Shown here: positions 1 to 64,000 of the stretch, piece after piece
How the letters are laid out: each line of letters begins with the position of its first letter
Position numbering within the stretch: position 1 is the stretch's first letter
Assembly: GCA_046727155.1 (NCBI GenBank)
Contig: JBKPCB010000014.1
Span: 22,695-86,694, forward strand
Direction of reading: 5' to 3'
Length of the DNA stretch: 64,000 bases
From: Candidatus Methylomirabilota bacterium
GTDB taxonomy: Bacteria; Methylomirabilota; Methylomirabilia; Rokubacteriales; CSP1-6
Notes under the pieces: generated by a model
What the model was told of the DNA's origin: nothing
Databases searched by the model: none
What the model saw: the letters and a program-made list of their open reading frames with translations, nothing else
Program-made: the position numbers and the translations under genes

Positions 1-446
1 TAGGCCGAGACCGCATAGACCTCGTCATTGGTCATCGTCTGAGGCTTGTCCATGGGCATGGCGCGCCGGATGTAGTCGAAGAGGATCGGCGCGTAGGGAT
101 ACATACTGCCCGGCGTGACCACGCGGGCATTGGTCGTGAAGGAGCCGATGCCGCCCACCATGGGGCCATAGACCGAGCCGCCCTTGGCCTCTGGGCCATG
201 GCATTCCCGGCACTTGCTCTCGTATACCCGCTTACCGTCGGCAACCGACCCGCGGCCGGCTGGCAGCCCGCGTCCGTCGGAGGTACGGATGTCGATGTTC
301 CACGACGCGATGTCCGCCTCGCTGATGGGTTTCCCAAAGCCCACCGTCGGCGGTGGCGGGTTCTGCGACATCCTCGGCCCCGTCGCGCATGCCGCGGCGA
401 CGAGCGCGACTGCGAGTCCCAGCCCGACGACGCTACGCGATCGCAT
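1..446 (-). CDS. c-type cytochrome partner of sulfite dehydrogenase (SorB/SoxD-like); 3' end beyond window
   Basis: Manual minus-strand translation from ATG at 446-444 gives MRSRSVVGLGLAVALVAAAC (signal/lipoprotein-like) followed by a single CxxCH haem motif (CRECHG). The frame runs off position 1. The start overlaps the sorA stop by 14 nt. Confidence 0.7.
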   Translation of the reverse strand, partial: MRSRSVVGLGLAVALVAAACATGPRMSQNPPPPTVGFGKPISEADIASWNIDIRTSDGRGLPAGRGSVADGKRVYESKCRECHGPEAKGGSVYGPMVGGIGSFTTNARVVTPGSMYPYAPILFDYIRRAMPMDKPQTMTNDEVYAVSA

Positions 447-1746
447 TCTTGACCTCCCCGTTCCCGCTGACCGCCCAGGGGAAGACGCCGTTGTGATGCT
501 GGACGAAGCCGACGATCGCGCGGACCTTCTTGATGTCCTCGACAGTCGGCTGCACATAGCCGGAGCTGTCCACGGCGCGGCTTGCGATGACGGCCGGGCT
601 GCCGTTCCAGTTCCACCGGAAGCGGAAGCGCGTGAGCATCTTGTCGAGCACCGGACCCTCGACTGTCGCCTCCTGCCAGTTTCTCCCGCCGTCCAGCGTG
701 ACATCGACCGCGGTAATGCGGCCCCGCCCGGACCACGCGAACCCCTGGATCTCGTACACGCCCGGGCCGGCCAGTTTCATGCCGCCCGAGGGGCGCGTGA
801 TGACCGACTTGCACTCCATCTCGAAGCTGAAGATGCGCCACTTGCCGTCCGGCATGGGATCGGTGTAGCGCGCCGTCTCGCTGCGGAAGTACCAGGGCTG
901 ATCGGACACTTTGATCCGTCTCAGCCACTTCACCGAGACATTGCCCTCCCACCCCGGGATCAGCACGCGCAGGGGATACCCCTGCTCCGGGCGCAGCATT
1001 TCGCCGTTCTGGCCGTAGACGATCATGGAGTCGTCGAGGACCTTGTCGAGGGGGATCGAGCGCGTATGCGTGGCGCCGTCGGCGCCCTCGAACAACACCC
1101 ACTTCGCCCCCGGCTCGAGGCCCGCTTCGTTGAGCAGCCAGGAGGCCGGGATGCCGGTCCATTGAGCTCCGGACAGCAGCCCATGGGTCTGCTGCACGGT
1201 CGTGGAGGCGTTCTTCAGCCAATCGACAAGCGTGTTCCCGGAGCATTCGAGGAAATGGAATCTGGACACCGAGGGGTACCGAAGCAGGTCGTCCATCGTG
1301 AAGACGAGCGAGCGTTTCACCATGCCGTGGATGACCAGCTTATGGGTCTTCGGATCGATGTCGGCGACGCCGGAGTGGTGCCGCTCGTAGAAGAGCCCAT
1401 TGGGCGTAACGACGCCGAGCTGGTCCTGAAGCGGAGTCATGCTCCAGTCGGACAGATTCTGCCGGTTGACGAACACGTCGGTGCGCCGGCGAAGCACCTT
1501 GGCCTCGAACTTCGAGGGCACCCCGTACTCGCTGGCCGGAATCGGCCGCCCGGCTCTCTGCTCGCTCTCGGGAATCGCGAGCGGGGCCGCCTCGACGACT
1601 CGGGGGCCCACCGACGACGCGATGAGGGCGCCACCGACCATGGCCACTCCCTCGCGAAGGAATCTGCGGCGACTGTGGACGTCGGCCGCGCCTTCGGCCT
1701 CGTCACGTGGGGTGGGTTGTCTGCGCTCCGGCCCGGTGGTTTCCAT
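433..1746 (-). CDS. sorA: sulfite dehydrogenase / sulfite:cytochrome c oxidoreductase, molybdopterin subunit (sulfite oxidase family, SorA/SoxC-like)
   Basis: 437-aa ORF with a twin-arginine signal (SRRRFLREGVAM). Conserved sulfite-oxidase-family Moco and dimerisation-domain sequence blocks, followed directly by a cytochrome c gene. Confidence 0.85.
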   Translation of the reverse strand: METTGPERRQPTPRDEAEGAADVHSRRRFLREGVAMVGGALIASSVGPRVVEAAPLAIPESEQRAGRPIPASEYGVPSKFEAKVLRRRTDVFVNRQNLSDWSMTPLQDQLGVVTPNGLFYERHHSGVADIDPKTHKLVIHGMVKRSLVFTMDDLLRYPSVSRFHFLECSGNTLVDWLKNASTTVQQTHGLLSGAQWTGIPASWLLNEAGLEPGAKWVLFEGADGATHTRSIPLDKVLDDSMIVYGQNGEMLRPEQGYPLRVLIPGWEGNVSVKWLRRIKVSDQPWYFRSETARYTDPMPDGKWRIFSFEMECKSVITRPSGGMKLAGPGVYEIQGFAWSGRGRITAVDVTLDGGRNWQEATVEGPVLDKMLTRFRFRWNWNGSPAVIASRAVDSSGYVQPTVEDIKKVRAIVGFVQHHNGVFPWAVSGNGEVKNAIA

Positions 1747-1843
1747 GGCTGGCCCTCCTGAGAAAGGATCCCCTGAGCATCGTTGCTCCGCCGCCCTCGT
1801 ACAACGGCAGTGGGAGCCAAGTCAAGCGAAATGTCCCACTACG

Positions 1844-2158
1844 TCACGCCTCGGCTGATTCCATCAGCGACACGGGCGGACAGGGGCAGGGCACCACAAT
1901 GATTCCCTCCCGGGCGGCACACGCCTCGCACAGCGCCGTCCAGCGATCCAGCCGCACGTAGGCAAGCGACAACCCGACGCAACCTCGCTCATGGATTGGC
2001 CCGCCGTGACACTCGCACGGCTCACACTCGCAGGCGCCGCAGTGCTCGCAGGGCGGCCCAACGACGGCGAAGCCACGCGCGTCCCGGAGAACCCACGGAA
2101 CTTCATCCGTGGGGTCGGGATGATAGCCTTCCTCGGCTGTCCTGTGAACCCTTGGCAT
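1844..2158 (-). CDS. hypothetical cysteine-rich small protein (12 Cys in 104 aa; CEHCGACECEPCECHG cluster), possible metal-binding
   Basis: ORF upstream of and co-directional with sorA. Dense CxxC/CxC motifs. No homolog recognised. An alternative overlapping frame exists, so coding status is uncertain. Confidence 0.3.
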   Translation of the reverse strand: MPRVHRTAEEGYHPDPTDEVPWVLRDARGFAVVGPPCEHCGACECEPCECHGGPIHERGCVGLSLAYVRLDRWTALCEACAAREGIIVVPCPCPPVSLMESAEA

Positions 2159-2301
2159 CGGGTCGGTTCTCCCAGAGGGCTCGATCGGTCAACTCGGCCA
2201 CTATGACCAAGCAGGCCTGGAGGCGCAAGCCCGGTCGGTGTCATCTTCCCGCCCTTCATTAACGCGGTGCATCGGATTCAAGCTGCCCGCTGTCTTCGCG
2301 C

Positions 2302-2331
2302 TTGACAAGAGCCTGACCCCGAACAATATAT
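2302..2331 (+). promoter_or_regulatory. sigma70-like promoter TTGACA-N17-AATATA upstream of the TauE gene
   Basis: AT-rich hexamers stand out in GC-rich sequence. They lie inside the longest-ORF extension of TauE. Confidence 0.4.
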
Positions 2332-2354
2332 CTCACGATGTCTCTACGCTCTGG

Positions 2355-3509
2355 ATGACGATGGCAACGTCCTCGGTTTCCTCTGAGTCGGCCGCCGTCG
2401 CCCAACGCGCCGTGCTCGCCCCTCGCTCGCTCGGCGTGGAGTTTCTGCGGGAGCAGGCACCGATCATCGTGGCCGTCTTTGGCCTGGGCGTCGCGGCCAG
2501 CTATCTGCAGCACGGCTTCCTCGTAGGAGGCGAGCGCCCCTTCCCCTTGGCGGGCGTGCCCGTGCCGCTCTGGCACCTGCTGTGGCTCGGCTTTTGGACC
2601 GGCTACACCATGGCGCTCGTGGGCGAGGCAACCGGGATCTTCTCGCTCCCCTACTCCATGTCCATCCTCCGGTTTGACAACGTCCACGTGAGCCCGACCA
2701 ACCTGGTGATCACCGTCATCAATCCGATTGGGGCTCTCCTGGGCTTTCGCCGGACTGGGCAGTGGAATCTCGACTTCGCCCTCTGGCCGTGCCTGGGCAC
2801 TCTCATTGGGTCGCAGGTGGGGCCGTACCTGCGGGTCACCTACTTGAGCGATCCCGTGCCCTTCAAGGCTCTGGTGGGTCTCGCGCTGTTCTGGCTCGGC
2901 TGTCACCTGGTCTGGGAGATTACGCCGTGGTATCTGAGGGGGCGCGAGACGCAGCGTCTCTTCACCGAGCGCTTCCGGGCGCGGGCTCGCGAGATGGCGG
3001 CCGTCGGGCAATTCCCGTCGGGCATCCCGGAAGGATCCCGAATCGAGACCTTGGAGCGCGGGTGGCGACGGATCAGGATCGGCTTTCTGGGCCAGGAGTG
3101 GACCCTGAGCGTCCCGGTGCTCTTTCTCCTCGGCATCGGTGTCGGCGTCGTCGCTTCGACTCTGGGCGTCGGCGGAGGTTTCCTCTTGACACCGCTCCTG
3201 GTCACGCTGTTCAAGCTGCCGATGTATGTCATCGTGGCCGCCACGATCCCCTTCGTCATGCTCCAGTCCATCGTGGGCCTCGTCTCCTACATGCTGGTCC
3301 TCCCAGCTCTGACAGGGCATCTGGACCAGCCCGAGTGGGCATTCGGCTTCTTCACCGCCAGCACCGCCGTCTTCGGTGCCTGGCTGGCGGCCAAGACGCA
3401 GCGCTTCGTCCCCGAGGCCTACCTCAAGCTCGTGGCCGGCGTGGTCACGGGGCTCGGCGGGCTGCTGTACCTCATCAACTACTTCGTGCCGCTGCCGTTC
3501 AGGATATGA
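2355..3509 (+). CDS. TauE/SafE family sulfite exporter-type membrane protein (DUF81)
   Basis: Polytopic membrane protein with two internally repeated 4-TM halves typical of TauE/SafE. The longest ORF starts at 2238, but a sigma70-like promoter (TTGACA-N17-AATATA, 2302-2331) lies inside that extension. I therefore chose the in-frame ATG at 2355. Confidence 0.75.
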   Translation: MTMATSSVSSESAAVAQRAVLAPRSLGVEFLREQAPIIVAVFGLGVAASYLQHGFLVGGERPFPLAGVPVPLWHLLWLGFWTGYTMALVGEATGIFSLPYSMSILRFDNVHVSPTNLVITVINPIGALLGFRRTGQWNLDFALWPCLGTLIGSQVGPYLRVTYLSDPVPFKALVGLALFWLGCHLVWEITPWYLRGRETQRLFTERFRARAREMAAVGQFPSGIPEGSRIETLERGWRRIRIGFLGQEWTLSVPVLFLLGIGVGVVASTLGVGGGFLLTPLLVTLFKLPMYVIVAATIPFVMLQSIVGLVSYMLVLPALTGHLDQPEWAFGFFTASTAVFGAWLAAKTQRFVPEAYLKLVAGVVTGLGGLLYLINYFVPLPFRI

Positions 3510-3604
3510 GACGAGCGCTCATCAAGCTCGCGCCGCTGCTCCCATTCATCGTGCTCGGGGCGGCCGCCCTCGTGGCGGCCTACCACGTGCACCGTTACTG
3601 GTAG
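3506..3604 (+). CDS. hypothetical 32-aa single-TM peptide (MRRALIKLAPLLPFIVLGAAALVAAYHVHRYW)
   Basis: ATGA overlap with the TauE stop codon. Hydrophobic helix. Ends 9 nt before the next gene. No homology support. Confidence 0.25.
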   Translation: MRRALIKLAPLLPFIVLGAAALVAAYHVHRYW

Positions 3605-3612
3605 GGCCGGCT

Positions 3613-5010
3613 GTGCGAATCCGGACGGGCATCGGGCTGGCCATGCTGGCGCTGCTGCTGGGTGGCGTTTACTACGTCGTCGACATTCATGGACGCGCCG
3701 CGCGCGAGCAGGCGCGGGCAGCCGAGCGGCGCATCGTGAGCTTTGACCCCGCCCAGGTCGAGGAGCTGGCCATCGAGAAGGGAACGGAGCGGGTCGTCGT
3801 GCGCACCGATGGCGTCCGCTGGCGCATCATCGCGCCGGTAAAGGAGCTCGCGGACGACGCGGTCGTCGACGGGCTGCTTGCGTTCGTGGGTCGACTGGAG
3901 AAGGTCCGCTCGCTGGATGGTTTTGACGACCTCAAGGTCGTCGGGCTGGACCCGCCCCAGGCGCGGCTCAGACTGGCACTCCGGAACGGAGAGAGCCTGA
4001 CGCTTCAAATCGGAAGCCCCAACCCGGTCCGGACCGGTGTCTACGCGACGCTGGAGGGCGCCCCCCTCATCTTTCTGGCCCCGACGCAGCTTGCGATCGA
4101 GCTGGCGAAGACACCGTATGTGGACGAGCTGCGCGATCGAGCGATCCTGCCTCTGGATGTGGAACGCGTCGCCCGAGTCGAGATCGACCGCGCCGACACT
4201 CACATTGCCATCGAGCGCATCGCCGACCGGCGGTGGCGGGTGACGCGACCCATCCACGCGGACGGAGACGATGGCATCATCAGGGATCTGCTGTGGAAGA
4301 TCGGCGCAAGCCGCGCAAGCGCCGTGATCCGGACGCCCGGCCGGCCCTCTTCGTATGGACTGGATCGGCCTCACGCACGGCTGACTGTCGTCGACGACCG
4401 TGGAGTCTCACGCGCGCTGGCGGTCTCCCAATCTCCCTCCGACCCGCAGGTTGTCTACGCCAGAGTCGACGGGACCCCGGCAGTCCAGATCACCGACGGC
4501 CAGCTCCTCGCAGACCTCAGCATCGCGCCGGATGTGTTTCGGAATCGCCAGCTCCTGGTCTACGACCGGCGCGAGGTCGAGCGGATCACCATCCGGTATC
4601 CTGCCGACACGCTCGTACTGGAACGGGCGGGCGACCGCTGGCGGGTGACGAAGCCGGTGGAGGGCGAAGCGGTCAGGACGACGGTGGAGAACATTCTCGA
4701 GGTCCTGCCGAACCTCCGGTATGCTACCGCCCACCCGAACGGCAATTCGGACCTCGGGCGCTATGGCCTGGACCGACCGCGGCTCGCGGTGACTGTCGGA
4801 CTTGCGGGCGGCCGAGAGCTGCCGACCCTCGCCGTGGGACGGGAGGAGGGAGGACGGTATTTCGTGATGGTCGGGGCCGCCGCGCCAGTGTATACGATAG
4901 ACGCCCGCTTGCTGCGAGTGATCCCGGCGGATCCGGCTGACGCAAAGCGCTACCCGTTGCCAGAGCAAGTGAAACGGAACATGGAGAAGATCGAGCAAGG
5001 GAGGCGCTAG
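3613..5010 (+). CDS. DUF4340-domain protein with N-terminal membrane anchor
   Basis: GTG start gives VRIRTGIGLAMLALLLGGVYYVV (one TM) followed by repeated RWRV/…beta-rich modules typical of DUF4340. The annotated longer ORF (3376) overlaps the TauE gene out of frame. Confidence 0.65.
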   Translation: MRIRTGIGLAMLALLLGGVYYVVDIHGRAAREQARAAERRIVSFDPAQVEELAIEKGTERVVVRTDGVRWRIIAPVKELADDAVVDGLLAFVGRLEKVRSLDGFDDLKVVGLDPPQARLRLALRNGESLTLQIGSPNPVRTGVYATLEGAPLIFLAPTQLAIELAKTPYVDELRDRAILPLDVERVARVEIDRADTHIAIERIADRRWRVTRPIHADGDDGIIRDLLWKIGASRASAVIRTPGRPSSYGLDRPHARLTVVDDRGVSRALAVSQSPSDPQVVYARVDGTPAVQITDGQLLADLSIAPDVFRNRQLLVYDRREVERITIRYPADTLVLERAGDRWRVTKPVEGEAVRTTVENILEVLPNLRYATAHPNGNSDLGRYGLDRPRLAVTVGLAGGRELPTLAVGREEGGRYFVMVGAAAPVYTIDARLLRVIPADPADAKRYPLPEQVKRNMEKIEQGRR

Positions 5011-5018
5011 GAGACGCC

Positions 5019-5480
5019 ATGGGGGCACATCGTCGAAAACAGTACTTCGGGGTCGCGGCGACATTGCTGCTGCTGGTTCTTGCCGTTTGGCGCGGGGAGG
5101 CGCTCGCGAACCCGAAGCTCATCCTGACCACGTGGCGCATCGAGCCGAGCACGGTCAAGGAGAACCAGCCATGGACGGTCAAGCTCTGGGTGGGCAATAT
5201 CGGCAGCGAGCCGGCCAAGAAGGGATTCACCGTCCAGGTGCTCGGCTGCGACAAGGACTACATCAAGTGCGACAAGGTCTACGCATCTCAGGACCTGAAG
5301 GCGGCCCCGAGTGATCTGGCGCCGGGCAAGCTCCCCGGTCGCGAGATCGTCATGGAGATCAAGCAGGGCCTCGGCAAGGGCGAGCACTTCATCCTCTTCG
5401 TGGTCGACGCGAAGAAGGAGGTCGGTGACGCTCCGATTCAGAAGCAGGTTCGGGTACCAGTGGGATTTCAAAAGTTCTGA
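5019..5480 (+). CDS. secreted hypothetical protein (signal peptide; Lys-rich; lower GC than surroundings)
   Basis: N-terminal signal (AATLLLLVLAVWRGEALA). Beta-rich composition, possibly CARDB-like. No function recognised. Confidence 0.55.
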   Translation: MGAHRRKQYFGVAATLLLLVLAVWRGEALANPKLILTTWRIEPSTVKENQPWTVKLWVGNIGSEPAKKGFTVQVLGCDKDYIKCDKVYASQDLKAAPSDLAPGKLPGREIVMEIKQGLGKGEHFILFVVDAKKEVGDAPIQKQVRVPVGFQKF

Positions 5481-5552
5481 CCGAGAAAGGAGGGCGAACG
5501 GGTTCGCGCTCATGCTCGCAGACTCGAACTCGAACGGCACACGGAGGCAAAG

Positions 5553-6755
5553 ATGCTCTACGTGAAACGGTTCCGGATTCTGGCGACGACACTCGCGATC
5601 ATTCTCAGCCTGGGCGTAGCCAGCGGGGCCTGGGCCGAACTCGAGTACAAGCCGCTCCCGGCCCAGCAGGAGAAGGGCGATCCCGTCCACATCCGCGTCT
5701 ATCATCAACCGTACTACACCCAGTCGTGGAGCTCATCGGTGATGAAGGTCAAGCAGTTCTGGAAGAAGTACCTGCCGCCGGGCTCGACGGTAACCTACGA
5801 GATCGCGCTCCAGGGCGCCCTCGCCGTGAACGCCATCGTGGCCGACAAGGCCGAGTATGGCTACGGCGGCGACGCGCCCAGCGTCCTGGGGATGACCCAG
5901 CCGCGTGAGAAGGCGGACATCCGCGGCGTCTGGGTGAACGGATACTCGAACTGCTGCCATTGCAACGTGATGATCATCGCCGCTGACGCGCCCTACCAGA
6001 AGTCGCCCGAGGATTACGTGAAGTGGCTGAAGGGCAAGCGGGTCGGCGGCGCCAAGGCCTCGTGCAACGACCGCTGGTTCCGTCAAGTGTACAAGCGCTT
6101 CGGCGTCGAGCCCGAGTCCCACGTGCACCAGAGCTTCGAGGTCACGCGGACGCAGTTCCGGGTGAAGCGCATCGACGCGACTGGGATCTGGGAGCCGCAC
6201 GCCTCGGCAATCTGGCTCCAGGACAAGACCGGCCGCCCGGCCGCGACCGGCGGCGCATTCGGGATGGATGATCTCTCCTCGACCTTCGCCAGCAACAAGT
6301 TCATCAAGGCCAATCCGCGGGCTCACATCGCTATGGCCAAGGCGGAGATCGAGTCCCAGATGTGGCTGATCGATCCCAAGCACGAGAAGGAGCTCATCGA
6401 GGCCCTGGCCAAGGAGACCGAAGGCTACTCCAAGCTGGTGCTGTGGCATTCAATGTACGGCAAATACCCTGACGAAGTGGGCGGCCAGGCCATTCGTGAT
6501 TTCCACCCCGTCATGTACACCGACGACGTCAAGCGGTTGTTCAAGGACGTGAGCGACTTCCTCTGGTCCATCAAGGTCACCTCCCAGCTGTTGCCTGCCG
6601 ACGCCTATCTCGAAGAGCCGCTGGCTGTCGCGGCCAAGGAGCTGGGTGTCCGGCTGCCGCTGGAGGGCGGGTTCATCACGGCGCGACCCATCGAAAAATC
6701 GCCGTACTACGATCCGAAGGCGCTGGAGGGAGTGCCACCGGTTGTGAAGAAGTAG
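5553..6755 (+). CDS. ABC transporter periplasmic substrate-binding protein, NitT/TauT (SsuA/TauA/NMT1-like) family
   Basis: Signal peptide, 400 aa, NMT1/SsuA-like fold signature blocks. Followed by cognate permease and ATPase genes. RBS GGAGG upstream. Confidence 0.8.
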   Translation: MLYVKRFRILATTLAIILSLGVASGAWAELEYKPLPAQQEKGDPVHIRVYHQPYYTQSWSSSVMKVKQFWKKYLPPGSTVTYEIALQGALAVNAIVADKAEYGYGGDAPSVLGMTQPREKADIRGVWVNGYSNCCHCNVMIIAADAPYQKSPEDYVKWLKGKRVGGAKASCNDRWFRQVYKRFGVEPESHVHQSFEVTRTQFRVKRIDATGIWEPHASAIWLQDKTGRPAATGGAFGMDDLSSTFASNKFIKANPRAHIAMAKAEIESQMWLIDPKHEKELIEALAKETEGYSKLVLWHSMYGKYPDEVGGQAIRDFHPVMYTDDVKRLFKDVSDFLWSIKVTSQLLPADAYLEEPLAVAAKELGVRLPLEGGFITARPIEKSPYYDPKALEGVPPVVKK

Positions 6756-6777
6756 GGGGCGCGGGCGGCGCGCGCTC

Positions 6778-7743
6778 GTGACCGCGCGCCGCCCAGCCGC
6801 CAGACAAGGCCATATGGCGAAGATCCTGACGAAGACCGCCGCCGCGCCGGCGGCTGAGGCGCGGGTGGAGCCGGCGGTGGTCTACACCCGCCGCCGCATC
6901 CTCTGGCTGCGCACGAAGAAGGCCCTCACCGAGCGATTCTTCTGGCTCGGCTTGCTCGGCATCCTGGCCTTCTTCGTCGGATGGGATCTGGCCTATCGCT
7001 TCGAGCTGCCGCGCATGGAGAAGCTCGAGAGCCCGCTCTACACGTTTCGCGAGTTCACGCTCCCACCGCGGGGGGCGTTGACCTACAACCCGGCGCTGGA
7101 ATCCAAGTGGGGCTACGGTATCTGGGGCACCGCCTGGTACATCGACATCGGAATGAGCGTCTGGCGCATCATTCAGGCCTTCCTGTGGTCCCTGCTGGGC
7201 ATTCCCCTCGGCCTACTGATGGGCTGGAAGCGCTCCATCCGCGATTTCGTATTCGCGCCCTTCGAGCTCATGCGCCCAATCCCGCCCATCTCCTGGGTGC
7301 CGCTGGCCATCGTCATGTTTCCGACTCAAGAGGCGCCCATTGTCTTTCTCTGCGCCATCGCCTCCTTCTTCGCGGTGACCCTCAATACCCTGCTCGGCGT
7401 GGACTCAATCGATCCCGTGTACTTCCGCGCCGCCCGCTGCCTCGGGTCGAGCGAGTGGCAGATCTTCCGCCACGTGATCATCCCGGGCGCCATGCCCTTC
7501 ATCTTCACCGGCATGCTGATCGGACTCGGCGTGGCGTGGTTCTCCCTGGTGGGAGGCGAGATCATCGCCGGCACCTGGGGGCTCGGATACCGGACCATGG
7601 ATGCCTACATGAATGTCGCGACGCCCCAGCTCCTCATCGCGATGTTCACCATCGGGTTCATCGGCATGCTCATGGGGGTCGGGCTTCGCATCCTGCAGCG
7701 GCGCGTGCTCGCCTGGAAAGCCAAGACCGGAGAGACAATCTGA
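6778..7743 (+). CDS. ABC transporter permease, NitT/TauT family (binding-protein-dependent inner-membrane component)
   Basis: 6 TM segments and a conserved EAA-type loop. The start may instead be ATG 6814. Stop overlaps the next start (TGATG). Confidence 0.85.
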   Translation: MTARRPAARQGHMAKILTKTAAAPAAEARVEPAVVYTRRRILWLRTKKALTERFFWLGLLGILAFFVGWDLAYRFELPRMEKLESPLYTFREFTLPPRGALTYNPALESKWGYGIWGTAWYIDIGMSVWRIIQAFLWSLLGIPLGLLMGWKRSIRDFVFAPFELMRPIPPISWVPLAIVMFPTQEAPIVFLCAIASFFAVTLNTLLGVDSIDPVYFRAARCLGSSEWQIFRHVIIPGAMPFIFTGMLIGLGVAWFSLVGGEIIAGTWGLGYRTMDAYMNVATPQLLIAMFTIGFIGMLMGVGLRILQRRVLAWKAKTGETI

Positions 7744-8993
7744 TGCAGGCCCTCCTCGATTTCCTGAAGCGTGTCGAGATCTTCAAGGATCTCGGCCGGG
7801 AGACGCTGGAGAAGATCGCCACCATCTGCGAGGAGAAGCGCCTCCCACGGGGGACCGTCGTCTATCGCACCGGAGAGACCCCCGAGTCCTTCTATATCCT
7901 CAAGCAGGGGGCGGTGAGCCATCCGAGCCTGCTGGGAGGGCGCGGCTCCTCCGACGGGCTCGTCCGCGCGCCGGGCGATCTCTTCGGGCTTGCTGCGGTC
8001 GTGGAAGAAATGAAGCGACGCTTGTTCACCGTCGAGTGTCTCGAGGACACCACGGTATACGCCATCAACGGCGCCCGGCTGCGCGAGATCCTCAAACTGG
8101 ACCCCTCCACCGGCTACGCCGTCATGCAGCGCTTCGCCGGCCTGATGGCCAAGGCCGAGGGGTCCATCCCCGCGCGCACCGGCGCGCTCAGCATCCGAAA
8201 TGCCGGGAAGATCTACGACCCGGAAGGCGTGCACGTGATCGCGGTCGAGGACTGCTCCGTTGAGGTACCGCCCGGGGGGATTTGCGTCGTCGTGGGACCC
8301 TCGGGCTGCGGGAAAACCACCCTCCTCAACACCATCGCCGGCTTCGATAATCTGACCTCAGGAGAAATCTACCTCGACGGGGATCTCATCGCCGCGCCGG
8401 GAAGGGCGCTGAAGCCCGGGCCCGACCGGATCGTGGTCTTCCAGCAGGGCGCGCTGTTTCCGTGGAAGACCGTGCTCGACAACGTCACCTACGGGCCTGT
8501 CATCCAGGGCAAGATGTCACGGAAGGAAAGCGAGGACCACGCGCGGGGCCTGATGGAGAAGGTCGGGCTCGCGGGAATCGAGTCCCAGTATCCGGGAGAG
8601 ATCTCCTCGGGGATGCGGCGCCGGGTCGAGATCGTTCGGGCGCTGATCAACGACCCGAAAATCCTCCTGCTCGACGAGCCCTTCCGCGCCCTGGATGCGC
8701 TGACCAAATCGGTCATGCACGAGTACCTCCTCGAGCTCTACGATCTCTCCCACAAGACCATCTTCTTCATTACCCATGACCTCGAGGAGGCCATCTTCCT
8801 GGGCGACCTGGTCGTGATCATGACAACCCGTCCCGGCCGCGTGAAGAAGCTGATCTCCGTGGATCTCCCCCGCCCTCGCACTTACCGCATGCTGACCTCG
8901 AAGCGCTTCCTGGCCCTCAAACAGGAAACCATCGAGGGCGTGCACGAGGAAGCGCTCAAGGCCTTCGAGGCCGGGGAGCGGGAGCTGGCGTAG
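7743..8993 (+). CDS. ABC transporter ATP-binding protein (NitT/TauT family) with N-terminal cyclic-nucleotide-binding (Crp-like cNMP) domain
   Basis: Residues 1-140 form a classical cNMP-binding beta-roll (IFKDLGRETLEKIA…RTGETPESFYILKQG…). This is followed by Walker A GPSGCGKTT, the ABC signature (EISSGMRRRV), Walker B LLLDEPF and an H-loop. Confidence 0.85.
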   Translation: MQALLDFLKRVEIFKDLGRETLEKIATICEEKRLPRGTVVYRTGETPESFYILKQGAVSHPSLLGGRGSSDGLVRAPGDLFGLAAVVEEMKRRLFTVECLEDTTVYAINGARLREILKLDPSTGYAVMQRFAGLMAKAEGSIPARTGALSIRNAGKIYDPEGVHVIAVEDCSVEVPPGGICVVVGPSGCGKTTLLNTIAGFDNLTSGEIYLDGDLIAAPGRALKPGPDRIVVFQQGALFPWKTVLDNVTYGPVIQGKMSRKESEDHARGLMEKVGLAGIESQYPGEISSGMRRRVEIVRALINDPKILLLDEPFRALDALTKSVMHEYLLELYDLSHKTIFFITHDLEEAIFLGDLVVIMTTRPGRVKKLISVDLPRPRTYRMLTSKRFLALKQETIEGVHEEALKAFEAGERELA

Positions 8994-9003
8994 GGGTGCG
9001 CGA

Positions 9004-10074
9004 ATGAGCCTTGCGAGCGCCGCGAAATGGGCATTGGTCCTGTGGACGCTGGTGTGCGTCGGGCTCGGCTTCTTCCGGTTCGCCGACACCACGTTTCCGC
9101 TGAACCCGCCGCCGGGGGTCCATGGGGAGCTCCACATCGCTCTGCAGGCGATGCGCGCCTATCGATACTGGGGGGCGATCTGGATCGCACCCGCCGCGGC
9201 GCTGTTCCTCGTGTGGCGTCTCAGGCGCGAGGTCGACGAGGACTCGGCGAGCCGGCGACGGGCCGTGGAGCGGAGGCGCCAGCCGGTGGCGACGCGTGTG
9301 AGGAAGGCCGCTTTCAACGTACACACGCTCCGGGGGGCTCTTGGTGTCCTGGCGATCCTCATCGTCTGGCAGATCGCTCAGCCGCTGGGGATTCCCATCA
9401 TCAAGCGGATCCCGCCGCTGTCCGAGGTCGTGTCGCGTTTCTTCGATGATCGCGGCCTCTTCTGGCGCGACAAGTACTGGGCGGGCTGGGTCATCAGCCT
9501 CTTCCGGATCTTCTCCGGCTTCATCCTCGCGCTGCTCATCGGCGTCCCCCAAGGCCTCGCCTGGGGGATCAGCCGAACCATGAAGGCGGTGTCCTTCCCG
9601 GTGTTCGAGATCTTCCGGCCTATTCCCCCGCTCGCCTTCCTGCCGGCCGCCATCTACCTCATGCCGACGGCCGAGCTCTCGATCATCTTCGTGATCTTCC
9701 TGGGCGCCTACTTCACCATCGTCATCAACACCATCAACGGCGTGTACAACGTGGACAAGTCCATGCAGCGGGCCGCACTATCCCTCGGCGCGAGGCGCGG
9801 CGACATCTTCTGGAGAGTCATCTTCCCCGGCACGCTGCCGTCCATCATCACGGGCGCCACCGTGGGAATGGGGATCACGTGGATGGTGCTGGTCGCGGCC
9901 GAGATGATCGCCGGACGCTCGGGGATCGGCTTTCTCACCTGGGAGTCGTATACCGCCGGCGACATTCCGCAGGTGGTCGTCGGTATGGCCAGCATGGGCG
10001 TTGGAGGCGCCATTTGCAGCGCCGTGATATGGCGCCTGGGCGTCAACCTCACCCCATGGCGGAGGCTGTTCTGA
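9004..10074 (+). CDS. second ABC transporter permease, NitT/TauT family
   Basis: Paralog of the 6778 permease with conserved membrane topology and EAA loop region. Confidence 0.85.
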   Translation: MSLASAAKWALVLWTLVCVGLGFFRFADTTFPLNPPPGVHGELHIALQAMRAYRYWGAIWIAPAAALFLVWRLRREVDEDSASRRRAVERRRQPVATRVRKAAFNVHTLRGALGVLAILIVWQIAQPLGIPIIKRIPPLSEVVSRFFDDRGLFWRDKYWAGWVISLFRIFSGFILALLIGVPQGLAWGISRTMKAVSFPVFEIFRPIPPLAFLPAAIYLMPTAELSIIFVIFLGAYFTIVINTINGVYNVDKSMQRAALSLGARRGDIFWRVIFPGTLPSIITGATVGMGITWMVLVAAEMIAGRSGIGFLTWESYTAGDIPQVVVGMASMGVGGAICSAVIWRLGVNLTPWRRLF

Positions 10075-10093
10075 GCCTTAGGCGCGGAGGGGC

Positions 10094-10945
10094 GTGATGC
10101 CGAAGGGCGAAGGCCGCGTCGAGTGCCGTGACGTGACGAGGATGTTCGGGGAAGAATGGGCGCGCCAGCTCGTCGTGGATGGTGCCTCCTTCCTGGTCGA
10201 GGCCGGCAAGCTCAATGTGATGGTCGGGCCCTCCGGCTGCGGCAAGAGCACTCTGATCAACCTCATCGCCGGCTACGAGGAGCCGACTCGGGGCGAGATC
10301 CTCATCGACGGCCAGCGCGTGCAAGGCCCTGGGCGCGACCGTCTGGTCGTCTTCCAGGAGACGGCGCTGTTCCCCTGGATGACGTCGTTGGAGAACGTGC
10401 GGTTTGGCCCCCAGGTGCGCGGGATCAATCCGAAGGAGTCGCGGCAGGAGGCCCGCCGACTGCTGGAGAAAGTGGGACTGCGGGGCTTCGAGGACAAGTA
10501 CCCGTCGCAGCTGTCCGGGGGCATGCAGCGCCGCTGCGAGCTCGCGCGAGCGCTCATCAACCAGCCCAAGATCATGCTGATGGACGAACCCTTCCGCGGG
10601 CTGGACGCCATGACCCGCGAGCTGATGCAGGAGTACCTCCTTCGCCTCTTCGAGGAAACACAACTGACGATCCTGTTCGTGACGACCGAGCTGGAGGAGG
10701 CCATCTTCCTCGCGGACCGCCTCTTCATCATGAGCGCGAAGCCGACGAGCGTGAAGATGGTCCTCGACGTCGATTTGCCGCGCCCCCGCGACTTCCACGT
10801 CCTGACCAGCGAGCGCTACGCGGAGCTGAAACAGGTGGCGCTGGAAGCGCTCTACGAGGAGGCGGTCAAAGCCTTCGCCAAGGGCAGCAAGGCTGCCTAT
10901 GACCTCGTGGAGGCCTTCGGCAAGCGAGTCGGGACGGGCGGATGA
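10094..10945 (+). CDS. second ABC transporter ATP-binding protein, NitT/TauT family (no cNMP domain)
   Basis: Walker A GPSGCGKST, signature LSGGMQRR, Walker B LMDEPF, H-loop. Confidence 0.85.
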   Translation: MMPKGEGRVECRDVTRMFGEEWARQLVVDGASFLVEAGKLNVMVGPSGCGKSTLINLIAGYEEPTRGEILIDGQRVQGPGRDRLVVFQETALFPWMTSLENVRFGPQVRGINPKESRQEARRLLEKVGLRGFEDKYPSQLSGGMQRRCELARALINQPKIMLMDEPFRGLDAMTRELMQEYLLRLFEETQLTILFVTTELEEAIFLADRLFIMSAKPTSVKMVLDVDLPRPRDFHVLTSERYAELKQVALEALYEEAVKAFAKGSKAAYDLVEAFGKRVGTGG

Positions 10946-10949
10946 TCCC

Positions 10950-11144
10950 ATGGGCCAACTGAGGACGCTGACGATCGCCATGGCTGCGCTGGGAGCCCTC
11001 GTCGCCGTGGTGGCCGCCCTCGGCAAGCTGTCCGGTCGTCTCGGTGATAGCACCGTCAACCGTCTCTACTATCTCAGCTACGGGTGCAGCGGCCTCGGTA
11101 TCGGGCTCTTCATCCTGGACGGCCTCTTCGGGGTGCGGCCATGA
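10950..11144 (+). CDS. hypothetical small membrane protein (64 aa, two hydrophobic helices)
   Basis: ATG 5 nt after the ATPase stop. Sequence MGQLRTLTIAMAALGALVAVVAALGKL…GLGIGLFILDGLF. Confidence 0.3.
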   Translation: MGQLRTLTIAMAALGALVAVVAALGKLSGRLGDSTVNRLYYLSYGCSGLGIGLFILDGLFGVRP

Positions 11145-11195
11145 GCGCGAAAGACGCAACCGTCGCCATCGTCGAGGCGCGGGGCGGGAAAACTA

Positions 11196-11255
11196 TTGAC
11201 GCTCACTTGATGGAAGAGACATACTGAGACGTCCCAGGGCAAAGTTCACGCCCTG
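11196..11255 (+). promoter_or_regulatory. candidate promoter (TTGACG-N18-CATACT) plus CAGGGC-N9-GCCCTG inverted repeat in the leader of the Rieske oxygenase operon
   Basis: Read directly. The inverted repeat at 11235-11255 sits between the putative -10 and the RBS AGGAGG. Confidence 0.35.
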
Positions 11256-11287
11256 TCAATAGGCCTGAGAGAAGTAGGAGGTGCGCT

Positions 11288-12475
11288 ATGGCGCGTGGAA
11301 TGGCGGAGTGGGAACGCAGGCCGGCCTTGCCCCCGACCCATTACGTCCATCCGGCGATCTACACGGACCCTGTGATCTTGCGCGAGGAGCAGGAGAAGAT
11401 CTTCTCCAAGGTCTGGTACCTCGCCTGTCATGAGAGCGAGCTGCCGAGCGCCAACGATTACCGCGCCTACCAGCATCCCGCCGGGAAAAACCTGCTCATC
11501 GCGCGCGGCGAGGACGGCAGGATCCGGACCTTCTACAACGTCTGCCCTCACCGCGGCAACACGCTGGTCTACGGCCCCGCCGGGAACGCCAAGCACATCA
11601 CCTGCATCTTCCACGCGTGGGCCTTCAGCACGAAGGGTGACTGCGTCGAGATCACGCGGGAAAAGCAGGGCTATGGCGATCGCCTGAGCAAGAAGGATTA
11701 CGGGCTGCGCGAGGTGCGGACCGAGGTTGGATTCGGCGGTTTCGTCTACGTCAATCTGGACGACAGCGCGGGCCCGCTGGCGGAATTCATCGGTCACGCG
11801 CTCGACGGCATGCTGAAGTGTCTGGAGTCGGAGCCGCTCGAGGTGTTCCACTACCACAAGGCGGTGGTGAACACGAATTTCAAGTTCTGGCACGACACGA
11901 ACAGCGAGTTCTACCACGACTACATGCACTACCACAATCGCCAGACCAGCATGCTCCAGCCGAGCTACTGGGAGCGGGAGTACATCCCCTTCCCGAACGG
12001 CCACGCGCAGGTCGGCGATCAGGTCGTGAAGTACGAGGCCTACGAGGGCTTCAAGGGCCGCGAGCTCTCCTTCCCGGGGCTCGAGCGGAACGGCTGGAAG
12101 ATGGTGGACCTCTTCCCGGGCTTTACCTACAACCTTCGCGGCTCGGCGCTTCGAATCGACACGATCCTGCCGCTCAGTCCGGCAAAGACCGTCATCGAGT
12201 ACCGCGGCCTCGGCCTGAAGGGCGACACCTCCGATCAGCGGACCCAGCGCATCAACGACTACAACTCAATCTGGGGCCCTTTCGGGCGCAACCTGCACGA
12301 GGACCTGTTGGGGGTAACGGGCCAAGGTCGCTGCATCGGGGGTGGGCAAACCTGGATCCTCCATGCTCGGGAGGAAGCGAACAAGATCCACGACGAGATC
12401 GGGATGCGCCACTACTACGCCGAGTGGAGCCGCCGGATGGGGCGTCTGGCGAGCAGCCCGAATGGCGAACGATGA
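11288..12475 (+). CDS. Rieske non-haem iron ring-hydroxylating-type oxygenase, large (alpha) subunit
   Basis: Rieske motif CPHRG-X17-CIFHAW and a mononuclear-iron His/Asp region (DYMHYHN). 395 aa. Strong RBS AGGAGG. Operon with beta, reductase and ferredoxin genes. Confidence 0.85.
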   Translation: MARGMAEWERRPALPPTHYVHPAIYTDPVILREEQEKIFSKVWYLACHESELPSANDYRAYQHPAGKNLLIARGEDGRIRTFYNVCPHRGNTLVYGPAGNAKHITCIFHAWAFSTKGDCVEITREKQGYGDRLSKKDYGLREVRTEVGFGGFVYVNLDDSAGPLAEFIGHALDGMLKCLESEPLEVFHYHKAVVNTNFKFWHDTNSEFYHDYMHYHNRQTSMLQPSYWEREYIPFPNGHAQVGDQVVKYEAYEGFKGRELSFPGLERNGWKMVDLFPGFTYNLRGSALRIDTILPLSPAKTVIEYRGLGLKGDTSDQRTQRINDYNSIWGPFGRNLHEDLLGVTGQGRCIGGGQTWILHAREEANKIHDEIGMRHYYAEWSRRMGRLASSPNGER

Positions 12476-12957
12476 ACACCGCCAATACTGCTGTGAGCGG
12501 CGCGATCGAGCACCAGGTGCGAAACCTCATCTACACGGGTTGTCTGCTGCTCGATGCGAGCGACTTCGGGGGATGGCTGGGCCTGTGCGCGCCAGACTTT
12601 CGCTACTCGATCTCCACCTACAGCCCGGAGATCCGAAAGGATCAGACGTGGCTCGACCACGATTTCGAGGGGATGCAGCACCTGGTCAACATGCTCCCGA
12701 AGCACAACAGCGACCAGACTCCGCTGACCCGCCACGCCACGGTCTACACGATCGACCACGATCCAGCGGCCAATGAAGCGAAGGTGGTGACCTCCGTTGC
12801 CATCTATGCCACTACCCTCGACGGCGGTGAGACCAGCCTGTACGCCCTCGCCCGGTATCACGACGTGGTGGGCCTGGCGGGAACACCCCGATTGAAGCGG
12901 CGGGTCGTACGGCTCGAGACGCGCAGCCTCGGCATCGGGAAACACTGGCCGCTCTAG
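12472..12957 (+). CDS. oxygenase small (beta) subunit, NTF2/SnoaL-like fold
   Basis: 161 aa. ATGA overlap with the alpha stop. Typical beta-subunit size and sequence character. Confidence 0.75.
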   Translation: MNTANTAVSGAIEHQVRNLIYTGCLLLDASDFGGWLGLCAPDFRYSISTYSPEIRKDQTWLDHDFEGMQHLVNMLPKHNSDQTPLTRHATVYTIDHDPAANEAKVVTSVAIYATTLDGGETSLYALARYHDVVGLAGTPRLKRRVVRLETRSLGIGKHWPL

Positions 12958-12976
12958 AGATCTCAAGCGAACGCCC

Positions 12977-14020
12977 TTGAAGATCCTGCTCAGCGCCAAG
13001 AACCAGGCGTACTCCTTCGACTGCGACCCCGGCGAGAAGATCCTGCACGCCGGCTTGCGCTGCGGTATCGGGCTTCCCTACGAATGCGGCACCGGCACCT
13101 GCGGGACCTGCAAAGGAAAATTGACCCAGGGAGAGGTCCACAACGAATGGCCAGAGGCGCCCGGCCAGGCCGGGCTGCGGCGCGACGCGGGCGAGTTCCT
13201 CATGTGCCAGTGTGTGGCCCGGACCGACTGTTCGCTGCAGGTGGCCAATGTCGTAAAGCCCATGGCGCCGGACGTCTTTCTGCCCGCGGCCGTGGGCAGT
13301 GTCATCCGCCGAAGCACGATGCTCACCCACGACGTGGCGGCGCTGGAGGTGGAACTAGCCGACCCGTTCAGCTTCGAAGCCGGGCAGTTCGTGCTGATGT
13401 CCGTTCCGGGTGTCGTCGGCACGCGAGCCTACTCGATGACGAACTTCGAGCGTAAGGCGAAACAACTCGCGTTCGTCATCAAGAAGAAGCCGGGCGGCCG
13501 GGTGAGCGAATGGCTCTTCCGCGGTGGCATCGAGGACACGCGAGTGGATCTGTTCGGGCCGCTCGGAGTGGCGACCTTTCACCCAGGGATCGGCAAGAGC
13601 CTCCTCTGCATCGCGGGGGGCAGCGGCATCGCCGGCATGATGTCCATCCTGACCTGCGCGGCCGAGGCGCGGCATTTTGATCGCTACCGGGGCCACGTCT
13701 TCTTCGGCGTTCGCACCTCGAGGGACGTCTTCTTTCTCGACGAGCTGGCCGCGCTCCGGACCCGCTTCCCGGATGCCCTCGACGTGACGGTCGCCCTCTC
13801 CGACGAGGCTATCGACGCGGGACTCGAGGCCCGGTATCCGAGGCTTCACTTCGACGCGGGGCTGATCCACGCGGTGGCGGGAGCGCGGATGAAGGGCAGG
13901 TTCGACAACGTCCGGGCGTACGCGGCGGGACCGCCCCCGATGGTGGACGCGACGCTCAGGATGCTCCTGCTGGAGGGACGGCTGACCTCCGACAACATCC
14001 GTTACGACAAGTTCAGCTGA
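12977..14020 (+). CDS. oxygenase reductase component: plant-type [2Fe-2S] ferredoxin domain + FAD/NAD(P)-binding ferredoxin-NAD(P)H reductase
   Basis: CxxxxCxxC…C cluster (CGTGTCGTC) at the N-terminus. RxYS FAD motif (RAYS). GGSGIAG NAD-binding glycine-rich motif. Confidence 0.85.
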   Translation: MKILLSAKNQAYSFDCDPGEKILHAGLRCGIGLPYECGTGTCGTCKGKLTQGEVHNEWPEAPGQAGLRRDAGEFLMCQCVARTDCSLQVANVVKPMAPDVFLPAAVGSVIRRSTMLTHDVAALEVELADPFSFEAGQFVLMSVPGVVGTRAYSMTNFERKAKQLAFVIKKKPGGRVSEWLFRGGIEDTRVDLFGPLGVATFHPGIGKSLLCIAGGSGIAGMMSILTCAAEARHFDRYRGHVFFGVRTSRDVFFLDELAALRTRFPDALDVTVALSDEAIDAGLEARYPRLHFDAGLIHAVAGARMKGRFDNVRAYAAGPPPMVDATLRMLLLEGRLTSDNIRYDKFS

Positions 14021-14031
14021 CAGGGCGTGGC

Positions 14032-14760
14032 ATGGGGAAGAAGTTTCTCTGCCGCACCGACGAGTGCCCGCGCAACGGCATGAAGACCTTCGAGACCGAG
14101 GGCGGGCTGAAGATCCTCGTGGCCAACTCGGGCGACCGGTACTACGGCTACCAGGCCATGTGCCCGCACATGGACGTGGCCCTGGAGGAGGGCTTCTACG
14201 ACGGGGCCGTCATCACCTGCCACCAGCACCTGTGGCAATGGGAAGTCCGGTCCGGCACGCCAATGGGCCAGGCCGAAGCCCCGCTGCAGCAGTATGAGTT
14301 GCACGAGGAGGACGGCGCGCTCTACGTCGTGCCATCGGATCCGGTGAGACAGACGGAGCTCTTTGCCGGCCTGACGGACGAGACGCTGGCAGCCATCGGC
14401 CGCCTGGCCCGACGCGAGACGTTCGAGGAGGGCAGCGTGATCTACCGGCCCGGCGATCCGGCGGACGACCTGTGCGTGCTCGAGTCGGGACGCGTACAGT
14501 TCACCATTGGGCACGGCGAGCACGCGAGCCCCGCCGGCTTCAGCCTGCGGAGTGGTGAGGTGTTCGGCTGGAACGCGCTCCTTGAGGACCAGCCGCAGCG
14601 TATCGCGACGGCCGCCGCGCTGGAACGGTCCTCGGTGCTCCTGCTCGACGGCCGGGAGCTCTTCGGCGTCTTCGAGAAGGACCCGAGGGCCGGATACCTC
14701 GTGATGCGTAGGCTGGCCTCCCTGATCACCCGACACCTGACGCCGATGGGGGCCCGATGA
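14032..14760 (+). CDS. Rieske [2Fe-2S] ferredoxin fused to C-terminal cyclic-nucleotide-binding (Crp-like) domain
   Basis: N-terminal ~105 aa has CPH-X16-CHQH (Rieske ferredoxin). C-terminal ~125 aa is a classical cNMP beta-roll (LFAGLTDETLAAIGRLARRETFEEGSVIYRPGDPADDLCVLESGRVQF…). Confidence 0.8.
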   Translation: MGKKFLCRTDECPRNGMKTFETEGGLKILVANSGDRYYGYQAMCPHMDVALEEGFYDGAVITCHQHLWQWEVRSGTPMGQAEAPLQQYELHEEDGALYVVPSDPVRQTELFAGLTDETLAAIGRLARRETFEEGSVIYRPGDPADDLCVLESGRVQFTIGHGEHASPAGFSLRSGEVFGWNALLEDQPQRIATAAALERSSVLLLDGRELFGVFEKDPRAGYLVMRRLASLITRHLTPMGAR

Positions 14761-15566
14761 GCTCCGAGATTTTGTCCAGCCCCGAGAGGTCCGGGCGGGC
14801 GGGCGGACACGGCGCCGAGATGGCCCAGATCGAGCGGGTCAGCGCCGTGCCGCTCTACCGGCAGCTGCTCGAGATTCTCCGCGAGGAGATCGTCTCCGGG
14901 CGCCTGAAGGCCCACGAGCGGCTGGCGACCGAGCTCGAGCTGATGAAGCGGTTCGGCCTCAGCCGCACCACCGTGCGCCAAACGATCTCACGGCTGCGGA
15001 ACGAGGGCCTGATCTCGGTCCATCGTGGCAAGGGCACCTTCGTCGGCCGGGGCAAGATCGAGCCGGAGCTCTCGGCCCTCACGGGGTTCGTGGAGGACAT
15101 GCGGGCGCTCGGGCTGACGGCATCGGCCCGCGTGCTCGGCGTGGAGAACGTCAAGGCCTCGGAACAGGTCGCCGAGAACCTGGGGGTCCGCCGCGGAGAC
15201 CTGGTCACGAAGATCACGCGAATCCGCCTGGCTGAAGAGGTACCGGTCTCGTTCGAGTACTCCTTCCTGCCGCTCGACCTCGGCCAGCGGGTGGCCCAAG
15301 AAAATCTCGAGGTGTCACCGATCTTTTCGCTCTTCGAGGACAAGTACGGAATCGCGTTGAGCGAAGCCTTCTACCGGATCGAGGCCAGCCGCGCCAACCG
15401 GGTGATCGCCGATGCCCTGGGCATCGAGCGCGGAGCGCCTGTGCTCGCCATCGAGCGCCAAACGCACAGTGTCGCCGGGCAGCCGGTCGACTTCGAGCAG
15501 ATGTACTACCGGGGTGACCGAATCCGGTACACCATGCGCCTCAAGCGTCGTCCGCCGCCGCGATGA
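14757..15566 (+). CDS. GntR-family transcriptional regulator with UTRA effector domain (HutC/FarR subfamily)
   Basis: wHTH GntR signature (RLATELELMKRFGLSRTTVRQTISRLRNEGLI) plus a C-terminal UTRA-like domain. A start at 14820 (MAQIERV) is also possible. Confidence 0.8.
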   Translation: MSSEILSSPERSGRAGGHGAEMAQIERVSAVPLYRQLLEILREEIVSGRLKAHERLATELELMKRFGLSRTTVRQTISRLRNEGLISVHRGKGTFVGRGKIEPELSALTGFVEDMRALGLTASARVLGVENVKASEQVAENLGVRRGDLVTKITRIRLAEEVPVSFEYSFLPLDLGQRVAQENLEVSPIFSLFEDKYGIALSEAFYRIEASRANRVIADALGIERGAPVLAIERQTHSVAGQPVDFEQMYYRGDRIRYTMRLKRRPPPR

Positions 15567-15579
15567 TTCCTCCACTGCC

Positions 15580-16230
15580 ATGAGCGCCACGAAACGGGAC
15601 GCAGCCGGGACCCGCGCGCGGCCGGCCGCAGACCCCGAAAGCCTCGAGGGCTTCCTCGAGGCGCTGGCCGGCACCTCGCCGACACCCGCCGGCGGCGCGG
15701 CTGGGGCGCTCACCGGAGCGCTTGCGGCTGCCCTTCTGAGCATGGTCTGCCGCGTGACGGCGCGGCGCGACCGGTCGGCCTCCGACTTGCCGAGGCTCGC
15801 CGCGACGGCAGACGAGCTTCGGACGACGCTGAGCCGACTCGTCGCCGAGGACACGGACGCCTACCAAGGGGTGCTCGACGCGCGGCGAGGATCCACCGCG
15901 ACGCCAGCAGCCGTCCAGTCGGCGCTCGTGCGGGCCACTGAGGTCCCCCTCGAGCTGGCGAGGCTGAGCGGGTCGCTGCTGGGGCTGTGCGAAAGGGTGC
16001 TCCCACAGGCCCGTGCGAGTGTACTGAGCGACCTTGGCGTGGCCGCGGCGCTCGCCCGGGCGGCGCTCGAGGCCGCCGCAATCACGGTCCGGGCCAACCT
16101 CGTGGGCGTGATCGATGTGAGGTTCGTCGATGCGGCAGCGACCAAACTGGACCGCCTCCTCGCCGAGGGGCAGACGGCGCACCACCGGATCGGCGAGATG
16201 ATCATCAAGCGAGTTGGACGTCCCGACTAA
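15580..16230 (+). CDS. cyclodeaminase/cyclohydrolase family protein (formiminotransferase-cyclodeaminase C-domain / methenyl-THF cyclohydrolase FchA-like)
   Basis: ~216-aa all-alpha protein. Ala/Leu-rich pattern matches FTCD_C family members. The longer ORF 15412 overlaps GntR out of frame. Confidence 0.6.
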   Translation: MSATKRDAAGTRARPAADPESLEGFLEALAGTSPTPAGGAAGALTGALAAALLSMVCRVTARRDRSASDLPRLAATADELRTTLSRLVAEDTDAYQGVLDARRGSTATPAAVQSALVRATEVPLELARLSGSLLGLCERVLPQARASVLSDLGVAAALARAALEAAAITVRANLVGVIDVRFVDAAATKLDRLLAEGQTAHHRIGEMIIKRVGRPD

Positions 16231-16250
16231 CCCTCAAGGAGGAAGGACCA

Positions 16251-17137
16251 TGGCGGAGACAAAGCCCGCAGAGCAGCCGAAACCCCGCAAGAAGATCACG
16301 ATTCCCTCCCTGATGGACAAGAAGGCGCGGAAGGAGCCGATCACGATGCTGGCCGTCTACGACTACCCGACGTCGATCATCGCCGACCGCATCGGGATCG
16401 ACGTGCTCTGCACCAGCGACACGGGCGGCATGGTGCTCTTCGGCCACGAGAGCACCGAGACGGTGACCTACGAGGAAGTGCTGTTCATGACCCAGGGCAT
16501 GGCCCGCGGCTCGAAATTCGGCCTGCGGATGACGGACATGCCCTACATGAGCTACCACTACTCCGAGGAGCAGGCGATTCGGAACGCGGCCCGCTTCGTC
16601 AGCGAGGGCCGGGCCGAGGTCATGAAGTGCGAAGGCAATAAGCACCACGCCAAGTACATCGGCGCCATCGTCCGCGCCGGCATCCCGGTGATGGGCCACA
16701 TCGGCATCACGCCCATGCGGGTGGCCCAGCTCGGGGGCTTCAGCGCCCAAGGAAAAACAGCGGAGCGGGCAGCCGAGCTGGTAGAGGACGCCAAGGCGAT
16801 GGTCGACGCGGGGTGCTTCTCCATCCTGTGCGAGGTGACCACCTCGGAGGTGTGTGAATACCTGGCCGACACGCTGCCGGTGCCCGTGATCAGCCTGGGC
16901 GCGGGCAACAAGGCCGACGGCGTGCACATCATCACTTCCGACCTGTTCAAGTTCTACGACCGTCACACGCCACGCCACTCCAAGGTGTATATGGAGATCT
17001 TCCCGGTCATTCAGAAGGTCCTGCAGGACTACCACGACGACGTCGTGGGCCGTCGGTACCCGGGCCCCGAGCATACGGTGTTCATGAAGGAAGAGGAGCT
17101 CAAGCGGTTCCGCGACATCGTCGGTTGGCACAAGTAG
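16251..17137 (+). CDS. panB: 3-methyl-2-oxobutanoate hydroxymethyltransferase (ketopantoate hydroxymethyltransferase) family
   Basis: Conserved PanB blocks (TMLAVYDYPTS, DVLCTSDTGGMV, GHIGITPM, VISLGAG). RBS AAGGAGGAAGG 6 nt upstream of the ATG. Confidence 0.85.
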
Positions 17138-17277
17138 GCGTAGACGGGCCGCGCGGCTGTCCGCCCGCGCGCTGCGAACCGCCTGAACGGTGGTCGGAGA
17201 CGAATGGCCCGGCGAGAGGCGCCGATCGCGAGGTCCGAGCCGTGATCGTCGCCTCCGCCGACAGTACCTGATCCGTG
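17135..17277 (+). repeat. possible degenerate copy D (panB stop through MFS start)
   Basis: Shares GTGG…GATCGCGAG…GTCCGAG blocks and the stop-to-start placement. Overall identity is only ~60 % with gaps. Confidence 0.3.
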
Positions 17278-18480
17278 ACGGAGCAATCCTCCACGACCCG
17301 CTGGTTCCTGCTGGCGATCGCGGTTGCGATCATCGCCGTCGGCTTCGGAACGCTCTTCTCGCTGAGCGTCTTCCTCCTCCCCATCGAGGAATCCATGCAT
17401 TGGCCGCGCGCCGCCCTCTCTGGCGTTGCGATGCTCGGCTGGGTGACGATGGGGATCGGCTCGTTCATCTGGGGAACGCTGTCCGACAGGATCGGCGTCC
17501 GCTTCGTCCTCGCCGCCGGCGGGGCCCTGCTGGGTCTCGGCATGGTGCTATCGAGCCAGGCAACCTCGCTCGGCCAGTTCTACATCACGTTCGGCACCAT
17601 GGTGGGGTTCGCCGTCGGGGCGCTGTACGCGCCCCTCAACTCCGCCGCGGCCCGATGGTTCACGGCACGCCGGGGCCTCGCGGTCGGGATCGTCTCGGCC
17701 GGCATTGGCCTCGGCACGTTCGTCATGGCGCCGTTCAGCCGATGGCTCATCAACGTCCATGACTGGCGCGGGGCCATGCTGGTGCTGGGTGACATCGCGT
17801 GGCTCGTGATCATCCCCGGCGCGCTGCTGATCCGCGAGACCCCGCGTCGGGATCAGGGGTCTGGCCTTGCGCCGCGCATGTCGACGAGCGAATCACTATC
17901 CTCGATCGCGCGGATCAGCCGCGCGCCGCAGTTCTGGGCCATCGCGCTCACACACTTCGCCTGCTGCGCGGCCCATGCCGGCCCCATCTTCCACATGGTC
18001 ACGCACGTGGCCGAGCAGGGGATCGCGGCGATGTCCGCCGCCACCGTCTTCGGTGTGGCCGGGCTCGCATCCACGGGGGGGCGGATCATGACCGGGGTGC
18101 TCGCGGATCGCTTCGGAGCCAAACCGACGCTCGTGGCCATCCTGGGATATCAGGCGCTCACGCTGGCCGGCTATCTGATCGTCGGTGATCTCGGGGCGTT
18201 CTACGCCCTCGGGATCGGCTTCGGGATCGCCTACGGTGGCGTCATGCCGCTTTATGCCCTCGTGACGCGGGAGTGCTTCGGTGAGAAGGTCATGGGAACA
18301 GCCTACGGCGCCGTCTTCCTCGTCTCCTGCCTGGGGATGGGAGTGGGCACCTTCGGGGGCGGATGGTTCTACGACCGCCTGGGCAGCTATGCCTGGATGT
18401 ACGGAAGCGCTTTCGCCGTCGGCGGTTTGGCAGTCGTCCTCGCGCTCACCTTGCGCCGTCCCGCCTCCGTGATCGCTTGA
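17275..18480 (+). CDS. MFS transporter (oxalate/formate antiporter-like OFA family)
   Basis: 12 predicted TM helices. MFS signature loops. OFA-like N-terminus. Confidence 0.8.
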   Translation: MTEQSSTTRWFLLAIAVAIIAVGFGTLFSLSVFLLPIEESMHWPRAALSGVAMLGWVTMGIGSFIWGTLSDRIGVRFVLAAGGALLGLGMVLSSQATSLGQFYITFGTMVGFAVGALYAPLNSAAARWFTARRGLAVGIVSAGIGLGTFVMAPFSRWLINVHDWRGAMLVLGDIAWLVIIPGALLIRETPRRDQGSGLAPRMSTSESLSSIARISRAPQFWAIALTHFACCAAHAGPIFHMVTHVAEQGIAAMSAATVFGVAGLASTGGRIMTGVLADRFGAKPTLVAILGYQALTLAGYLIVGDLGAFYALGIGFGIAYGGVMPLYALVTRECFGEKVMGTAYGAVFLVSCLGMGVGTFGGGWFYDRLGSYAWMYGSAFAVGGLAVVLALTLRRPASVIA

Positions 18481-18523
18481 GCCGCGGCGCCCCCTCACGC
18501 TCTGCGCGGTGAGTGCGAGACGC

Positions 18524-19309
18524 TCAGGGACTGAACACCTCGATCCAGACTCGCAGCATCACGATAGCGATGATCACCGCCAGCACCGCGCGCAGCACCG
18601 AGACGGAGGCGCGCCGGCTGACCCAAGCTCCGAGCGGCGCTCCCGACAGCGAACCCGCGACCACGACGATAGTTGGCCAGAGCGGCACCTGAGCCGTTAG
18701 GAGCTTGCCGAGAAAGCCCATCGAAGCCGCCATTCCCGTCATGGCAAGCGAGGTGCCGATGCTGACTCGCACAGGAATCCGCATGATGCCGATGAGCACG
18801 GGCACCAAGAGGAAAGCGCCCCCCGCCCCGACCAGGCCCGACATGACGCCGATAAATCCAGGATAGATGACAGCCGCGACTCGGCTGAACGGCACCGAGG
18901 CGTGGTGCACACCGTCGGCGAGCCGGGGTGGCGGTACTAACATGAGCGGAAGGGCCACCGTGGTCATGGCCGCGAAGACGCCCAGGAGCACCCGACCGCT
19001 CACGTACCGTGAGCCGACGGCACCGATCAGCGCTCCGACAGCCATGGCGGTGCCGCCAACCAGGGTCAGTTGCCGGTGGACGGCAGCCTCGCGTCCGTGG
19101 GTCCATGCGCCGACCACCGCCGCGGCCAGCACTTGAGCCATGGTCACGCCGGCGACCAGCTTGATGTCCAGGCTGCCAACCGCGAGGAGCGGCGGCACGT
19201 AGTAGAGAAGGGGGATCATCACGACGGCGCCGCCCACTCCCACGAGGCCGGAGGTGAACGCGCCGATCAATCCGAGGCCGAACAGCGTCAGAGCCATCGG
19301 CAGGGTCAA
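18524..19309 (-). CDS. TauE/SafE family sulfite exporter-type membrane protein (second paralog)
   Basis: 261 aa. Gly-rich TM repeats (GLVGVGGAVVMIPLL… / GAGGAFLLVPVL) characteristic of DUF81/TauE. Confidence 0.8.
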   Translation of the reverse strand: MTLPMALTLFGLGLIGAFTSGLVGVGGAVVMIPLLYYVPPLLAVGSLDIKLVAGVTMAQVLAAAVVGAWTHGREAAVHRQLTLVGGTAMAVGALIGAVGSRYVSGRVLLGVFAAMTTVALPLMLVPPPRLADGVHHASVPFSRVAAVIYPGFIGVMSGLVGAGGAFLLVPVLIGIMRIPVRVSIGTSLAMTGMAASMGFLGKLLTAQVPLWPTIVVVAGSLSGAPLGAWVSRRASVSVLRAVLAVIIAIVMLRVWIEVFSP

Positions 19310-19380
19310 GCCGACGTCCCCGTCATTCCTCCTTCATGGTAGTCGGTCACGACCACCATGATATCCCGACCGCCAGGCGG

Positions 19381-20004
19381 TCAGCGAAGACTCGAATAGT
19401 ACGCGGCCAGGTCGGTGAAGGTCTCGTCGGGGATGGTCTTCATCAGCGCCTTGAGCGCCGCGAGCGCCGGGTCGCCCGGGCTCCGATTGTCCGCCTTGAA
19501 CCGCAGCATTTGCTCGCGGAGATAGCCCGGTGGCTGCCCTGTCAGGTTCGGGACGAGCTTGGCCGGATCTCCGCGGCCGTCCGTGCCGTGGCAGACCACG
19601 CACTGCACGGAAGCGGTTCGCCCGCGCTCTACCGCGGCCGTCGAGACCTTGATGGGCGTGGGTTGGCGGCTCTGGCCCGCGAAGTACGCCGCGATATCGT
19701 CCACGCCCAGGAGCACCACCATTTTGGCGTAGGGCTCCATCTCGGGTGAGGGCCGCTTGCCCCCCGCGTAGTCCCCGATCTGCTTCTTGAAGTAGGCGGG
19801 ATACGCGCCCGCCAGGCTCGGCATCGAATCCGAGATGCTATTGCCGCCGGTGCCGTGGCAGGCCGTGCACGTGAAGACTTTGGAAAACCCCGGCATGTCG
19901 ACAGGGCCGCCCGCGGCCGCGCCCGTGACGCCGACGGTCGACAGCACGGCGAGCAGGAAGAGAACGAAGGCGGCGCAGGCAATCAGTCGGTGTCGCGTCG
20001 TCAT
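19381..20004 (-). CDS. dihaem c-type cytochrome (cytochrome c4-like; probable FccA-type partner of sulfide dehydrogenase)
   Basis: Signal peptide. Two CxxCH motifs (CTACHG, CVVCHG). Immediately downstream of the fccB-like gene. Confidence 0.8.
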   Translation of the reverse strand: MTTRHRLIACAAFVLFLLAVLSTVGVTGAAAGGPVDMPGFSKVFTCTACHGTGGNSISDSMPSLAGAYPAYFKKQIGDYAGGKRPSPEMEPYAKMVVLLGVDDIAAYFAGQSRQPTPIKVSTAAVERGRTASVQCVVCHGTDGRGDPAKLVPNLTGQPPGYLREQMLRFKADNRSPGDPALAALKALMKTIPDETFTDLAAYYSSLR

Positions 20005-20016
20005 GCGGCGTCCTCC

Positions 20017-21291
20017 CTAGGCCAGCATGTCGTTCCAGATGCTCTGAGCCCAGCCGACGGCGTGCTGGCCCCACGCCTCGCTTTGCGACGGCGTGAGCTT
20101 CTGCTCGATTTGGACGACCTTCCCATTCTCGATTTTGTAGGCATTGACCACCGCGATCGCTTCGCGGTCATTCACCCAGCTATAGCAGGTGTTGCCCGGC
20201 GCCATGGCCGGCGGCTCCTTGCCGTTGAGCTGGTGGACGATGGCAATGGCGGCGATCTTGCCCATGTTGTTTGCCACGTTGCCCGACTTGGGGACCGGCA
20301 GCCCGATGGTCGAGTCACCGATCACATGGACCCCCTTCTGCTTGACCGACTCGTATGTGAGGTGGTTGACCTCGCACCAACGCTTGTCGGCGCCGACGAG
20401 ATCCGCCTGAACGGCGATGGTCCCGGCCCGCTGCGGCGGGATCAGATTGATGACGTCGTAGCGGACGCGGTCGAACTCGGTGCGCACTTCCTTCACGCCG
20501 GGATCCACGCCGACGACCTTGCTCGACGGCCGGTACTCGATATTGGGATACGCCTGCCACGCCGCCCGGAAGAGTGCCGTCTTGGACACGATGTTCTGAT
20601 TGGCGTCGAGCACAATCAGTTTGGATTTGGGCTTGTTGTTCTTGAGGTACCAGGCGACCTGGCAGATGCGCTCGTAGGGGCCCGGCGGGCAGCGGTAGGC
20701 CACCGGCGGCACCGTGAGGACGAAGACGCCGCCGTCGGACATCGAGTGCAGCTGCGCGGCGAGGGCCACGGTCTGAGGCCCCGCCTTCCAGGCATGGAGC
20801 ACCTTGTCCTGGTTCTGGGCCAGGCCCTCGACCTGCTCCCACTGGAACTCCACGCCCGGCGAGACGACGAGCCGGTCGTATTCGAGATAGCCCTCGCCCA
20901 CCCGCACGCGCTTGCGGTCGGGCTCGATCGCAGTCGCCATCTCGTGGATGATCTTCACGTCGTTGCGGCGTAAGCCGGCATACGTGAAGGTCAGGCTCTC
21001 GATCTTCCGGACGCCGCTCAGCACGAGATTGCTGAACGGGCACGAGACGAACTCCCGGTTGGGCTCGATCAGGACAACCTCGATCTTGGGATCGAGCAGC
21101 CGGACGTATTTGGCCGCCGTGGCCCCGCCCCACCCGCCGCCGATGACGACCACCCGCTGCCCCGACTTGGGGGCGACGTCGCCCTTGACCGTGGCCGCGC
21201 ATCCGGCCACGCCGGCTCCACCCAGCAGTCCGAGACCCGCGCCGATCGCCGACGCCTTGAGGAACTCCCTGCGAGAGGCGTTCATGGTCAT
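20017..21291 (-). CDS. fccB: flavocytochrome c sulfide dehydrogenase flavoprotein subunit (FccB/SoxF family)
   Basis: Tat signal (SRREFLKASAIG). FAD-binding GGGWGG Rossmann motif. Pyridine-nucleotide-disulfide oxidoreductase family, 424 aa. Confidence 0.8.
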   Translation of the reverse strand: MTMNASRREFLKASAIGAGLGLLGGAGVAGCAATVKGDVAPKSGQRVVVIGGGWGGATAAKYVRLLDPKIEVVLIEPNREFVSCPFSNLVLSGVRKIESLTFTYAGLRRNDVKIIHEMATAIEPDRKRVRVGEGYLEYDRLVVSPGVEFQWEQVEGLAQNQDKVLHAWKAGPQTVALAAQLHSMSDGGVFVLTVPPVAYRCPPGPYERICQVAWYLKNNKPKSKLIVLDANQNIVSKTALFRAAWQAYPNIEYRPSSKVVGVDPGVKEVRTEFDRVRYDVINLIPPQRAGTIAVQADLVGADKRWCEVNHLTYESVKQKGVHVIGDSTIGLPVPKSGNVANNMGKIAAIAIVHQLNGKEPPAMAPGNTCYSWVNDREAIAVVNAYKIENGKVVQIEQKLTPSQSEAWGQHAVGWAQSIWNDMLA

Positions 21292-21335
21292 CCCCTCCTC
21301 AGCAATTCCGCCTTTCTTGACCGGGATGCCGAGGA

Positions 21336-21364
21336 ACGCTACAAGGGTATATTCTCCCTGTCAA
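21336..21364 (-). promoter_or_regulatory. candidate promoter TTGACA-N17-TAGCGT with imperfect palindrome (GACAGGG…CCCTTGT) upstream of fccB
   Basis: Read on the minus strand in the 89-nt gap between the thrC-like and fccB genes. Confidence 0.35.
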
Positions 21365-21380
21365 GGGATTAGTTGGGCGG

Positions 21381-22616
21381 TTAGTGTGCGACGGCCTGCT
21401 TGACCTGAGCCAGGATTTTGTCGGGATCGCCCTCGAGATGGATGGGCGGCTCGAGCGCCGGCGGCGGGTTCTTGATGCCGCAGCCGGTGAGGACCAGCAA
21501 GGCGCGCGCGCCCGTATCGAGCTGGCCCCCACTCTTGAGCTGGATCAGGGCGGCCAGCGCCGCCGCGGCCTCGGGCGCGGTCCAGATACCCTCGGTGCGC
21601 GCCAGCAGCCGCTGCGCCTCGATGATCTCGCGCTCGCTGACGGCGCGAGCGGATCCGCCCGTGTCGCGGAGAATCTTGAGCATCTGGCGCCCCGCGAACG
21701 GCCCTGGCACCCGCAGTCCCGGGGCATTGGTAACCGGGTTTTCCCAGAGCGCCGTGTTCTCGGCCTTCTCGTCCCAGGCCTTCACGACCGGCGCGCACCC
21801 CTCGGCCTGGACGGCGATGAAGCGAGGCTGGGTGGGCTTGATCCAGCCCATGGCGGCGAGCTCTTCATATGCCTTCCAGATGCCGACGAGCCCGGTGCCG
21901 CCGCCGGTGGGATAGAAGAGCAGATCGGGCGCCTCCCAGCCGAACTGCTCGGCCAGCTCGAGGCCCATGGTCTTTTTGCCCTCGAGCCGGTACGGCTCCT
22001 TGAGCGTGGCCAGGTCGAACCAGCCGACTTGTGCCGCGACCGAGGCGATGAGCTTCCCCGCCGTGGAAATCGAGCCCTCGACGGTGAACACATGGGCGCC
22101 CGCCAGTATCGCTTCGGCGATCGCCGCCTCGGCGGTGCCGCGCGGGACCACGACGGCGACGGGCACGCCGGCCCTTGCCCCGTACACGGCCGCGGCGCCG
22201 CCCGCATTGCCCGCCGACGGAATCATCAGACCCTTGACGCCCAGCGTCCGTGCCTTGGTCACCGCCATGCCGAGTCCGCGCGCCTTGAAAGAGCCGGTGG
22301 GATTCTGCCCTTCGTCCTTGGCCCAGAGGTGGCGCAGCCCGAGGTGGGCGGCGAGTCGCGGCAGCGGAAGCAGCGGCGTGCCGCCCTCGCCCAGCGTCAC
22401 CGGCTCTTCATTGGGGCCCAGCGGCAGCAGCTCGCGGAAGCGGTACATCCCGGGCGGACGCTGCTTGAGATCGTCCTTGCTCACCGCTTTGGTGACTCTC
22501 TCGAGATCGTAGCGCACGGCCAGCATCTGGCCGCATTTGACGCAGACGGTGAGGACCTGGCCGGCCTCGTGGCGGTGACCGCAGACCGTGCACTCGATGT
22601 GGGAGACGAAGCCCAT
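21381..22616 (-). CDS. thrC: threonine synthase family PLP enzyme (class II/archaeal type with N-terminal zinc ribbon)
   Basis: N-terminal CxxC…CxxC ribbon. PLP-lysine block (NPTGSFKARG). Fold-type II PLP signature (GNAGGAAAVYGA). Confidence 0.8.
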   Translation of the reverse strand: MGFVSHIECTVCGHRHEAGQVLTVCVKCGQMLAVRYDLERVTKAVSKDDLKQRPPGMYRFRELLPLGPNEEPVTLGEGGTPLLPLPRLAAHLGLRHLWAKDEGQNPTGSFKARGLGMAVTKARTLGVKGLMIPSAGNAGGAAAVYGARAGVPVAVVVPRGTAEAAIAEAILAGAHVFTVEGSISTAGKLIASVAAQVGWFDLATLKEPYRLEGKKTMGLELAEQFGWEAPDLLFYPTGGGTGLVGIWKAYEELAAMGWIKPTQPRFIAVQAEGCAPVVKAWDEKAENTALWENPVTNAPGLRVPGPFAGRQMLKILRDTGGSARAVSEREIIEAQRLLARTEGIWTAPEAAAALAALIQLKSGGQLDTGARALLVLTGCGIKNPPPALEPPIHLEGDPDKILAQVKQAVAH

Positions 22617-24701
22617 CTAGTGCTTCTCGACCTTCTCCTTCTCGGCCTTGGCGGCGGCGACCACCTTCTCGGCGAGATGGGCCGGCACTTCCTCGTAATG
22701 GGAGAACTCCATCGAGTAGCCGCCCCTGCCGCCGGTCATGGAGCGCAGCGAAGACTCATACGTCAGCATCTCGGCCATCGGCGCCTGGGCGCGCACGGAC
22801 ACGGTCTCACCCTCGGGCTCCATTCCCACGATGCGGCCGCGCCGGCCATTCAGATCGCCGATGACGTCGCCGGCGTTCTCCGCGGGCGCCGTCACTTCCA
22901 CGTTCATGATCGGCTCGAGGAGGACGGGCTTGGCCTCCATGAACCCCTTCTGCAGGCCCATGCTGGCCGCGATCTGGAAGGCCATATCGGAAGAGTCCAC
23001 GTCGTGGTAGGAGCCGTCGTACAGCGAAACCTTGAGGTCCACGATTGGATAGCCTGCCAGGATGCCGCGCTTCATGCACTCGCGCACGCCCTTTTCCACC
23101 GACGGGATGTAGTTGCGCGGGACGGAGCCGCCGAAGATGTCGTCGACGAACTCGAAGCCGCCGCCCCGCTGGAGCGGCTCGACCTTGAGCCACACGTCGC
23201 CGTACTGGCCGCGGCCGCCGGTCTGCTTCTTGTACTTGCCCTGCACCTCGGCGCGCCCCTTGACGGTTTCCTTGTAGGGGATGCGCGGCGGCAGCACGGT
23301 GACGTCCACGTTGTACTTGCGCTTCATGCGCTCCACGGTCACTTCCACGTGGAGCTGGCCGATCCCCGAGACCAGGAGCTGCTTCGTCTCCGGGTCGAAA
23401 TGATGGTGCAGCGTCGGGTCCTCCTCCTCCATCCGGTGCAACGCCGTCGAGATCTTGTCCTCGTCGCCGCGGCTCTTGGGCTGGATCGAGAAGGAGATCG
23501 AAGGCTCCGGGAAGGCGATGGCGGGCAGCACCACCGGGCGGGCCTCATCGCAGAGCGTGTCGCCGGTGAGCGTGTCCTTGAGCTTGGCGACCACGCCAAT
23601 CTCCCCCGGCCCCAGCGACTCCACCGGCTTCTGGGTCTTGCCCTGCAGCCAGCCGACGTGCCCCACGCGTTCCTTCACGTCGCGTGTGGAGTTGAACAGC
23701 TGGCTGTCGGCCTTGAGCGTGCCCGAGTAGACGCGGAAGAGCGAGAGCCTGCCGACGTGGGGGTCGGACACCGTCTTGAAGACCAGTGCCGCCAGCGGCG
23801 CCTTGGGGTCTGGCGCGCGCTTCGCGGCGCTCTTGCTCTTGGGGTCGATGCCCTCGACCTCGCCCTGATCGGCGGGCGACGGGAACTCGTCGACGATCAG
23901 GTCCAGCAGCGGCTGCACGCCGATGGCGCGCGTGGCCGAGGCCGCCAGGACCGGCACCAGGGTCCCGGCCGCGATCGCCTTGCGCAGCGCCGCGACCATC
24001 TCGGGCTCGGCAAGGGAGCCCTCCTCCAGATACTTGGCGAGCAGGTCATCGTCGGTCTCGGCCACCGCCTCCACCAGCTTCTCGCGGTAGGACTTGGCCG
24101 TGTCCATGAGCTCGCCCGGAATGTCAGTCTCGGTCGTCTTTCCGCCGGCGGTCGTATAGGCCTTCATGGCGACCAGGTCCACCACTCCGCTGAAGCCCGC
24201 TTCGCTGCCGACGGGCACCTGGAGCGGGCAGAGGCAACCTTTGAGGCGCTTCTGGAGCGACTCGAGTGTCCGGAGGAAGTCGGCGCGCTCACGATCCAGC
24301 CGATTGATCACGACCACGCGGGGCAGGCTGTACTCGTTGGCGAATTTCCACACCTTCTCGGTCTGCACCTGCACGCCGGCCACGCCATCCACCACGATGA
24401 CGGCCCCGCCCACCACGCGCAGCCCGCCGCGGGCGTCGGCCACGAAGTCGCCGTACCCGGGGGTGTCGACGAGATTGAGACGATGGCCCTTCCAATCACA
24501 GTAGGCCACCGAGGTGTTGAGCGAGATCTTGCGCTTGATTTCGTCGGGATCGAAGTCCGTGGTGGTGGTGCCGTCCTCGACCTTGCCGAGACGGTTCACG
24601 GCGCCACACGCGAACAGGATGGACTCGACGAGGGATGTCTTGCCGACTCCGCCGTGGCCGGCGAAGCCGACGTTTCGGATCTTGCCGATCTCCAGAGCCA
24701 T
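22617..24701 (-). CDS. elongation factor G paralog (EF-G2-like translational GTPase)
   Basis: G1 AHGGVGKTSL, DTPGYGDF, NRLD motifs. Domains II-V present. Not in a str-operon context. Confidence 0.85.
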   Translation of the reverse strand: MALEIGKIRNVGFAGHGGVGKTSLVESILFACGAVNRLGKVEDGTTTTDFDPDEIKRKISLNTSVAYCDWKGHRLNLVDTPGYGDFVADARGGLRVVGGAVIVVDGVAGVQVQTEKVWKFANEYSLPRVVVINRLDRERADFLRTLESLQKRLKGCLCPLQVPVGSEAGFSGVVDLVAMKAYTTAGGKTTETDIPGELMDTAKSYREKLVEAVAETDDDLLAKYLEEGSLAEPEMVAALRKAIAAGTLVPVLAASATRAIGVQPLLDLIVDEFPSPADQGEVEGIDPKSKSAAKRAPDPKAPLAALVFKTVSDPHVGRLSLFRVYSGTLKADSQLFNSTRDVKERVGHVGWLQGKTQKPVESLGPGEIGVVAKLKDTLTGDTLCDEARPVVLPAIAFPEPSISFSIQPKSRGDEDKISTALHRMEEEDPTLHHHFDPETKQLLVSGIGQLHVEVTVERMKRKYNVDVTVLPPRIPYKETVKGRAEVQGKYKKQTGGRGQYGDVWLKVEPLQRGGGFEFVDDIFGGSVPRNYIPSVEKGVRECMKRGILAGYPIVDLKVSLYDGSYHDVDSSDMAFQIAASMGLQKGFMEAKPVLLEPIMNVEVTAPAENAGDVIGDLNGRRGRIVGMEPEGETVSVRAQAPMAEMLTYESSLRSMTGGRGGYSMEFSHYEEVPAHLAEKVVAAAKAEKEKVEKH

Positions 24702-24798
24702 GCCTGCCTCCCCTTGGACCTAGCCCGAACGATGGAACACCAGAAGAAGGAAGAGGGCGATGTGGGCGGATGCTACCACATGGTGGGGGAGCGATAAA

Positions 24799-24820
24799 GG
24801 GGGCGCCGGCCGGCGCCCCC
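24799..24820 (-). terminator. perfect 11-bp GC palindrome (GGGGGCGCCGG/CCGGCGCCCCC), candidate intrinsic terminator after the beta-propeller gene
   Basis: Located 29 nt downstream of the stop at 24849. No T-tract, which is common in high-GC genomes. Confidence 0.4.
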
Positions 24821-24848
24821 GGGCGCCTCTGCGTGCTGCGCCGAGGCC

Positions 24849-26051
24849 CTATTGCTGCCGGCCGCGCATGGAGGCGGGCTGGCCGGGGAGCTTGAGGGTC
24901 TTGCCCGTATTGACGACGCGGACGCCCTTCTTGGTCTTCTCCACCTTGAGGATGGACACGTCGCTGTCGATGTAATTGCCAACGTAGAGGTACTGGCCGT
25001 CGGGGCTCCAGACGGCGCCCTCCGGCAGCCCCTTGACCTCGACTTCGTCGAGCTTGGTCACCGTCTTGTAGTCGATCTTGAGGATGACCACGCTGCCCTG
25101 GCGGTTGTAGAACCAGGAATTCTGCGGGCCATCATTGCCGCGCAGCAGCATCACCGCGGCGAGGTCGCCCTTGGGACTGATGGCGAGGCCCTCGGGCGCG
25201 TCGCCCACGACCACGCGGTCGATCACGCGCGGCGGCGTCGCCTCGAGGTCGATGACGCTGACCGTGTCGATGTTCCCGTCCGAGCGGCCGGCATTGCCAT
25301 TGTCGGCCGTCAGCGCGATGGTGCCGAGCGGCGAGACGTCCACGTTATAGGGCCAGAGCCCCACGTTCATGTTGTGCTTGGTGTCGGTGACTTTCTGCCC
25401 GTCCACATTGAGCACGGCGATCTTGTGGCCGGGAAACTTGGCCGCGAGCGCGCGCTTGCCGTCAGGGGTGAAGGCTACATGGGAGACCATCTCGCCCATG
25501 GGCACGGTGTCGACGAGCTTGACCTCCTTGCCCTGGATGCTCAGGACGCTGATGGAGTTGTCAGCGCGATTGGCGATGAGCGCGAGATCACCCTTGGGAT
25601 TGATGCTGAGGCCCGAGGGCTGTTTCCCCACCTCGACCGTCGCGATGTGGGCGGGCGGGCTAGCCGTCAGGTCGATCACGTAGAGCTTGTTGTCCGGCAC
25701 CCCCTTCCACTTCTCACCGTCCTTTTGCCAATCCAGCGAGTTCGCCACGATGGCGAGCTTCTGGTCGGGCGTGATGGCGAGGTTGGTTGGCGGGCCGACA
25801 ATCGTGTTCATCAGTGGCAGGCTCACGACGATCTTCGGCGCCTCGCGACTGCTGATGTCCACAATGGTTACCGAGTCCTTGCCGGGGGGCCCGAAGACGA
25901 TGTTGCCGGCCTTGTCAAAGGTGGCTTTGTTGTCATTGCCGATGATCATCAGCTGGGCGTGGGCCGCGTTCGGCCACATCACGAGCAGCGTGACGAGGGC
26001 GACCAGGACGGCGCCCCAACGTGTCGGCGAGCCGGTTTGCTCCGTGTTCAT
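24849..26051 (-). CDS. secreted YVTN-family beta-propeller repeat protein
   Basis: Signal peptide. Repeated ~40-aa blades (…SPDGK…YV.N….V.V.D). RBS AGGAG. Sigma70-like promoter upstream. Confidence 0.75.
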   Translation of the reverse strand: MNTEQTGSPTRWGAVLVALVTLLVMWPNAAHAQLMIIGNDNKATFDKAGNIVFGPPGKDSVTIVDISSREAPKIVVSLPLMNTIVGPPTNLAITPDQKLAIVANSLDWQKDGEKWKGVPDNKLYVIDLTASPPAHIATVEVGKQPSGLSINPKGDLALIANRADNSISVLSIQGKEVKLVDTVPMGEMVSHVAFTPDGKRALAAKFPGHKIAVLNVDGQKVTDTKHNMNVGLWPYNVDVSPLGTIALTADNGNAGRSDGNIDTVSVIDLEATPPRVIDRVVVGDAPEGLAISPKGDLAAVMLLRGNDGPQNSWFYNRQGSVVILKIDYKTVTKLDEVEVKGLPEGAVWSPDGQYLYVGNYIDSDVSILKVEKTKKGVRVVNTGKTLKLPGQPASMRGRQQ

Positions 26052-26095
26052 AGAGGTCTCCTTTCCCCGGGGTGGCAGGGCAGTGACGCGCGGAG

Positions 26096-26124
26096 AACAT
26101 AAGCGCAGGACCCGGGGTTGTCAA
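26096..26124 (-). promoter_or_regulatory. sigma70-like promoter TTGACA-N17-TATGTT upstream of the beta-propeller gene
   Basis: Near-consensus hexamers with 17-nt spacing. RBS AGGAG before the ATG at 26051. Confidence 0.5.
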
Positions 26125-26155
26125 TCGCCTTTAGGCGGGCGGAAGCGGACGGAGG

Positions 26156-27097
26156 CTACGGACGGACGATCTTGCTGGCGAGAACGCCGATGCTCTCGAC
26201 CTCGGCCTCGATCCGGTCGCCGGCCTTGAGGAAGTTGCCGCTGGCGGCGCCCACGCCGTCGGGCGTCCCCGTGGCGATGATGTCGCCGGGAAGCAGGGTC
26301 ATGGATTGCGAGAGCACTTCGATGCACTGGGCCACGGGGAAGATCATCTTGGAGGTGTGACTCGATTGGCGCACCTTGCCGTTGACACGGAGGGAGATGC
26401 CCAGGGCCTGAGGGTCCGGGAGCTCGTCTGTCGTGACGAGAACCGGGCCCATGGGGCAGAAGGTATCGAGCGATTTGCCCTTGAACCATTGATTGTGGCG
26501 CTTCTGGAGATCGCGCGCGGTCACGTCATTGATCACCGTGTAGCCGAAGACATGCTTGAGCGCTTCGTCGGGCGGGATGTCCCGCCCCCCCGGGCCGATC
26601 ACCACCGCCAACTCGACCTCGTAGTCGAGCTCCTTGGTCACGGCGTGGTGGACCACGTCGTCTCCCGGCCCGACCACCGTCGTGCTGGGCTTGGTGAAGT
26701 AGACGGGATACTCGGGCACGGCGGCGCCACGCTCGGCGGCGTGGTCGGCGTAGTTGCGGCCGAGGCAGAAGATGTTCCGGGCGGGCGACGGGATGGGGGC
26801 CAGGAGGCGAACGCGCTTGAGGGGATAGGCGAGCCGGCGCTTGGCCAGCTCCTCAATGGCCTGCTGGTCCGCCAGCCGCTTGCCGTACTCCCAGGCCTCG
26901 CGCGCGACAGTGAGCGTCGCCTCACCGCCCTGGATCAGCTCCAGCATGGTGCGTGGAAAGCCGCCGCGGCCCCGCCTGATCGCGCCGCGCTGCGCGGCCA
27001 GCTCCTTCGCCAGGCCGCCCAGGTCCAGCACGCGCTCGTGCCACACGGCTCCGAGCTTGGGCTCACCACGGCCGCGACGGAACGTGACGAGGTGCAC
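26156..27097 (-). CDS. fumarylacetoacetate hydrolase (FAH) family protein
   Basis: C-terminal 220 aa carries FAH-fold blocks (NIFCLGRNYADHA, DYEVELAVVIG, TGTPDGVG). GTG start chosen at VHLVTF. The longer ORF upstream is Arg/Gly low-complexity. Confidence 0.75.
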   Translation of the reverse strand: MHLVTFRRGRGEPKLGAVWHERVLDLGGLAKELAAQRGAIRRGRGGFPRTMLELIQGGEATLTVAREAWEYGKRLADQQAIEELAKRRLAYPLKRVRLLAPIPSPARNIFCLGRNYADHAAERGAAVPEYPVYFTKPSTTVVGPGDDVVHHAVTKELDYEVELAVVIGPGGRDIPPDEALKHVFGYTVINDVTARDLQKRHNQWFKGKSLDTFCPMGPVLVTTDELPDPQALGISLRVNGKVRQSSHTSKMIFPVAQCIEVLSQSMTLLPGDIIATGTPDGVGAASGNFLKAGDRIEAEVESIGVLASKIVRP

Positions 27098-27105
27098 GGG
27101 TGCGC

Positions 27106-28107
27106 CTAGCCGCTGACCGCGACGGCGCCGCTGCGGGGGGGCAGCGTCTTGCCGGCCGACTTGGCCATGTCCTCGAGCTCGCGGGGCAGGCCGAAGCGGA
27201 CGTCCTCTTCGACCACGTGCACCTCGCGCACGGCGGCCTGGCACATCCGGCCCAGCTCGTTGACGACTTCGGTGACCAGGAACTCAGGAGTCGAGGCGCC
27301 CGCCGTGACACCGACACGGCCGGCGTCCTCGAGCCACTCGGCCCGGATGTCGTTCTTGTCATTGATCAGGTAGGACGGCGTCCCCATCACCGTCGACACC
27401 TCGACCAGCCGGTTGGCATTGGAGCTATTGGCCGCACCGATGACCAGCAGCACGTCCACCTCGCCGGCGACGGTCTTCACCGCCGCCTGCCGGTTCTGGG
27501 TGGCGTAGCAGATGTCGTCTTTCGCCGGGCCCACGATCTTCGGGAAGCGGCGGCGGAGCGCCTCGACGCAGTCTCGCGTGTCGTCCACGCTGAGCGTCGT
27601 CTGGGTCAGGTACGCGACCTTGTCCGGATCGGCCACGTTCAGCCTGTCCACGTCCTCGGGATGGGCGATGAGGAACATCCGGTCCGGCGCCTCGCCCATG
27701 GTCCCGACCACCTCGTCGTGATCGGCATGGCCCACCAGGATGATGGAGTAGCCTTCACGGGCATACCGGATGGCTTCGAGATGCACTTTGGTCACGAGGG
27801 GGCAGGTGGCGTCGATGACGCGCAGCCCGCGCCGCAGCGCCTCGGCGCGCACCGCGGGGGATACGCCGTGGGCGCTGAAGATCACCGTGGCATTGTCCGG
27901 CGCCTCGTCGAGCTCGTCCACGAAGTGGGCGCCTTTGGCCCGCAGGGCTTCCACGACATGCCGGTTGTGAACGATCTCCCGGCGGACGTAGATCGGGTGC
28001 GGGCAGACCTGCAGGGCCAGCTCGACGATGTCAATGGCTCGGTCGACACCGGCGCAGAAGCCGCGCGGCCCGGCGAGGATAATCTGCTGCAGCGGCGTGG
28101 TGCTCAT
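27106..28107 (-). CDS. ispH: 4-hydroxy-3-methylbut-2-enyl diphosphate reductase
   Basis: LytB/IspH blocks (GFCAGVDRAI, three conserved Cys, TQTTLS, NSSNANRL). 333 aa. Confidence 0.9.
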   Translation of the reverse strand: MSTTPLQQIILAGPRGFCAGVDRAIDIVELALQVCPHPIYVRREIVHNRHVVEALRAKGAHFVDELDEAPDNATVIFSAHGVSPAVRAEALRRGLRVIDATCPLVTKVHLEAIRYAREGYSIILVGHADHDEVVGTMGEAPDRMFLIAHPEDVDRLNVADPDKVAYLTQTTLSVDDTRDCVEALRRRFPKIVGPAKDDICYATQNRQAAVKTVAGEVDVLLVIGAANSSNANRLVEVSTVMGTPSYLINDKNDIRAEWLEDAGRVGVTAGASTPEFLVTEVVNELGRMCQAAVREVHVVEEDVRFGLPRELEDMAKSAGKTLPPRSGAVAVSG

Positions 28108-28172
28108 TGGCTCCTCGATCCCTGTGAGGCGTTTCTGCCAGTATAACGGGCGGGGCCAGGCCCCTCAACCCG

Positions 28173-28784
28173 TCACTTGAAGTAGTAGATCAACCCGATG
28201 ACCCCCGAGTCGGAGTTGAAGCCCCGATTGGGGGTGGAAGTGCCGCCGTTTGAGATGTGCTGAAATCGGTAGCCGGCGCTGACCGCCATCTGCGGGGTCA
28301 CGAAGTAGGACAGTCCGGCGCCCGCCTCGAGGACAAAGGTGAACGCCGAGCGGATCTCCTTGACCTTCAGGTTCGTCCCGCCCGCCCCTGCCGTTGCCTC
28401 GATGTAGGGCGCCAAGGGACCGAAGCCGAGCACGTGATAGCGCAGGGCCAGCTTGAGCCCCTCGGCCGTGGCCGTGTCGGGCTCGAGATAATACTGGAAC
28501 CAGCCCTCCAGTCCGGTCTCGAGCGCGCCCTTGATCCAGCCCTTGCCGAACTGGTCGAAGGGAAAGTAGCCGAGGCGCGGCTCGACGTTGACGAAAGAGA
28601 CGCCGGAGATCGTCCGGTGGTTCTCGACATTGTTCTGCTCGCCGCCGCCCACCTGCAGGCCCAGCGCCCAGGTGCCCTTGGTGAGCACCGTCTCGGCGTC
28701 CACGGCCGCCGCCGCCATCGGCACGGCGCAGGCCAGAAGCAGCGCCCCCAGCGCGGCGCGGCTCAGCATGCAAGCTCGGGACAT
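28173..28784 (-). CDS. outer-membrane beta-barrel protein (PagL/OmpW-like small barrel)
   Basis: Signal peptide. Alternating amphipathic beta-strands. C-terminal aromatic (…IGLIYYFK). Confidence 0.6.
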   Translation of the reverse strand: MSRACMLSRAALGALLLACAVPMAAAAVDAETVLTKGTWALGLQVGGGEQNNVENHRTISGVSFVNVEPRLGYFPFDQFGKGWIKGALETGLEGWFQYYLEPDTATAEGLKLALRYHVLGFGPLAPYIEATAGAGGTNLKVKEIRSAFTFVLEAGAGLSYFVTPQMAVSAGYRFQHISNGGTSTPNRGFNSDSGVIGLIYYFK

Positions 28785-28794
28785 GTCGGCTCTC

Positions 28795-29826
28795 TCATCC
28801 TTGTGGATCGATGAACACCTTCAGTGCCTGCCCACGCTCCATCAGACCGAGAGCCTCGGGCACCTGCCGGAGGCCCATGCGGTGACTCAGCAGCCCGTCG
28901 GGTGCAACCGTGCCGGCTTCGAGCAGTTCCACAGCCCGCCGGATCAGCGCGGGAGTGTGATGGAAGGCTCCGAGCAACGTCAGCTCATCATAATGCGCCC
29001 GGCGCGTGTCTATCTGCACCGTTGTGCCGGGCGCACAGCCCCCAAAGAATACCACGGCCCCCCCTTTTCCCACGGCAGCCACGGCGCGCTCCCAAACCTC
29101 AGGGCGGCCTGTCGCGTCCACGGCCACATCCACCCCGCGGCCGACGGTAAGCCGCAGGATTTCTTGAGTTATATCCGGGAACTGCAGACTGTCGAGACAT
29201 TCCGCGAGGCCAAGCCGCCGGACCTGATCGAGCCGCCATCCGGCCTTGCCGACCAGGAAAACGCGGGCCCCGCGTTCAGCGGCCACCATCGCCAGCAGAC
29301 ATCCCTGCGGGCCGTGGCCAAACACGGCCACCGTCATGCCGCGCTCCACGCGGCCGCGCTCGATGCCCAGCAGGGCGCAGGCCAAGGGCTCGGCGCATGC
29401 CGCGCGCGCCGCCGGCAGCTGAGGCCCGATGGCCACCACGTTCTTCTCCACCAGCCGCGGGGGCAGCGCGATGAATTCGCCGTAGGCGCCGTTGACGAAG
29501 AGCAGATCCTCGCAGAGATTGGGCCGCCCCGCACGACAGAGCGGGCAGAGGCCGCATGGCGCCGAATTGGCGGCGGCCACGCGGTCGCCTTCCCGGAGCC
29601 CGTGGACGCCACGACCGACCGCCGACACCGTGCCGGCGAACTCATGGCCGAATACGGTGGGCAGGTGCGGGATCATCACCGGGTGGCCCCGGCGCAGCGT
29701 CTTGACGTCGGTGCCGCAGGTGAGCGCCGCCTCCACGCGGACGACGATCTCCCCTGCGCCGGGCTCGGGCGTCGGGATTTCTTCGAAGCGGAGATCGCCC
29801 GGGCCGTAGAAGACTTGCGCTTTCAC
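28795..29826 (-). CDS. zinc-dependent alcohol dehydrogenase, MDR family
   Basis: GHEFAG catalytic Zn site. Structural-Zn Cys cluster (CGLCPLCRAG). GxGxxG NAD motif (GHGPQG). Confidence 0.85.
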   Translation of the reverse strand: MKAQVFYGPGDLRFEEIPTPEPGAGEIVVRVEAALTCGTDVKTLRRGHPVMIPHLPTVFGHEFAGTVSAVGRGVHGLREGDRVAAANSAPCGLCPLCRAGRPNLCEDLLFVNGAYGEFIALPPRLVEKNVVAIGPQLPAARAACAEPLACALLGIERGRVERGMTVAVFGHGPQGCLLAMVAAERGARVFLVGKAGWRLDQVRRLGLAECLDSLQFPDITQEILRLTVGRGVDVAVDATGRPEVWERAVAAVGKGGAVVFFGGCAPGTTVQIDTRRAHYDELTLLGAFHHTPALIRRAVELLEAGTVAPDGLLSHRMGLRQVPEALGLMERGQALKVFIDPQG

Positions 29827-30833
29827 GGCTCGATATAGACCTTCACGGCTGCCTGGCGCCGCATGAGGGCGACGCCGTCGGCGAGCCGCCCAAGCGGCAG
29901 GCGGTGGCTGATGAGGCCGGCCACGCTGATCGCGCCGCTCGACAGCAGATCAAACGCCTCCGCCAGATCGGCCGGGGATGACGAATAAGTCGCGGTGATC
30001 GTGAGCTCGCGGTGGTAGAGCGTTTCCAGGGGGAGCGGTAGCGCGTCCCCGTCGCCGCCGGCGAAGTAATGGAGCGCGCCGCCATCCCTCACCCGCCCCG
30101 CCGCCCAGGCCAGGACCGCGGCGCCGCCGGCGGTGATGATGACGGCATCGGCGCCACGGCCGTCGGTTGCCCCGCCCAGCGCCGCGTCGAGCGCGGCCTC
30201 ATCGTCGGGAACCTCGGCACCCAAGCGTCGCCCCAGCTCGCGCCGCTCGGCCACAAGATCGCTGCCCAGGGCCCGCACGCCGCGGATTCGCAGCAACTGG
30301 AGGAAGAGACAGCCGATGGAGCCGAGCCCGACCACCAGCGCCGTGTCGCCCTCGCCGAGTCCGGTGCGGCGGATGGCGCGGAGGCAGCACGCCAGGGGCT
30401 CGGTGAACGAGGCGGCCTCGTCGGTTAGATGGTCGGGAATCAGGAAGGTCGCGTGCTCGACATTGGCGGCGGGCACCCGGCACAGCTCGGCGAAGCCGCC
30501 AGGATCGAGGTTGCTCTGCTTGAAGGCTCGGCACATGGAGGGGCTGCCGCGCCGGCAGTAGTGGCAGCGGAAGCAGGGCACGTGGTGGGCCGCGACCACC
30601 CGCTGGCCGAGCGCGAATCGGATGACGCCGGGCCCCACGCTGGCCACCTCGCCCACCACCTCGTGGCCGAAGACGGCCGGCAGAGACGCGGCGCCGCCCG
30701 AGAACTTGGCGATGTCCGATCCGCACAGACCGCAACCGCGAACCCGGATCACGAGCTCGCCCGCACCGGCCGTGGGCTCGGGCCAGTCGCGCAGCTCGAT
30801 CGCTCCCGGCCCCGAATAGACCGCTGCCTTCAA
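29823..30833 (-). CDS. zinc-dependent alcohol dehydrogenase, MDR family (second paralog)
   Basis: GHEVVG. CFRCHYCRRG structural Zn site. GLGSIG NAD motif. 4-nt overlap with the neighbour. Confidence 0.85.
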   Translation of the reverse strand: MKAAVYSGPGAIELRDWPEPTAGAGELVIRVRGCGLCGSDIAKFSGGAASLPAVFGHEVVGEVASVGPGVIRFALGQRVVAAHHVPCFRCHYCRRGSPSMCRAFKQSNLDPGGFAELCRVPAANVEHATFLIPDHLTDEAASFTEPLACCLRAIRRTGLGEGDTALVVGLGSIGCLFLQLLRIRGVRALGSDLVAERRELGRRLGAEVPDDEAALDAALGGATDGRGADAVIITAGGAAVLAWAAGRVRDGGALHYFAGGDGDALPLPLETLYHRELTITATYSSSPADLAEAFDLLSSGAISVAGLISHRLPLGRLADGVALMRRQAAVKVYIEP

Positions 30834-31699
30834 GGCCGCGCTTTGGCCGCCTGCCGCTCGCCCCAGCGCGCCTTGACCCAGCAGCGGAGCGCGATGGCGA
30901 CTTTACGGTGCGCCGGCAGGGCAACGCGCTCGCCGAAGACCTGGAACCGGCGCTTTTCCATGGCCCGCAGGAGCGCGAAGTATGTCTGCCCCATGATCTC
31001 GGCGGCGAACAGGCGGGGCCGGTCGCCGGTCGGCAGCGCGGCCCAGGCGCGGCCGTAGTATTCGCGCGCCCGCGCCGCTTCGAAGCCCATGAGCGCCGCG
31101 AACTCGGGCGTGTACCGGCCCGCGGCCAGATCCTCGGCGGTGACGCCGAAGCGGCGCAGGTCCTCCTGGGGCAAATAGACGCGGCCCGCGCGCGCGTCGG
31201 CCTGGACGTCGCGCAGGATATTCGTCAGCTGCAGCGCGATGCCGAGGTTGACGGCGTACTCGCGGGCGCGCGGATCGAAGTAACCGAAGATCTCGATGCA
31301 GCACAAACCCACCGCGGATGCCACGCGGTAGCAGTACGGATAGAGGGTCTCGAAGGTCTCGTAGGCGGCGTGGTCGAGGTCCATCTCGACCCCGGCGATG
31401 ATCTCTTCGAGCGCCGCGCGGGGGATGGGAAAGAGACGCAGGGCCTGTTGCAGCCGCTGCGCGGCAGGATGCTCCGGGACACCGCCGTACACCCGCGCAA
31501 TCTCGTCGCGCCAGCGGGCCAGCTCGCGGCGCTGGGCATCGCGATCCTGGCCCAGGTCCACGGCGTCATCGACGATGCGGCAGAACGCATAGACGGCATA
31601 GATCGCCTCGCGCTGGGGCCGGGGCAGGCAGAGAAAAGCGTAGAAGAAATTCGAGCGGCTCCGCCGCGTGAGCCGCGAAACGAATTGTCCCGCGTTCAT
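30830..31699 (-). CDS. squalene/phytoene synthase family enzyme (HpnC/HpnD-type presqualene diphosphate or hydroxysqualene synthase)
   Basis: Trans-isoprenyl diphosphate synthase head-to-head motifs (FCRIVDDAVD and YCYRVASAVG…DVQAD). 289 aa from an internal ATG at 31699. The upstream extension overlaps hpnA out of frame. Confidence 0.8.
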   Translation of the reverse strand: MNAGQFVSRLTRRSRSNFFYAFLCLPRPQREAIYAVYAFCRIVDDAVDLGQDRDAQRRELARWRDEIARVYGGVPEHPAAQRLQQALRLFPIPRAALEEIIAGVEMDLDHAAYETFETLYPYCYRVASAVGLCCIEIFGYFDPRAREYAVNLGIALQLTNILRDVQADARAGRVYLPQEDLRRFGVTAEDLAAGRYTPEFAALMGFEAARAREYYGRAWAALPTGDRPRLFAAEIMGQTYFALLRAMEKRRFQVFGERVALPAHRKVAIALRCWVKARWGERQAAKARP

Positions 31700-32712
31700 G
31701 CTGCCCGGCTTGGCGAACGGGCCGGGCGCGGCGCATAACCGCGCTCGACGAACCACGCCACGGCCTCTTCGAGCGCCTGCTCGACGGGCGTCTGAGGCAG
31801 CCCCAGCTCGGTCACGGCCTTGGCCGCGCTGAAGTACATGCGCTTGCGCGCCATGCGCACCGCGGTGAGCGGCACCTGCGGGGGCCGACCGGTGATCCGG
31901 GCGACGCCCTCCATGCCCGCCGCCGCGAGCCAGGCGACCGAATACGGGACGCGCAGGCGCGGCGCGCGGATGCCCGTCAGCGCGGCCAGCATGCCGAAGA
32001 TTTCGAGCAGCGAGAGGTTCCGGTTGCCCAGGATATAGCGCTCGCCCACACGACCGCGCTCGGCGGCCAGAATGTGTCCGCGGGCTACGTCGCGCACGTG
32101 CACGATATTGAGTCCCGTGTCGACCGAGGCGAACATTTTGCCTTTGAGAAAGTCCACGATCATCTGTCCCGTGGGTGTGGGCTTGATGTCCCACGGCCCG
32201 ATGGGAGCGGAAGGATTGACCGTGACGATGGGCGCCCCGCGCGCCGCCAGCTCGTCGGCCGCGCGCTCGGCCAGGAATTTCGAGGCCTTGTAAGCCCCGA
32301 TCATGTCGGCGAGGGACACCGGCGTGCGCTCGTCCCCCGGCGTGCCGTCCTTGGGAATGCCGGCGGCGCCGACGGTGGAGGTGTAGACGATGCGCTCGGC
32401 GCCGGCCTCGGCGGCCGCGGCCAGAACGGTCCGCGTGCCGTCCACGTTGGCGCGGTAGAGCACGGCGGGGTCGCGGGCCCAGAGCCGGTAGTCGGCCGCC
32501 ACGTGATAGACGCGGCGCGCGCCGGTGACCGCGACGCGGATCGAGGCGGCATCGAGCAGATTACCCTCGACGATTTCGACGCGGCAGCCCGCCAGTGCGC
32601 GGCGGTCGCCGCCCGGGCGGGCGAGCACGCGCACAGCATGGCCGTCGGCGAGCAGCTCGCGAACGAGGTTGGCGCCGACGAAGCCGGTCCCGCCGGTCAC
32701 GAGCACGTCCAC
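31696..32712 (-). CDS. hpnA: hopanoid-associated NAD-dependent sugar epimerase/dehydratase
   Basis: VLVTGGTGFVGANLV Rossmann motif. YxxxK (YKASK). Located between hpnG and the squalene-synthase-family gene. GTG start 9 nt after the hpnG stop. Confidence 0.75.
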   Translation of the reverse strand: MDVLVTGGTGFVGANLVRELLADGHAVRVLARPGGDRRALAGCRVEIVEGNLLDAASIRVAVTGARRVYHVAADYRLWARDPAVLYRANVDGTRTVLAAAAEAGAERIVYTSTVGAAGIPKDGTPGDERTPVSLADMIGAYKASKFLAERAADELAARGAPIVTVNPSAPIGPWDIKPTPTGQMIVDFLKGKMFASVDTGLNIVHVRDVARGHILAAERGRVGERYILGNRNLSLLEIFGMLAALTGIRAPRLRVPYSVAWLAAAGMEGVARITGRPPQVPLTAVRMARKRMYFSAAKAVTELGLPQTPVEQALEEAVAWFVERGYAPRPARSPSRAA

Positions 32713-32720
32713 GGCCGAGT

Positions 32721-33440
32721 CTAGCCGATGAAGACGGCGAGAAGGGCCGCGACGGCTCGAAGCGCCTTGCGCGTGCTGTGATTGAGAGCAAGCGCGCGCG
32801 GCAGGACGGTCGGCCGGGAAGCCATCAGCGCCAGCGCGCGACCCGAGCGCAGCTTTCCCTCGGCGGTCACGAGGCCGACCAGCTCGGGCGGGAGGCTCTG
32901 GTTGGCGCCGTCCGACACGCCCCGGATGACCAGCGAAGGACAACCGGCGGCGGCGGCGCGCGCCAGGATCAGGGCGGACTCCATATCCGCCGCGAGCGCG
33001 CCGGTATGGGTGTGCAGCTCGGCCTTGGCCTCCGGCGTGCCGACGACGTCACGCGTGGTGACGAGCACGCCGGTCCGCGCGGCGGCGCGCACCCGCGCCG
33101 TGGCGGCCCCCAGCGCGCGGCGATGCTGAGACGGGGTGACATTGTAGAGCTCGCCGGTGGGCGCCAGCACGCTCTCGGGGATGACGAGATCACCGGGGCG
33201 GAGTCGGAGGTCGAGGGCGCCGCAGACCCCGGCCGAGACGATCACGGGTCGCTTGACGGCGTCGATGAGACGGGGCCAGCGGGCGTCGAGCAGGCCAGCG
33301 CGGAGCCCGACCGGCGCGACCAGGACGCCGTCCCGGCCGAACGCCAGGAACGGCAGGGACGGTAGGATGGGGAACTCGAGCTCGCGGGCCAGCGCGCGAG
33401 CTTCGAGCTCAACCCCGGTGAGGATCAGAATTCCGCTCAC
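32721..33440 (-). CDS. hpnG: hopanoid-associated phosphorylase/nucleosidase (PNP_UDP_1 family)
   Basis: MTA/SAH-nucleosidase-like fold blocks (GVCGAL, GVSDGANQ). Adjacent to hpnH. Confidence 0.75.
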   Translation of the reverse strand: MSGILILTGVELEARALARELEFPILPSLPFLAFGRDGVLVAPVGLRAGLLDARWPRLIDAVKRPVIVSAGVCGALDLRLRPGDLVIPESVLAPTGELYNVTPSQHRRALGAATARVRAAARTGVLVTTRDVVGTPEAKAELHTHTGALAADMESALILARAAAAGCPSLVIRGVSDGANQSLPPELVGLVTAEGKLRSGRALALMASRPTVLPRALALNHSTRKALRAVAALLAVFIG

Positions 33441-33777
33441 TCCGCTCCACGCCGGACCCCGGGGCCCGCTCGGCTTTCTCCCGCTCCCGGCGCTCCACCC
33501 AGGCCTTCCAGCTATTGCCGGCGGCGGTGTCCTTGCCGGTGAATTTGATGGTCGCGATCTCGGCGTAGGGGATGGTGATGGGCCCTTCGCCCGTCTCGTC
33601 GAACATCTGGATGAACGGCCGGGGCGCCATCGCGTTGCGGTTGAAGATGTAGCCGACGATCTCGCCGCCGTCGGTTTTGACCACGGTGGTATTGCCGCGG
33701 TAATCGAACGCGAACTCGACGACCTCGGCGAGGCTCAGATAACTGCCGATCTCCGGCACCCAGCCTTCTAACGTCAT
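33409..33777 (-). CDS. hypothetical small soluble protein (122 aa) between hpnH and hpnG
   Basis: Well-formed ORF (TLEGWVPEIGSYLSLAEVVEFAFDYRGNTTVVKTDGGEIVGYIFNRN…). Its C-terminus overlaps the hpnG start by 32 nt. No family recognised. Confidence 0.4.
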   Translation of the reverse strand: MTLEGWVPEIGSYLSLAEVVEFAFDYRGNTTVVKTDGGEIVGYIFNRNAMAPRPFIQMFDETGEGPITIPYAEIATIKFTGKDTAAGNSWKAWVERREREKAERAPGSGVERSERNSDPHRG

Positions 33778-33805
33778 CTCTCGGAATGCTCCTGCTGACC
33801 CGGTT

Positions 33806-34822
33806 CTAGAGCTTGCCGGTGAGGGTGGCGGCCACCGTCTCGCCGAAAGCCCTCAGCGAGCCGAAGGTTTCGTCCACCGCCGTCGCTTCGTACCCGCAGT
33901 GGACCATGCAGTCTTGACACTTCTCGTTGCCGCTCTTGCGCCCGTACTGCTCCCAGGGCGTGGTCTCCATCAGCTCCTGGAAGCTTTCGGCGTAGCCTTC
34001 CTGGAGCAGATAGCAGGGCCGCTGCCAGCCGAACATGTTGTACGTCGGGTTGCCCCACGGCGTGCACTCGTAGTCCTTCTTCCCCATCAGAAAGCGCAGG
34101 AAGAGCGGTGACTGATTGAACTTCCACCGCCGCCTGGGATTCGAGAGCATGTCGCTGAAGAGCTGGTTGGTCTTCGCTCGCCGCAAGAAATGCTCCTGAT
34201 CGGGCGCCTTCGAGTAGCTGTAGCCCGGCGAGAGCATCATCCCCTCGACGCCGAGGCTCATCATCTCGTCGAAGAACTCCCTCATGCGCAGGGGCGAAGC
34301 CCCGTCGAACAGCGTCGTGTTGGTCGTCACGCGGAAACCGCGCGCCAGCGCCGCCTTGATGCCGTCGACGGCTTGGTCGTACACCCCCTCGCGGCACACC
34401 GCCTCGTCGTGCTCCTCGCGCAGGCCGTCCATGTGAATGCTGAAGGAGAGATACTTCGACGGCGTGAAGAGAGCCAGCTTTTCCTTGAGCAGGATCGCGT
34501 TGGTGCAGAGGTAGATGTACTTCTTCCGCTTCACCAGCCGTCCCACCAGCTCGGCAATGTCCGGGTACATGAGCGGCTCGCCGCCCGGGATGCTCACCAC
34601 GGGCGCGCCGCATTCGTCCACCGCCTTGAGGCACTGCTCCACCGTCAGGTGCTTCTTGAGGATCTGAGCCGGGTACTGGATCTTGCCGCAGCCGGCGCAG
34701 GCCAGGTTGCAGCGGAAGAGCGGCTCCAGCATGAGCACGAGGGGGTAGCGCTTCCGGCCGGCCAGCTTCTGCCGGATCACGTATGACGCCACCGTGTACA
34801 TCTGCGACACTGGCACGCTCAT
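33806..34822 (-). CDS. hpnH: adenosyl-hopene transferase, radical SAM
   Basis: CxxxCxxC radical-SAM cluster (CNLACAGCGK). Conserved HpnH C-terminal Cys-rich region. Confidence 0.85.
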   Translation of the reverse strand: MSVPVSQMYTVASYVIRQKLAGRKRYPLVLMLEPLFRCNLACAGCGKIQYPAQILKKHLTVEQCLKAVDECGAPVVSIPGGEPLMYPDIAELVGRLVKRKKYIYLCTNAILLKEKLALFTPSKYLSFSIHMDGLREEHDEAVCREGVYDQAVDGIKAALARGFRVTTNTTLFDGASPLRMREFFDEMMSLGVEGMMLSPGYSYSKAPDQEHFLRRAKTNQLFSDMLSNPRRRWKFNQSPLFLRFLMGKKDYECTPWGNPTYNMFGWQRPCYLLQEGYAESFQELMETTPWEQYGRKSGNEKCQDCMVHCGYEATAVDETFGSLRAFGETVAATLTGKL

Positions 34823-34854
34823 CTTCTCTCCACTCCTCTATCGTGTGCTGGCCC

Positions 34855-35616
34855 CTAGGGCCGGGGCGACGGCGGCAGCCGGGCGCTGGATTCCGCAGAC
34901 GCCATGCTGCCCTTTAACCCGTACCATACCAAAAAACCAATGACATGCACGAGTATTCCGGCTCCGGTCAAGACCCACTCCCCAATCCACATCGTAATAA
35001 GAAGATTGAAGAGCAGTACCCCATAGTAGAGGCCGATTCCAGGGCCCGGGGTGGCCGCGGCGCCCCGGGTCACCGCGACATATCCGCCCACGATGGCCCA
35101 CCCGACCAGAGCCCAACCCGCGAAGTTGGACAGCGGAACACCGAAATAGATGCCGCCGGCGGGGTAGAAGAAGATTTCCCCGAGGAACCAGCGAGCCCCG
35201 CGCACCGCCAGTGGATCGATGACAATGTCCAGGAGCATCATCAAGACGCCCGCCAGCAAGACGACACGGGCGCCTCGCGCGGCGCCGAGCGCACGCCGGG
35301 CCAGACAGTAGGAGGCATACGCCAGAAACGGAAACGATAGCGAATCGAAGAACGGAACATTCGCCAGGAAGAGCTCACGGCCCCGGGTGGCGTCGGTATA
35401 GTGATAGAGCCCGAAGGGCAACCCCACGCGGGTGGAAGCGTATTCGCTCGCGAAGGCCACGAGCCAGCCCCAAAGCAGGAATCCCAGCGCCCGCCCCGGT
35501 CCCAGATCGCGGGAGCCGAACGCGAGGAACGCGACGAGAAAGACAAACACGTACGGCCGGAGGAGCAGGGTGCCCCAGAGCAGCGAGAGGAAAGTGGGCA
35601 GGTCGGTCACCGGCAA
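34855..35616 (-). CDS. polytopic membrane protein, possibly carotenoid-biosynthesis-protein (DUF422-like) family
   Basis: Seven hydrophobic segments. Divergently oriented to shc. Family assignment by resemblance only. Confidence 0.5.
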   Translation of the reverse strand: MPVTDLPTFLSLLWGTLLLRPYVFVFLVAFLAFGSRDLGPGRALGFLLWGWLVAFASEYASTRVGLPFGLYHYTDATRGRELFLANVPFFDSLSFPFLAYASYCLARRALGAARGARVVLLAGVLMMLLDIVIDPLAVRGARWFLGEIFFYPAGGIYFGVPLSNFAGWALVGWAIVGGYVAVTRGAAATPGPGIGLYYGVLLFNLLITMWIGEWVLTGAGILVHVIGFLVWYGLKGSMASAESSARLPPSPRP

Positions 35617-35697
35617 GGATACTCGGTCATCGAGACGCCACGTTACTCAAGTCCGTCCGTATTTTCAACAACCTGGCTCGCATCCGCCCCGCGCTAT

Positions 35698-35710
35698 GCT
35701 AGTATCTAGC
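35698..35710 (+). promoter_or_regulatory. palindrome GCTAG-TAT-CTAGC in the divergent shc promoter region
   Basis: Perfect 5-bp inverted arms 30 nt upstream of the shc start, within an AT-richer stretch. Confidence 0.3.
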
Positions 35711-35740
35711 GATGTTTTCGGCCAGGCTCGATTCACGCGC

Positions 35741-37672
35741 ATGACTCCGTCCACGGTCGTTCACGTCGCGGTCGACACCGCCATCGAGCGGGCCCAGCAG
35801 TTCCTCCTCTCCGCCCAAGCCCCCGACGGCCACTGGGTCGGGGAGCTCGAAGCCGACAGCACCATCACCAGCGAGTACCTGCTCTTCTGCCATCTGACGG
35901 ACAGGGTGGACCGCGAGCGGGAACGGAAGATGGTGACCTATCTTCGCGGGGAGCAGCTGCCGGACGGGGGTTGGAGTCTCTACGAGGGAGGGGTTTCGAA
36001 TCTCTCGGGCACGATCAAGGCGTATTTCGCCCTCAAGGTGGCCGGCGTGTCATCGGACGACCCGGCGATGGCGGCGGCTCGCGCGCTGATTCGGGAGCGG
36101 GGCGGGCCGGTCGAGGCCAATGTCTTCACCAAGATCTTACTGGCGCTGTTCGGGGAGTTCGACTGGTCGGGCATCCCCGCGATGCCGGTGGAGATCATGC
36201 TGCTGCCGCGCTGGTCCTATTTCAACCTGCTCGAGGTCTCGTACTGGTCCCGGACGGTCATCGTCCCGCTGTTGATCCTGATGGACAGCAAGCCCGTCCG
36301 GCGCCTGCCCCAGTCCTGCCGCCTCGACGAGCTGTGGCCGGTGCCCCGCCACCGTGCGAGCCTGCGCTTTCACCGCGTGCCGCGGCCGTTTTCGCCCAAG
36401 ACGTTCCTCTGGAAGAACTTCTTCATCGGCGTGGACGACTGCCTCAAGGGATGGGAGCGCCTCGGGCCGCGGCCCCTGCGGGCGCGCGCCGTCGAGGCGG
36501 CGCGGCGCTGGCTCGAGGACCGGCTCGCCGTGCCGGGCGGCCTGGGCGGCATCTTCCCCGCGATGACGAACTCGGTCTTGGCGCTGCGAACGCTCGGCTA
36601 CCCGGACGATCACCCGCTGATCCGGGGGCAGATCAAAGAGATCGAGGCGCTGGGCATCGAGTCGGCCCAGTCGCTGCACTATCAGCCCTGCGTCTCGCCG
36701 GTGTGGGACACGGCGCTGGCCATCAATGCGCTCATCGACTCGGGCCTGCCGGCCGACCATCCGCAGCTCAGGCGCGCGGCGGACTGGCTGATGGACGAGC
36801 AGATCACCGTGCCCGGCGACTGGCAGATCAAGCGCCCAAACGTGCCGCCCGGCGGCTGGCCGTTTCAGTACCACAACGACTTCTACCCGGACCTGGACGA
36901 CACGGGCATGGCGCTGATGGCCATCGAGAAGACGAGCGGCCTCGACCCGGAACGTCGACAGCGCTGCGTCGGGCGCGGCCTGGCGTGGTTTCTCGGCATG
37001 CAGGGCAATGACGGCGGATGGGGATCGTTCGATGCCGACAACAACCGGCTCATCTTCAACAATATCCCGTTCGCCGACCACGGAGCCCTGCTCGATCCCT
37101 CGACCGAGGATCTCACGGGGCGCGGCCTCGAGCTGCTGGGCACGCTGGGCTTCGGCGCGGATCACCCCGCGGCGCGGCGCGCCCTGGGCTTCATCCGACG
37201 CACCCAGGCGGCGGAGGGCTCGTGGTACGGGCGCTGGGGAGTGAATCACATCTACGGCACCTGGTCGGTGATGCGCGGGCTGGCGGCCATCGGAGAGGAC
37301 CTGTCGCGACCCTACGTGCGGCGCGCGGTGGCCTGGCTCCTCAAGCGGCAGAATGCGGATGGCGGCTGGGGCGAGACGCTCGCCTCCTATGACGATCCCG
37401 CGCTGGCCGGCCGGGGCGATTCCATCCCGAGCCAGACGGCATGGGCGCTTCTCTCGCTATTCGCGGCGGGGCACACGGAGGGACCGGAGGTGGAGAACGG
37501 CATCCGCTACCTGATCGCCACCCAGGCCGCGGACGGCTCCTGGGAGGACCCGCTCTGGAACGGCACGGGCTTCCCGCGTGTGTTCTATCTCAAGTACCAT
37601 TATTACGCCAGGTACTTCACCGTCTGGGCACTGGGTGTCTATCGGAGCTCCCAGCGGAGCACGGACTCGTGA
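35741..37672 (+). CDS. shc: squalene-hopene cyclase
   Basis: QW repeats, DxDDTA catalytic motif (DLDDTGMA) and GGWG repeats. 643 aa from the ATG at 35741. The upstream ORF extension is low-complexity. Confidence 0.9.
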   Translation: MTPSTVVHVAVDTAIERAQQFLLSAQAPDGHWVGELEADSTITSEYLLFCHLTDRVDRERERKMVTYLRGEQLPDGGWSLYEGGVSNLSGTIKAYFALKVAGVSSDDPAMAAARALIRERGGPVEANVFTKILLALFGEFDWSGIPAMPVEIMLLPRWSYFNLLEVSYWSRTVIVPLLILMDSKPVRRLPQSCRLDELWPVPRHRASLRFHRVPRPFSPKTFLWKNFFIGVDDCLKGWERLGPRPLRARAVEAARRWLEDRLAVPGGLGGIFPAMTNSVLALRTLGYPDDHPLIRGQIKEIEALGIESAQSLHYQPCVSPVWDTALAINALIDSGLPADHPQLRRAADWLMDEQITVPGDWQIKRPNVPPGGWPFQYHNDFYPDLDDTGMALMAIEKTSGLDPERRQRCVGRGLAWFLGMQGNDGGWGSFDADNNRLIFNNIPFADHGALLDPSTEDLTGRGLELLGTLGFGADHPAARRALGFIRRTQAAEGSWYGRWGVNHIYGTWSVMRGLAAIGEDLSRPYVRRAVAWLLKRQNADGGWGETLASYDDPALAGRGDSIPSQTAWALLSLFAAGHTEGPEVENGIRYLIATQAADGSWEDPLWNGTGFPRVFYLKYHYYARYFTVWALGVYRSSQRSTDS

Positions 37673-38472
37673 ACGATCCCGACGCTCGGCCCTTTCCGCT
37701 TCCCGTGCGGCCCGTCGAAGCCCTCGGCCGGCTCGCGCTCTACGTCGTCGAAGCCCTCGGCCGGTTCGGCCGATTCCTGATTCAGGCGGTGACCTTCACC
37801 TTCGTCCCTCCGTTCAAGGTGGGTCGCCTGCTGAACCGCATTCATTTCATCGGGTTCCGCTCGTTGACCATCGTCATCCTCACCGGGGGTTTCACCGGCA
37901 TGGCCCTCGGGCTGCAGCTGTACCTCACGCTGATCCGCGTCGGCTCCGAGGCCTTCGTGGGGCCGGGCGTCGGGCTCGCGCTCGTGCGCGAGTTGGGCCC
38001 GGTGCTGAGCGCGGTCTTCGTCACCGGCCTGGCCGGCTCGGCCCTCACCGCCGAGATCGGCATCATGCGGATCACCGAGCAGATCGACGCCCTGCAGGTG
38101 ATGGCGCTGAACCCCATGCGCTACCTCGTGGTTCCCGCGATGGTGGCGGGCGTGATCACCTTCCCTATGATGACCGCCCTTTTCGACGTGGTCGGCATCT
38201 ACGGCGGCTATGTCGTGGCGGTGCACCTGCTGGGCCTGTCGCCCGGCACCTACTTCGGCGAGATGCAGTCGTTCACCGACATGACGGACGTGATGGTCGG
38301 GTTCTGGAAGTCGCTCGCCTTCGGCATCCTCGTCCCCTGGGTCTGCACTTACAAGGGGTTCCACTGCGGGCACGGCGCGGAAGGTGTGGCGCGCGCCACC
38401 ACCGAGGCGGTCGTGCTGTCCTGCGTGCTGATCCTCGTGTTCAACTACTTCCTGGGCTCGGTGCTGCCGTGA
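37669..38472 (+). CDS. mlaE: MlaE-type ABC transporter permease (lipid trafficking)
   Basis: GTGA overlap with the shc stop. MlaE/Ttg2B-like 5-TM pattern. Confidence 0.8.
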   Translation: MNDPDARPFPLPVRPVEALGRLALYVVEALGRFGRFLIQAVTFTFVPPFKVGRLLNRIHFIGFRSLTIVILTGGFTGMALGLQLYLTLIRVGSEAFVGPGVGLALVRELGPVLSAVFVTGLAGSALTAEIGIMRITEQIDALQVMALNPMRYLVVPAMVAGVITFPMMTALFDVVGIYGGYVVAVHLLGLSPGTYFGEMQSFTDMTDVMVGFWKSLAFGILVPWVCTYKGFHCGHGAEGVARATTEAVVLSCVLILVFNYFLGSVLP

Positions 38473-39215
38473 TCCGCGTCGAGAAGCTGTACAAGCGCTT
38501 CGGCCGGCAGGAGGTCCTGCGCGGCGTCAACCTCGAGGTCGCCACCGGCGAGATCATGGCCATCATCGGCCGGAGCGGCAGCGGCAAGACGGTCTTGCTC
38601 AAGCACCTGCTGGGCCTTCTGCACCCCGACGCGGGCCGCATCCTCGTGGACGGGACCGATATCACGCACCTGCGCGGCACGGCGCTCGAGCCGGTACGGC
38701 GACGCTACGGCGTCGTCTTCCAGGGCGGGGCGCTCTTCGACTCCATGTCGGTGTTCGAGAACGTGGCTTTCCCCCTCCGGGAAAAGACCCGGCTGAGCGG
38801 CGCCGAGATTCGAGAGCGGGTCGAGGAAAAGCTCGCGCAGGTGGGGCTGTCCGAGATGGGGCACAAGAACCCGGCCGAGATCTCGGGCGGCATGCGCAAG
38901 CGCGTCGGCATCGCCCGCGCGCTGGTGACCGATCCGGAGATCGTGTTCTTCGACGAGCCGACGACGGGGCTGGATCCCATCCTCGTCAACACCATGCATC
39001 ACCTGATTCGCGAGCTGCACCAGAAGTCGCGTTTCACCGCCGTGATCGTGAGCCACGAGATCCCCGAGATCTTCACAGTGGCCGACCGGATTGCGGTGCT
39101 GCACGACGGCGTGATCGTGGAGACGGGCCCATCGCAGGCGATCCAGGAGTCGGCCAATCCGATGGTCCAGCATTTCATCCGCGGAGAGGTCGAAATGACG
39201 GAGGAAAAGCCATGA
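38469..39215 (+). CDS. mlaF: MlaF-type ABC transporter ATP-binding protein
   Basis: Walker A GRSGSGKT. Signature ISGGMRKRV. Walker B VFFDEPT. GTGA overlap with mlaE. Confidence 0.85.
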   Translation: MIRVEKLYKRFGRQEVLRGVNLEVATGEIMAIIGRSGSGKTVLLKHLLGLLHPDAGRILVDGTDITHLRGTALEPVRRRYGVVFQGGALFDSMSVFENVAFPLREKTRLSGAEIRERVEEKLAQVGLSEMGHKNPAEISGGMRKRVGIARALVTDPEIVFFDEPTTGLDPILVNTMHHLIRELHQKSRFTAVIVSHEIPEIFTVADRIAVLHDGVIVETGPSQAIQESANPMVQHFIRGEVEMTEEKP

Positions 39216-39652
39216 AGCGCTCATACGTGGACCTGGCCGTAGGCGTGTTCGTCCTGATCGGCATCTTGGCATTGGGCTGGCTTTCCGTTAAACTCGGCAA
39301 GGTCGAGATCTGGAACACGGGCGGCTACACGGTCACCGCCGACTTCCCTTCCGTCGGAGGGCTCAAGGATGGCTCCTCCGTAGAGATCGCCGGTGTCGAG
39401 GTCGGGCGCGTGAGCAGGATCGCGCTAGCCGACTACCAAGCGCGCGTCTTTATCGCGATGCGGCAGGGCGTCAAGCTGCAGGAGGACTCGATCGCGTCGA
39501 TCAAGACCAAAGGCCTGATCGGCGAGAAGTACATCCGGATCAACCCGGGTGGCTCCGAGAAGATCATCCCCCCCAACGGGAAGATCCGCGAGGTTGAGCC
39601 GCCGGTGGACTTCGAGGAGTTGCTATCCAAATATATCTTCGGCAAAGTCTAA
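39212..39652 (+). CDS. mlaD: MlaD-type MCE-domain substrate-binding protein
   Basis: N-terminal TM followed by an MCE domain. ATGA overlap with mlaF. Confidence 0.8.
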   Translation: MKRSYVDLAVGVFVLIGILALGWLSVKLGKVEIWNTGGYTVTADFPSVGGLKDGSSVEIAGVEVGRVSRIALADYQARVFIAMRQGVKLQEDSIASIKTKGLIGEKYIRINPGGSEKIIPPNGKIREVEPPVDFEELLSKYIFGKV

Positions 39653-39677
39653 AGGGGGGCTGCGTGTGGAGGCTTCG

Positions 39678-40328
39678 ATGACTCGCGTTCGCGTAGGGGC
39701 GGTGGCGCTGGCGTGTCTGCTGACGGTGTCGCTCGGCGGGGTGGCGTGGGCCGGTTTGCCCACCGATCAGCTCAAGGGCGCCATCGACCGTGTGATCAGG
39801 ACGCTCGAGGACCCAAGCCTCAAGGGCGAGGGCAGGGTGATCGACCGACGCCAGGCCGTCCGCAAGATCGCCAACGAGATCTTCGACTTCACCGAGATCG
39901 CCCGCCGGTCCATGGCGCGCCACTGGCAGCCGCTGAGCGACGCCCAGCGCACGGAGTTCGTCGGCCTCTTCGGCGACCTGCTGGAGCGCTCCTACATCTC
40001 GAAGATCGAGCTGTACGGTGGCGAGAAGATTCTGTACACGAACGAGCGCGTGGACGGTGACTTCGCCACGGTGGGCACCAAGATCATCACCAAGAACGGG
40101 ACCGAGGTGCCAGTGGACTACAAGATGCTCAGAAAGAGCGACCACTGGCTGGTCTACGACGTCAACATCGAGGGCGTTAGCCTCGTCTCGAACTACCGCA
40201 CCCAATTCAACAAGATCATCCAGACGACGTCCTACAACGAGCTGGTGAGCAAGCTCCGGACCAAGCAGGACGAGCTGCTGGCCGAGGACGCAGCCCAGCG
40301 CAAGAAGGCGACGCCGACCAAGAACTAG
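39678..40328 (+). CDS. MlaC/Ttg2D-like periplasmic lipid-binding protein (HpnM-like)
   Basis: Signal peptide. Toluene-tolerance Ttg2 family pattern. RBS GTGGAGG. Stem-loop downstream. Confidence 0.7.
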   Translation: MTRVRVGAVALACLLTVSLGGVAWAGLPTDQLKGAIDRVIRTLEDPSLKGEGRVIDRRQAVRKIANEIFDFTEIARRSMARHWQPLSDAQRTEFVGLFGDLLERSYISKIELYGGEKILYTNERVDGDFATVGTKIITKNGTEVPVDYKMLRKSDHWLVYDVNIEGVSLVSNYRTQFNKIIQTTSYNELVSKLRTKQDELLAEDAAQRKKATPTKN

Positions 40329-40367
40329 ACGCCCCGGTGCTCCCGGGAGCCCGACAGATTCGCCGCC

Positions 40368-40397
40368 GGGGGAAGCGGGTTCCAGCCTGCTTCCCCC
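40368..40397 (+). terminator. stem-loop GGGGGAAGC-N12-GCTTCCCCC between the MlaC-like gene and ppm
   Basis: 9-bp perfect stem. Could be a terminator or attenuator separating the mla genes from the phosphonate genes. Confidence 0.3.
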
Positions 40398-40418
40398 GCG
40401 GCCTATAAGGAGTTCGGT

Positions 40419-42086
40419 ATGACGAAGGCTGCACTGCTCCGCGCCACGCTCCGCCGGCTGGGCCTCGTGCCCATGGTGGGCGCTCATGACGCCCTCTCGG
40501 CCAAGCTCATCGAGGCCGCCGGGTTTCCCGTGATCTGGTCCTCGAGCTTCGCCGTCTCCGCGGCTCAGCGCGCCGTTCCGGACGTGAATCTCCTGACCAT
40601 GACCGAGAATCTCGAGGCTGCCAAGTACATCAACGACGCCGTGACGGCCCCCGTGATCGCGGACGTCGACAACGGCTACGGCAATGTAGTCAATGTGGTG
40701 CGCACCGTGGAAGAGTACGAGCGCGCCGGAATCGCCGGCATCTGCATGGAGGACAACGTCTTCCCGAAGAAGTGCAGCCTCTACCCTGGAATGAAGCGGG
40801 AGCTGCTGTCGCTCGACGAATTCGCGGGCAAGATCCGGGCGGCCGTCGCGACCCGGCAGGATCCCGACTTCCTGCTCATCGCTCGCGTGGAAGCGCTCAT
40901 CGCCGGCTGGGGCATGAAGGAGGCCCTGCGTCGGGCCCAAGCCTACGCCGATGCGGGCGCCGACATGATCCTCATGCACTCCAAGTCCAAGACTGCCGCT
41001 GAGATTCTGGAGTTCATGCGCCTCTGGGACCGTCCGACGTCGGTCGTCGTGGTGCCGACGCTCTACCCGTCGGTGACCTTCGAGGAGCTCGAAGGTGCGG
41101 GCGTCAAGATGGTGATCTGGGCCAACCAGGTGCTGCGCGGCGCCGTGCAGGGCATGCAGGCCACGCTCGAGACGCTTGCGCGGGAGCGCCGGCTGGACGC
41201 GCTCGACCCCCACATCGTACCGCTCGAGGAGATCTACCGCCACGTCGGCGTGGAAGAATTCAAGGCCATCGAGGAGGCGTATCTGCCGGCGGCCGCGGGC
41301 CAGGCCAAGGCCGTCATCATCGCGGCGGGCTCGGGCAAGTCGCTGCTGCCGCTCACCGAGGACCGGCCCAAGTGCATGCTGGACATCAAGGGTCGTACGA
41401 TCCTGGAGCGCCAGATCGAGACGCTGCGCGCCTGCGGCGTGCACGACATCGTGGTGGTCCGCGGCTACAGGAAAGAGATCGTCACGGCGCCCGGCGTCCG
41501 CTTCTATGACAACGACCGCTACGACGAGACCGGCGAGCTGGCGTCGCTATTCAGCGCCGAGGCCGAGCTTGCCGGCCCGTTGCTGTTCCTCTATTCGGAT
41601 ATCATGTTCGAGCAGGCGGTGCTCGAGAAGCTCCTGCGCGCCGAAGCGGACTGCGCCGTCGTGGTGGACCGCGCCTGGGTGGATCAGCGCGACCGGCTGA
41701 TGTCCCTCGGCAAGCCACTCGACCTGGTGATCACGAAGAACGCGCCTCCCGCGGGCTTGCGCTCGCTGCCGGCGGCAGGCGACGACACGCTCCTGGCGGT
41801 CGGCCAGCGCATCCGCCCGGAGCAGGCCACGGGCGAGTTCATCGGGCTGGCGCGGTTCTCGGAGCGTGGCGCCCAGCTCGTCAGCGAGACCTACCGCGAG
41901 TGCCGCGCCGCGGCCGCCGGCCGCTTCCACGAGGCCGACAGCCTGGAGCAGGGCGCCTTCACGGATCTGCTGCAGGAGCTGGTTGAGCGTGGACACACGG
42001 TGGCCTGTGTGGATGTCTACAAGGGTTGGCTCGAGATCGACACCTTCGAGGATTACCAGCGCGCATGGGCCGAGATAAAGAAGTAG
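40419..42086 (+). CDS. ppm: phosphoenolpyruvate phosphomutase fused to C-terminal nucleotidyltransferase (cytidylyltransferase-like) domain
   Basis: N-terminal ~290 aa has PEP mutase/ICL-family blocks (EDNVFPKKCSL, ILMHSK, IARVEALIAGWG). C-terminal ~260 aa has an NTP_transferase G-rich loop (IIAAGSGKSL). Confidence 0.85.
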   Translation: MTKAALLRATLRRLGLVPMVGAHDALSAKLIEAAGFPVIWSSSFAVSAAQRAVPDVNLLTMTENLEAAKYINDAVTAPVIADVDNGYGNVVNVVRTVEEYERAGIAGICMEDNVFPKKCSLYPGMKRELLSLDEFAGKIRAAVATRQDPDFLLIARVEALIAGWGMKEALRRAQAYADAGADMILMHSKSKTAAEILEFMRLWDRPTSVVVVPTLYPSVTFEELEGAGVKMVIWANQVLRGAVQGMQATLETLARERRLDALDPHIVPLEEIYRHVGVEEFKAIEEAYLPAAAGQAKAVIIAAGSGKSLLPLTEDRPKCMLDIKGRTILERQIETLRACGVHDIVVVRGYRKEIVTAPGVRFYDNDRYDETGELASLFSAEAELAGPLLFLYSDIMFEQAVLEKLLRAEADCAVVVDRAWVDQRDRLMSLGKPLDLVITKNAPPAGLRSLPAAGDDTLLAVGQRIRPEQATGEFIGLARFSERGAQLVSETYRECRAAAAGRFHEADSLEQGAFTDLLQELVERGHTVACVDVYKGWLEIDTFEDYQRAWAEIKK

Positions 42087-42198
42087 TGCGAGCCGAGACA
42101 CGGCCGGGTTGTGTCGGGCGTGTGGCAGTTCGAGGTGAGGGCCGAAGGCACGAGCCGAGGGCTGAGTTGATCGCGAGCGGTGAAATGGTTCGAGAATG
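42084..42198 (+). repeat. MIRU-like intergenic repeat, copy A (stop codon of ppm through start codon of ppd)
   Basis: More than 90 % identical over ~115 nt to copy B, including TAGTGCGAGCCGAGACACGGCCGGG…GTCGGGCGTGTGGCAGTTCGAGG…GGCACGAGCCGAG…ATCGCGAGCGGTGAAATGGT.CGAGAAT. Confidence 0.7.
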
Positions 42199-43359
42199 AT
42201 TTCAGGTAAAGAGTTCGTCGCCCTGCTCGAAGCGCAGGGCTACGACTTCTTCTCGGGCGTTCCCTGCTCGCTCATGGAGAGCGTCATCAGTGCGCTCGAA
42301 TCCCATCCCCGGCTGCCCTACGTGCCGGCGGTGCGCGAGGACGTGGCCGTCGGGCTGGCCGCCGGCGCCTGGCTGGCGGGTCGCGCGCCGATGGTGCTGA
42401 TGCAGAACTCCGGGCTCGGCACGAGCCTTAACGCCCTGGTCTCGCTGTCCCTGATGTACCGGCTGCCCGCCCTGCTGCTGGTGACCTGGCGCGGCTACGA
42501 GGGCAAGGACGCGCCCGAGCATCTCGTCATGGGCGAGATCTCCCCGAGCCTGCTCGGCCTCATCGGCATTCCCCACCGCGTGCTCACGGCCGAGCGCGTC
42601 GGAGAGGACATCGCCTGGGCGCGCGCGGAATCCGAGCGCCTGAGTCAACCCGTGGCGCTGTTGCTGCCGCCTCGTGTAGTCGAGGCAGGCGCTGAAGGAC
42701 CCTTCGAGCCCTCGCCCGTCGCGCCGCCGGCAGCACCAGGCGGCGCCGCCGCTTCGGCCGCGCCTCGGCCTCCGCAGATCTCGAGGATGCAGGCGCTGCG
42801 GGCCGCGCTCGCCGCCGTCGCCGATGAGCCCGTCGTTCACGCCAATGGCTACATCTGCCGCGAGTCCTTCTCGGTCAGCGACCGCCCGCAGAATTTCTAC
42901 ATGATCGGCTCCATGGGCTTGGCCTCGGCCATCGCCCTCGGTGTGGCGCTGGCGCGGCCCGGCCGCAAGACGGTGATTTTCGACGGCGACGGCAATCTCC
43001 TGATGAATCTGGGCATCCTGCCGATGATCGGCGGCGGCCCGGTCATGGGTCGGGGCCGGCCACGGAATCTCGTTCACGTGGTCTTCGACAACGGCCTCTA
43101 CGGCTCGACGGGCAATCAGCTCTCGCCCTCGCGACACGTGGACCTGGATCGCCTGGCGCTGGCCGCGGGATACGCCTCGGCGCTGGCGGTGACCGAGCCC
43201 GCGGCGATCACGCGGGCGGTCTCTGCCGCGCTGGCCTCGGATGGCCCGCACTTCGTCCTGGCGCGCGTCACGGCCGAGGAGCAACCGGCGCCGCGCATTC
43301 CCTACCCGCCCCAGCAGATCCGCGATCGCTTCCGCGCGGCGCTGGGAGGGCTTGGATGA
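42196..43359 (+). CDS. ppd: phosphonopyruvate decarboxylase (ThDP-dependent)
   Basis: Ppd-type N-terminus (MISGKEFVALLEAQGYDFFSGVPCS). ThDP-binding GDG…N motif (FDGDGNLLMNLG). Confidence 0.85.
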   Translation: MISGKEFVALLEAQGYDFFSGVPCSLMESVISALESHPRLPYVPAVREDVAVGLAAGAWLAGRAPMVLMQNSGLGTSLNALVSLSLMYRLPALLLVTWRGYEGKDAPEHLVMGEISPSLLGLIGIPHRVLTAERVGEDIAWARAESERLSQPVALLLPPRVVEAGAEGPFEPSPVAPPAAPGGAAASAAPRPPQISRMQALRAALAAVADEPVVHANGYICRESFSVSDRPQNFYMIGSMGLASAIALGVALARPGRKTVIFDGDGNLLMNLGILPMIGGGPVMGRGRPRNLVHVVFDNGLYGSTGNQLSPSRHVDLDRLALAAGYASALAVTEPAAITRAVSAALASDGPHFVLARVTAEEQPAPRIPYPPQQIRDRFRAALGGLG

Positions 43360-44096
43360 AGGCCATCCTGCTGGCCGCCGGCGTCGCGCGCCGGCTGGCC
43401 CCGCTGACGGACCACACCCACAAGTGCCTGCTGCCGGTCGGCGGCCGGTCGCTGCTGGACCGCATGCTGGACGCGCTCGCCGGTTGCGGCGTCGCCGAGA
43501 CCGTGATCGTGGTGGGACACTGCCAGGATCAGGTCCGCGCGGCCGCGGGGACGGGCCGGGCCGCCATGCGCATCAGGTACGTGGAGAATCCAGAGTACCA
43601 AAAGGGCTCGATCCTCTCGCTCTGGCGTGCCCGCGGCACGCTCCTCGAGGACAGCACGCTGGTGATGGACGCCGACGTGCTGTTCCCCACGGTCTTCCTC
43701 GAACGGCTCATTGCCTCGCCCACGGCAAGCGCGCTGCTCCTCGACCGCGGCTTCAGCGACACCGGCGAGGAAGTCAAGCTCTACGCGGTCGGAGACCGGG
43801 TCATCGCCCTGGGTAAGAAGTTCGTTCCAGCGAAATGGGACGTGATCGGCGAGGGCATCGGGTTCTTCAAATGCAGCGCGCTTCACGCGCCCGAGTACAT
43901 CCGGCTGCTGGGCGAGTCCATCCAGGAAACCGGCGGCGCCAACGAGTACGAGGACGCCCTGCACCGGCTGCTGGCGCGCGTTCCCGTGGGCTGGGTGGAC
44001 GTCACCGGTCTGCCCTGGACCGAGGTGGACTTCGCCGAAGATCTGCGGCGCGCCGACGCCGAAGTCCTGCCCAAGATCGAACGCCTCGGGCATTGA
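43356..44096 (+). CDS. nucleotidyltransferase (LicC / sugar- or alcohol-phosphate cytidylyltransferase-like)
   Basis: ILLAAGVARRL G-loop at the N-terminus. 246 aa. ATGA overlap with ppd. Confidence 0.75.
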   Translation: MKAILLAAGVARRLAPLTDHTHKCLLPVGGRSLLDRMLDALAGCGVAETVIVVGHCQDQVRAAAGTGRAAMRIRYVENPEYQKGSILSLWRARGTLLEDSTLVMDADVLFPTVFLERLIASPTASALLLDRGFSDTGEEVKLYAVGDRVIALGKKFVPAKWDVIGEGIGFFKCSALHAPEYIRLLGESIQETGGANEYEDALHRLLARVPVGWVDVTGLPWTEVDFAEDLRRADAEVLPKIERLGH

Positions 44097-44097
44097 T

Positions 44098-45288
44098 GTG
44101 GCCGGGGCAGTTGTCTACTTCCCCGAGGTCGGCAGCCACGCCGTAGCTCCCCGCGTCGTCGCCGGCCGCTCGCTCGCCGTGCGCGCGCTGGTCTCGGCCT
44201 TCCGCGCCGGGGCGGCCACGATCGCGGTTCCGCTCGCGCTCCGGGACGAAGCCGTGGAGCGAGCGCTGGCACGCATGCCCGCTCTCGCCGCCGCCATCCG
44301 TTGGCTCGATCCCGCTCGGTCCGAGCCGCCGCCGCCGGACGGAGAGCTGTTCCTCTTCGTCCCCGTCTCGGCGGTGGTCGACGCCCTTTCGCTCCGCGCC
44401 CTGCTGACTCCCGCACCGCCACCTCAAGGCGCCATTCTGTCCGGCTCGGTCGAGGCCGGAGCGCCGGTCGTGCTGGCCTCGACGACCCTGGCCGCCCGGC
44501 TCTGGAAGGAGGCGGCAGACGGGCGGCCGCTCGGCGTCGAGCTGGCCCGGCACGCAGGCGAAGCCGGGCTCGAGCCCCGAGCGGCGGCCGGCGTGTTCGC
44601 GGTCGTGAAGGGCGAGGCCGGACTCGCCCGGGCCGAGGATGCGCTCTACGAGCGCGTCGGAACCGGTCTGGACTCCGGCATCGACCGATTGCTCCACCGC
44701 CGGTGCTCGCGCTGGATCACCCGCGTCCTCGTGCGCACACCGGCGACGCCGAATCAGGTCAGCGTGCTCAGCTTTCTGATCGGGTGCGCCTCGATCTGGT
44801 GCTTTTGGAACGCGACCGAGGCAAGCGCGGCGTGGGGGCTGGCGCTCTATGCGCTGGCGTGCATCGTGGACCACACGGACGGCGAGCTCGCGCGGCTGAC
44901 GTTCCAAGAGACGCACTTCGGCGCCCAGCTCGACTGGGTTATCGACAACATCATCCACGTCGGCGTCGTATTCGGGATGGCGGTGAGCGCTGGAGGACCC
45001 GTGGCAGTCGCGGTCGGCATCGCGGCCGTCGTCGGCGTGGCACTGAGCGCCTGGTTCGCCCGCATCCTGCCCCACGAGCTCGAGGTGGGCGAAGCCGTGG
45101 GCGGAGCCCTGAAGGACATGGGCAACCGCGATCTGTTCTACCTGCTGCTGCTGGGCTTCGTGCTCTTCCGCTGGACCGCGCCGCGCTTGCTGCTCCCGCT
45201 GGCCATCGTCGTCGCCCTCGGCTCGCAGGCATATTGGATCGGCTGCCTGAATCGCATCCGCCACTCCCGCGCCGCAGGGATGCCGTGA
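44098..45288 (+). CDS. CDP-alcohol phosphatidyltransferase with ~190-aa N-terminal domain of unknown function
   Basis: C-terminal membrane domain carries D(x)2DG(x)2AR…G(x)3D(x)3D (DHTDGELARL…FGAQLDWVIDN). The N-terminal half lacks a nucleotidyltransferase G-loop. GTG start. Confidence 0.7.
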   Translation: MAGAVVYFPEVGSHAVAPRVVAGRSLAVRALVSAFRAGAATIAVPLALRDEAVERALARMPALAAAIRWLDPARSEPPPPDGELFLFVPVSAVVDALSLRALLTPAPPPQGAILSGSVEAGAPVVLASTTLAARLWKEAADGRPLGVELARHAGEAGLEPRAAAGVFAVVKGEAGLARAEDALYERVGTGLDSGIDRLLHRRCSRWITRVLVRTPATPNQVSVLSFLIGCASIWCFWNATEASAAWGLALYALACIVDHTDGELARLTFQETHFGAQLDWVIDNIIHVGVVFGMAVSAGGPVAVAVGIAAVVGVALSAWFARILPHELEVGEAVGGALKDMGNRDLFYLLLLGFVLFRWTAPRLLLPLAIVVALGSQAYWIGCLNRIRHSRAAGMP

Positions 45289-46277
45289 TGGGCCGATGGC
45301 TCCGGGCACTGTTGATGCTGGGAGGCCTCGGCTTCGTGGCGTACCTCGTCTACCGGGTGGGGCCGGCGACGGTGTGGGATTCGGTGAGCGCGCTGGGCTG
45401 GCGGCTGCTGATCGTGCTCTGCGTGCCCTATTCGCTCGTGGTCGTGATGGACGCGGCCGGGTGGCGGCTGCTCTTCCGAGGGACTCAGGTGCCGTTCTTG
45501 ATGCTCGTGCGCGTGCGGCTGGCCGGCGAGGCGGTCAACATGGCGACGCCGACGGCATCGGTGGGCGGTGAGCCGCTCAAAGCCTACCTGCTGCGGCCAT
45601 GGGTGCCCCTCAGCGACGGCTTCGCCGCTGTCATCGCCGACAAGACCACCGTGGTGACGGGACAAGCGCTCTACCTGCTGGCGGGCCTCGGGGCCGCCGT
45701 CCTCATCCTGGGCCGTTCTCACGCGCTCGTGCTGGCCATGACCATCCTGTTCGCCGTCGAAGCCCTGGCCGTGGCGGGATTCGTTCTGGTCCAGACGCGC
45801 GGCATCTTCGGAGGAAGTGGCCGGCTCTTGGGCCGCGTGGGCCTGGCGCCCTCCGCCCGCTATCAGGGCGGGCTCGAGGACCTCGACCGCGCGCTTGCGC
45901 GCTTCTACCGGGAGCGCCTGGGCCGCATAGCAGGCTCGGCACTGCTGCACGGGCTGGCATGGGCCGGCGGCGGAGTGGAGATCTACCTGGTGATGCATCT
46001 ACTGGGCATGCCGGTGTCCCTCACGACGGCGCTCGTCATCGAGTCCTTCGGCGCCGCAGTCAAGTTTGCGAGCTTCATGATTCCCGCCTCCCTGGGCGCG
46101 CTCGAGGGAGGCTACGTCGCCTTCTTCGGTGCCTTCGGCTTGAGTGGGGCGGCGGGCCTCACCTATGTCCTCATCCGCCGCGTGCGTGAGGCCGCGTGGG
46201 CGGCGCTGGGTTTCCTCACGGTGACCGCGCTCCACCCCCGCGCCGCGCTCGGCGAGCCCGAGGCCCGCGGCCCCTAG
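45288..46277 (+). CDS. lysylphosphatidylglycerol-synthase-TM / flippase-like (UPF0104) membrane protein, HpnL-like
   Basis: 8 TM helices. Pattern of LPG_synthase_TM family. TGATG overlap with the upstream gene. Confidence 0.65.
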   Translation: MGRWLRALLMLGGLGFVAYLVYRVGPATVWDSVSALGWRLLIVLCVPYSLVVVMDAAGWRLLFRGTQVPFLMLVRVRLAGEAVNMATPTASVGGEPLKAYLLRPWVPLSDGFAAVIADKTTVVTGQALYLLAGLGAAVLILGRSHALVLAMTILFAVEALAVAGFVLVQTRGIFGGSGRLLGRVGLAPSARYQGGLEDLDRALARFYRERLGRIAGSALLHGLAWAGGGVEIYLVMHLLGMPVSLTTALVIESFGAAVKFASFMIPASLGALEGGYVAFFGAFGLSGAAGLTYVLIRRVREAAWAALGFLTVTALHPRAALGEPEARGP

Positions 46278-46357
46278 CCTGTCCGCCACACGACCCCGCC
46301 CTGTGCTAGACTCTGGGCGTTTTTCTGGCCACTCGCGCGCCCGACAAGGAGGAAGCC

Positions 46358-47431
46358 TTGGGATCCGTTCGCGTCGCTATCATCGGAGTCGGCAATTGCG
46401 CATCCGCTCTGGTCCAAGGCGTCCACTACTATCGGAACGCCGCCGAAGAGGGCTTCATCCCGGGCCTGATGCGGCCGCGGCTCGGCGACTACCACGTCGG
46501 GGATATCGAGTTCTCAGCGGCCTTCGACATCGACGCGCGCAAGGTCGACCGGGACCTGTCCGAAGCCATCGCGACGGAGCCCAACAACACGGTGCGCTTC
46601 TGCGAGGTCCCACGGCTCGGCATTCCGGTGCATCGCGGGATGACCCACGACGGTCTTGGCCATTATCTCTCGCAGGTGATCACGAAGGCGCCGGGGCCGA
46701 CCGCGGACATCGTCGGCATCCTGCGCGAGACGCGCACCGACGTCGTGGTCAACTTCCTGCCGGTCGGGAGCGAGATGGCGACCAAGTGGTATGTCGAGCA
46801 GATCCTCGACGCCGGCTGCGGCTTCGTCAACTGCATCCCGGTGTTCATTGCCCGAGAGCATTACTGGCGCCGGCGCTTCGAGGAGCGCGGCCTGCCGGTC
46901 GTGGGCGATGACGTCAAGTCCCAGGTGGGCGCGACCATCGTGCACCGCGCGCTGGCCAAGCTGTTCATGGACCGCGGCGTGCGGCTGGAGCGCACCAGCC
47001 AGCTGAATGTCGGAGGCAACACCGACTTCTACAACATGCTCGAGCGGCAGCGCCTCGAGTCGAAGAAAATCTCCAAGACCGATGCCGTGCGGTCCCAGGT
47101 CTCGCACGATCTGGCCGACGAGAACATCCACATCGGGCCCAGCGATTACGTGCCGTGGCTCGCCGACCGGAAATGGGCGCACATCCGGCTCGAGGGGCGG
47201 GCGTTCGGCGATCAGCCCATCAACCTCGAGCTCAAGCTCGAGGTCTGGGACTCGCCCAACTCGGCCGGCGTCGTCATCGACGCCATCCGCTCCTGCAAGA
47301 TCGCCATGGACCGGGGGCTCAAGGGCGCGCTGCTCGCCCCGTCCGCCTATCTGATGAAGTCGCCGCCCGAGCAGTGGTCCGACGAGGCCGCGCGCAGCCG
47401 CCTCGAACAGTTCATCGGGGGCGAGGAGTAG
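46358..47431 (+). CDS. ino1: myo-inositol-1-phosphate synthase (archaeal/bacterial short type)
   Basis: NAD-binding [16 protein letters not shown]. Conserved MIPS catalytic blocks ([18 protein letters not shown]). 357 aa. Confidence 0.75.
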
Positions 47432-47536
47432 CGCCCGAGACACTCCCCGGCAGGGCCGGAGCGCCCCCGGCCCCTCAAGTGCGCGGGGTTCCTTGAAGGC
47501 CGTGCTACACTTTTTCAGTTCCGCTTTTCGATCCCC

Positions 47537-50287
47537 ATGATCGCGATCTCGAGAACGGGCCGCCTGCTGCGCCGCCTCGTTCGGGTGTCCTGCAGGCGCC
47601 CGGCCGTGACGATCGCGCTGTCTCTCCTGCTGGCCGTCCTCGGGATCGGCTACACGCTACAGGCGCTGACCTTCAAGACCTCCGTGCGGGATATCCTGCC
47701 GCAGCAGGCCGGATACGTGCAGCGCTACGCGCAGTACGCCCGCGAGTTCGGCGAGCTCGAGGATATCGTGGTGGTGGTCGAGGCGGGCTCCTTCGAAGGC
47801 GCGAAGGCCTACGCGAGCCGGCTCGTCCAGGAGCTCCGCAGCTCGCCGGTCAAGTTCGAGCGCATCGCCTACCGGATCGACCCCAAGCGGTTCCTGGGAC
47901 GGCAGCTGCTCTATCTCTCGACCTCCGAGCTGCAGGAGATCCGCGACAAGATCTTCGACCACCAGGAGTTCATGGAGAACTTCGCGGGGGACCCGAGCCT
48001 GACGCGGCTGCTGGAGGGCGTCAACACACAGATGGCCGCGGCGTTCGTGTCCAATCTCTTCGACCTGGGGCTCAAGGACGAGGATCTGCCGGTGGACACG
48101 CGGTTCCTCCGGATGCTGCTCGACCAGATGTCGGCCCGCCTCGACAAGCCCACACCCTACGTCTCGCCCTGGGGCACGCTGTTCTCCTTCGGGGGCGACC
48201 CGACTTCCGACGCCGGGTACTTTCTCTCGGACGACAAAAGCCTGCTGTTCATCCTCGTCGAGCCCCCCAAGGGCGACAAGGGCAGTTTCGTCACCGACCA
48301 GCGCGCCATCGAAGCCATCCGCGCGGCCATCGCGCGGCTGCGGCCGGCCTTCCCCAACGCCCAGGCTGGCGTCACGGGCGCTCCCGCCCTGTCGAACGAC
48401 GAGATGTCCGCAGCCTTCCGCGACAGCCAGATCGCCACCTTCCTGGCCTTCGCCCTGACCCTCCTGGTGATGACGCTGGCGTTTGTCCGGGTCGGCAAGC
48501 CGCTACTGATGCTGGGCGTCCTGGCCGTGAGCCTGGCCTGGTCCATGGGCATCACCACCCTCGCCATCGGCCATCTGACGATCTTTTCCGTGATGTTCAT
48601 CTCGATCGTGGTGGGGATCGGCATCGACTACGGGATTTATTTCCTCTTCCGGTACGAAGAGGAGATCTTTCTGGGGCGGACTCTCAAGGAGGCGCTGGAG
48701 CTCACCGCCGGGCGCACCGGACCCGGCATGTTGCTCGGGGCGCTCACCGCGGGCGGCACGTTTTACATGCTCATGCTCACGGACTTCCAGGGTATCCGGG
48801 AGCTCGGCTTCATCGCCGGTAGCGCGATCCTGCTCGCCTGGCTCAGCATGATGACCTTCTTCCCGGCCCTCCTCGTGGTGATCGACCGGCGGCACGCCGC
48901 GCGGCCGAGAGACCAAAAGCCGAGGGCGCACCAGCTCGAGCGGATCCACGTGCCCGTCCTGGACCGCCTCACCGGCTTTCCCCGCACGGTGCTCGTGACC
49001 GCGGCGGCGACGACGGCGCTCTCGCTATGGGCGCTGCCGTCGGTGGGCTTCGACTACAATCTGCTGAATCTGCAGGCCAAGGGCACGGAATCGGTGACGT
49101 GGGAAAAACGCATCCTCGCCAATACCGGGCGGTCCGGCTTCAACGGGCTGGCCTCCGCCGAGACGCTCGACGAACTGAGGCGCAAGCACCACGCGTTCGA
49201 CGACCTCCCCTCGGTCTCCGAGGTGGACTCGGTACTGCACCTGATCCCAGAAGGCCAGCAGGAGAAGATCAAGATCATCAAGAGCTTCGCGCCGCTGGTG
49301 GCGCCCGTGCGCATCGGGCGGTCGAGCCCGGTGGACTTGGACCGGCTGCGGAAGGACCTGCTCGACATCAAGCGCCGCTTCGACGTCGTCGCGGCTGAAG
49401 CCGGCAGCAAGCTGCCGCCCGAGATCCAGGCGGTCCGTGAGAAGACGGCGGCGCTGATCAAGCAGCTCGGCAAGGCGGACCGCGAGTCGGCCGAGGCCTC
49501 GCTCGGCTACCTCCAGGCCCAGCTCTACCGCGACTTCGTCAACAAGTTCTACAGCCTGCAGCGAAACCTGAATCCCCGCATCGTGGGTATCGAGGAGGTG
49601 CCGGAGGAGCTCAAGCGCAAGTTCATCGGCGCCAACGGCCACTTCCTGCTCCAGGTCCATCCCAAGGTGGACATCTGGGAGCGTGAGGGCGCCCGCCAGT
49701 TCGTCCGCGAGCTGCGCAGCGTGGATCCCGACGTCACGGGGGCGCCCGTCATTACCTATGAGGCCACCCGGTTGATGGAGCGGGCGTATCTGCAGGGCAC
49801 CGCCTATGCGTTCGTCCTGGTTGGCCTGCTGACCTTCCTGATGATCCACCGTCTGCGTGAATCGCTGCTGGCGCTGCTACCGCTGGTGCTGGGCCTGCTC
49901 TGGACCATCGGCCTGATGCACGTCTTCGGGATCAAGTTCAACCTGGCCAATGTCTGGGGCCTTCCGCTGATCATCGGCGCGTCCGCCGAGTTCGGCCTCA
50001 ACGTGGTCGTGCGCTATATGGAAGGGCGGCGGCACGGCGGCCCACTGGTCGCGCGCAGCACGGTGATGGCGGTGGCGCTCAACGGCATCACGACCATGGT
50101 GGGCTTCGGCAGCCTGATGACGGCCGCGCATCAGGGCATCTTCAGCCTCGGCCTGTTGCTGACCATCGGCTCGGGCTGCGGCCTGCTGGCCTCGCTCGTG
50201 GTGCTCCCCGTGATCCTCCGCCTCATCGCCGGCCGGGCCGCCGCGCCGCCGGCGGCAGAACTCCTGCCCAAGACCTCCGCCGCCTAG
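47537..50287 (+). CDS. hpnN: hopanoid transporter, RND/MMPL family
   Basis: 916 aa. Two 6-TM bundles with large periplasmic loops. MMPL-type motifs. Location in the hpn locus. Confidence 0.85.
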   Translation: MIAISRTGRLLRRLVRVSCRRPAVTIALSLLLAVLGIGYTLQALTFKTSVRDILPQQAGYVQRYAQYAREFGELEDIVVVVEAGSFEGAKAYASRLVQELRSSPVKFERIAYRIDPKRFLGRQLLYLSTSELQEIRDKIFDHQEFMENFAGDPSLTRLLEGVNTQMAAAFVSNLFDLGLKDEDLPVDTRFLRMLLDQMSARLDKPTPYVSPWGTLFSFGGDPTSDAGYFLSDDKSLLFILVEPPKGDKGSFVTDQRAIEAIRAAIARLRPAFPNAQAGVTGAPALSNDEMSAAFRDSQIATFLAFALTLLVMTLAFVRVGKPLLMLGVLAVSLAWSMGITTLAIGHLTIFSVMFISIVVGIGIDYGIYFLFRYEEEIFLGRTLKEALELTAGRTGPGMLLGALTAGGTFYMLMLTDFQGIRELGFIAGSAILLAWLSMMTFFPALLVVIDRRHAARPRDQKPRAHQLERIHVPVLDRLTGFPRTVLVTAAATTALSLWALPSVGFDYNLLNLQAKGTESVTWEKRILANTGRSGFNGLASAETLDELRRKHHAFDDLPSVSEVDSVLHLIPEGQQEKIKIIKSFAPLVAPVRIGRSSPVDLDRLRKDLLDIKRRFDVVAAEAGSKLPPEIQAVREKTAALIKQLGKADRESAEASLGYLQAQLYRDFVNKFYSLQRNLNPRIVGIEEVPEELKRKFIGANGHFLLQVHPKVDIWEREGARQFVRELRSVDPDVTGAPVITYEATRLMERAYLQGTAYAFVLVGLLTFLMIHRLRESLLALLPLVLGLLWTIGLMHVFGIKFNLANVWGLPLIIGASAEFGLNVVVRYMEGRRHGGPLVARSTVMAVALNGITTMVGFGSLMTAAHQGIFSLGLLLTIGSGCGLLASLVVLPVILRLIAGRAAAPPAAELLPKTSAA

Positions 50288-50307
50288 GCTCCGCAGTTTT
50301 CATCTGC

Positions 50308-52713
50308 TTACATCTTGGCGGAGACCTGGCTCCGTGAGCTCACCGCCGGGCGCTGCCCTCCTTCGACACCCGGAAAGATGTCGTAGACATAGTCGTGGGC
50401 GCTCAGGGCGCTCTGGTTCAGGGTGCCGGCCTGAAGGCGCTTCAAGATCTCCTCGCGGGAGAGATCGAAGATCGCCTCGAGAACCTGCACGCGCTCGAGC
50501 TGGGTCGCCTGCCCCACGACAAAGAGCACGCGGGCGCTGTGCTGGATGTAGCGGGGCGAAAGCAGCTGCCGCTTCAAGAGCTCCATGATCACGGGCGCCT
50601 TGGCGCGGTCAAAGCGGCCCGGATCGCCGCGGCGGTCCAGCTCGGCGAAGAACGCCGACGTCCATTCGTTGTGGCAATCCCATACCTTCTCGAACAGCGC
50701 CCTCGTGAAGCGGGTCCCGGCTTTGACCTCGTAGGCATTCACCGCCGGCGCGATCCCATCCTCGGTGAGCGCTGGCCGCCTGAGGTAGCCATCCCTGGTG
50801 ATGGCGGCCTGGTGGTGGACGAGGCTCCAGAGCCAGGAGACATCGATCCGGTAGGTAGCCAGGTCATTCATGAACCGCAGCGAGAGCTCGTAGTCGTCGA
50901 TGGCGGCCGCGAAGTTCCCGTTGAGGATCTGGAAGCCGTAGTTTGCGGCCATGTAGAACGCGTGCTGGATGTGCTCGATGGTGATGTCGCCGGCCGGCAC
51001 GCCGTAGATGCTCTCCCAGAGCTCTTGCGTGAAGAGCTTCTCGGGCGCGCCGAAAGTGTCCTTGGTGATGACCCAGGGAGTGATCTTGCCCTGCGCGTTC
51101 AGCAAGCCGCGGGACTGCAGCACGAGCCGCTCCGCGTCACTGAGCCCACTGGCGACGGTCGGCACCGGCTTGCCCTTCACGTCCACCATCTCTCGCGGGG
51201 CTTCGAGAATCGCCTGGAGCTGCGCCGCAGGGGCCCGCAAGGGCGCATTGCCGGCGGCGACATAGGCCGGTTCCGGGCTGGCGACCCAGCTCTGCCGATA
51301 CGCATCGTAGAGTCGTCCCTTCGCTCGGCCCGCCAGGATGTCCTCCAGGATCGGCTGTTGATCTGCGGGAAGCGCCTCCCCGGGGACGAAGATGAGCCCC
51401 AGCAGGCGCTCGCGCAACTTGTCGATGACCATCGCCCGGAGGGCCAGGGGGTTGTACTTCGAGCGGCCGTAGGGATCGCTCGGCTGGTAGATCATGACCG
51501 CCGCCATCCCGCCGATGGGAGCCCCCTGGCTGAGCTCGCCGGCCTTCATGCCGGCCATCAGCATCACGAGCGCGTTGTACCGCTGGTACGCGATCATGTT
51601 CGGGGATGCCATACCGATCAACTGCGGATCCGGAAAGACGCCCTGCGGGTCGTCCTTCCACATCTCGATGAGGCTGGCCAGGTAGTCCCAGCGGCCGACG
51701 TTCGTGCCCAAGAGCCGCCGCCGCAGGACCCAGGCGATCGCCGGCAAGAACCGGCCCGCATTGCCCTCCTCATAGAGGACCTTGATCTTGACGGTTCCGG
51801 GCTGGACACCGATCATGCCCTCCAGCCGCGCCAGGAGCTTCTCCACGATGATGGCTTCCTGAGGAGTCTGAATCTTCGGGATGTAGTAGTAGACACCTGT
51901 GCCGGCGCTGGTGAGGGACCCGTAGTTGTTGAGAGCCCAGAGAAGGATGATGGGAATGATTCCGGGCACCGGCTGGTCGTCGACCCGAACGTGGTCATAC
52001 CGGACGTGGATGCCGGGAGGTCGAGCAAACCGGGTCGGCCACTGCGCCGGCGGCCTATTGATCCTGTACGCGCGCGGCTGACCTTTCTTCACCACCTCGT
52101 AGGGGCGGCCGGTCCAGCGGCCTTCGAGAATCTCCTTGGCGTTCTGCATCGCCGCGAAGATCCCCACCGGCTCTGTCCTGGGCGTGCCATCGGGGTGGAA
52201 ATGGGGCGGTGAGGCGTCCTCAAAGTCCGGCATGTTCATGGGCGCCGGGCTGTTCAGCGCGTTAAAGGCCATGTCCAGCGGATGCCAAGGCCCGGTCAGC
52301 TCCAGGCCGGGATTCGTCAGGGGGTGGGCGTCCTTCGGGATCGGCACCTCGTCGTTGAGCCGCCAGCGCCACTCGCTCTTCCGGTCGAGCACGTTGTCGA
52401 CCAGGCCCTGAACGATCTGGCGAAAGGTCCAAAACTTTCCCGTGAGGGGATCCTCGAACGTGTCGTCCCACTTCGGCCAGGCGTATTTCTCGGCGACCGG
52501 GGCGCTGGATTCGAGCAGCGCCCGGCGCGCGCTGAGGGCCGCGGCGATCTCGGGACCCAGCTCTCGGGTGATCGTGGCAATCGCCTGCTCGACATCGACC
52601 TCCCGGCCGTTCACGACCTTGGTCTCGAAAAGCTCTGGGAACGCCTGGAGGATGTCTTCGCGGATCATGGCCTCGGTCCTCGGTTCTTTCACACGGACAC
52701 GCCGAGCGCGCAC
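50308..52713 (-). CDS. malate synthase family protein (atypical, 801 aa)
   Basis: Contains the malate-synthase catalytic block (…NVGRWDYLASLIEMW…) and TIM-barrel-like core. The N-terminus and length differ from MSA/MSG. Confidence 0.6.
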   Translation of the reverse strand: MRARRVRVKEPRTEAMIREDILQAFPELFETKVVNGREVDVEQAIATITRELGPEIAAALSARRALLESSAPVAEKYAWPKWDDTFEDPLTGKFWTFRQIVQGLVDNVLDRKSEWRWRLNDEVPIPKDAHPLTNPGLELTGPWHPLDMAFNALNSPAPMNMPDFEDASPPHFHPDGTPRTEPVGIFAAMQNAKEILEGRWTGRPYEVVKKGQPRAYRINRPPAQWPTRFARPPGIHVRYDHVRVDDQPVPGIIPIILLWALNNYGSLTSAGTGVYYYIPKIQTPQEAIIVEKLLARLEGMIGVQPGTVKIKVLYEEGNAGRFLPAIAWVLRRRLLGTNVGRWDYLASLIEMWKDDPQGVFPDPQLIGMASPNMIAYQRYNALVMLMAGMKAGELSQGAPIGGMAAVMIYQPSDPYGRSKYNPLALRAMVIDKLRERLLGLIFVPGEALPADQQPILEDILAGRAKGRLYDAYRQSWVASPEPAYVAAGNAPLRAPAAQLQAILEAPREMVDVKGKPVPTVASGLSDAERLVLQSRGLLNAQGKITPWVITKDTFGAPEKLFTQELWESIYGVPAGDITIEHIQHAFYMAANYGFQILNGNFAAAIDDYELSLRFMNDLATYRIDVSWLWSLVHHQAAITRDGYLRRPALTEDGIAPAVNAYEVKAGTRFTRALFEKVWDCHNEWTSAFFAELDRRGDPGRFDRAKAPVIMELLKRQLLSPRYIQHSARVLFVVGQATQLERVQVLEAIFDLSREEILKRLQAGTLNQSALSAHDYVYDIFPGVEGGQRPAVSSRSQVSAKM

Positions 52714-52750
52714 GCGAAATAGAGCACGGCTGCCACTTGCGTCGGGCTGG

Positions 52751-53518
52751 TCAGGATGCCGGCGAGGCCGTCTTGCGCCGGGCTCGCGCGCGGCTCTGCC
52801 AGAGCGACCGGACGCCGAAGTAGGCGAAGGCGTCCTTCAGGTTCGAGAACGCGCGCTTTGCCCGGCCCATCTCCTGGGTCGTGACGTACTCCAGGGTCAA
52901 TACGACGCGCCGGTCTCCCGCCTGTGATGGGCTCACGCCGTGATAGACCTTGTCACCGTTGAAGATGACCATGGAGCCGGGCTCCGTGGCCACCGCCAGA
53001 TCCACAGGCGCATGTCCGGCCTGCTTGGTGTGCAGCCGGCAGAGCAGCCGGCTCGCGGACTCCTGAACGAGCCCGAAGAGCACGGTGTAGCGGGCGCCCT
53101 TGTAATACGACGTGTCGTAGTGATAGCCCATGTGATCCCCCGCCTCGGTGTAGAAATAGAGCGCGCAGGCGTGGGGATCGTCGTCGGGACAGAGCTTGAG
53201 GTCCGCCCGGACCAGCCGGCTGAGGAACTGCCGGAACGCGGCCGAGCGGTAGAACTCGAGGAGAGCGGGTCCGTCCTCGGCGATGGCGAAGTGGCTCACG
53301 CTCCCGCCCTTCTTGTGCCGCGGGATATAGTTGCGGTTGAGCCCGGGCTCGAGTCGGCGCACGTCATCGAGCAGCGCGGCGACGGCCTCGGGCCGCAGGA
53401 ACCGCGGGAGGAAGAGGAACTCATCCTGCTCCCAGTACTCTCGCTCGAGGCGGTCGAAATCCAGCTGGGCCACGGCGCGGTCGATCTCGGCGGTTATGGA
53501 GGTGACGACTGGATCCAT
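52751..53518 (-). CDS. 2-oxoglutarate/Fe(II)-dependent oxygenase family protein
   Basis: HxD…H facial triad candidates (HYDTSYY…VYHGV). ~255 aa from an internal ATG. The upstream extension is low-complexity. Confidence 0.55.
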   Translation of the reverse strand: MDPVVTSITAEIDRAVAQLDFDRLEREYWEQDEFLFLPRFLRPEAVAALLDDVRRLEPGLNRNYIPRHKKGGSVSHFAIAEDGPALLEFYRSAAFRQFLSRLVRADLKLCPDDDPHACALYFYTEAGDHMGYHYDTSYYKGARYTVLFGLVQESASRLLCRLHTKQAGHAPVDLAVATEPGSMVIFNGDKVYHGVSPSQAGDRRVVLTLEYVTTQEMGRAKRAFSNLKDAFAYFGVRSLWQSRARARRKTASPAS

Positions 53519-53534
53519 GTCGGGACGTCTCTCC

Positions 53535-55589
53535 TCAGGAGAGCCTGGCGACCTGCACCAGGTTGGAGTGAAGGGCGGGACCGCCGCCCATGTCGGCCGT
53601 CCGGTCGTCGGTGAGCGCATTGACGCCGCGACGGCCGGCTTGGTGCTTCGACCACCAGATCCCCTCGACCACGGCGACGCCCGCGCGCGTGTCCTCCGTG
53701 AGCGTGGCAACGAATCGCGCCTGGCCGCGGGCGCTGCTCACTGCGACGAGGTCGCCGTCGTGGATGCCGCGCGCCGCCGCGTCCGTCGGATGGAGGAGGA
53801 CGGACGGCTGCTTTTGCCGGCGGCGCGATCTGTCGGATTGGCTGAAGGAGGAGTTCAGGAAGAAGCGATTGGGCGGCACCAGGCACTGCAGCGGATAGCG
53901 CCGGCCGGCCTCGGCGTTGTCCGGCCCCTCCACGAGCGGAAGATAGGTCGGCAGCGAGGGCAAGCCCTGGCTCGCGAGAGTCTCGGACACGAACTCCACT
54001 TTGCCCGACGGCGTCGGCGCGCCGTCGGCGAACGGCAAGTAGGGCCGCCCTACGCCGAGGCGCACGACGCGCTCGTCCTTGAGCCGCTCGTACGTGATCC
54101 CGGCCACCGAGGGATCGCCGGAGGCGAGCGCCTCGCGAACGAGGGCCGCCTCGTCCTTGTTGAAGTGCGGGTCGGGCAGTCCCATGGCTTTGGCGAGGGA
54201 CCGCACAACATGCCAGTTGGAGCGCGCCTCACCCTCCGGCGGGATCACCGGCTCGGCCAGCTGCAGGTACATGTGGCCATAGGACTTGTAAAGGTCCACG
54301 TGCTCCATTGACGTGGTGGCGGGCAGGACGATGTCGGCATAGTCGGTGGTGTCCGTGAGGTGCTGCTCGTGGACCACCGTGAAGAGATCCTCGCGCTCGA
54401 GGCCCCTGAGCACCAGCTCCTGATTCGGGCAGACGCTGGCGGGGTTCGAGTTGTAGACGTAGAGCGCTTTGATGGGCGGGCGCATCTCGGGTTCGGTGAG
54501 CGCGCGGCCCAGGCGGATCATGTTGATGACCCGCGGCGCGGGGTGCGGCATGAGGTCGGCCCGCTCGAGCGCGTCGTACTTCAGCCCGAAGGTCGCCGTC
54601 GAGGACAGGAGCGCGCCGCCGGCCGGATGGGCGTAGGCGCCCGTGAGCGCCGGCAAGCAGGCGATGGACCGGCACGTCATGCCGCCGTTGTCGTGACGCG
54701 AGAGCCCGATGCCGACACGGATGTACGACGCCTTGGTCGCCCCGTACCGGCGGGCGAAGTCCACGATCTCGCCGGAGGTCAAGCCGGTGATGCGGCTCAC
54801 GCGCGCCGGGTCGTACTGTTTGACATGCTCGGCGAGAACCGTGAAGCCCAGCGTGGCCCGGCGGATGTAGTCGTGATCCACGAGCCCCTCGCGGATGAGC
54901 ACGTGCATCACCCCAAGTGCCAGCGCCCCGTCGGTGCCCGGCCGCGGCATCAGGTGGCAGTCCGCCCACTTGGCCGTCTGCGTCCGGTACGGATCGATGC
55001 AGACGACGAAAGCGCCGCGCTGCCGCGCGCGCTTGACGAGCGTCATGGCATTGATGTGGGTATGCGAGGCGTTGATGCCCCAGAGCACGACCAGGTCGGA
55101 GCTCACCATCTGCTCCGCGTCGTTGCCGGTCACTGCCCCCAGCGTCGCCCGCCAGCCGGCATAGGCCGTGCTGATGCAGATGGTGCGATCGAGCCGAGAG
55201 GCCCCGAGCGCGTAGAAGAGCGGATGCCCCGCCCAGTACTGGAGCAGCCCGAGGGTGCCGCCGTACGAGAAGGGCAGGATGGCTTCGGCGCTCCACTGGG
55301 CGATGATCCGCCGCCAGCGATGCGCGATGTCCTCGATGGCGGCCTCCCACGAGATCGGCTCGAACCGACCTTCGCCTTTGGCTCCCACGCGTCGAAGCGG
55401 CGTCAGCACCCGCGTCGGCGCGTAGACGCGCTCGGTATAGTCGTGGACTTTGCCGCAGATCACGCCCCGGGTGAAGGGATGGTCGGGATCACCGGTGACG
55501 CTGGTGATCCGGCCGTCGTCCAGCGTGACGGCGAGCCCGCACTGGGAGGGACAGTCGTGAGGACAGACGGAATGCTTGATCTCGCGCAT
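53535..55589 (-). CDS. molybdopterin-dependent oxidoreductase (MopB superfamily) with N-terminal [4Fe-4S] Cys motif
   Basis: CPHDCPSQCG cluster. Molybdopterin dinucleotide-binding blocks. 684 aa. Confidence 0.8.
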   Translation of the reverse strand: MREIKHSVCPHDCPSQCGLAVTLDDGRITSVTGDPDHPFTRGVICGKVHDYTERVYAPTRVLTPLRRVGAKGEGRFEPISWEAAIEDIAHRWRRIIAQWSAEAILPFSYGGTLGLLQYWAGHPLFYALGASRLDRTICISTAYAGWRATLGAVTGNDAEQMVSSDLVVLWGINASHTHINAMTLVKRARQRGAFVVCIDPYRTQTAKWADCHLMPRPGTDGALALGVMHVLIREGLVDHDYIRRATLGFTVLAEHVKQYDPARVSRITGLTSGEIVDFARRYGATKASYIRVGIGLSRHDNGGMTCRSIACLPALTGAYAHPAGGALLSSTATFGLKYDALERADLMPHPAPRVINMIRLGRALTEPEMRPPIKALYVYNSNPASVCPNQELVLRGLEREDLFTVVHEQHLTDTTDYADIVLPATTSMEHVDLYKSYGHMYLQLAEPVIPPEGEARSNWHVVRSLAKAMGLPDPHFNKDEAALVREALASGDPSVAGITYERLKDERVVRLGVGRPYLPFADGAPTPSGKVEFVSETLASQGLPSLPTYLPLVEGPDNAEAGRRYPLQCLVPPNRFFLNSSFSQSDRSRRRQKQPSVLLHPTDAAARGIHDGDLVAVSSARGQARFVATLTEDTRAGVAVVEGIWWSKHQAGRRGVNALTDDRTADMGGGPALHSNLVQVARLS

Positions 55590-55612
55590 CGACGGCTTAG
55601 ATTACCACAGCG

Positions 55613-56884
55613 TTGTATAGTGCTGGAATGCTCGACCGCCTCAAGGCATGGCATCCGTTCCAGACCCCCGAAACGCAGCGACTCGCCCTCCTCTTCGCCA
55701 TCGTCTACTTCGCTCAAGGGATGTGGTCCCTGCCCGTTCTACCCCTCACCTTCGTGCTCAAGGGCTGGGGGTTGTCGGCCGGCCAGGTGGCGACGTTCTT
55801 TTCGATCAGCGTCATCCCCTGGCTCGTCAAGCCGGCCTACGGGCTGATCTCCGACTTCCTGCCGCTGGCGGGCTACCGCCGAAAGAGCTACCTGCTGCTC
55901 ACCTCGGGCCTCGCTGCCTCCGCCGGGCTGGCGCTGGGCCTGTTCGTGGAGCACTCGTACTGGGGACTCGCGATCTTCTTCACGGCCATGGGGCTGGGCC
56001 TGGCCTTCACCGACGTTCTCGTCGACGCCCTCATGGTCGAGAACGGCAAGCCCCGCGGGCTCACTGGAGCGTTCCAATCGGTCCAATGGGCCTCGATCAA
56101 TCTCGCCAGCATCCTGGTTGGCCTGCTCGGCGGCTACCTGGCCCGGCAGCGAAACCTGCACGCGTCATTCCTGATCGCCGCGGGATTTCCACTCATCTCC
56201 TTCGTGATGACCCTGTTCTTCATCCGCGAGCAGCGGACGCGGATGGACCTCACGGGCTTCCGCCACACGCTGCGAGCAGTCCGGGCGGCGCTGGCCCAGC
56301 GGGATGTTTGGATCGTCGCGGGATTCATCCTCTTCTGGACCTTCAGCCCGTCCTTCGGGCCCGCGCTTGTCTACTACCAGACCGACGTGCTCAAGTTCAG
56401 CGAGCAGTTCATCGGGCTCCTATCCTCGCTCGGGTCCGCCGCCGGCATTGTCGGCGCGTTCTTTTATGCGCCGCTGTCGCGGCGGGTGCCGCTCGTCCGC
56501 ATCATCAACATCTCGATCGGCGTGGGCGTCGCCGGCACCCTGGCCTACCTCGTCTACCGGGACGTGTGGTCGGCCCTGATCATCGATACGCTCTTCGGAG
56601 GCGTCGGAATGATCGTCCAGCTCGCCTTCCTCGATCTCGCTGCCAAGTCCTGCCCGCGGCATGTGGAGGCTACGTTCTTCGCCTTGCTCATGTCCGTGTA
56701 CAACCTGGGCGTCCAGGGCTCGCAGGTGGCCGGCGGGTACCTCTACGATGGGCTGGGATTCGTGGCGCTCGTGCTCATCTCATCCGCGATGACGGCGATG
56801 GCATGGCTCCTCGTCCCGCTCGTGAAGATTCACCGGATCGAGGCGCGGGCGCGCGCGGCAACGGAGGCCGAGACGACGATGTGA
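55613..56884 (+). CDS. folate-biopterin transporter (BT1) family MFS-type membrane protein
   Basis: 12 TM helices. BT1-like N-terminal region (LALLFAIVYFAQG). Confidence 0.7.
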   Translation: MYSAGMLDRLKAWHPFQTPETQRLALLFAIVYFAQGMWSLPVLPLTFVLKGWGLSAGQVATFFSISVIPWLVKPAYGLISDFLPLAGYRRKSYLLLTSGLAASAGLALGLFVEHSYWGLAIFFTAMGLGLAFTDVLVDALMVENGKPRGLTGAFQSVQWASINLASILVGLLGGYLARQRNLHASFLIAAGFPLISFVMTLFFIREQRTRMDLTGFRHTLRAVRAALAQRDVWIVAGFILFWTFSPSFGPALVYYQTDVLKFSEQFIGLLSSLGSAAGIVGAFFYAPLSRRVPLVRIINISIGVGVAGTLAYLVYRDVWSALIIDTLFGGVGMIVQLAFLDLAAKSCPRHVEATFFALLMSVYNLGVQGSQVAGGYLYDGLGFVALVLISSAMTAMAWLLVPLVKIHRIEARARAATEAETTM

Positions 56885-56908
56885 GTTGGCTCGAACGGCT
56901 GACATCGC

Positions 56909-57379
56909 TCACCTCGCTCCTCGCTCCTCCCGTTCGATCGCTTGCTTGGCAATGTCGTAGGCTCGCCTGAGCCACCGCAGGGCGCGACCGACGTCCCGGG
57001 ACGATTCCACCCGGCACTCGACCCAGCCCGCACCGCCCAGGCGCCGGTGGGGCGCGAGGCCCGCCGCGAGCGCCCGCCGCTGCTCTTCGCCGCCGAGCCG
57101 GATCCAGAGATCGGTGTCCTTCACGCGCAGCGGGAAGCAGGCGAAGAGGCGCGGACCCACGAAATAACCCCAGCGCCCGAACATCGGAGTGATCCGCACC
57201 CGCGGCCACGCGCCCAGCTGCGCGTTAAGATCGGCCGCCGCGCCCGTGCCGCCACGCTCGAGGGTGCGGCGGGTTTTCCGCCCCTTCCCTATCCCCCTAA
57301 ACCGGCCTGGTCTCACGAGTGCTACGGCCAGACCTGGACGTAGGCGGAACGGGAGCGCTCGGAAACCTTGCCGAACCAC
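56909..57379 (-). CDS. TfoX N-terminal-domain-like small protein (start uncertain)
   Basis: Motif MFGRWGYFVGPRLFACFPLRVKDTDLWIRL resembles the TfoX_N core. The N-terminal ~50 codons are Arg/Gly-rich and overlap the upstream gene, so the true start is probably further downstream. Confidence 0.4.
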   Translation of the reverse strand: MVRQGFRALPFRLRPGLAVALVRPGRFRGIGKGRKTRRTLERGGTGAAADLNAQLGAWPRVRITPMFGRWGYFVGPRLFACFPLRVKDTDLWIRLGGEEQRRALAAGLAPHRRLGGAGWVECRVESSRDVGRALRWLRRAYDIAKQAIEREERGAR

Positions 57380-57633
57380 CGGTCGTAATCCCGCCGCAGC
57401 GCCTTCATGTGGCCGGACTTCATGAGCGCGCGGAACGTCTTCTCGTCCTGCACCTCATAGACGGCCATGTAGCGAAATTTGTCCTCGCCCAGGATCGCGC
57501 GGTAGCGCCGGGCGCTCACGGCGCCCGGGTAGCGCAGGAACTGGGGGCAGTGTTTCCCGTTGTACCAGCGGTTGAACGCCGCCTCCTTCTTCTTCGGTAT
57601 CGTCGCCTTGACCATGAAGAGTACCGTTGCCAT
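57322..57633 (-). CDS. hypothetical small alpha/beta protein (103 aa; Dabb/EthD-like character)
   Basis: RBS GGAGGG 7 nt upstream of the ATG at 57633. Sequence MATVLFMVKATIPKKKEAAFNRWYNGKHCPQF…. The longer ORF extension is translation of the repeat element. Confidence 0.5.
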   Translation of the reverse strand: MATVLFMVKATIPKKKEAAFNRWYNGKHCPQFLRYPGAVSARRYRAILGEDKFRYMAVYEVQDEKTFRALMKSGHMKALRRDYDRWFGKVSERSRSAYVQVWP

Positions 57634-57760
57634 GTAATCCCTCCTATTCTCGGACCATTTCACCGCTCGCGATTCACCTAGCACTCGGCTCGTGCCTGCG
57701 GCCCTCCCCTCGAACTGCCACACGCCCGACAAAGCCCCGGCCGTGTCTCGGCTCGCACTA
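57631..57760 (-). repeat. MIRU-like intergenic repeat, copy B (stop codon of MFS gene through start codon of small gene)
   Basis: Near-identical to copy A. Begins at the TAG stop and ends at the ATG, with a GGAGGG RBS. Confidence 0.7.
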
Positions 57761-58951
57761 CCTTTTGCCTGCTGCGAGCCGGCGCGATTCGGGCAGCGCC
57801 CGGAGCCAGAGCGCGCAGGCCAGGCCCAGCACGCCGCCTACGCCGAGGACCGAGAAGGCCCATCCCCAGCCGGCCGCGCCGGCTTTGCGACCGCCGAAGA
57901 AGTCCAGCACCATGCCGAAGACCAGCGGCGCGACCGCGCCGGCCCCGAATCCAAGCAGCGAGCGCACCGCCAGGGCGGCGCCGAGCCGGCTCGGCGTCAC
58001 GGTCTCGGTGAGGCCGGTCGAGTAGACCGAAGAGTCGCCCACCGCTGAAAACCCGTAGACGCTGCCGACGAGCATGATGAGCAGGATCGGCGCCATGAGC
58101 AGCCAGCCGAACATGAACGAGCAGAGGGTGCTCACTGCCATCATGCCGGCGATGACCGCGGTGCGCCCCCAGCGATCCGAGAGCCAGCCGCCGGCGCCCG
58201 AGGCCGCGGCGCCCATGACGTGGAAGAGCGCCGACAGGCTGGCGCCGAGCCCGGCCGACCGTTCTGGCGCGGTGCCGTGGACGGCCAGCGCCGCCGCCAT
58301 GAAGGCCGGCGTCCACGCCCACATGCCGAGCAACTCCCAGGAGTGGAACACGTAGCCGGCCACCATGAGCTGGGCCGGCCGGTTGCCCGACAGATCGGCG
58401 TGGAAGCTGAAGCCGGCCGAGCGCGCTGGGGGGCTGCCGAGATCGCCGCGGAAGAGCAGTAGGGCCAGGATGAGGCAGACGAGCGGGCCCAAAGCGAGCA
58501 CGAAGACAGCCGAGCGCCAGCCCGACCGCGCCACGACGAGGCCGCCGACCACCAGCGCCACAACATACCCCAATGAGCTTGAAGCCAGGAACCACCCCAC
58601 CGCATTGCCGCGACGGGCGGGCTCGAAGCGCGCCGAGATTAGCATGACGCCCGGCGTATAGATGCCCGCCAGCGCCACCGCGAGCGCCGTGAAGAGCAGG
58701 AGCCCCGAGAGATGACTGTGGGCGACCAGCGGGATCAGGAAGGCCACCCCCGTCGCCGCCCCCGCGCCGCCGATGAACAGCGCGCGAGGGTTGATGTAGT
58801 CGGCGAGGGCCGACACCACGACGAGCGACACGGCTGTTCCGAGCTGAAAGCCGGAGGAGATCGAGCCGGCCGCCGTGGAGGACAGATTCCATTCGGGCTG
58901 CACGACCGAGAGAATGGTCGGGTACGCCATGAACATCGTGGAGCCGGCCAC
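57758..58951 (-). CDS. MFS transporter
   Basis: 12 TM helices with MFS loop motifs. 397 aa. Confidence 0.8.
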   Translation of the reverse strand: MAGSTMFMAYPTILSVVQPEWNLSSTAAGSISSGFQLGTAVSLVVVSALADYINPRALFIGGAGAATGVAFLIPLVAHSHLSGLLLFTALAVALAGIYTPGVMLISARFEPARRGNAVGWFLASSSLGYVVALVVGGLVVARSGWRSAVFVLALGPLVCLILALLLFRGDLGSPPARSAGFSFHADLSGNRPAQLMVAGYVFHSWELLGMWAWTPAFMAAALAVHGTAPERSAGLGASLSALFHVMGAAASGAGGWLSDRWGRTAVIAGMMAVSTLCSFMFGWLLMAPILLIMLVGSVYGFSAVGDSSVYSTGLTETVTPSRLGAALAVRSLLGFGAGAVAPLVFGMVLDFFGGRKAGAAGWGWAFSVLGVGGVLGLACALWLRALPESRRLAAGKR

Positions 58952-59036
58952 GCGCGCGGCGCAGAGGCCGAGCAGCCACAGAGTGTCTTGGCGGCGGGCG
59001 CGATCGATGGACGTCGTGTCCGGGCCCGGGCCGGAG

Positions 59037-59810
59037 CTAGCGCGTGCCGTCCGCCGGGCCGAGAGTGGTGAAGCCCCCGTCGACGATCGTGGTGGCCCCG
59101 GTCATAGATTCGTTGGTGAGCAGAAAGACCACCGCGCCGGCCAGCTCGTCCACCGTGGCCAGGCGGCCGGTGGGCGTGACCCGCGCGCGCCGCTGCTGGG
59201 TCTCCTCCGTGATGAAGCCCCCGCCGAAGCCGGTGGCGAGCAGGCCGGGCGCCACAGCGTTCACGCGGATCCCCTGGGGCGCCAGCGCCCGCGCCAGAGA
59301 CTTCGTCAGCGTGCCGAGCGCCGCCTTGGACGCCGCGTACGCCATCGAGGATCCCTCGCCCGTGAAGCCGGCTACCGATGTGATGTTGACGACGGCGCCT
59401 CCGCCGCGCTTCGCCATGTGGGGCACGGCCGCGCGCACGCAGTAAAAGGCGCCGCGCACGTTGACGCCGATGACGCCCTCCCAGATCTCGTCGGTCAGCT
59501 CTTCGAGCTGAGCGTGCGGGACGCGCCGCGTCCAGCCGGCGTTGTTGACGAGGAGATCGAGGCCGCCCAGCTCGCTCACGACCTGCGTGACCATGGCGCG
59601 CGCTTGGGCGTCCTGGGAAACGTCCGCCCGCACCGTGACGGCGCGCACGCCCGCCTTTTCGGCGTCGCGGGCCGTCGCGCGCGCGGGATCGGCCGACTTG
59701 GAGTAATTGACGGCGACGGCGGCGCCTTCGCGGGCCAAGGCGAGGACGATGGCGCGGCCGATGCCCGTGCCGCCACCGGTGACCAGCGCGACCTTGCCCG
59801 CGAGCTTCAT
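59037..59810 (-). CDS. SDR-family oxidoreductase (FabG-like 3-oxoacyl reductase type)
   Basis: TGGGTGIGRA cofactor motif. NNAG. YxxxK (YAASK). Confidence 0.85.
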   Translation of the reverse strand: MKLAGKVALVTGGGTGIGRAIVLALAREGAAVAVNYSKSADPARATARDAEKAGVRAVTVRADVSQDAQARAMVTQVVSELGGLDLLVNNAGWTRRVPHAQLEELTDEIWEGVIGVNVRGAFYCVRAAVPHMAKRGGGAVVNITSVAGFTGEGSSMAYAASKAALGTLTKSLARALAPQGIRVNAVAPGLLATGFGGGFITEETQQRRARVTPTGRLATVDELAGAVVFLLTNESMTGATTIVDGGFTTLGPADGTR

Positions 59811-59842
59811 CTCCGACGGCAGGAGTGAGGAATGCCGGGGCA

Positions 59843-59995
59843 GATGACGAGCCAGACGAGGCCCGAGGGAGGAGCCGACCGGAGGCGTACGCGGTTGTAC
59901 GCTGAGGAACGGCGACGACCGAGAACGTGGCAGTTCGAGCTGAGCGGCCCTGCCGCGAGGCGAGGGCTGGGTAAATCTGGCGAAATCAGATGCCC
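59843..59995 (+). repeat. diverged copy C of the same element, between the VOC and SDR genes (opposite orientation to flanking genes)
   Basis: ~70 % identity to A over the GTGGCAGTTCGAG…CGAGGGCTG…AAAT…ATG core. Confidence 0.45.
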
Positions 59996-60005
59996 CGGCA
60001 TGGGA

Positions 60006-60767
60006 TTACGGGAAGTGATAGCGGGAAATATGGAGATGCACGCCGTGAGAGGACTGCGGCTCGATCGTGATCTCGCCGGCGCCGATCAGCATCGCGGCAT
60101 TGGCTGTCTCGAGCCGGCGGATCAAGGGCGGCATGTCCGGTGCCACCATGGACAACGCGACCATGCCTTCCATGCCACCCACCTCGCCGACGCGGACCAT
60201 GAGCAGCGTGCTGCCGCCGGGCCAGCCCAGCATGGTGCGCGGCCCGCCATTGACTTCCACCTCGGGCAGTCCGAAGAGATCCTGATACGTCTTGGCCGTT
60301 TCCGGCGGCGACTGGCAGCCGATAACGAGCCGCTTGAATCGCACCGGCGAGTCGAGCTTCGGCTCGGGCGCGTCGGGAGTGGCAAGCTCCACGAGGACGC
60401 CGTCGCAGCCCTTCGGGCTGAGGAAGGCGATGCGCCCCGCGAGCCCCGGTCGCGGCGCCGCGTCGATCAGCGGGATTCCCTTGCTCTTGAGCGCGGCCAA
60501 CTCTTCGCCGACGTCGGCGGTTTGAAAACAGAGGTGGTGCAGCCCCTCACCCCGCTTGGCGAGGAAGCGCGCCACGCCCGAGTCCGGAGTAACGGGCTCG
60601 AGCAGCTCGATCTCGCTGCCGCCGGCTGCCAGGAGCGCCGCGCGCACGCCCTGGTCCTTGAGCTCGGCCTCACGGACGAGCGGAAGCCCCAGGGTGTTCT
60701 GCCAGAACCCGTAGGACGCCTCGAGGCTCCGAACCACGATGCCGACGTGATGGATATTGGTCACCAT
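60006..60767 (-). CDS. VOC (glyoxalase/methylmalonyl-CoA-epimerase-like) family two-domain protein
   Basis: The N-terminal module (HVGIVVRSLEASYGFW…HHLCF) is a typical VOC beta-alpha-beta-beta-beta unit. A second, degenerate module follows. Confidence 0.7.
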   Translation of the reverse strand: MVTNIHHVGIVVRSLEASYGFWQNTLGLPLVREAELKDQGVRAALLAAGGSEIELLEPVTPDSGVARFLAKRGEGLHHLCFQTADVGEELAALKSKGIPLIDAAPRPGLAGRIAFLSPKGCDGVLVELATPDAPEPKLDSPVRFKRLVIGCQSPPETAKTYQDLFGLPEVEVNGGPRTMLGWPGGSTLLMVRVGEVGGMEGMVALSMVAPDMPPLIRRLETANAAMLIGAGEITIEPQSSHGVHLHISRYHFP

Positions 60768-60873
60768 ATCGAATCGTCGCTCAGCGCCTTCGGACGCCGG
60801 GCGCGTGCGCCCCGCCGTCCGCGGCATCGGTGGTCGTCACGAGGTATCACGCTAGCCGACGAGCGCTCAATAT

Positions 60874-61596
60874 TCAAGGACTTTCGAGCGCATCGCGAGT
60901 TGCCAACACGATGCAGCGCGCGTGGCGCTGCAGGATGGAGGCCGGGACCTCGGTGAGCACGGGGCCCTCGAGCATGGCGCGCAACGGCGAGCGCTTGTGG
61001 GCGCCACTGACGAGGACGAGTACTTCGCTCGCCTCGGCGATGGTGCCGAGCCCGAGGGTCACGGAGCGCGGTGAGACCTCGCCCTGGATCACCTCATCGG
61101 TCAGAATATACTCGACGGTGCCCGGCACGAGCGTCACGGGTCGGGTGCGCGAGTCGAGCGGGCTGCCGGGCTCATTGGAAGCCAGATGCGCATTGGGCCC
61201 CAGCCCCAGCATCACAAGGTCGAGGCCGCCGGCGGCGGTGATGGCCGCCTCGTACTCCCGGCACATCGCCTCGAGATCCGGCGCGGCCACCGTGAACGGA
61301 TTCAGCTGAGCGGTCGGCACCCTCGCCCAGTCGAGGAGCTCGCGGCGGATCTGGCGCCAGAAGTAGCCGTCGGCCGGCGCCGGCGGGCAGAGCTCGTCCA
61401 CCTCGAAAACTCGCATGCGCGAAAAGGCGGACGGATCGGCTGCGTGCTCGGCCTGCAGCCGGCCGTACATGGCGCGTGGGGTGCGCCCGGCCGGCACGGC
61501 GATCGCCAGCTCGGGCTTGCCCCGCAGGCGATCGAGGAAGAGATCCGCGGCCCGGCGTGCCAGGTCCGCGGCGTCCGCGCATGCGATGACCTGCAT
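60874..61596 (-). CDS. glucosamine-6-phosphate deaminase / 6-phosphogluconolactonase (NagB/Pgl) family protein
   Basis: 240 aa from an internal ATG (MQVIACADAADLARRAADLF…IAVPAGRTP…). The upstream ORF extension is low-complexity. ATGA overlap with the AKR gene. Confidence 0.7.
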   Translation of the reverse strand: MQVIACADAADLARRAADLFLDRLRGKPELAIAVPAGRTPRAMYGRLQAEHAADPSAFSRMRVFEVDELCPPAPADGYFWRQIRRELLDWARVPTAQLNPFTVAAPDLEAMCREYEAAITAAGGLDLVMLGLGPNAHLASNEPGSPLDSRTRPVTLVPGTVEYILTDEVIQGEVSPRSVTLGLGTIAEASEVLVLVSGAHKRSPLRAMLEGPVLTEVPASILQRHARCIVLATRDALESP

Positions 61597-62690
61597 CAGC
61601 CGTGAGTGAAGAGCTTCTCCCGTGGCGCCGGGGACACGCTCACCAGCCGCGCATTCTCCTCCACGTGGGCCACGGTCTTCATCCCGCAGAGGGCCGTGCC
61701 TACCCCCGGCGTTGAGCGGACGAACTGCAGGGCGCGCTGTGCGTCGGTGTCGAGGCCCGTGAGGACGTCGGCCAGCGCGGCAGGCAGTCCTCGCGAGAGC
61801 TTGCCCTGGAGGATCGACGCGGACGTCATGACGTAGATATCGAGCCGCCGGGCCGCCTCGAGGGCCGGGACCATGTCCTGGCCAATGGGCTGGGTGGCGG
61901 TGGTCAGCGCCTCGGTCATCGCCAGGTTGTAGGGCAGCTGGATCACCTTGAAGTGGTGATCCGCGCCGCCGATCTCTTGAGCGAGCCCGACGAGCTCGGC
62001 CAGAGCGAGGTGGTCCTGGGCCGAGGGCGGCTGGCGGTAGCCATTCCAAGTGGCGGTGCCGTAGAGGCGGATCCGGCCGTCCGACACCGCGCCCTCCAGG
62101 AATTCGAAGGCCGATTTCATCCTGGCGAGGAAGGTCGCCCGGTCCACTTCGCCGAGCTGCATCTCAGGGTTGTGGACGTAGTAGACGTCGATGGTCTCCA
62201 CACCGAGGTTCGCGCGGCTGCGGTCGAGCTGATCGGCCAGGTAGCGGGGCGTCATGCAGTGGCAGCCCGCCACGACATCGTTGGGGCTGAAAATGCCCGG
62301 GCGAACGTACGTCTCGACGAGATACGCGTTGGGATTCGGCGGGCGCTCCCCGTCGAAGCAGATGAAACCGCCCTTGGTGGCCAGCACCACCTCTTCACGG
62401 GCCAGGCGGCGCCCACCGATCAGCCCTCGCAGCGCCGCGCCAATGCTCCGCTCGCTGCGCTGGTTTCGGTAGTTGATGGCCGAGTCCACCACATTGAGTC
62501 CCAGCTCGAGCGCGCGACTCACGGCGGCCGTGTAGGCGCCGTCGGTGACTGCATCCTCGTCGCCCAGATACGTTCCGATCCCGACCGAGGAGACCTGGAG
62601 ACCCTGCCAACTGCCAAAATGTCCCTCGGCGGCACCGAGCCTGGATCGATAGGCCATGGTGCCCTCAGCGGTCGCGTGTCCGGTGATCAT
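61596..62690 (-). CDS. aldo/keto reductase
   Basis: AKR blocks (VVDSAINYRN, catalytic Tyr/Lys region, IQLPYN). RBS GGAG upstream of the ATG at 62690. Confidence 0.8.
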   Translation of the reverse strand: MITGHATAEGTMAYRSRLGAAEGHFGSWQGLQVSSVGIGTYLGDEDAVTDGAYTAAVSRALELGLNVVDSAINYRNQRSERSIGAALRGLIGGRRLAREEVVLATKGGFICFDGERPPNPNAYLVETYVRPGIFSPNDVVAGCHCMTPRYLADQLDRSRANLGVETIDVYYVHNPEMQLGEVDRATFLARMKSAFEFLEGAVSDGRIRLYGTATWNGYRQPPSAQDHLALAELVGLAQEIGGADHHFKVIQLPYNLAMTEALTTATQPIGQDMVPALEAARRLDIYVMTSASILQGKLSRGLPAALADVLTGLDTDAQRALQFVRSTPGVGTALCGMKTVAHVEENARLVSVSPAPREKLFTHG

Positions 62691-62701
62691 GCCGGCTCCG
62701 A

Positions 62702-64000
62702 TCAGATCTCGCGGTAGAAGAGCAGGATCAGGCCGATGAGGAGCAGCGAAATCGCCCAGATCCAGCCCGGGATCCGGCCATCCTCCTCCGGTAGCCTCAA
62801 CTCCAGCCAGCGCCCCCAGCCGAGGAACACCGCCAGAATGCCCATGGGGGCATGCGAGACCTCGGCCAGGAACTCGTACTTCAGGTTGAACATCGCGTGC
62901 GAGTGCGTCAAGAGAATCGCGCCCCCGACGGCGCAGAGGATGGGGAAGAGGTACTGCCAGCCGGGCCGCGTCAGCCGGCCGATCCGCACCAGCCATTCGA
63001 AGACCGCGAGGCCGATGATCAGCAGCACCACCAGCCGATGCTGCAGCACGTCGGGCAGGATCATGCTCTCCCAGAAGCCGGCGGGGCCCAGCGGCCAGGC
63101 CCGCGGGTCATTGCGGAAGAAGAGGAACGTGGCGAGCCCGAGGAAGAGCAGCGGCCAGTGCCGCGCCCACCGGACGCGCCGGGTCCGGTCCAGCACGGCG
63201 AGGATGCCCATCAGGAAGACGAAGAAGCCCGCGGTGTGGTGATTGTATTCCGACCACGCGTACTCCTCGGGCTGGCGCGTGGCCAGGGTGTCGGCGATGG
63301 GCGCCGCCGCCGCCAGCAGCGCGCCCACGGGCGGCGAGGTCAGCCGCGGCGGCTTCGGCACGAAGCGAGCGGCGACCTCGGCCGGCGTGGCGCGGTCGGC
63401 CACGACGTCGATCGCCGGCGGCAGGGACGTCAGCGAGGCGGCTGCGAGCAGCAGAGTGATGCCGATCCCGACCTCGGCTTCGATGAAGGCGGGCACGCGC
63501 GTGGCGATTCCGAGCGCCCGCTCCGGGCGGCGGAGCAGCCAGAAATTCAGGGCACCGAGCGCCACGGCGGCCAGGAGGAGCGCCACCTTGGTCAAAACCA
63601 TGACGCCGTAGCCGGTGCCGATGAGGCCGTCCCAGCTGCCGACATACCTCCAGGTCAGGTAGAGGCCCGGGCCCAGCACGAGCGCCATGGCCGCCAGCGC
63701 CACGGCCGAGAATCGGGCGAGCACCCGTGGCCCGAGCGAGGCCGCCTCGGAATCCTCGCCGGCACGGGCGCGCCGCCAGAGCAAGGCAAAGCCCACGAGA
63801 TGAATGACCCCGCCCGCCCAGACCGCGGCGCCCAGCTGGTGCAGCACGGTGACGGCCATGAGCGGCGCGCGCCCCTCGAGGCGGCTCACCGCATGAGCGA
63901 GCCAGGCCGCGTCGAGCATCAGCAGCGCGGCGAGTGACAGGGCCGCGCCCCAGCGGACGCGGGAGTGGTGCCGCTCGACGAGCCACAGCGCCGCGGCCAT
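62702..64000 (-). CDS. CopD-family polytopic membrane protein; 5' end beyond window
   Basis: Multiple TM helices with CopD-like conserved His/Trp positions. The ORF is open to the window edge. Confidence 0.6.
   Translation of the reverse strand: MAAALWLVERHHSRVRWGAALSLAALLMLDAAWLAHAVSRLEGRAPLMAVTVLHQLGAAVWAGGVIHLVGFALLWRRARAGEDSEAASLGPRVLARFSAVALAAMALVLGPGLYLTWRYVGSWDGLIGTGYGVMVLTKVALLLAAVALGALNFWLLRRPERALGIATRVPAFIEAEVGIGITLLLAAASLTSLPPAIDVVADRATPAEVAARFVPKPPRLTSPPVGALLAAAAPIADTLATRQPEEYAWSEYNHHTAGFFVFLMGILAVLDRTRRVRWARHWPLLFLGLATFLFFRNDPRAWPLGPAGFWESMILPDVLQHRLVVLLIIGLAVFEWLVRIGRLTRPGWQYLFPILCAVGGAILLTHSHAMFNLKYEFLAEVSHAPMGILAVFLGWGRWLELRLPEEDGRIPGWIWAISLLLIGLILLFYREI

Follow-up and report, generated by a model that had tools for sequence, protein, structure and literature searches.

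The question raised by this locus is which compound would be taken up and split by an oxygenase that groups with methanesulfonate (MSA) monooxygenase and does not carry the published signature of that enzyme. The window analysed here is a stretch of 64,000 nucleotides from a Candidatus Methylomirabilota bacterium (contig JBKPCB010000014.1). An initial annotation had proposed a solute-binding protein (SBP), permease, ATPase, permease and ATPase gene order followed by oxygenase alpha, beta, reductase and Rieske ferredoxin, and Pfam and NCBIfam profile scans confirm it: all nine genes are on the + strand and have the domains ascribed to them, with a high GC3 (0.86–0.89 for the seven ORFs scored). 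The block had been drawn as 5553–14020, which cuts off the ferredoxin gene (14032–14760). The same oxygenase and five-gene importer module is found again in the majority of 87 related loci, which come from several phyla, and the layout is thus not a product of chance. The region 5553–14760 is a complete gene island predicted to serve the import and splitting of a small organosulfonate; a gene for a sulfite dehydrogenase of the SoxC type and a pair of TauE genes flank it (Table 1), and as judged by sequence it is a member of a widespread set of "short-spacer" relatives of the known methanesulfonate monooxygenase. We favour the reading, with a probability of about two in three, that it is a methanesulfonate catabolic island of the short-spacer type.

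Table 1. Features of the island and its surroundings (window coordinates).
Feature	Position	Strand	Evidence
SoxD-like cytochrome c, 5' part, cut by window edge	1..432	-	GC3 0.84; CRECH haem motif
SoxC-type molybdenum sulfite dehydrogenase	433..1746	-	Oxidored_molyb + Mo-co_dimer
TauE/SafE sulfite exporter family protein	2238..3509	+	Pfam TauE E 3e-35
Periplasmic SBP, MsmE-like (NitT/TauT family)	5553..6755	+	NMT1_2; SsuA_fam E 3e-14
ABC permease 1 (MsmF-like)	6778..7743	+	BPD_transp_1; best NCBIfam matches SaoP, TauC
ABC ATPase 1 (MsmG-like), N-terminal cNMP-binding-like domain (~aa 1-140)	7743..8993	+	cNMP_binding E 3e-13; ABC_tran E 5e-30
ABC permease 2 (MsmH-like)	9004..10074	+	BPD_transp_1; TauC and NtrB matches
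ABC ATPase 2	10094..10945	+	ABC_tran E 2e-34; TauB-type 226 bits
Small hydrophobic 64-aa ORF	10950..11144	+	ORF reading; counterpart gene in L087
Candidate sigma-70-like promoter TTGACG-18-CATACT with overlapping imperfect palindrome CTGAGACGTCCCAG	11196..11237	+	Pattern; putative function
Oxygenase alpha, short-spacer MsmA-like (CPH-X17-CIFH)	11288..12475	+	Pfam Rieske + Ring_hydroxyl_A
Oxygenase beta (MsmB-like)	12472..12957	+	Pfam SnoaL_4 + Ring_hydroxyl_B
NADH reductase (MsmD-like), N-terminal plant-type [2Fe-2S] domain	12977..14020	+	Pfam Fer2, FAD_binding_6, NAD_binding_1
Rieske ferredoxin (MsmC-like, CPH-X16-CHQH), C-terminal cNMP-binding-like domain	14032..14760	+	Pfam Rieske + cNMP_binding
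GntR/HutC-type (UTRA) regulator	14757..15566	+	Pfam GntR + UTRA
FchA-like methenyl-tetrahydrofolate cyclohydrolase (FTCD_C)	15580..16230	+	FTCD_C E 3e-40
PanB-like hydroxymethyltransferase (5,10-methylene-THF dependent family)	16250..17137	+	Pantoate_transf E 1e-81
Second TauE/SafE family protein	18524..19309	-	Pfam TauE E 1e-36

The alpha subunit has the canonical X17 Rieske spacing first ascribed to it (CPHRGNTLVYGPAGNAKHITCIFH) and not the published MsmA signature CXH-X26-CXXH, which Henriques and De Marco reported for all strains with demonstrated growth on MSA; they regarded 'MsmA' annotations with X17 as unproven (PMC4433239). In a neighbour-joining tree, alpha and the X26 MsmA proteins nonetheless form a superclade with 100% bootstrap support, within which the short-spacer group branches among X26 lineages. 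Alpha shares 54% identity with the X26 MsmA-type protein of M. nodulans and 59% with that of Burkholderia sp. RPE67, the next relatives being at about 40%, and a pairwise comparison with the X26 protein P0121 has a 9-residue indel in the Rieske loop and otherwise a 2-residue gap only. The metal ligands His210, His214 and Asp369 are invariant in both spacer types. The beta subunit is 40–45% identical to those of M. nodulans and RPE67, and the reductase shares 48% identity with its M. nodulans counterpart. Ralstonia sp. PBA is reported to carry X26 as well as X17 copies, and these could have different specificities.

Many homologues of alpha bear the database name 'aromatic ring-hydroxylating dioxygenase subunit alpha', and its best PDB sequence matches are nitroarene and naphthalene dioxygenases, as would fit a ring-hydroxylating dioxygenase acting on, for example, an aryl sulfonate or aryl carboxylate. 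However, most PDB matches, the top-scoring ones all included, span mainly the Rieske half (about residues 20–210), every equivalog model falls far under its cutoff (HcaE at 122 bits against 830, BenA at 94 against 781), and no ring-cleavage or dihydrodiol dehydrogenase genes were seen in the neighbourhood, such that we regard an aromatic substrate as highly improbable.

The reference for the methanesulfonate reading is the canonical MsmABCD and MsmEFGH system of Methylosulfonomonas methylovora M2, of strains Y and W of Filomicrobium, and of the M. nodulans pMNOD01-type loci. The island shares with it an alpha-beta hydroxylase, a Rieske ferredoxin with CXH-X16-CXXH, a Fer2/FAD/NAD reductase, a linked ABC importer of the NitT/TauT type whose two permeases are distinct, and accessory TauE, SoxC/SoxD and PanB genes along with GcvT or FolD; a second ATPase follows msmH in Filomicrobium too (PMC4433239 Table 1). 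It differs in its spacer (X17 rather than X26, a 9-residue deletion), in having the reductase gene before the ferredoxin gene (A-B-D-C, where the M. nodulans X26 locus reads A-B-Fd-reductase-TauE-Mo enzyme-cytochrome c), in an importer that is co-directional and upstream rather than divergent, in the cNMP-binding-like (CNB) domains of the ferredoxin and ATPase-1, and in a GntR/UTRA regulator where the canonical loci have LysR.

A second known group is that of the short-spacer (n = 17) 'MsmA' loci noted in Methylibium petroleiphilum PM1, Methyloversatilis universalis FAM5 and Thiobacillus spp. (PMC4433239). Alpha is about 61% identical to the proteins of FAM5 (L082), Methylibium sp. Root1272 (L060) and Thiobacillus sp. 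63-78 (L048), and these loci have the same A-B-reductase-ferredoxin order, a 242-aa ferredoxin-CNB fusion and a five-gene importer, although the betaproteobacterial ones have the importer after the oxygenase genes and carry its CNB domain on permease-1 rather than ATPase-1. The FAM5 cluster is silent on methanol and methylamine, the substrates tried (PMC5023235).

The initial annotation had left room for an SBP closer to nitrate or bicarbonate binders. Ranks 1–8 among the structural matches of its AF2 model (pLDDT 87) in the PDB are taken by TauA and SsuA, both sulfonate binders, with NrtA and CmpA behind. The protein is highly diverged: its median identity is 35% against the binding proteins from 68 canonical X26 msm loci and 37% against those of short-spacer loci (35–41% for the betaproteobacterial ones), and MsmE-like proteins outside its own lineage reach only about 35%.

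The neighbourhood is rich in sulfite-handling genes, as first described, with both TauE/SafE paralogs recovered. The gene taken for sorA does encode a sulfite dehydrogenase, but of the SoxC type (609 bits with TIGR04555 sulfite_DH_soxC, whose cutoff is 420), and the cytochrome c at 19381–20004 is paired with an FCSD flavoprotein at 20017–21291. A SoxD-like frame lies directly downstream of soxC, and the MSA locus of Filomicrobium contains a SoxC-SoxD pair (PMC4433239 Table 1). The first TauE is 79% identical to that of sister locus L090 over 2421–3506, and its true start is probably near 2420. In 23 loci a SoxC homologue (median identity 67%, up to 76%) lies less than 10 kb from the gene for the short-spacer alpha, commonly about 2 kb upstream of it, and TauE or SoxC is present in 36 of the 67 short-spacer loci that are 9 kb or longer, as counted by tblastn with our own query set rather than from curated annotation. 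By estimate, a given single-copy gene is expected in a random 20-kb stretch about 0.5% of the time.

These frequencies bear on whether the sulfite genes are mere neighbours of a formaldehyde-releasing demethylase that attacks a methylated compound (amine, sulfonium or ether) by GbcA, CntA or Stc2-like chemistry. CntA and GbcA are distant matches of alpha, and C1-folate neighbours are typical of demethylases too; set against this are the recurrent TauE and SoxC genes, the presence of a beta subunit, a TauA/SsuA-like SBP, and the grouping of alpha with MsmA instead of amine or carboxylate oxygenases (89 bits with the GbcA profile, whose cutoff is 670). We consider a demethylase unlikely.

The choice between methanesulfonate and a longer sulfonate turns on the fate of the carbon. 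The FchA-like and PanB-like genes are on the same strand as the oxygenase and regulator genes and 3' of them. The PanB-like protein scores above the TIGR00222 cutoff (220 against 208), while FchA is the best NCBIfam match of the other at 127 bits, under its cutoff of 275. The window alone has just these two C1 genes; in sister loci L087 and L090, whose alpha is about 80% identical and which have an FchA-like gene at the same position, the cluster is set among FTHFS, FolD, FchA-like, PanB, GcvT, FdsB-like and FdhA-like genes. In the same tblastn counts, a C1-folate gene is present in 36 of 67 short-spacer loci (at least 9 kb) and an aldehyde dehydrogenase in none of 87.

For comparison, 120 canonical X26 loci were gathered by an X26-specific DNA pattern. 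Homologues of the window proteins in these match at 35% (SBP), 42% (permeases), 56–62% (ATPases), 42% (beta), 47% (reductase), 63% (PanB) and 51% (SoxC). The accessory set around canonical msmA is that seen around the short-spacer alpha: in the 46 loci of at least 9 kb, TauE occurs in 20, PanB and GcvT in 14 each, SoxC in 12 and FolD in seven. PanB-like copies with 61–74% identity are found in 10 short-spacer and 14 canonical loci, and TauE, GcvT, PanB, SoxC, SoxD and an extra ATPase accompany msmEFGH and msmABCD in the MSA degrader Filomicrobium (PMC4433239 Table 1). Because of the C1-folate genes, the absence of aldehyde dehydrogenases from the 87 loci, and this match to the Filomicrobium locus, the products are predicted to be formaldehyde and sulfite, and methanesulfonate is therefore the likeliest substrate. 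The initial suggestion that X17 spacing makes methanesulfonate improbable is thus not supported.

A different short-chain organosulfonate, such as ethane- or propanesulfonate or isethionate, would instead yield sulfite and an aldehyde of two or more carbons. The X17 spacer in place of the X26 of all proven MSA degraders would fit this, as would the divergence of the SBP, and the M. methylovora MSAMO turns over C2–C3 sulfonates as well. Beta- and gammaproteobacterial X26 loci (Burkholderia sp. RPE67, Paraburkholderia graminis) resemble the island in alpha (59% identity), in A-B-reductase-ferredoxin order and in a downstream TauE/TSUP gene. They differ in the X26 spacer, an MFS transporter instead of an ABC importer, a ferredoxin without a CNB domain, and nearby aldehyde dehydrogenase, acetaldehyde dehydrogenase or PrpE genes with no C1-folate genes. 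Aldehyde dehydrogenases adjoin P0121-type X26 loci too, and specificity therefore varies within the superclade. With the short-spacer loci having C1-folate genes and the canonical accessory set, we rate a longer physiological substrate as possible but doubtful.

If the substrate is methanesulfonate, a plausible pathway begins with uptake by the heteromeric importer (an MsmE-like SBP, a pair of different permeases and a pair of different ATPases). Its methyl carbon would be hydroxylated by the three-component Rieske monooxygenase, electrons passing from NADH through the Fer2/FAD reductase and Rieske ferredoxin to the alpha-beta hydroxylase, and the unstable hydroxymethanesulfonate would give formaldehyde and sulfite. 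Sulfite could be oxidised by SoxCD or exported by TauE, and formaldehyde may enter the tetrahydrofolate C1 pool via the PanB-like and FchA-like enzymes, joined in the sister loci by FolD, FTHFS, GcvT and formate dehydrogenase. The FMNH2-dependent alkanesulfonate monooxygenases SsuD and MsuD perform the same net chemistry on MSA, to sulfite and aldehyde (PMC8234197); these are unrelated flavin-dependent enzymes of sulfur assimilation, and no protein of this type was named when the 20 genes between 433 and 21291 were scanned with Pfam and NCBIfam.

Two levels of control are suggested. The predicted promoter just upstream of the alpha gene is the sole promoter-like match in 5000–18600, its hexamers are kept in L087 and L090, and the regulator is found at the same position in both (76% and 72% identity, respectively). 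The promoter is probably under control of this regulator, and the overlapping palindrome is a possible operator. The CNB-like domains of the ferredoxin and ATPase-1, which the initial annotation does not mention, probably add post-translational control. The AF2 model of the ferredoxin (pLDDT 86) has an N-terminal domain that fits T4moC (35% identity, rmsd 1.6 Å) and a C-terminal one that matches CNB folds. Of 73 loci with a ferredoxin match, 58 have a full-length ferredoxin-CNB fusion, and CNB-like domains occur in 62 of 87 short-spacer loci as opposed to two of 120 canonical ones. On the importer the domain is on an ATPase here and on a permease in other loci; among the loci fetched, the CNB-ATPase-1 fusion is confined to sister loci L087, L090 and L091, the three where the gene was recovered. 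The literature searched has no description of CNB domains on the ferredoxin and importer, and their presence on the ferredoxin in most short-spacer loci, and also on the importer, is the apparently new element of these systems. Over 33 aa, the small ORF ahead of the promoter shares 64% identity with a called 60-aa gene that occupies the matching position in L087, and L093 has a 77-aa gene at this position too.

Nine tightly packed genes on the plus strand occupy positions 5553-14760 of the window (GC content about 66%, true genes being marked by GC3 values of 0.8-0.9), and the open reading frames and domain matches bear out the layout of an importer and a Rieske oxygenase proposed in the initial annotation. 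The gene block that it had placed at 5553-14020 is real, although the Rieske ferredoxin falls just past that end. Pfam matches in four genes give a three-component make-up, with an alpha-beta hydroxylase, a Rieske-type ferredoxin, and a [2Fe-2S]/FAD/NAD reductase, and these components are 40-48% identical to their Methylobacterium nodulans counterparts. Immediately upstream of the oxygenase genes is an importer of MsmEFGH type, with a substrate-binding protein (SBP), permease, ATPase, permease, and ATPase.

Features of the window, with positions counted along the whole stretch
Feature	Position	Strand	Remarks
SoxD-like cytochrome c			incomplete, at window edge
SoxC-type sulfite dehydrogenase	433-1746	-	TIGR04555, 609 bits (cutoff 420)
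TauE, first gene	2238-3509		
DUF4340 protein	3376-5010		between TauE and SBP
153-aa ORF	5019-5480		no family match
SBP, NMT1_2/SsuA-like	5553-6755	+	first of nine
Permease-1, BPD_transp_1	6778-7743	+	second of nine
ATPase-1, N-terminal cNMP_binding domain	7743-8993	+	third of nine
Second permease		+	fourth of nine
Second ATPase		+	fifth of nine
64-aa hydrophobic ORF	10950-11144		between ATPase-2 and alpha
Sigma-70-like promoter site	11196-11225		just upstream of alpha
Promoter with palindrome	11196-11237		palindrome overlaps -10 element
Alpha subunit, Rieske + Ring_hydroxyl_A		+	sixth of nine
Beta subunit		+	seventh of nine
Fer2/FAD/NAD reductase	12977-14020	+	eighth of nine
Rieske ferredoxin, C-terminal cNMP_binding domain	14032-14760	+	ninth of nine
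GntR/UTRA regulator		+	first 3' of ferredoxin
FchA-like FTCD_C protein		+	second 3' of ferredoxin
PanB-like hydroxymethyltransferase	16250-17137	+	third 3' of ferredoxin
MFS transporter	17275-18480	+	fourth 3' of ferredoxin, directly 3' of PanB-like gene
TauE, second gene	18524-19309	-	
FCSD flavoprotein and cytochrome c	19381-21291	-	
Hopanoid genes	32721-37672; 47537-50287		
MlaE, MlaD, MlaC	37441-40328		
Phosphonate module	40419-45288; 46358-47431		

The closest database proteins to the alpha subunit are 85-86% identical, including P0002 from a Candidatus Rokuibacteriota MAG (86%), and most of the named close matches are automatically annotated as methanesulfonate monooxygenase. The motif reads CPH-X17-CIFH, confirming the 17-residue spacer noted earlier, and the spacer is X17 in 119 of the 120 closest homologues and X18 in one. 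The alpha subunit thus does not carry CXH-X26-CXXH, which has been proposed as the MsmA signature (PMC4433239). In a library with clusters at 50% identity, the nearest relative of full length from beyond the alpha subunit's own group has X26 (55% identical), the spacer difference coming down to a single 9-residue indel. Identity is 54% to the X26 protein of M. nodulans and 59% to that of Burkholderia sp. RPE67, which figures as an MsmA in the published MsmA tree (PMC4433239), and about 40% to the next families.

The initial annotation had named phylogeny of the alpha subunit as a check of its msm-like reading. In bootstrapped trees, all of them neighbor-joining (NJ), all X17 and X26 sequences form a superclade with 100% support, in which the window alpha groups with MsmA and not with amine or carboxylate oxygenases. 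With the GbcA model the score is 89 bits (cutoff 670), and CntA is only a distant PDB match (E 6e-26, residues 15-229); GbcA- and CntA-type enzymes are homomeric alpha proteins without a beta subunit, whereas the window system has one. Equivalog models for aromatic dioxygenases are likewise far under cutoff (HcaE 122 versus 830, AntA 109 versus 672, BenA 94 versus 781), with matches confined to about residues 20-215. Within the superclade, RPE67 is the first to join the X17 sequences (61-64%) and the M. nodulans group the next (82%), a third X26 group lying outside. X17 monophyly has 0% NJ bootstrap, with the RPE67 X26 sequence and P0128, a degenerate sequence without Cys/His, falling within or beside the X17 set, so that the branching order has moderate support at best and no firm resolution. 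Because the X17 sequences are nested among X26 groups, X17 looks like a 9-residue deletion that arose within the X26 radiation.

As a reference for true MsmA, P0121 (X26, 55% identical) was rejected; its loci hold GntR(FCD), SDR, aldehyde dehydrogenase, and TctC genes, and neither TauE nor an ABC importer. The M. nodulans type is a better canonical reference, the pMNOD01 locus encoding a 414-aa X26 alpha subunit followed by beta, Rieske ferredoxin, reductase, TauE, a molybdoenzyme, and a cytochrome c. Canonical msm loci have the order A-B-ferredoxin-reductase, whereas in the window, and across the short-spacer loci searched by tblastn, the reductase stands before the ferredoxin. Since the window system departs from both the X26 signature and the A-B-C-D order, we file it as a short-spacer variant and not as canonical MsmA; this variant most likely works like the methanesulfonate (MSA) monooxygenase MsmABCD.

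The SBP has an NMT1/SsuA fold and is nearer to sulfonate than to nitrate or bicarbonate binders. It scores 26.5 with NMT1_2 (cutoff 24.7), and its SsuA_fam match (E 3e-14) is under the family cutoff. The best fold matches of its AF2 model (pLDDT 87) are E. coli TauA and several SsuA structures; in Foldseek, TauA and SsuA take ranks 1-8 and NrtA and CmpA appear from rank 9. The initial annotation had named a match to nitrate or bicarbonate binders in place of sulfonate binders as a refutation, and the predicted model points the other way. A TauA/SsuA-like model does not by itself identify the ligand. Sequence-only searches of the PDB with the SBP and with the beta subunit gave weak, mixed matches only. 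A word-indexed protein search with the SBP returned 36 proteins, in which close relatives (63-92% identical) are from its own lineage only and identity then falls to about 38%; one of these more distant relatives sits in a short-spacer cluster, L093.

A scan of one genome per species gave at least 561 relatives, and the best 80 of these all have an X17-type alpha subunit. Their hosts include Vulcanimicrobiota/Eremiobacterota, Rubrobacteraceae, Myxococcales, Thioalkalivibrio, and many Burkholderiales, with Methyloversatilis, Methylibium, Thiobacillus, and Pelomicrobium among the carriers on the Burkholderiales side. Searched by tblastn with the window proteins, the X17 loci share a module of alpha, beta, reductase, ferredoxin, SBP, permease, ATPase, permease, and ATPase, and 23 short-spacer loci have a SoxC homologue (median 67%, maximum 76% identity) no more than 10 kb from alpha, in many cases some 2 kb upstream of it. 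The closest sister loci, L087 and L090, keep the window gene order and additionally hold formate-THF ligase (FTHFS), FolD, GcvT, an FdsB-like subunit, and an FdhA-like formate dehydrogenase. Homologues of FolD, FTHFS, GcvT, and FdsB were not found by tblastn of the 64-kb window with the sister-locus proteins, and the sole FdhA match there is a distant molybdopterin oxidoreductase (26% identical).

For the canonical side, we fetched 120 metagenomic loci by a DNA pattern for the M. nodulans-type X26 segment GNPKR[IM]TCMFH; their alpha subunits have a median identity of 83% to M. nodulans. Gene classes were counted in loci of at least 9 kb, of which 67 are short-spacer and 46 canonical X26. Among C1-folate genes, FolD is found in 22/67 and 7/46 respectively, FTHFS in 16/67 and 1/46, GcvT in 16/67 and 14/46, and PanB in 10/67 and 14/46, with at least one C1-folate gene in 36 of the 67 short-spacer loci. 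TauE is present in 26/67 and 20/46 and SoxC or a Mo enzyme in 18/67 and 12/46, TauE or SoxC occurring in 36 short-spacer loci, and an SBP homologous to that of the window is present in 55/67 and 32/46. By our own estimate, a given single-copy gene falls in a random 20-kb stretch about 0.5% of the time. No aldehyde dehydrogenase was found in 87 short-spacer or 120 canonical loci of all lengths. Against the canonical loci, the median identities of the window proteins are 35% for SBP, 42% for permeases, 56-62% for ATPases, 42% for beta, 47% for reductase, 37% for ferredoxin, 63% for PanB, and 51% for SoxC. The PanB-like protein itself is 61-74% identical across phyla, accompanies msm clusters, and looks like a dedicated paralogue for formaldehyde/THF handling and not for pantothenate synthesis.

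Other X26 loci have different neighbours. Those of Beta- and Gammaproteobacteria (Burkholderia sp. RPE67 p3, L085; P. graminis pPHS1_P, L092) and those of the P0121 type adjoin aldehyde dehydrogenases without C1-folate genes, as do L084 and the P0274 contig, and acetaldehyde dehydrogenase, PrpE, SDR, or TctC genes are further neighbours. This suggests that the substrates of X26 loci outside the alphaproteobacterial group are sulfonates or other compounds of C2 or longer, and X26 alone may therefore not indicate MSA specificity. A neighbourhood pointing to formaldehyde plus sulfite is common to the canonical X26 and the short-spacer loci and is not shared by all X26 loci, which makes MSA the likeliest substrate of the window system and spacer length a poor guide to specificity. 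The C1-folate and sulfite genes nearby give indirect support for a predicted reaction of MSA + O2 + NADH to formaldehyde + sulfite. The msm-like reading of the cluster is upheld by the alpha clade, component homology, and shared accessory genes, and the earlier proposal that an X17 spacer makes MSA an improbable substrate is not supported, the C1-plus-sulfite neighbourhood being the same as at canonical X26 loci.

In the published record, X26 is found in every strain with proven growth on MSA (PMC4433239, by Henriques and De Marco), the proven degraders that the cited papers name being alphaproteobacterial isolates, and X17 'MsmA' is known from Methylibium, Methyloversatilis, Ralstonia, and Thiobacillus, with its function called unproven (PMC4433239). 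The Filomicrobium MSA locus has genes for LysR, TauE, GcvT, PanB (3-methyl-2-oxobutanoate hydroxymethyltransferase), SoxC, SoxD, and an extra NitT/TauT ATPase beside msmHGFE and msmABCD (PMC4433239), an accessory list nearly identical to that around the window cluster. A published MsmE tree takes in the homologue on Methyloversatilis universalis FAM5 contig NZ_AFHG01000044 (PMC5068391), which is the contig of an X17 cluster in our set (L082); this cluster is transcriptionally silent on methanol and methylamine, the conditions covered (PMC5023235). Searching the literature for MSA genes of Rokubacteria or Eremiobacterota turned up no relevant result. Database entries for these genes already bear the name methanesulfonate monooxygenase, and the X17 group is mentioned in the literature, so that at its core the finding is not new; new here are the comparative evidence for a C1-plus-sulfite neighbourhood in the X17 clade, the breadth of that clade across soil phyla, and the fusions to cNMP-binding-like (CNB) domains.

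The 242-aa fusion of Rieske ferredoxin and CNB belongs to a conserved family, with both domains in all of the best 120 of 1294 matches, and is full-length in 58 of the 73 loci with a ferredoxin match, those of FAM5, Methylibium, and Thiobacillus among them; an exact-sequence look-up with the window ferredoxin (P0372) gave no contig. The ferredoxins of canonical loci, M. nodulans, and RPE67 are in contrast 105-125 aa long and have no CNB domain, and CNB matches occur in 62/87 short-spacer versus 2/120 canonical loci. The carriers in short-spacer clusters are the ferredoxin, ATPase-1, permease-1, and a stand-alone protein. The importer domain would face the cytoplasm in either case, its carrier differing by lineage: ATPase-1 in the window, L087, L090, and L091, and permease-1 in most betaproteobacterial loci, where a second CNB match is placed at roughly +4.8 to +5.4 kb relative to the start of alpha. 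L093 encodes both a called 465-aa gene with cNMP_binding and BPD_transp_1 domains (10512-11909) and a stand-alone 184-aa CNB protein (1995-2549), and a third CNB match is present in 13 loci, in most of them upstream of alpha.

Canonical cAMP/cGMP-binding domains have a phosphate-binding cassette with a conserved ribose-binding Glu (Glu72 in CRP) and a conserved Arg (Arg82). The two window copies share 32% identity, and the CNB cassette is F-G-W-A-A-L-L-E-N-Q-P-x-R-I-A. With the register against CRP set by eye, R190 is invariant at the Arg82 position, while at the Glu72 position the ferredoxin fusion has an invariant Trp and the ATPase copy a Leu, making a classical cyclic nucleotide ligand doubtful. 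The AF2 model of the ferredoxin (pLDDT 86) combines a T4moC-like Rieske domain with a CRP-like or 3mdp-like CNB domain, and no PDB match spans both domains among the matches listed. Nor did a literature search find a description of a Rieske-CNB fusion, or of a CNB domain recurring on a Rieske ferredoxin and on ABC importer subunits. One hypothesis is that uptake and electron transfer are gated jointly by allostery, in which case the CNB domains could all respond to a single ligand, perhaps an anion (the substrate or sulfite) at the retained Arg; another is CNB-CNB docking, in which the domains of ferredoxin and importer could bind each other. In either mode, import and the electron supply of the oxygenase would come under shared control.

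MSA arises from dimethylsulfide by oxidation in the atmosphere. The short-spacer msm system is hosted by Rokubacteria-like, Eremiobacterota, Rubrobacteraceae, and many Betaproteobacteria genomes, and if the enzymes of the X17 clade truly are MSA monooxygenases, the ability to use MSA reaches uncultured soil and groundwater phyla as well as many Betaproteobacteria. X26 would then not be needed for MSA specificity nor, given the X26 loci linked to aldehyde dehydrogenases, be sufficient for it; surveys filtered on X26 would undercount MSA degraders, and msmA markers that require it would miss the short-spacer system. The CNB fusions to ferredoxin and importer would be an instance in which transport and oxygenation are coupled post-translationally. 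That short-spacer msm is a major overlooked land route of MSA degradation and that its CNB domains are a new layer of control is, taken jointly, a tentative proposal, to which we give a probability of about 0.3.

The only sigma-70-like site within 5000-18600 is TTGACG-18-CATACT, whose hexamers are conserved in L087 and L090 and which has a good Shine-Dalgarno sequence 3' of it. The imperfect palindrome CTGAGACGTCCCAG overlaps its -10 element and could serve the GntR/UTRA regulator as its operator; inspection by eye shows inverted repeats with different arms at the same spot in L087 and L090. The 64-aa ORF upstream has same-position counterparts of 60 aa in L087 and 77 aa in L093, and an Rfam scan of 1-22000 gave no match. 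The DUF4340 protein has a counterpart at the corresponding place in both L087 and L090 (58% identity to that of L090), and the 153-aa ORF, with a hydrophobic, signal-peptide-like N-terminus, is found in the window only.

The best NCBIfam matches of the MFS transporter are the L-lactate MFS and oxalate/formate antiporter models, weak and all under cutoff; as the sister loci carry FdsB-like and GcvT genes at its position, it might move formate. Adjoining the second TauE gene, the FCSD-like flavoprotein and its neighbouring cytochrome c, in which two cytochrome c-type matches are found, may form another module for sulfur oxidation that has no connection with the msm genes. The phosphonate module comprises a PEP mutase-nucleotidyltransferase fusion, a TPP enzyme (phosphonopyruvate decarboxylase-like), a second nucleotidyltransferase, a CDP-alcohol phosphatidyltransferase, and then inositol-1-phosphate synthase, and is possibly a pathway to a phosphonolipid head group. 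Genes for MlaE, MlaD, and MlaC lie close by, and the hopanoid genes encode PNP_UDP_1 (HpnG-like), radical SAM with DUF3463 (HpnH-like), squalene-hopene cyclase, and an MMPL (HpnN-like) transporter.

What the first reader, a model, noticed from the sequence alone, without database searches (positions are those of the whole stretch)
7743..8993. ABC-importer ATPase carrying an N-terminal cyclic-nucleotide-binding domain
A full Crp-type cNMP beta-roll precedes the nucleotide-binding domain of one of two ATPases in a NitT/TauT-type importer. This implies direct second-messenger (cAMP/cGMP) gating of uptake, an uncommon regulatory architecture for a nutrient ABC importer. The system also encodes two different permeases and two different ATPases for one binding protein, suggesting an obligate heterodimeric translocator in which only one ATPase is ligand-regulated.
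Basis: seen in the sequence. Interest (0 to 1): 0.6.

Follow-up and report, generated by a model that had tools for sequence, protein, structure and literature searches.

The report
Sensor domain fused to sulfonate-importer ATPase
One of the two motor proteins of a probable C1-sulfonate (methanesulfonate-like) uptake pump carries a real, conserved sensor domain with a cyclic-nucleotide-binding fold, but it lacks key cAMP/cGMP contact residues, so it probably responds to some other cell-internal signal.

Summary
ORF 7743-8993 (416 aa) is a cNMP_binding fold (aa 1-141) fused to a NitT/TauT-type ABC ATPase. It sits in an SBP-permease1-ATPase1-permease2-ATPase2 operon. The start is genuine, the N-domain is under purifying selection, and at least 90 protein clusters share the fusion.

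The cAMP/cGMP reading is weak. In 91/91 homologues the phosphate-binding-cassette Glu is hydrophobic and the Ser/Thr after the Arg is V/I/L; only the Gly and Arg remain. The domain belongs to a distinct "FG[W/F/L]AA…R-hydrophobic" clade. In related loci the same clade is fused to permease 1 or to the oxygenase's Rieske ferredoxin (also in this window, 14032-14760), or stands alone.

The heterodimer idea is supported. ATPase1 has a deviant signature (ISSGM) but keeps the H-loop His. ATPase2 has LSGGM but no H-loop His. That gives one consensus and one degenerate ATP site.

The locus resembles msmEFGH/msmABCD (methanesulfonate), with sulfite-handling and folate C1 genes.

Best reading: a single, asymmetric, dispensable allosteric sensor, probably for a non-nucleotide anion. 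The ligand and the direction of regulation are unknown. This is a new variant of a known kind.

The parts
7743..8993 (+). ATPase 1 (MsmG-like) of the importer: an N-terminal CNB-like domain fused to a NitT/TauT-type NBD, 416 aa
   Evidence: Pfam PF00027 + PF00005; NCBIfam TauB/SaoA/NtrCD-like; AF2 pLDDT 85; NBD best fold matches are CmpBCD and NrtBCD
7743..8165 (+). CNB-fold sensor domain (aa 1-141): N-helices, 8-stranded beta-roll and C-helix
   Evidence: dN/dS 0.20-0.29
7983..8039 (+). Non-canonical phosphate-binding-cassette equivalent, F81-G82-L83-A84-A85...R93-L94...C99. Glu is replaced by L and Ser/Thr by L; the Arg is kept
   Evidence: alignment to E. coli CRP and MloK1 plus 91-sequence conservation; no match to a PROSITE-style cNMP pattern 2 that matches CRP
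7920..7925 (+). Family-specific His60-Pro61, at a two-residue insertion relative to CRP and MloK1; H is invariant and P is 90/91
8109..8162 (+). C-helix (aa 123-140), joined to the first NBD strand by about 8 residues; the likely allosteric connector
   Evidence: DSSP of the AF2 model; this helix alone is retained in relative L020 after deletion of the beta-roll
8187..8990 (+). NBD of ATPase 1: Walker A GPSGCGKTT (aa 185-193), deviant signature ISSGM (aa 287-291), Walker B LLLDE (aa 308-312), H-loop His345
7729..7734 (+). Shine-Dalgarno-like GGAGAG, 8 nt before ATG 7743
   Evidence: sequence
5553..6755 (+). Periplasmic substrate-binding protein (MsmE-like; NMT1_2/SsuA-type, weak match) with an N-terminal signal-like segment
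6778..7743 (+). Permease 1 (MsmF-like, BPD_transp_1)
9004..10074 (+). Permease 2 (MsmH-like, BPD_transp_1), 33% identical to permease 1
10094..10945 (+). ATPase 2 (plain NBD): consensus LSGGM signature, but H-loop His replaced (VTTE)
11288..12475 (+). Rieske oxygenase alpha subunit, MsmA-like short-spacer type (CPH-X17-CIFH)
   Evidence: 58% identical to a Burkholderia RPE67 plasmid gene annotated as methanesulfonate monooxygenase alpha
12472..12957 (+). Oxygenase beta subunit (Ring_hydroxyl_B/SnoaL_4)
12977..14020 (+). Fer2-FAD-NAD reductase (MsmD/BenC/MmoC-like)
14032..14760 (+). Rieske ferredoxin (MsmC/TmoC-like, aa 1-100) fused to a second CNB-like domain of the same clade (aa ~104-242, nt 14341-14757)
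   Evidence: Pfam Rieske + cNMP_binding at 55 bits; 30% identity, gapless over 140 aa, to the ATPase N-domain; 1285 homologues at E<=1e-5, and all 120 best listed carry both domains
14757..15566 (+). GntR/UTRA (HutC-type) transcription regulator at the end of the operon
2238..3509 (+). TauE/SafE-type sulfite exporter upstream of the importer
433..1746 (-). Sulfite-oxidase-type molybdoenzyme (Oxidored_molyb + Mo-co_dimer)
16214..17137 (+). PanB-like hydroxymethyltransferase (Pantoate_transf), a recurrent partner of this transporter family
   Evidence: loci

Best explanation
Shown by sequence and comparison. The gene encodes ATPase 1 of a heterodimeric-NBD, heterodimeric-TMD NitT/TauT importer (SBP, permease 1, ATPase 1, permease 2, ATPase 2). 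That is the msmEFGH order plus a second ATPase. The importer sits in a cluster for oxidising a C1-type sulfonate, with an MsmABCD-like Rieske oxygenase, a TauE sulfite exporter, a sulfite-oxidase-type enzyme and folate C1 enzymes. The N-terminal 141 residues are a genuine CNB-fold domain under selection, from a distinct 'FG[W/F/L]AA…R-hydrophobic' clade. Only one such domain exists per transporter. It sits on the subunit that supplies the Walker A/B and H-loop residues of the only consensus ATP site. Its C-helix runs straight into the NBD.

Inferred. The domain is an accessory allosteric sensor. Binding of a cytoplasmic small molecule shifts the C-helix and so tunes NBD closure or ATP hydrolysis at the consensus site, which gates uptake post-translationally. 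The ligand is most likely not cAMP or cGMP. The ribose-contacting Glu and the phosphate-contacting Ser/Thr are always hydrophobic, while the anion-binding Arg is invariant. I therefore favour a small anion tied to the pathway: the sulfonate itself, sulfite, or another metabolite. The same clade is fused to permease 1, to the oxygenase's Rieske ferredoxin, or stands alone in related loci. This suggests one signal coordinates import with electron delivery to the oxygenase. The direction of regulation is not determined. Feedback inhibition, which would limit production of toxic sulfite and formaldehyde, is my preferred guess.
For: - Architecture and fold.
- True start and selection.
- PBC substitutions in 91/91 sequences, with R93, H60, G82 and A84 invariant. 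A PROSITE-like cNMP pattern matches CRP but not this protein.
- Distinct clade: the ATPase-, permease-, ferredoxin-borne and stand-alone domains are 24-39% identical to each other. They are only 14-21% identical to neighbouring Crp regulators, CRP and MloK1, and share the FG[WFL]AA…R[ILV] motif.
- The nearest single-domain relatives in an exhaustive search are nearly all 'FGW..R' type.
- The same module sits on other subunits. On the permease: L005 and L007. On the ferredoxin: window 14032-14760 and a large family. Stand-alone next to a PanB-like gene: L005 and L011.
- The domain is dispensable. Close orthologues lack it: P0040/L004 and L020, where the beta-roll is deleted but the C-helix remnant remains.
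- NBD asymmetry is conserved in six loci.
- Closest solved NBDs are NrtBCD and CmpBCD, in which one of two different NBDs carries a single regulatory domain (PMC10945777).
- Pathway context: (PMC4433239).
- Precedent for a CRP-family effector domain using a non-nucleotide organic anion: NtcA with 2-oxoglutarate (PMC6243067).
Against: - No ligand was tested or docked, so the non-cNMP inference rests on motif logic only.
- The PBC Arg and Gly, the main phosphate contacts, are retained, so weak or atypical cNMP binding is not excluded.
- The FGW-type clade also occurs outside this pathway, for example fused to a 4HB_MCP module and in many stand-alone proteins of unknown context. This weakens the idea of a pathway-specific ligand.
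- The ATPase and ferredoxin fusions vary independently. L023 has the ATPase fusion with a plain ferredoxin; L006 has the reverse. Coordinated control is therefore optional.
- The relative orientation of the domains in the AF2 model was not validated: pTM is 0.67 and no PAE or coordinates were available.
- The substrate of the importer is inferred from context only. The oxygenase alpha subunit lacks the 26-residue Rieske spacer found in every proven MSA monooxygenase.
Confidence: 0.5

Rival explanations
1. Genuine second-messenger gating. The domain binds cAMP or cGMP (or another cyclic nucleotide) despite its atypical cassette, and it couples sulfonate uptake to global carbon or energy status.
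For: The fold is a canonical CNB domain. Pfam scores 50 bits, and the best structural matches are CNG channels, PKG, GlxR and MloK1. The Gly and Arg that hold the cyclic phosphate are invariant. Crp-family regulators sit beside many related operons, so cNMP-type signalling could be linked to this pathway.
Against: The Glu that binds the ribose 2'-OH is F/L/I in 91/91 sequences. The residue after the Arg is a bulky V/I/L rather than S/T/A. The best small solved relative by sequence, 3MDP, is an uncharacterised protein that also lacks the Glu and Arg. The neighbouring Crp regulators themselves lack the PBC Glu and Arg. The domain clade is clearly separated from bona fide cNMP binders.
Confidence: 0.2
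2. A docking or assembly module rather than a small-molecule sensor. The single CNB-like domain pairs through its C-helix with another CNB-like domain (the ferredoxin's, or a stand-alone one), or with a signalling protein. This would tether the oxygenase system to the importer or recruit a regulator, much as NrtC-CRD serves as the PII docking platform.
For: CRP/FNR-type domains dimerise through their C-helices (established knowledge). Only one such domain exists per transporter, so it lacks a partner within the complex. A second domain of the same clade sits on the ferredoxin in this operon. Stand-alone copies occur in related loci. In NRT the single CRD works by binding PII, not by substrate trans-inhibition (PMC10945777).
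Against: The fusions occur independently. L001 and L011 have the ATPase fusion with no ferredoxin nearby. L023 has the ATPase fusion with a plain 114-aa ferredoxin. L006 has the ferredoxin fusion with a plain transporter. The invariant pocket-region residues (R93, FG-AA, H60) are easier to explain by ligand binding. No multimer prediction could be run.
Confidence: 0.15
3. A ligand-less structural appendage. The fold is a retained relic that only stabilises ATPase 1 or helps select the correct heterodimer partner, and has no signalling role.
For: Two of the three canonical ligand contacts are lost. Close relatives work without the domain. Its dN/dS is 3-4 times higher than that of the NBD.
Against: dN/dS of 0.2-0.3 still indicates clear purifying selection. 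The invariant residues cluster in the cassette region (R93, F81, G82, A84, H60). The same clade was recruited independently onto three different proteins of the pathway, which is hard to explain for an inert appendage.
Confidence: 0.1
4. Annotation artefact: the real start is internal and the CNB-like region is not translated with the ATPase.
For: Several database entries for close relatives are only 276-289 aa long and begin inside or after the C-helix.
Against: At least one of these short entries, L020, reflects a real deletion of the beta-roll and not a different start choice. In the window the reading frame is continuous. It has an SD and TGATG coupling, 91 full-length homologues and purifying selection.
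Confidence: 0.02

Closest known systems
Cyanobacterial NrtABCD / CmpABCD (NitT/TauT family; PDB 8w9m, 8wm7, 9ua1)
   Same: These are the best structural matches for the NBD (Foldseek E 1e-27 to 1e-24, TMt ~0.9, 33-37% identity). They have two different NBD subunits, and only one carries an extra regulatory domain, so there is a single asymmetric sensor per transporter (PMC10945777).
   Different: There the regulatory domain is C-terminal and SBP-like (NrtA fold). It binds nitrate and docks PII. Those systems have one permease type (an NrtB homodimer). Here the domain is N-terminal with a CNB fold, and there are two different permeases.
MsmEFGH methanesulfonate ABC importer with MsmABCD monooxygenase (Methylosulfonomonas methylovora, Filomicrobium; PMC4433239)
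   Same: The gene order SBP-permease-ATPase-permease is the same. In Filomicrobium an extra NitT/TauT ATPase follows msmH. Both clusters have an oxygenase with alpha, beta, Rieske ferredoxin and Fer2-FAD-NAD reductase components, a sulfite exporter, a sulfite dehydrogenase, and GcvT or PanB-like genes.
   Different: The paper read here (PMC4433239) mentions no CNB-like domain on MsmG or MsmC. The alpha subunit here has the ordinary 17-residue Rieske spacer, not the 26-residue spacer found in every organism proven to grow on MSA. Sequence identity to authentic MsmE-H could not be measured.
MetNI, ModBC and MalK-type regulatory domains on ABC importer NBDs
   Same: These are accessory cytoplasmic domains fused to the NBD that adjust transport post-translationally according to intracellular state.
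   Different: They are C-terminal and have different folds. MetNI and ModBC work by substrate-induced dimerisation of two identical domains (as summarised in PMC10945777).
CRP/FNR-superfamily effector domains with non-cNMP ligands (for example NtcA with 2-oxoglutarate) and uncharacterised stand-alone CNB proteins (PDB 3MDP, Gmet_1532)
   Same: The same beta-roll plus C-helix fold. The canonical cassette residues are lost but the pocket is kept. 3MDP is the best single-domain solved match (E 6e-11; TMt 0.77).
   Different: NtcA has an HTH output domain and is a homodimer. 3MDP has no known ligand or partner. Here the output is an ABC NBD.
CNB-domain fusions to other transporters (MFS-CNBD fusions; N-terminal cNMP domains on PCAT/HlyB-type ABC exporters such as HetC)
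   Same: A CNB-fold module fused to a transporter, noted in a review as a 'plug and play' regulatory domain (PMC10710835; PMC10986499 listed).
   Different: Those are secondary carriers or exporters with fused TMD-NBD. None is a binding-protein-dependent importer NBD. The papers I read here described no experimental characterisation of any of them.

Membership tests
ABC transporter NBD (PF00005), NitT/TauT subfamily | Walker A, Q-loop, signature, Walker B with catalytic Glu, and H-loop His | tested here: met
   GPSGCGKTT, VVFQ, ISSGM (deviates from LSGGM/Q), LLLDEP, ITHD. ABC_tran scores 105 bits. The best NCBIfam hits are TauB, SaoA and NtrCD, but all below their equivalog cut-offs.
Pfam cNMP_binding (PF00027) / CNB fold | Score above the gathering threshold; 8-stranded beta-roll with N- and C-helices | tested here: met
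   50.0 bits against a 27.5 cut-off. AF2 secondary structure and Foldseek matches to CNG, PKG, GlxR and MloK1 domains at E 1e-11 to 1e-8.
Functional cAMP/cGMP-binding CNB domains | PBC Gly-Glu: the Glu binds the ribose 2'-OH | tested here: not met
   Gly82 is invariant, but position 83 is F/L/I in 91/91 sequences and L in the window.
Functional cAMP/cGMP-binding CNB domains | PBC Arg that binds the cyclic phosphate | tested here: met
   R93 is invariant in 91/91 sequences and aligns with CRP R82 and the MloK1 PBC Arg.
Functional cAMP/cGMP-binding CNB domains | A small Ser/Thr/Ala directly after the PBC Arg | tested here: not met
   Position 94 is V/I/L in the family and L in the window. A PROSITE-style pattern 2, written from memory, matches CRP but not this protein.
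Functional cAMP/cGMP-binding CNB domains | Measured binding of cAMP or cGMP | not testable with these tools
   Requires ITC, DSF or crystallography.
CRP/FNR transcription factors | C-terminal HTH_Crp DNA-binding domain | tested here: not met
   There is no HTH. The C-helix is followed by an ABC NBD.
MsmEFGH methanesulfonate importer | SBP-permease-ATPase-permease operon next to an MsmABCD-type oxygenase and sulfite-handling genes | tested here: met
   Window gene order compared with PMC4433239 Table 1.
MsmEFGH methanesulfonate importer | Sequence orthology to M. methylovora or Filomicrobium MsmE-H, and transport of MSA | not tested
Methanesulfonate monooxygenase MsmA | Rieske motif CXH-X26-CXXH | tested here: not met
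   The window alpha subunit has CPH-X17-CIFH. It belongs to the short-spacer 'MsmA-like' group, for which growth on MSA is unproven. It is 58% identical to a Burkholderia RPE67 gene annotated as MSAMO alpha.
Heterodimeric ABC NBD pair with one degenerate ATP site | Complementary loss of catalytic or signature residues in the two paralogues | tested here: met
   A1 has xSSGx plus the H-loop His. A2 has LSGGM but T/S in place of the His. This holds in the window, L001, L004, L005, L006 and L007. The catalytic consequence is not testable here.
MetNI/ModBC-type trans-inhibition | Two identical regulatory domains that dimerise on ligand binding | tested here: not met
   Only ATPase 1 carries the domain; ATPase 2 is a plain NBD.

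The most novel reading that the evidence does not exclude
A dedicated, non-nucleotide-binding clade of CNB-fold domains (FG[W/F/L]AA…R-hydrophobic) acts as a pathway-wide post-translational switch for C1-sulfonate catabolism. By binding the sulfonate, sulfite or a related anion at the retained cassette Arg, the same module gates import when fused to the ABC ATPase or the permease. It gates electron delivery to the oxygenase when fused to the Rieske ferredoxin. This would be the first ligand-gated Rieske ferredoxin and the first CNB-gated binding-protein-dependent importer.
Probability: 0.3. Interest if true: 0.75.

Novelty: new variant of a known kind. Interest (0 to 1): 0.55.

Why it matters
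Post-translational control of ABC importers is known for only a few systems: MetNI, ModBC, MalK, OpuA, and NRT/Cmp. All of these use C-terminal domains of other folds. A CNB-fold sensor placed at the N-terminus of the catalytically competent NBD of an asymmetric importer would add a new regulatory solution.

It also offers a tractable model. There is one sensor and one consensus ATP site, and natural domain-less orthologues can serve as controls.

The wider pattern may matter more. The same non-canonical CNB clade sits on the ATPase, the permease, a Rieske ferredoxin and small stand-alone proteins of one sulfonate/C1 pathway. This points to an unrecognised ligand for a large group of proteins that databases label 'cyclic nucleotide-binding'. 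It also suggests coordinated control of uptake and oxidation in a pathway that releases toxic sulfite and formaldehyde.

Finally, it warns against inferring cAMP/cGMP signalling from a PF00027 hit alone.

Tried and rejected
- **Internal start or untranslated N-domain: rejected**. The short database entries of close relatives are either genuine beta-roll deletions (L020) or genuinely domain-less orthologues (L004).
- **Authentic MsmA: rejected as a membership claim.** The Rieske spacer is 17 residues, not 26.
- **Exhaustive representative search with the N-domain.** The protein's own family did not appear among the top hits, presumably because its 50% cluster representative lacks the domain. 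Multi-CNB eukaryotic proteins dominated by summed score. The useful result was that the single-domain hits are mostly 'FGW…R' type.
- **Context of stand-alone hit P0251:** a 735-bp contig, uninformative.
- **tblastn of the N-domain against plasmids:** no match.
- **Literature searches.** Searches for CNB-domain ABC importers, for MSAMO plus cyclic nucleotide, and for 3MDP/Gmet_1532 found nothing describing this fusion.
- **Promoter/terminator scan.** One promoter-like site at 11196-11225, between ATPase 2 and the oxygenase genes, which is at chance level. I did not rely on it.
- **Obligate pairing of the ATPase and ferredoxin CNB domains: considered, and weakened by independent occurrence**.
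- **Heme or metal cofactor via His60/Cys99 (CooA/FNR-like): considered.** Cys99 is present in only 76/91 sequences, so I did not pursue it.
- **Taxonomy of the window: not established.** Close homologues include a Candidatus Rokuibacteriota entry. The cluster look-up gave no organism names.
Full report
**1. Observation**

The ORF at 7743-8993 (+) encodes 416 aa. Its ATG overlaps the TGA of the upstream permease gene (TGATG), and a GGAGAG lies 8 nt upstream. Pfam finds cNMP_binding (aa 32-118, 50 bits against a 27.5 cut-off) followed by ABC_tran (aa 169-314, 105 bits). The best NCBIfam hits for the NBD are TauB, SaoA and NtrCD. All fall below their equivalog cut-offs, so this is a NitT/TauT-type NBD without a named orthologue.

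The frame is open further upstream, to 6981. That stretch translates to Arg/His/Pro-rich off-frame sequence overlapping the permease gene, and homologues start at or within a few residues of M1. Of the 120 best homologues, 91 are full length and carry both domains. One group is 75-87% identical. A second group, from Methylophilaceae and Burkholderiales, is 50-55% identical. dN/dS against two relatives is 0.20-0.29 for the N-domain and 0.06-0.07 for the NBD.

AlphaFold2 with the family alignment gives pLDDT 85 and pTM 0.67. It shows a beta-roll and a C-helix (aa 123-140) that leads through about 8 residues into the first NBD strand. The isolated N-domain model matches CNB domains of CNG channels, PKG, GlxR and MloK1, and the uncharacterised 3MDP. 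The fusion is real, translated and under selection.

**2. The transporter**

The operon is tightly packed, with gaps of 22, -1, 10 and 19 nt. It reads SBP (5553-6755), permease 1 (6778-7743), ATPase 1 with the CNB domain, permease 2 (9004-10074) and ATPase 2 (10094-10945). The permeases are 33% identical and the two NBDs are 49% identical.

The two ATPases carry complementary deviations in their motifs:

| Subunit | Signature | H-loop |
|---|---|---|
| ATPase 1 | ISSGM (deviant) | THD (His kept) |
| ATPase 2 | LSGGM (consensus) | VTTE (no His) |

The same split, xSSGx plus His against LSGGM plus T/S, holds in six loci from different lineages, whether or not a CNB domain is present. By the standard geometry of ABC dimers (established knowledge), this gives two unlike sites:

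- One consensus site, built from ATPase 1's Walker A/B and H-loop plus ATPase 2's signature.
- One doubly degenerate site.

The CNB domain sits on the subunit that supplies the catalytic residues of the competent site. The closest solved NBDs are NrtBCD and CmpBCD. These also pair two different NBDs, only one of which carries a regulatory domain (PMC10945777).

**3. Is it a cyclic-nucleotide binder?**

I aligned the family to E. coli CRP and MloK1. The family's cassette reads F81-G82-[F/L/I]83-A84-A85…R93-[V/I/L]94.

- The Gly and the Arg are invariant.
- The Glu that contacts the ribose 2'-OH is never present (0/91).
- The small Ser/Thr/Ala after the Arg is always a branched hydrophobic residue.

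A PROSITE-style cNMP pattern, also from memory, matches CRP but not this protein. The family has its own invariant residues: H60, at a two-residue insertion with near-invariant P61, plus L53, G56, G110 and near-invariant E139. C99 is present in 76/91.

It is nevertheless clearly not a decaying relic. I read it as a repurposed sensor. The retained Arg at the helix N-terminus suggests an anionic ligand. NtcA, a CRP-family protein whose effector is 2-oxoglutarate, is a precedent for non-nucleotide use of this pocket (PMC6243067). No ligand was tested here, so this is inference.

**4. The same module elsewhere in the pathway**

The last structural gene of the oxygenase set in this window (14032-14760) is a Rieske ferredoxin fused to a second CNB-like domain. 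Pfam scores are 41 bits for Rieske and 55 bits for cNMP_binding. The domain aligns without gaps over 140 residues, at 30% identity, to the ATPase N-domain, and shows the same cassette changes (FGW…RI). This ferredoxin fusion is a large family: 1285 hits at E<=1e-5, and all 120 best listed carry both domains. FGW, the Arg and the Rieske Cys/His ligands are conserved.

In related loci the module is fused to the N-terminus of permease 1 instead (L005, L007). It also stands alone next to a PanB-like gene (L005, L011). All these copies are 24-39% identical to one another. They are only 14-21% identical to the Crp-type regulators encoded nearby, to CRP and to MloK1. The closest single-domain relatives in an exhaustive search are nearly all 'FGW[AS]AL…R' proteins of 134-180 aa. 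One is fused to a 4HB_MCP module, so the clade is not confined to this pathway.

The fusions come and go independently:

| Locus | ATPase 1 | Permease 1 | Rieske ferredoxin |
|---|---|---|---|
| Window | CNB fused | plain | CNB fused |
| L023 (A1 81% identical) | CNB fused | plain | plain, 114 aa |
| L006 | plain | plain | CNB fused |
| L005, L007 | plain | CNB fused | CNB fused |
| L004 | plain | plain | none in the locus |
| L020 | beta-roll deleted | plain (contig cuts its start) | not seen; contig ends in a truncated ORF after the reductase |

In L020 the remnant 'DDPSTGYALMQRFAGLMAKAEG' C-helix sits right after the permease stop. The domain is thus accessory and modular, as expected for a regulator.

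**5. What the system transports**

The window also holds these genes:

- a TauE sulfite exporter (2238-3509);
- a sulfite-oxidase-type molybdoenzyme (433-1746, minus strand);
- a Rieske oxygenase with alpha, beta and reductase components plus the Rieske ferredoxin;
- a GntR regulator;
- FTCD_C and a PanB-like hydroxymethyltransferase.

Relatives add formate dehydrogenase, FTHFS, FolD, GcvT and PurU.

This is the gene set described around msmEFGH/msmABCD in Filomicrobium. That set includes the extra NitT/TauT ATPase after msmH, a sulfite exporter, SoxCD, and GcvT or PanB-like genes (PMC4433239). The alpha subunit here has the ordinary 17-residue Rieske spacer. Every organism proven to grow on MSA has a 26-residue spacer. 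A 58%-identical plasmid gene in Burkholderia RPE67 is annotated as MSAMO alpha. I therefore call this an Msm-like system for a C1-type sulfonate, with the substrate unproven.

**6. Mechanism**

Steps shown:

- There is one CNB-fold domain per complex.
- It is fused through its C-helix to the NBD of the competent ATP site.
- It is conserved and under selection, yet dispensable.
- Its cassette is non-canonical.
- The same clade sits on other components of the pathway.

Steps inferred:

- Ligand binding repositions the C-helix, which is the usual output element of CNB domains, and changes NBD closure or hydrolysis.
- The ligand is a cytoplasmic anion rather than a cyclic nucleotide.
- The purpose is to match uptake to the cell's capacity to handle sulfite and formaldehyde. 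Where the ferredoxin carries the domain, electron delivery to the oxygenase would be matched too.

Only one subunit carries the domain. The MetNI/ModBC mechanism, which depends on dimerisation of two identical regulatory domains, therefore cannot apply. The nearer analogy is the single asymmetric CRD of NrtC or CmpC, which can work by docking a partner (PII) or by activation (PMC13287603 abstract).

The rivals are true cNMP gating (0.2), a docking module (0.15), an inert appendage (0.1) and an annotation artefact (0.02).

**7. Novelty**

Regulatory domains on importer NBDs and CNB domains are each well known. CNB fusions to MFS carriers and ABC exporters have been noted (PMC10710835; PMC10986499). 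I found no description of a CNB-fold domain on a binding-protein-dependent importer ATPase, on its permease, or on a Rieske ferredoxin.

Database pipelines already label these proteins. JGI calls the ATPase 'NitT/TauT family transport system ATP-binding protein' and the ferredoxin 'toluene monooxygenase system ferredoxin subunit'. NCBI calls members of the ferredoxin family 'cyclic nucleotide-binding domain-containing protein'. The architecture is therefore catalogued but not interpreted.

Verdict: a new variant of a known kind, of moderate interest (0.55). Interest would be higher if the pathway-wide non-nucleotide sensor reading proves true.

Noticed in passing
window 14032-14760 (+): A Rieske [2Fe-2S] ferredoxin of the oxygenase system is fused at its C-terminus to a second CNB-like domain of the same non-canonical clade (FGW…RI). 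It belongs to a large conserved family of ~242-aa proteins that JGI annotates as 'toluene monooxygenase system ferredoxin subunit'. A ligand-sensing ferredoxin would be unusual in its own right.
   Followed up: partly
L005 12071-13413 and L007 8183-9508; stand-alone copies at L005 19092-19556(-) and L011 ~14589-14978(-): In related loci the same CNB-like module is fused to the N-terminus of permease 1 rather than to the ATPase. It also occurs as a ~150-aa stand-alone protein next to a PanB-like gene. In L005 the permease fusion appears split or mis-called, with a 74-aa ORF just upstream.
   Followed up: partly
L020 494-600: A close relative (NBD 89% identical) has lost the beta-roll. It keeps the C-helix remnant 'DDPSTGYALMQRFAGLMAKAEG' in frame immediately after the permease stop codon, which looks like a recent in-place deletion of the sensor.
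   Followed up: yes
L001, L008-L013 (Methylophilaceae, Burkholderiales, Pelomicrobium sp. G1, Roseateles, Alphaproteobacteria BRH_c36): This is a second locus type with the cNMP-ATPase but no Rieske oxygenase. A Crp-type regulator is usually encoded next to it. The genes are PanB-like, SBP, two adjacent permeases, cNMP-ATPase, ATPase 2, MTHFR fused to DUF5981 and, in most, FolD, with PurU in L001-L003 and L013. It resembles a tetrahydrofolate-dependent C1 route (cf. chloromethane cmu/metF/folD/purU, from memory). It may indicate an oxygenase-independent fate for the imported compound.
   Followed up: partly
window 11288-12475 (+): The oxygenase alpha subunit is of the 'short-spacer MsmA-like' type (CPH-X17-CIFH). 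PMC4433239 notes this group is annotated as MSA monooxygenase in several methylotrophs without proof of MSA use, so its substrate is open.
   Followed up: partly
window 3376-5010 (+) and 5019-5480 (+): A DUF4340 protein and a 153-aa protein with no Pfam match (N-terminal hydrophobic segment) lie between TauE and the SBP gene. The same pair occupies this position in L004, L023 and L024. Their function is unknown.
   Followed up: no
window 10899-11144 (+), within the 342-nt gap after ATPase 2: A small hydrophobic ORF follows ATPase 2. Gene callers report a 57-64-aa gene at the same position in L004, L020, L023 and L024. It may be a conserved small membrane protein of the transporter.
   Followed up: no
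L023 13407-16090 and L024 13690-16544: In two close relatives a thioredoxin-domain/DsbH-like protein (~720 aa) and an AhpC/TSA-type peroxiredoxin are inserted between the transporter and oxygenase genes. The window lacks this insertion.
   Followed up: no
window 19381-21291 (-): A flavocytochrome c sulfide dehydrogenase flavoprotein (FCSD) and a cytochrome c gene lie downstream, adding to the sulfur-oxidation content of the region.
   Followed up: no
window 7743-8993 versus 10094-10945, and five related loci: The two ATPase paralogues show a conserved complementary degeneracy. One has an xSSGx signature with the H-loop His, and the other has LSGGM without the His. This predicts one active and one degenerate ATP site in this whole transporter family, independent of the CNB domain.
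   Followed up: yes
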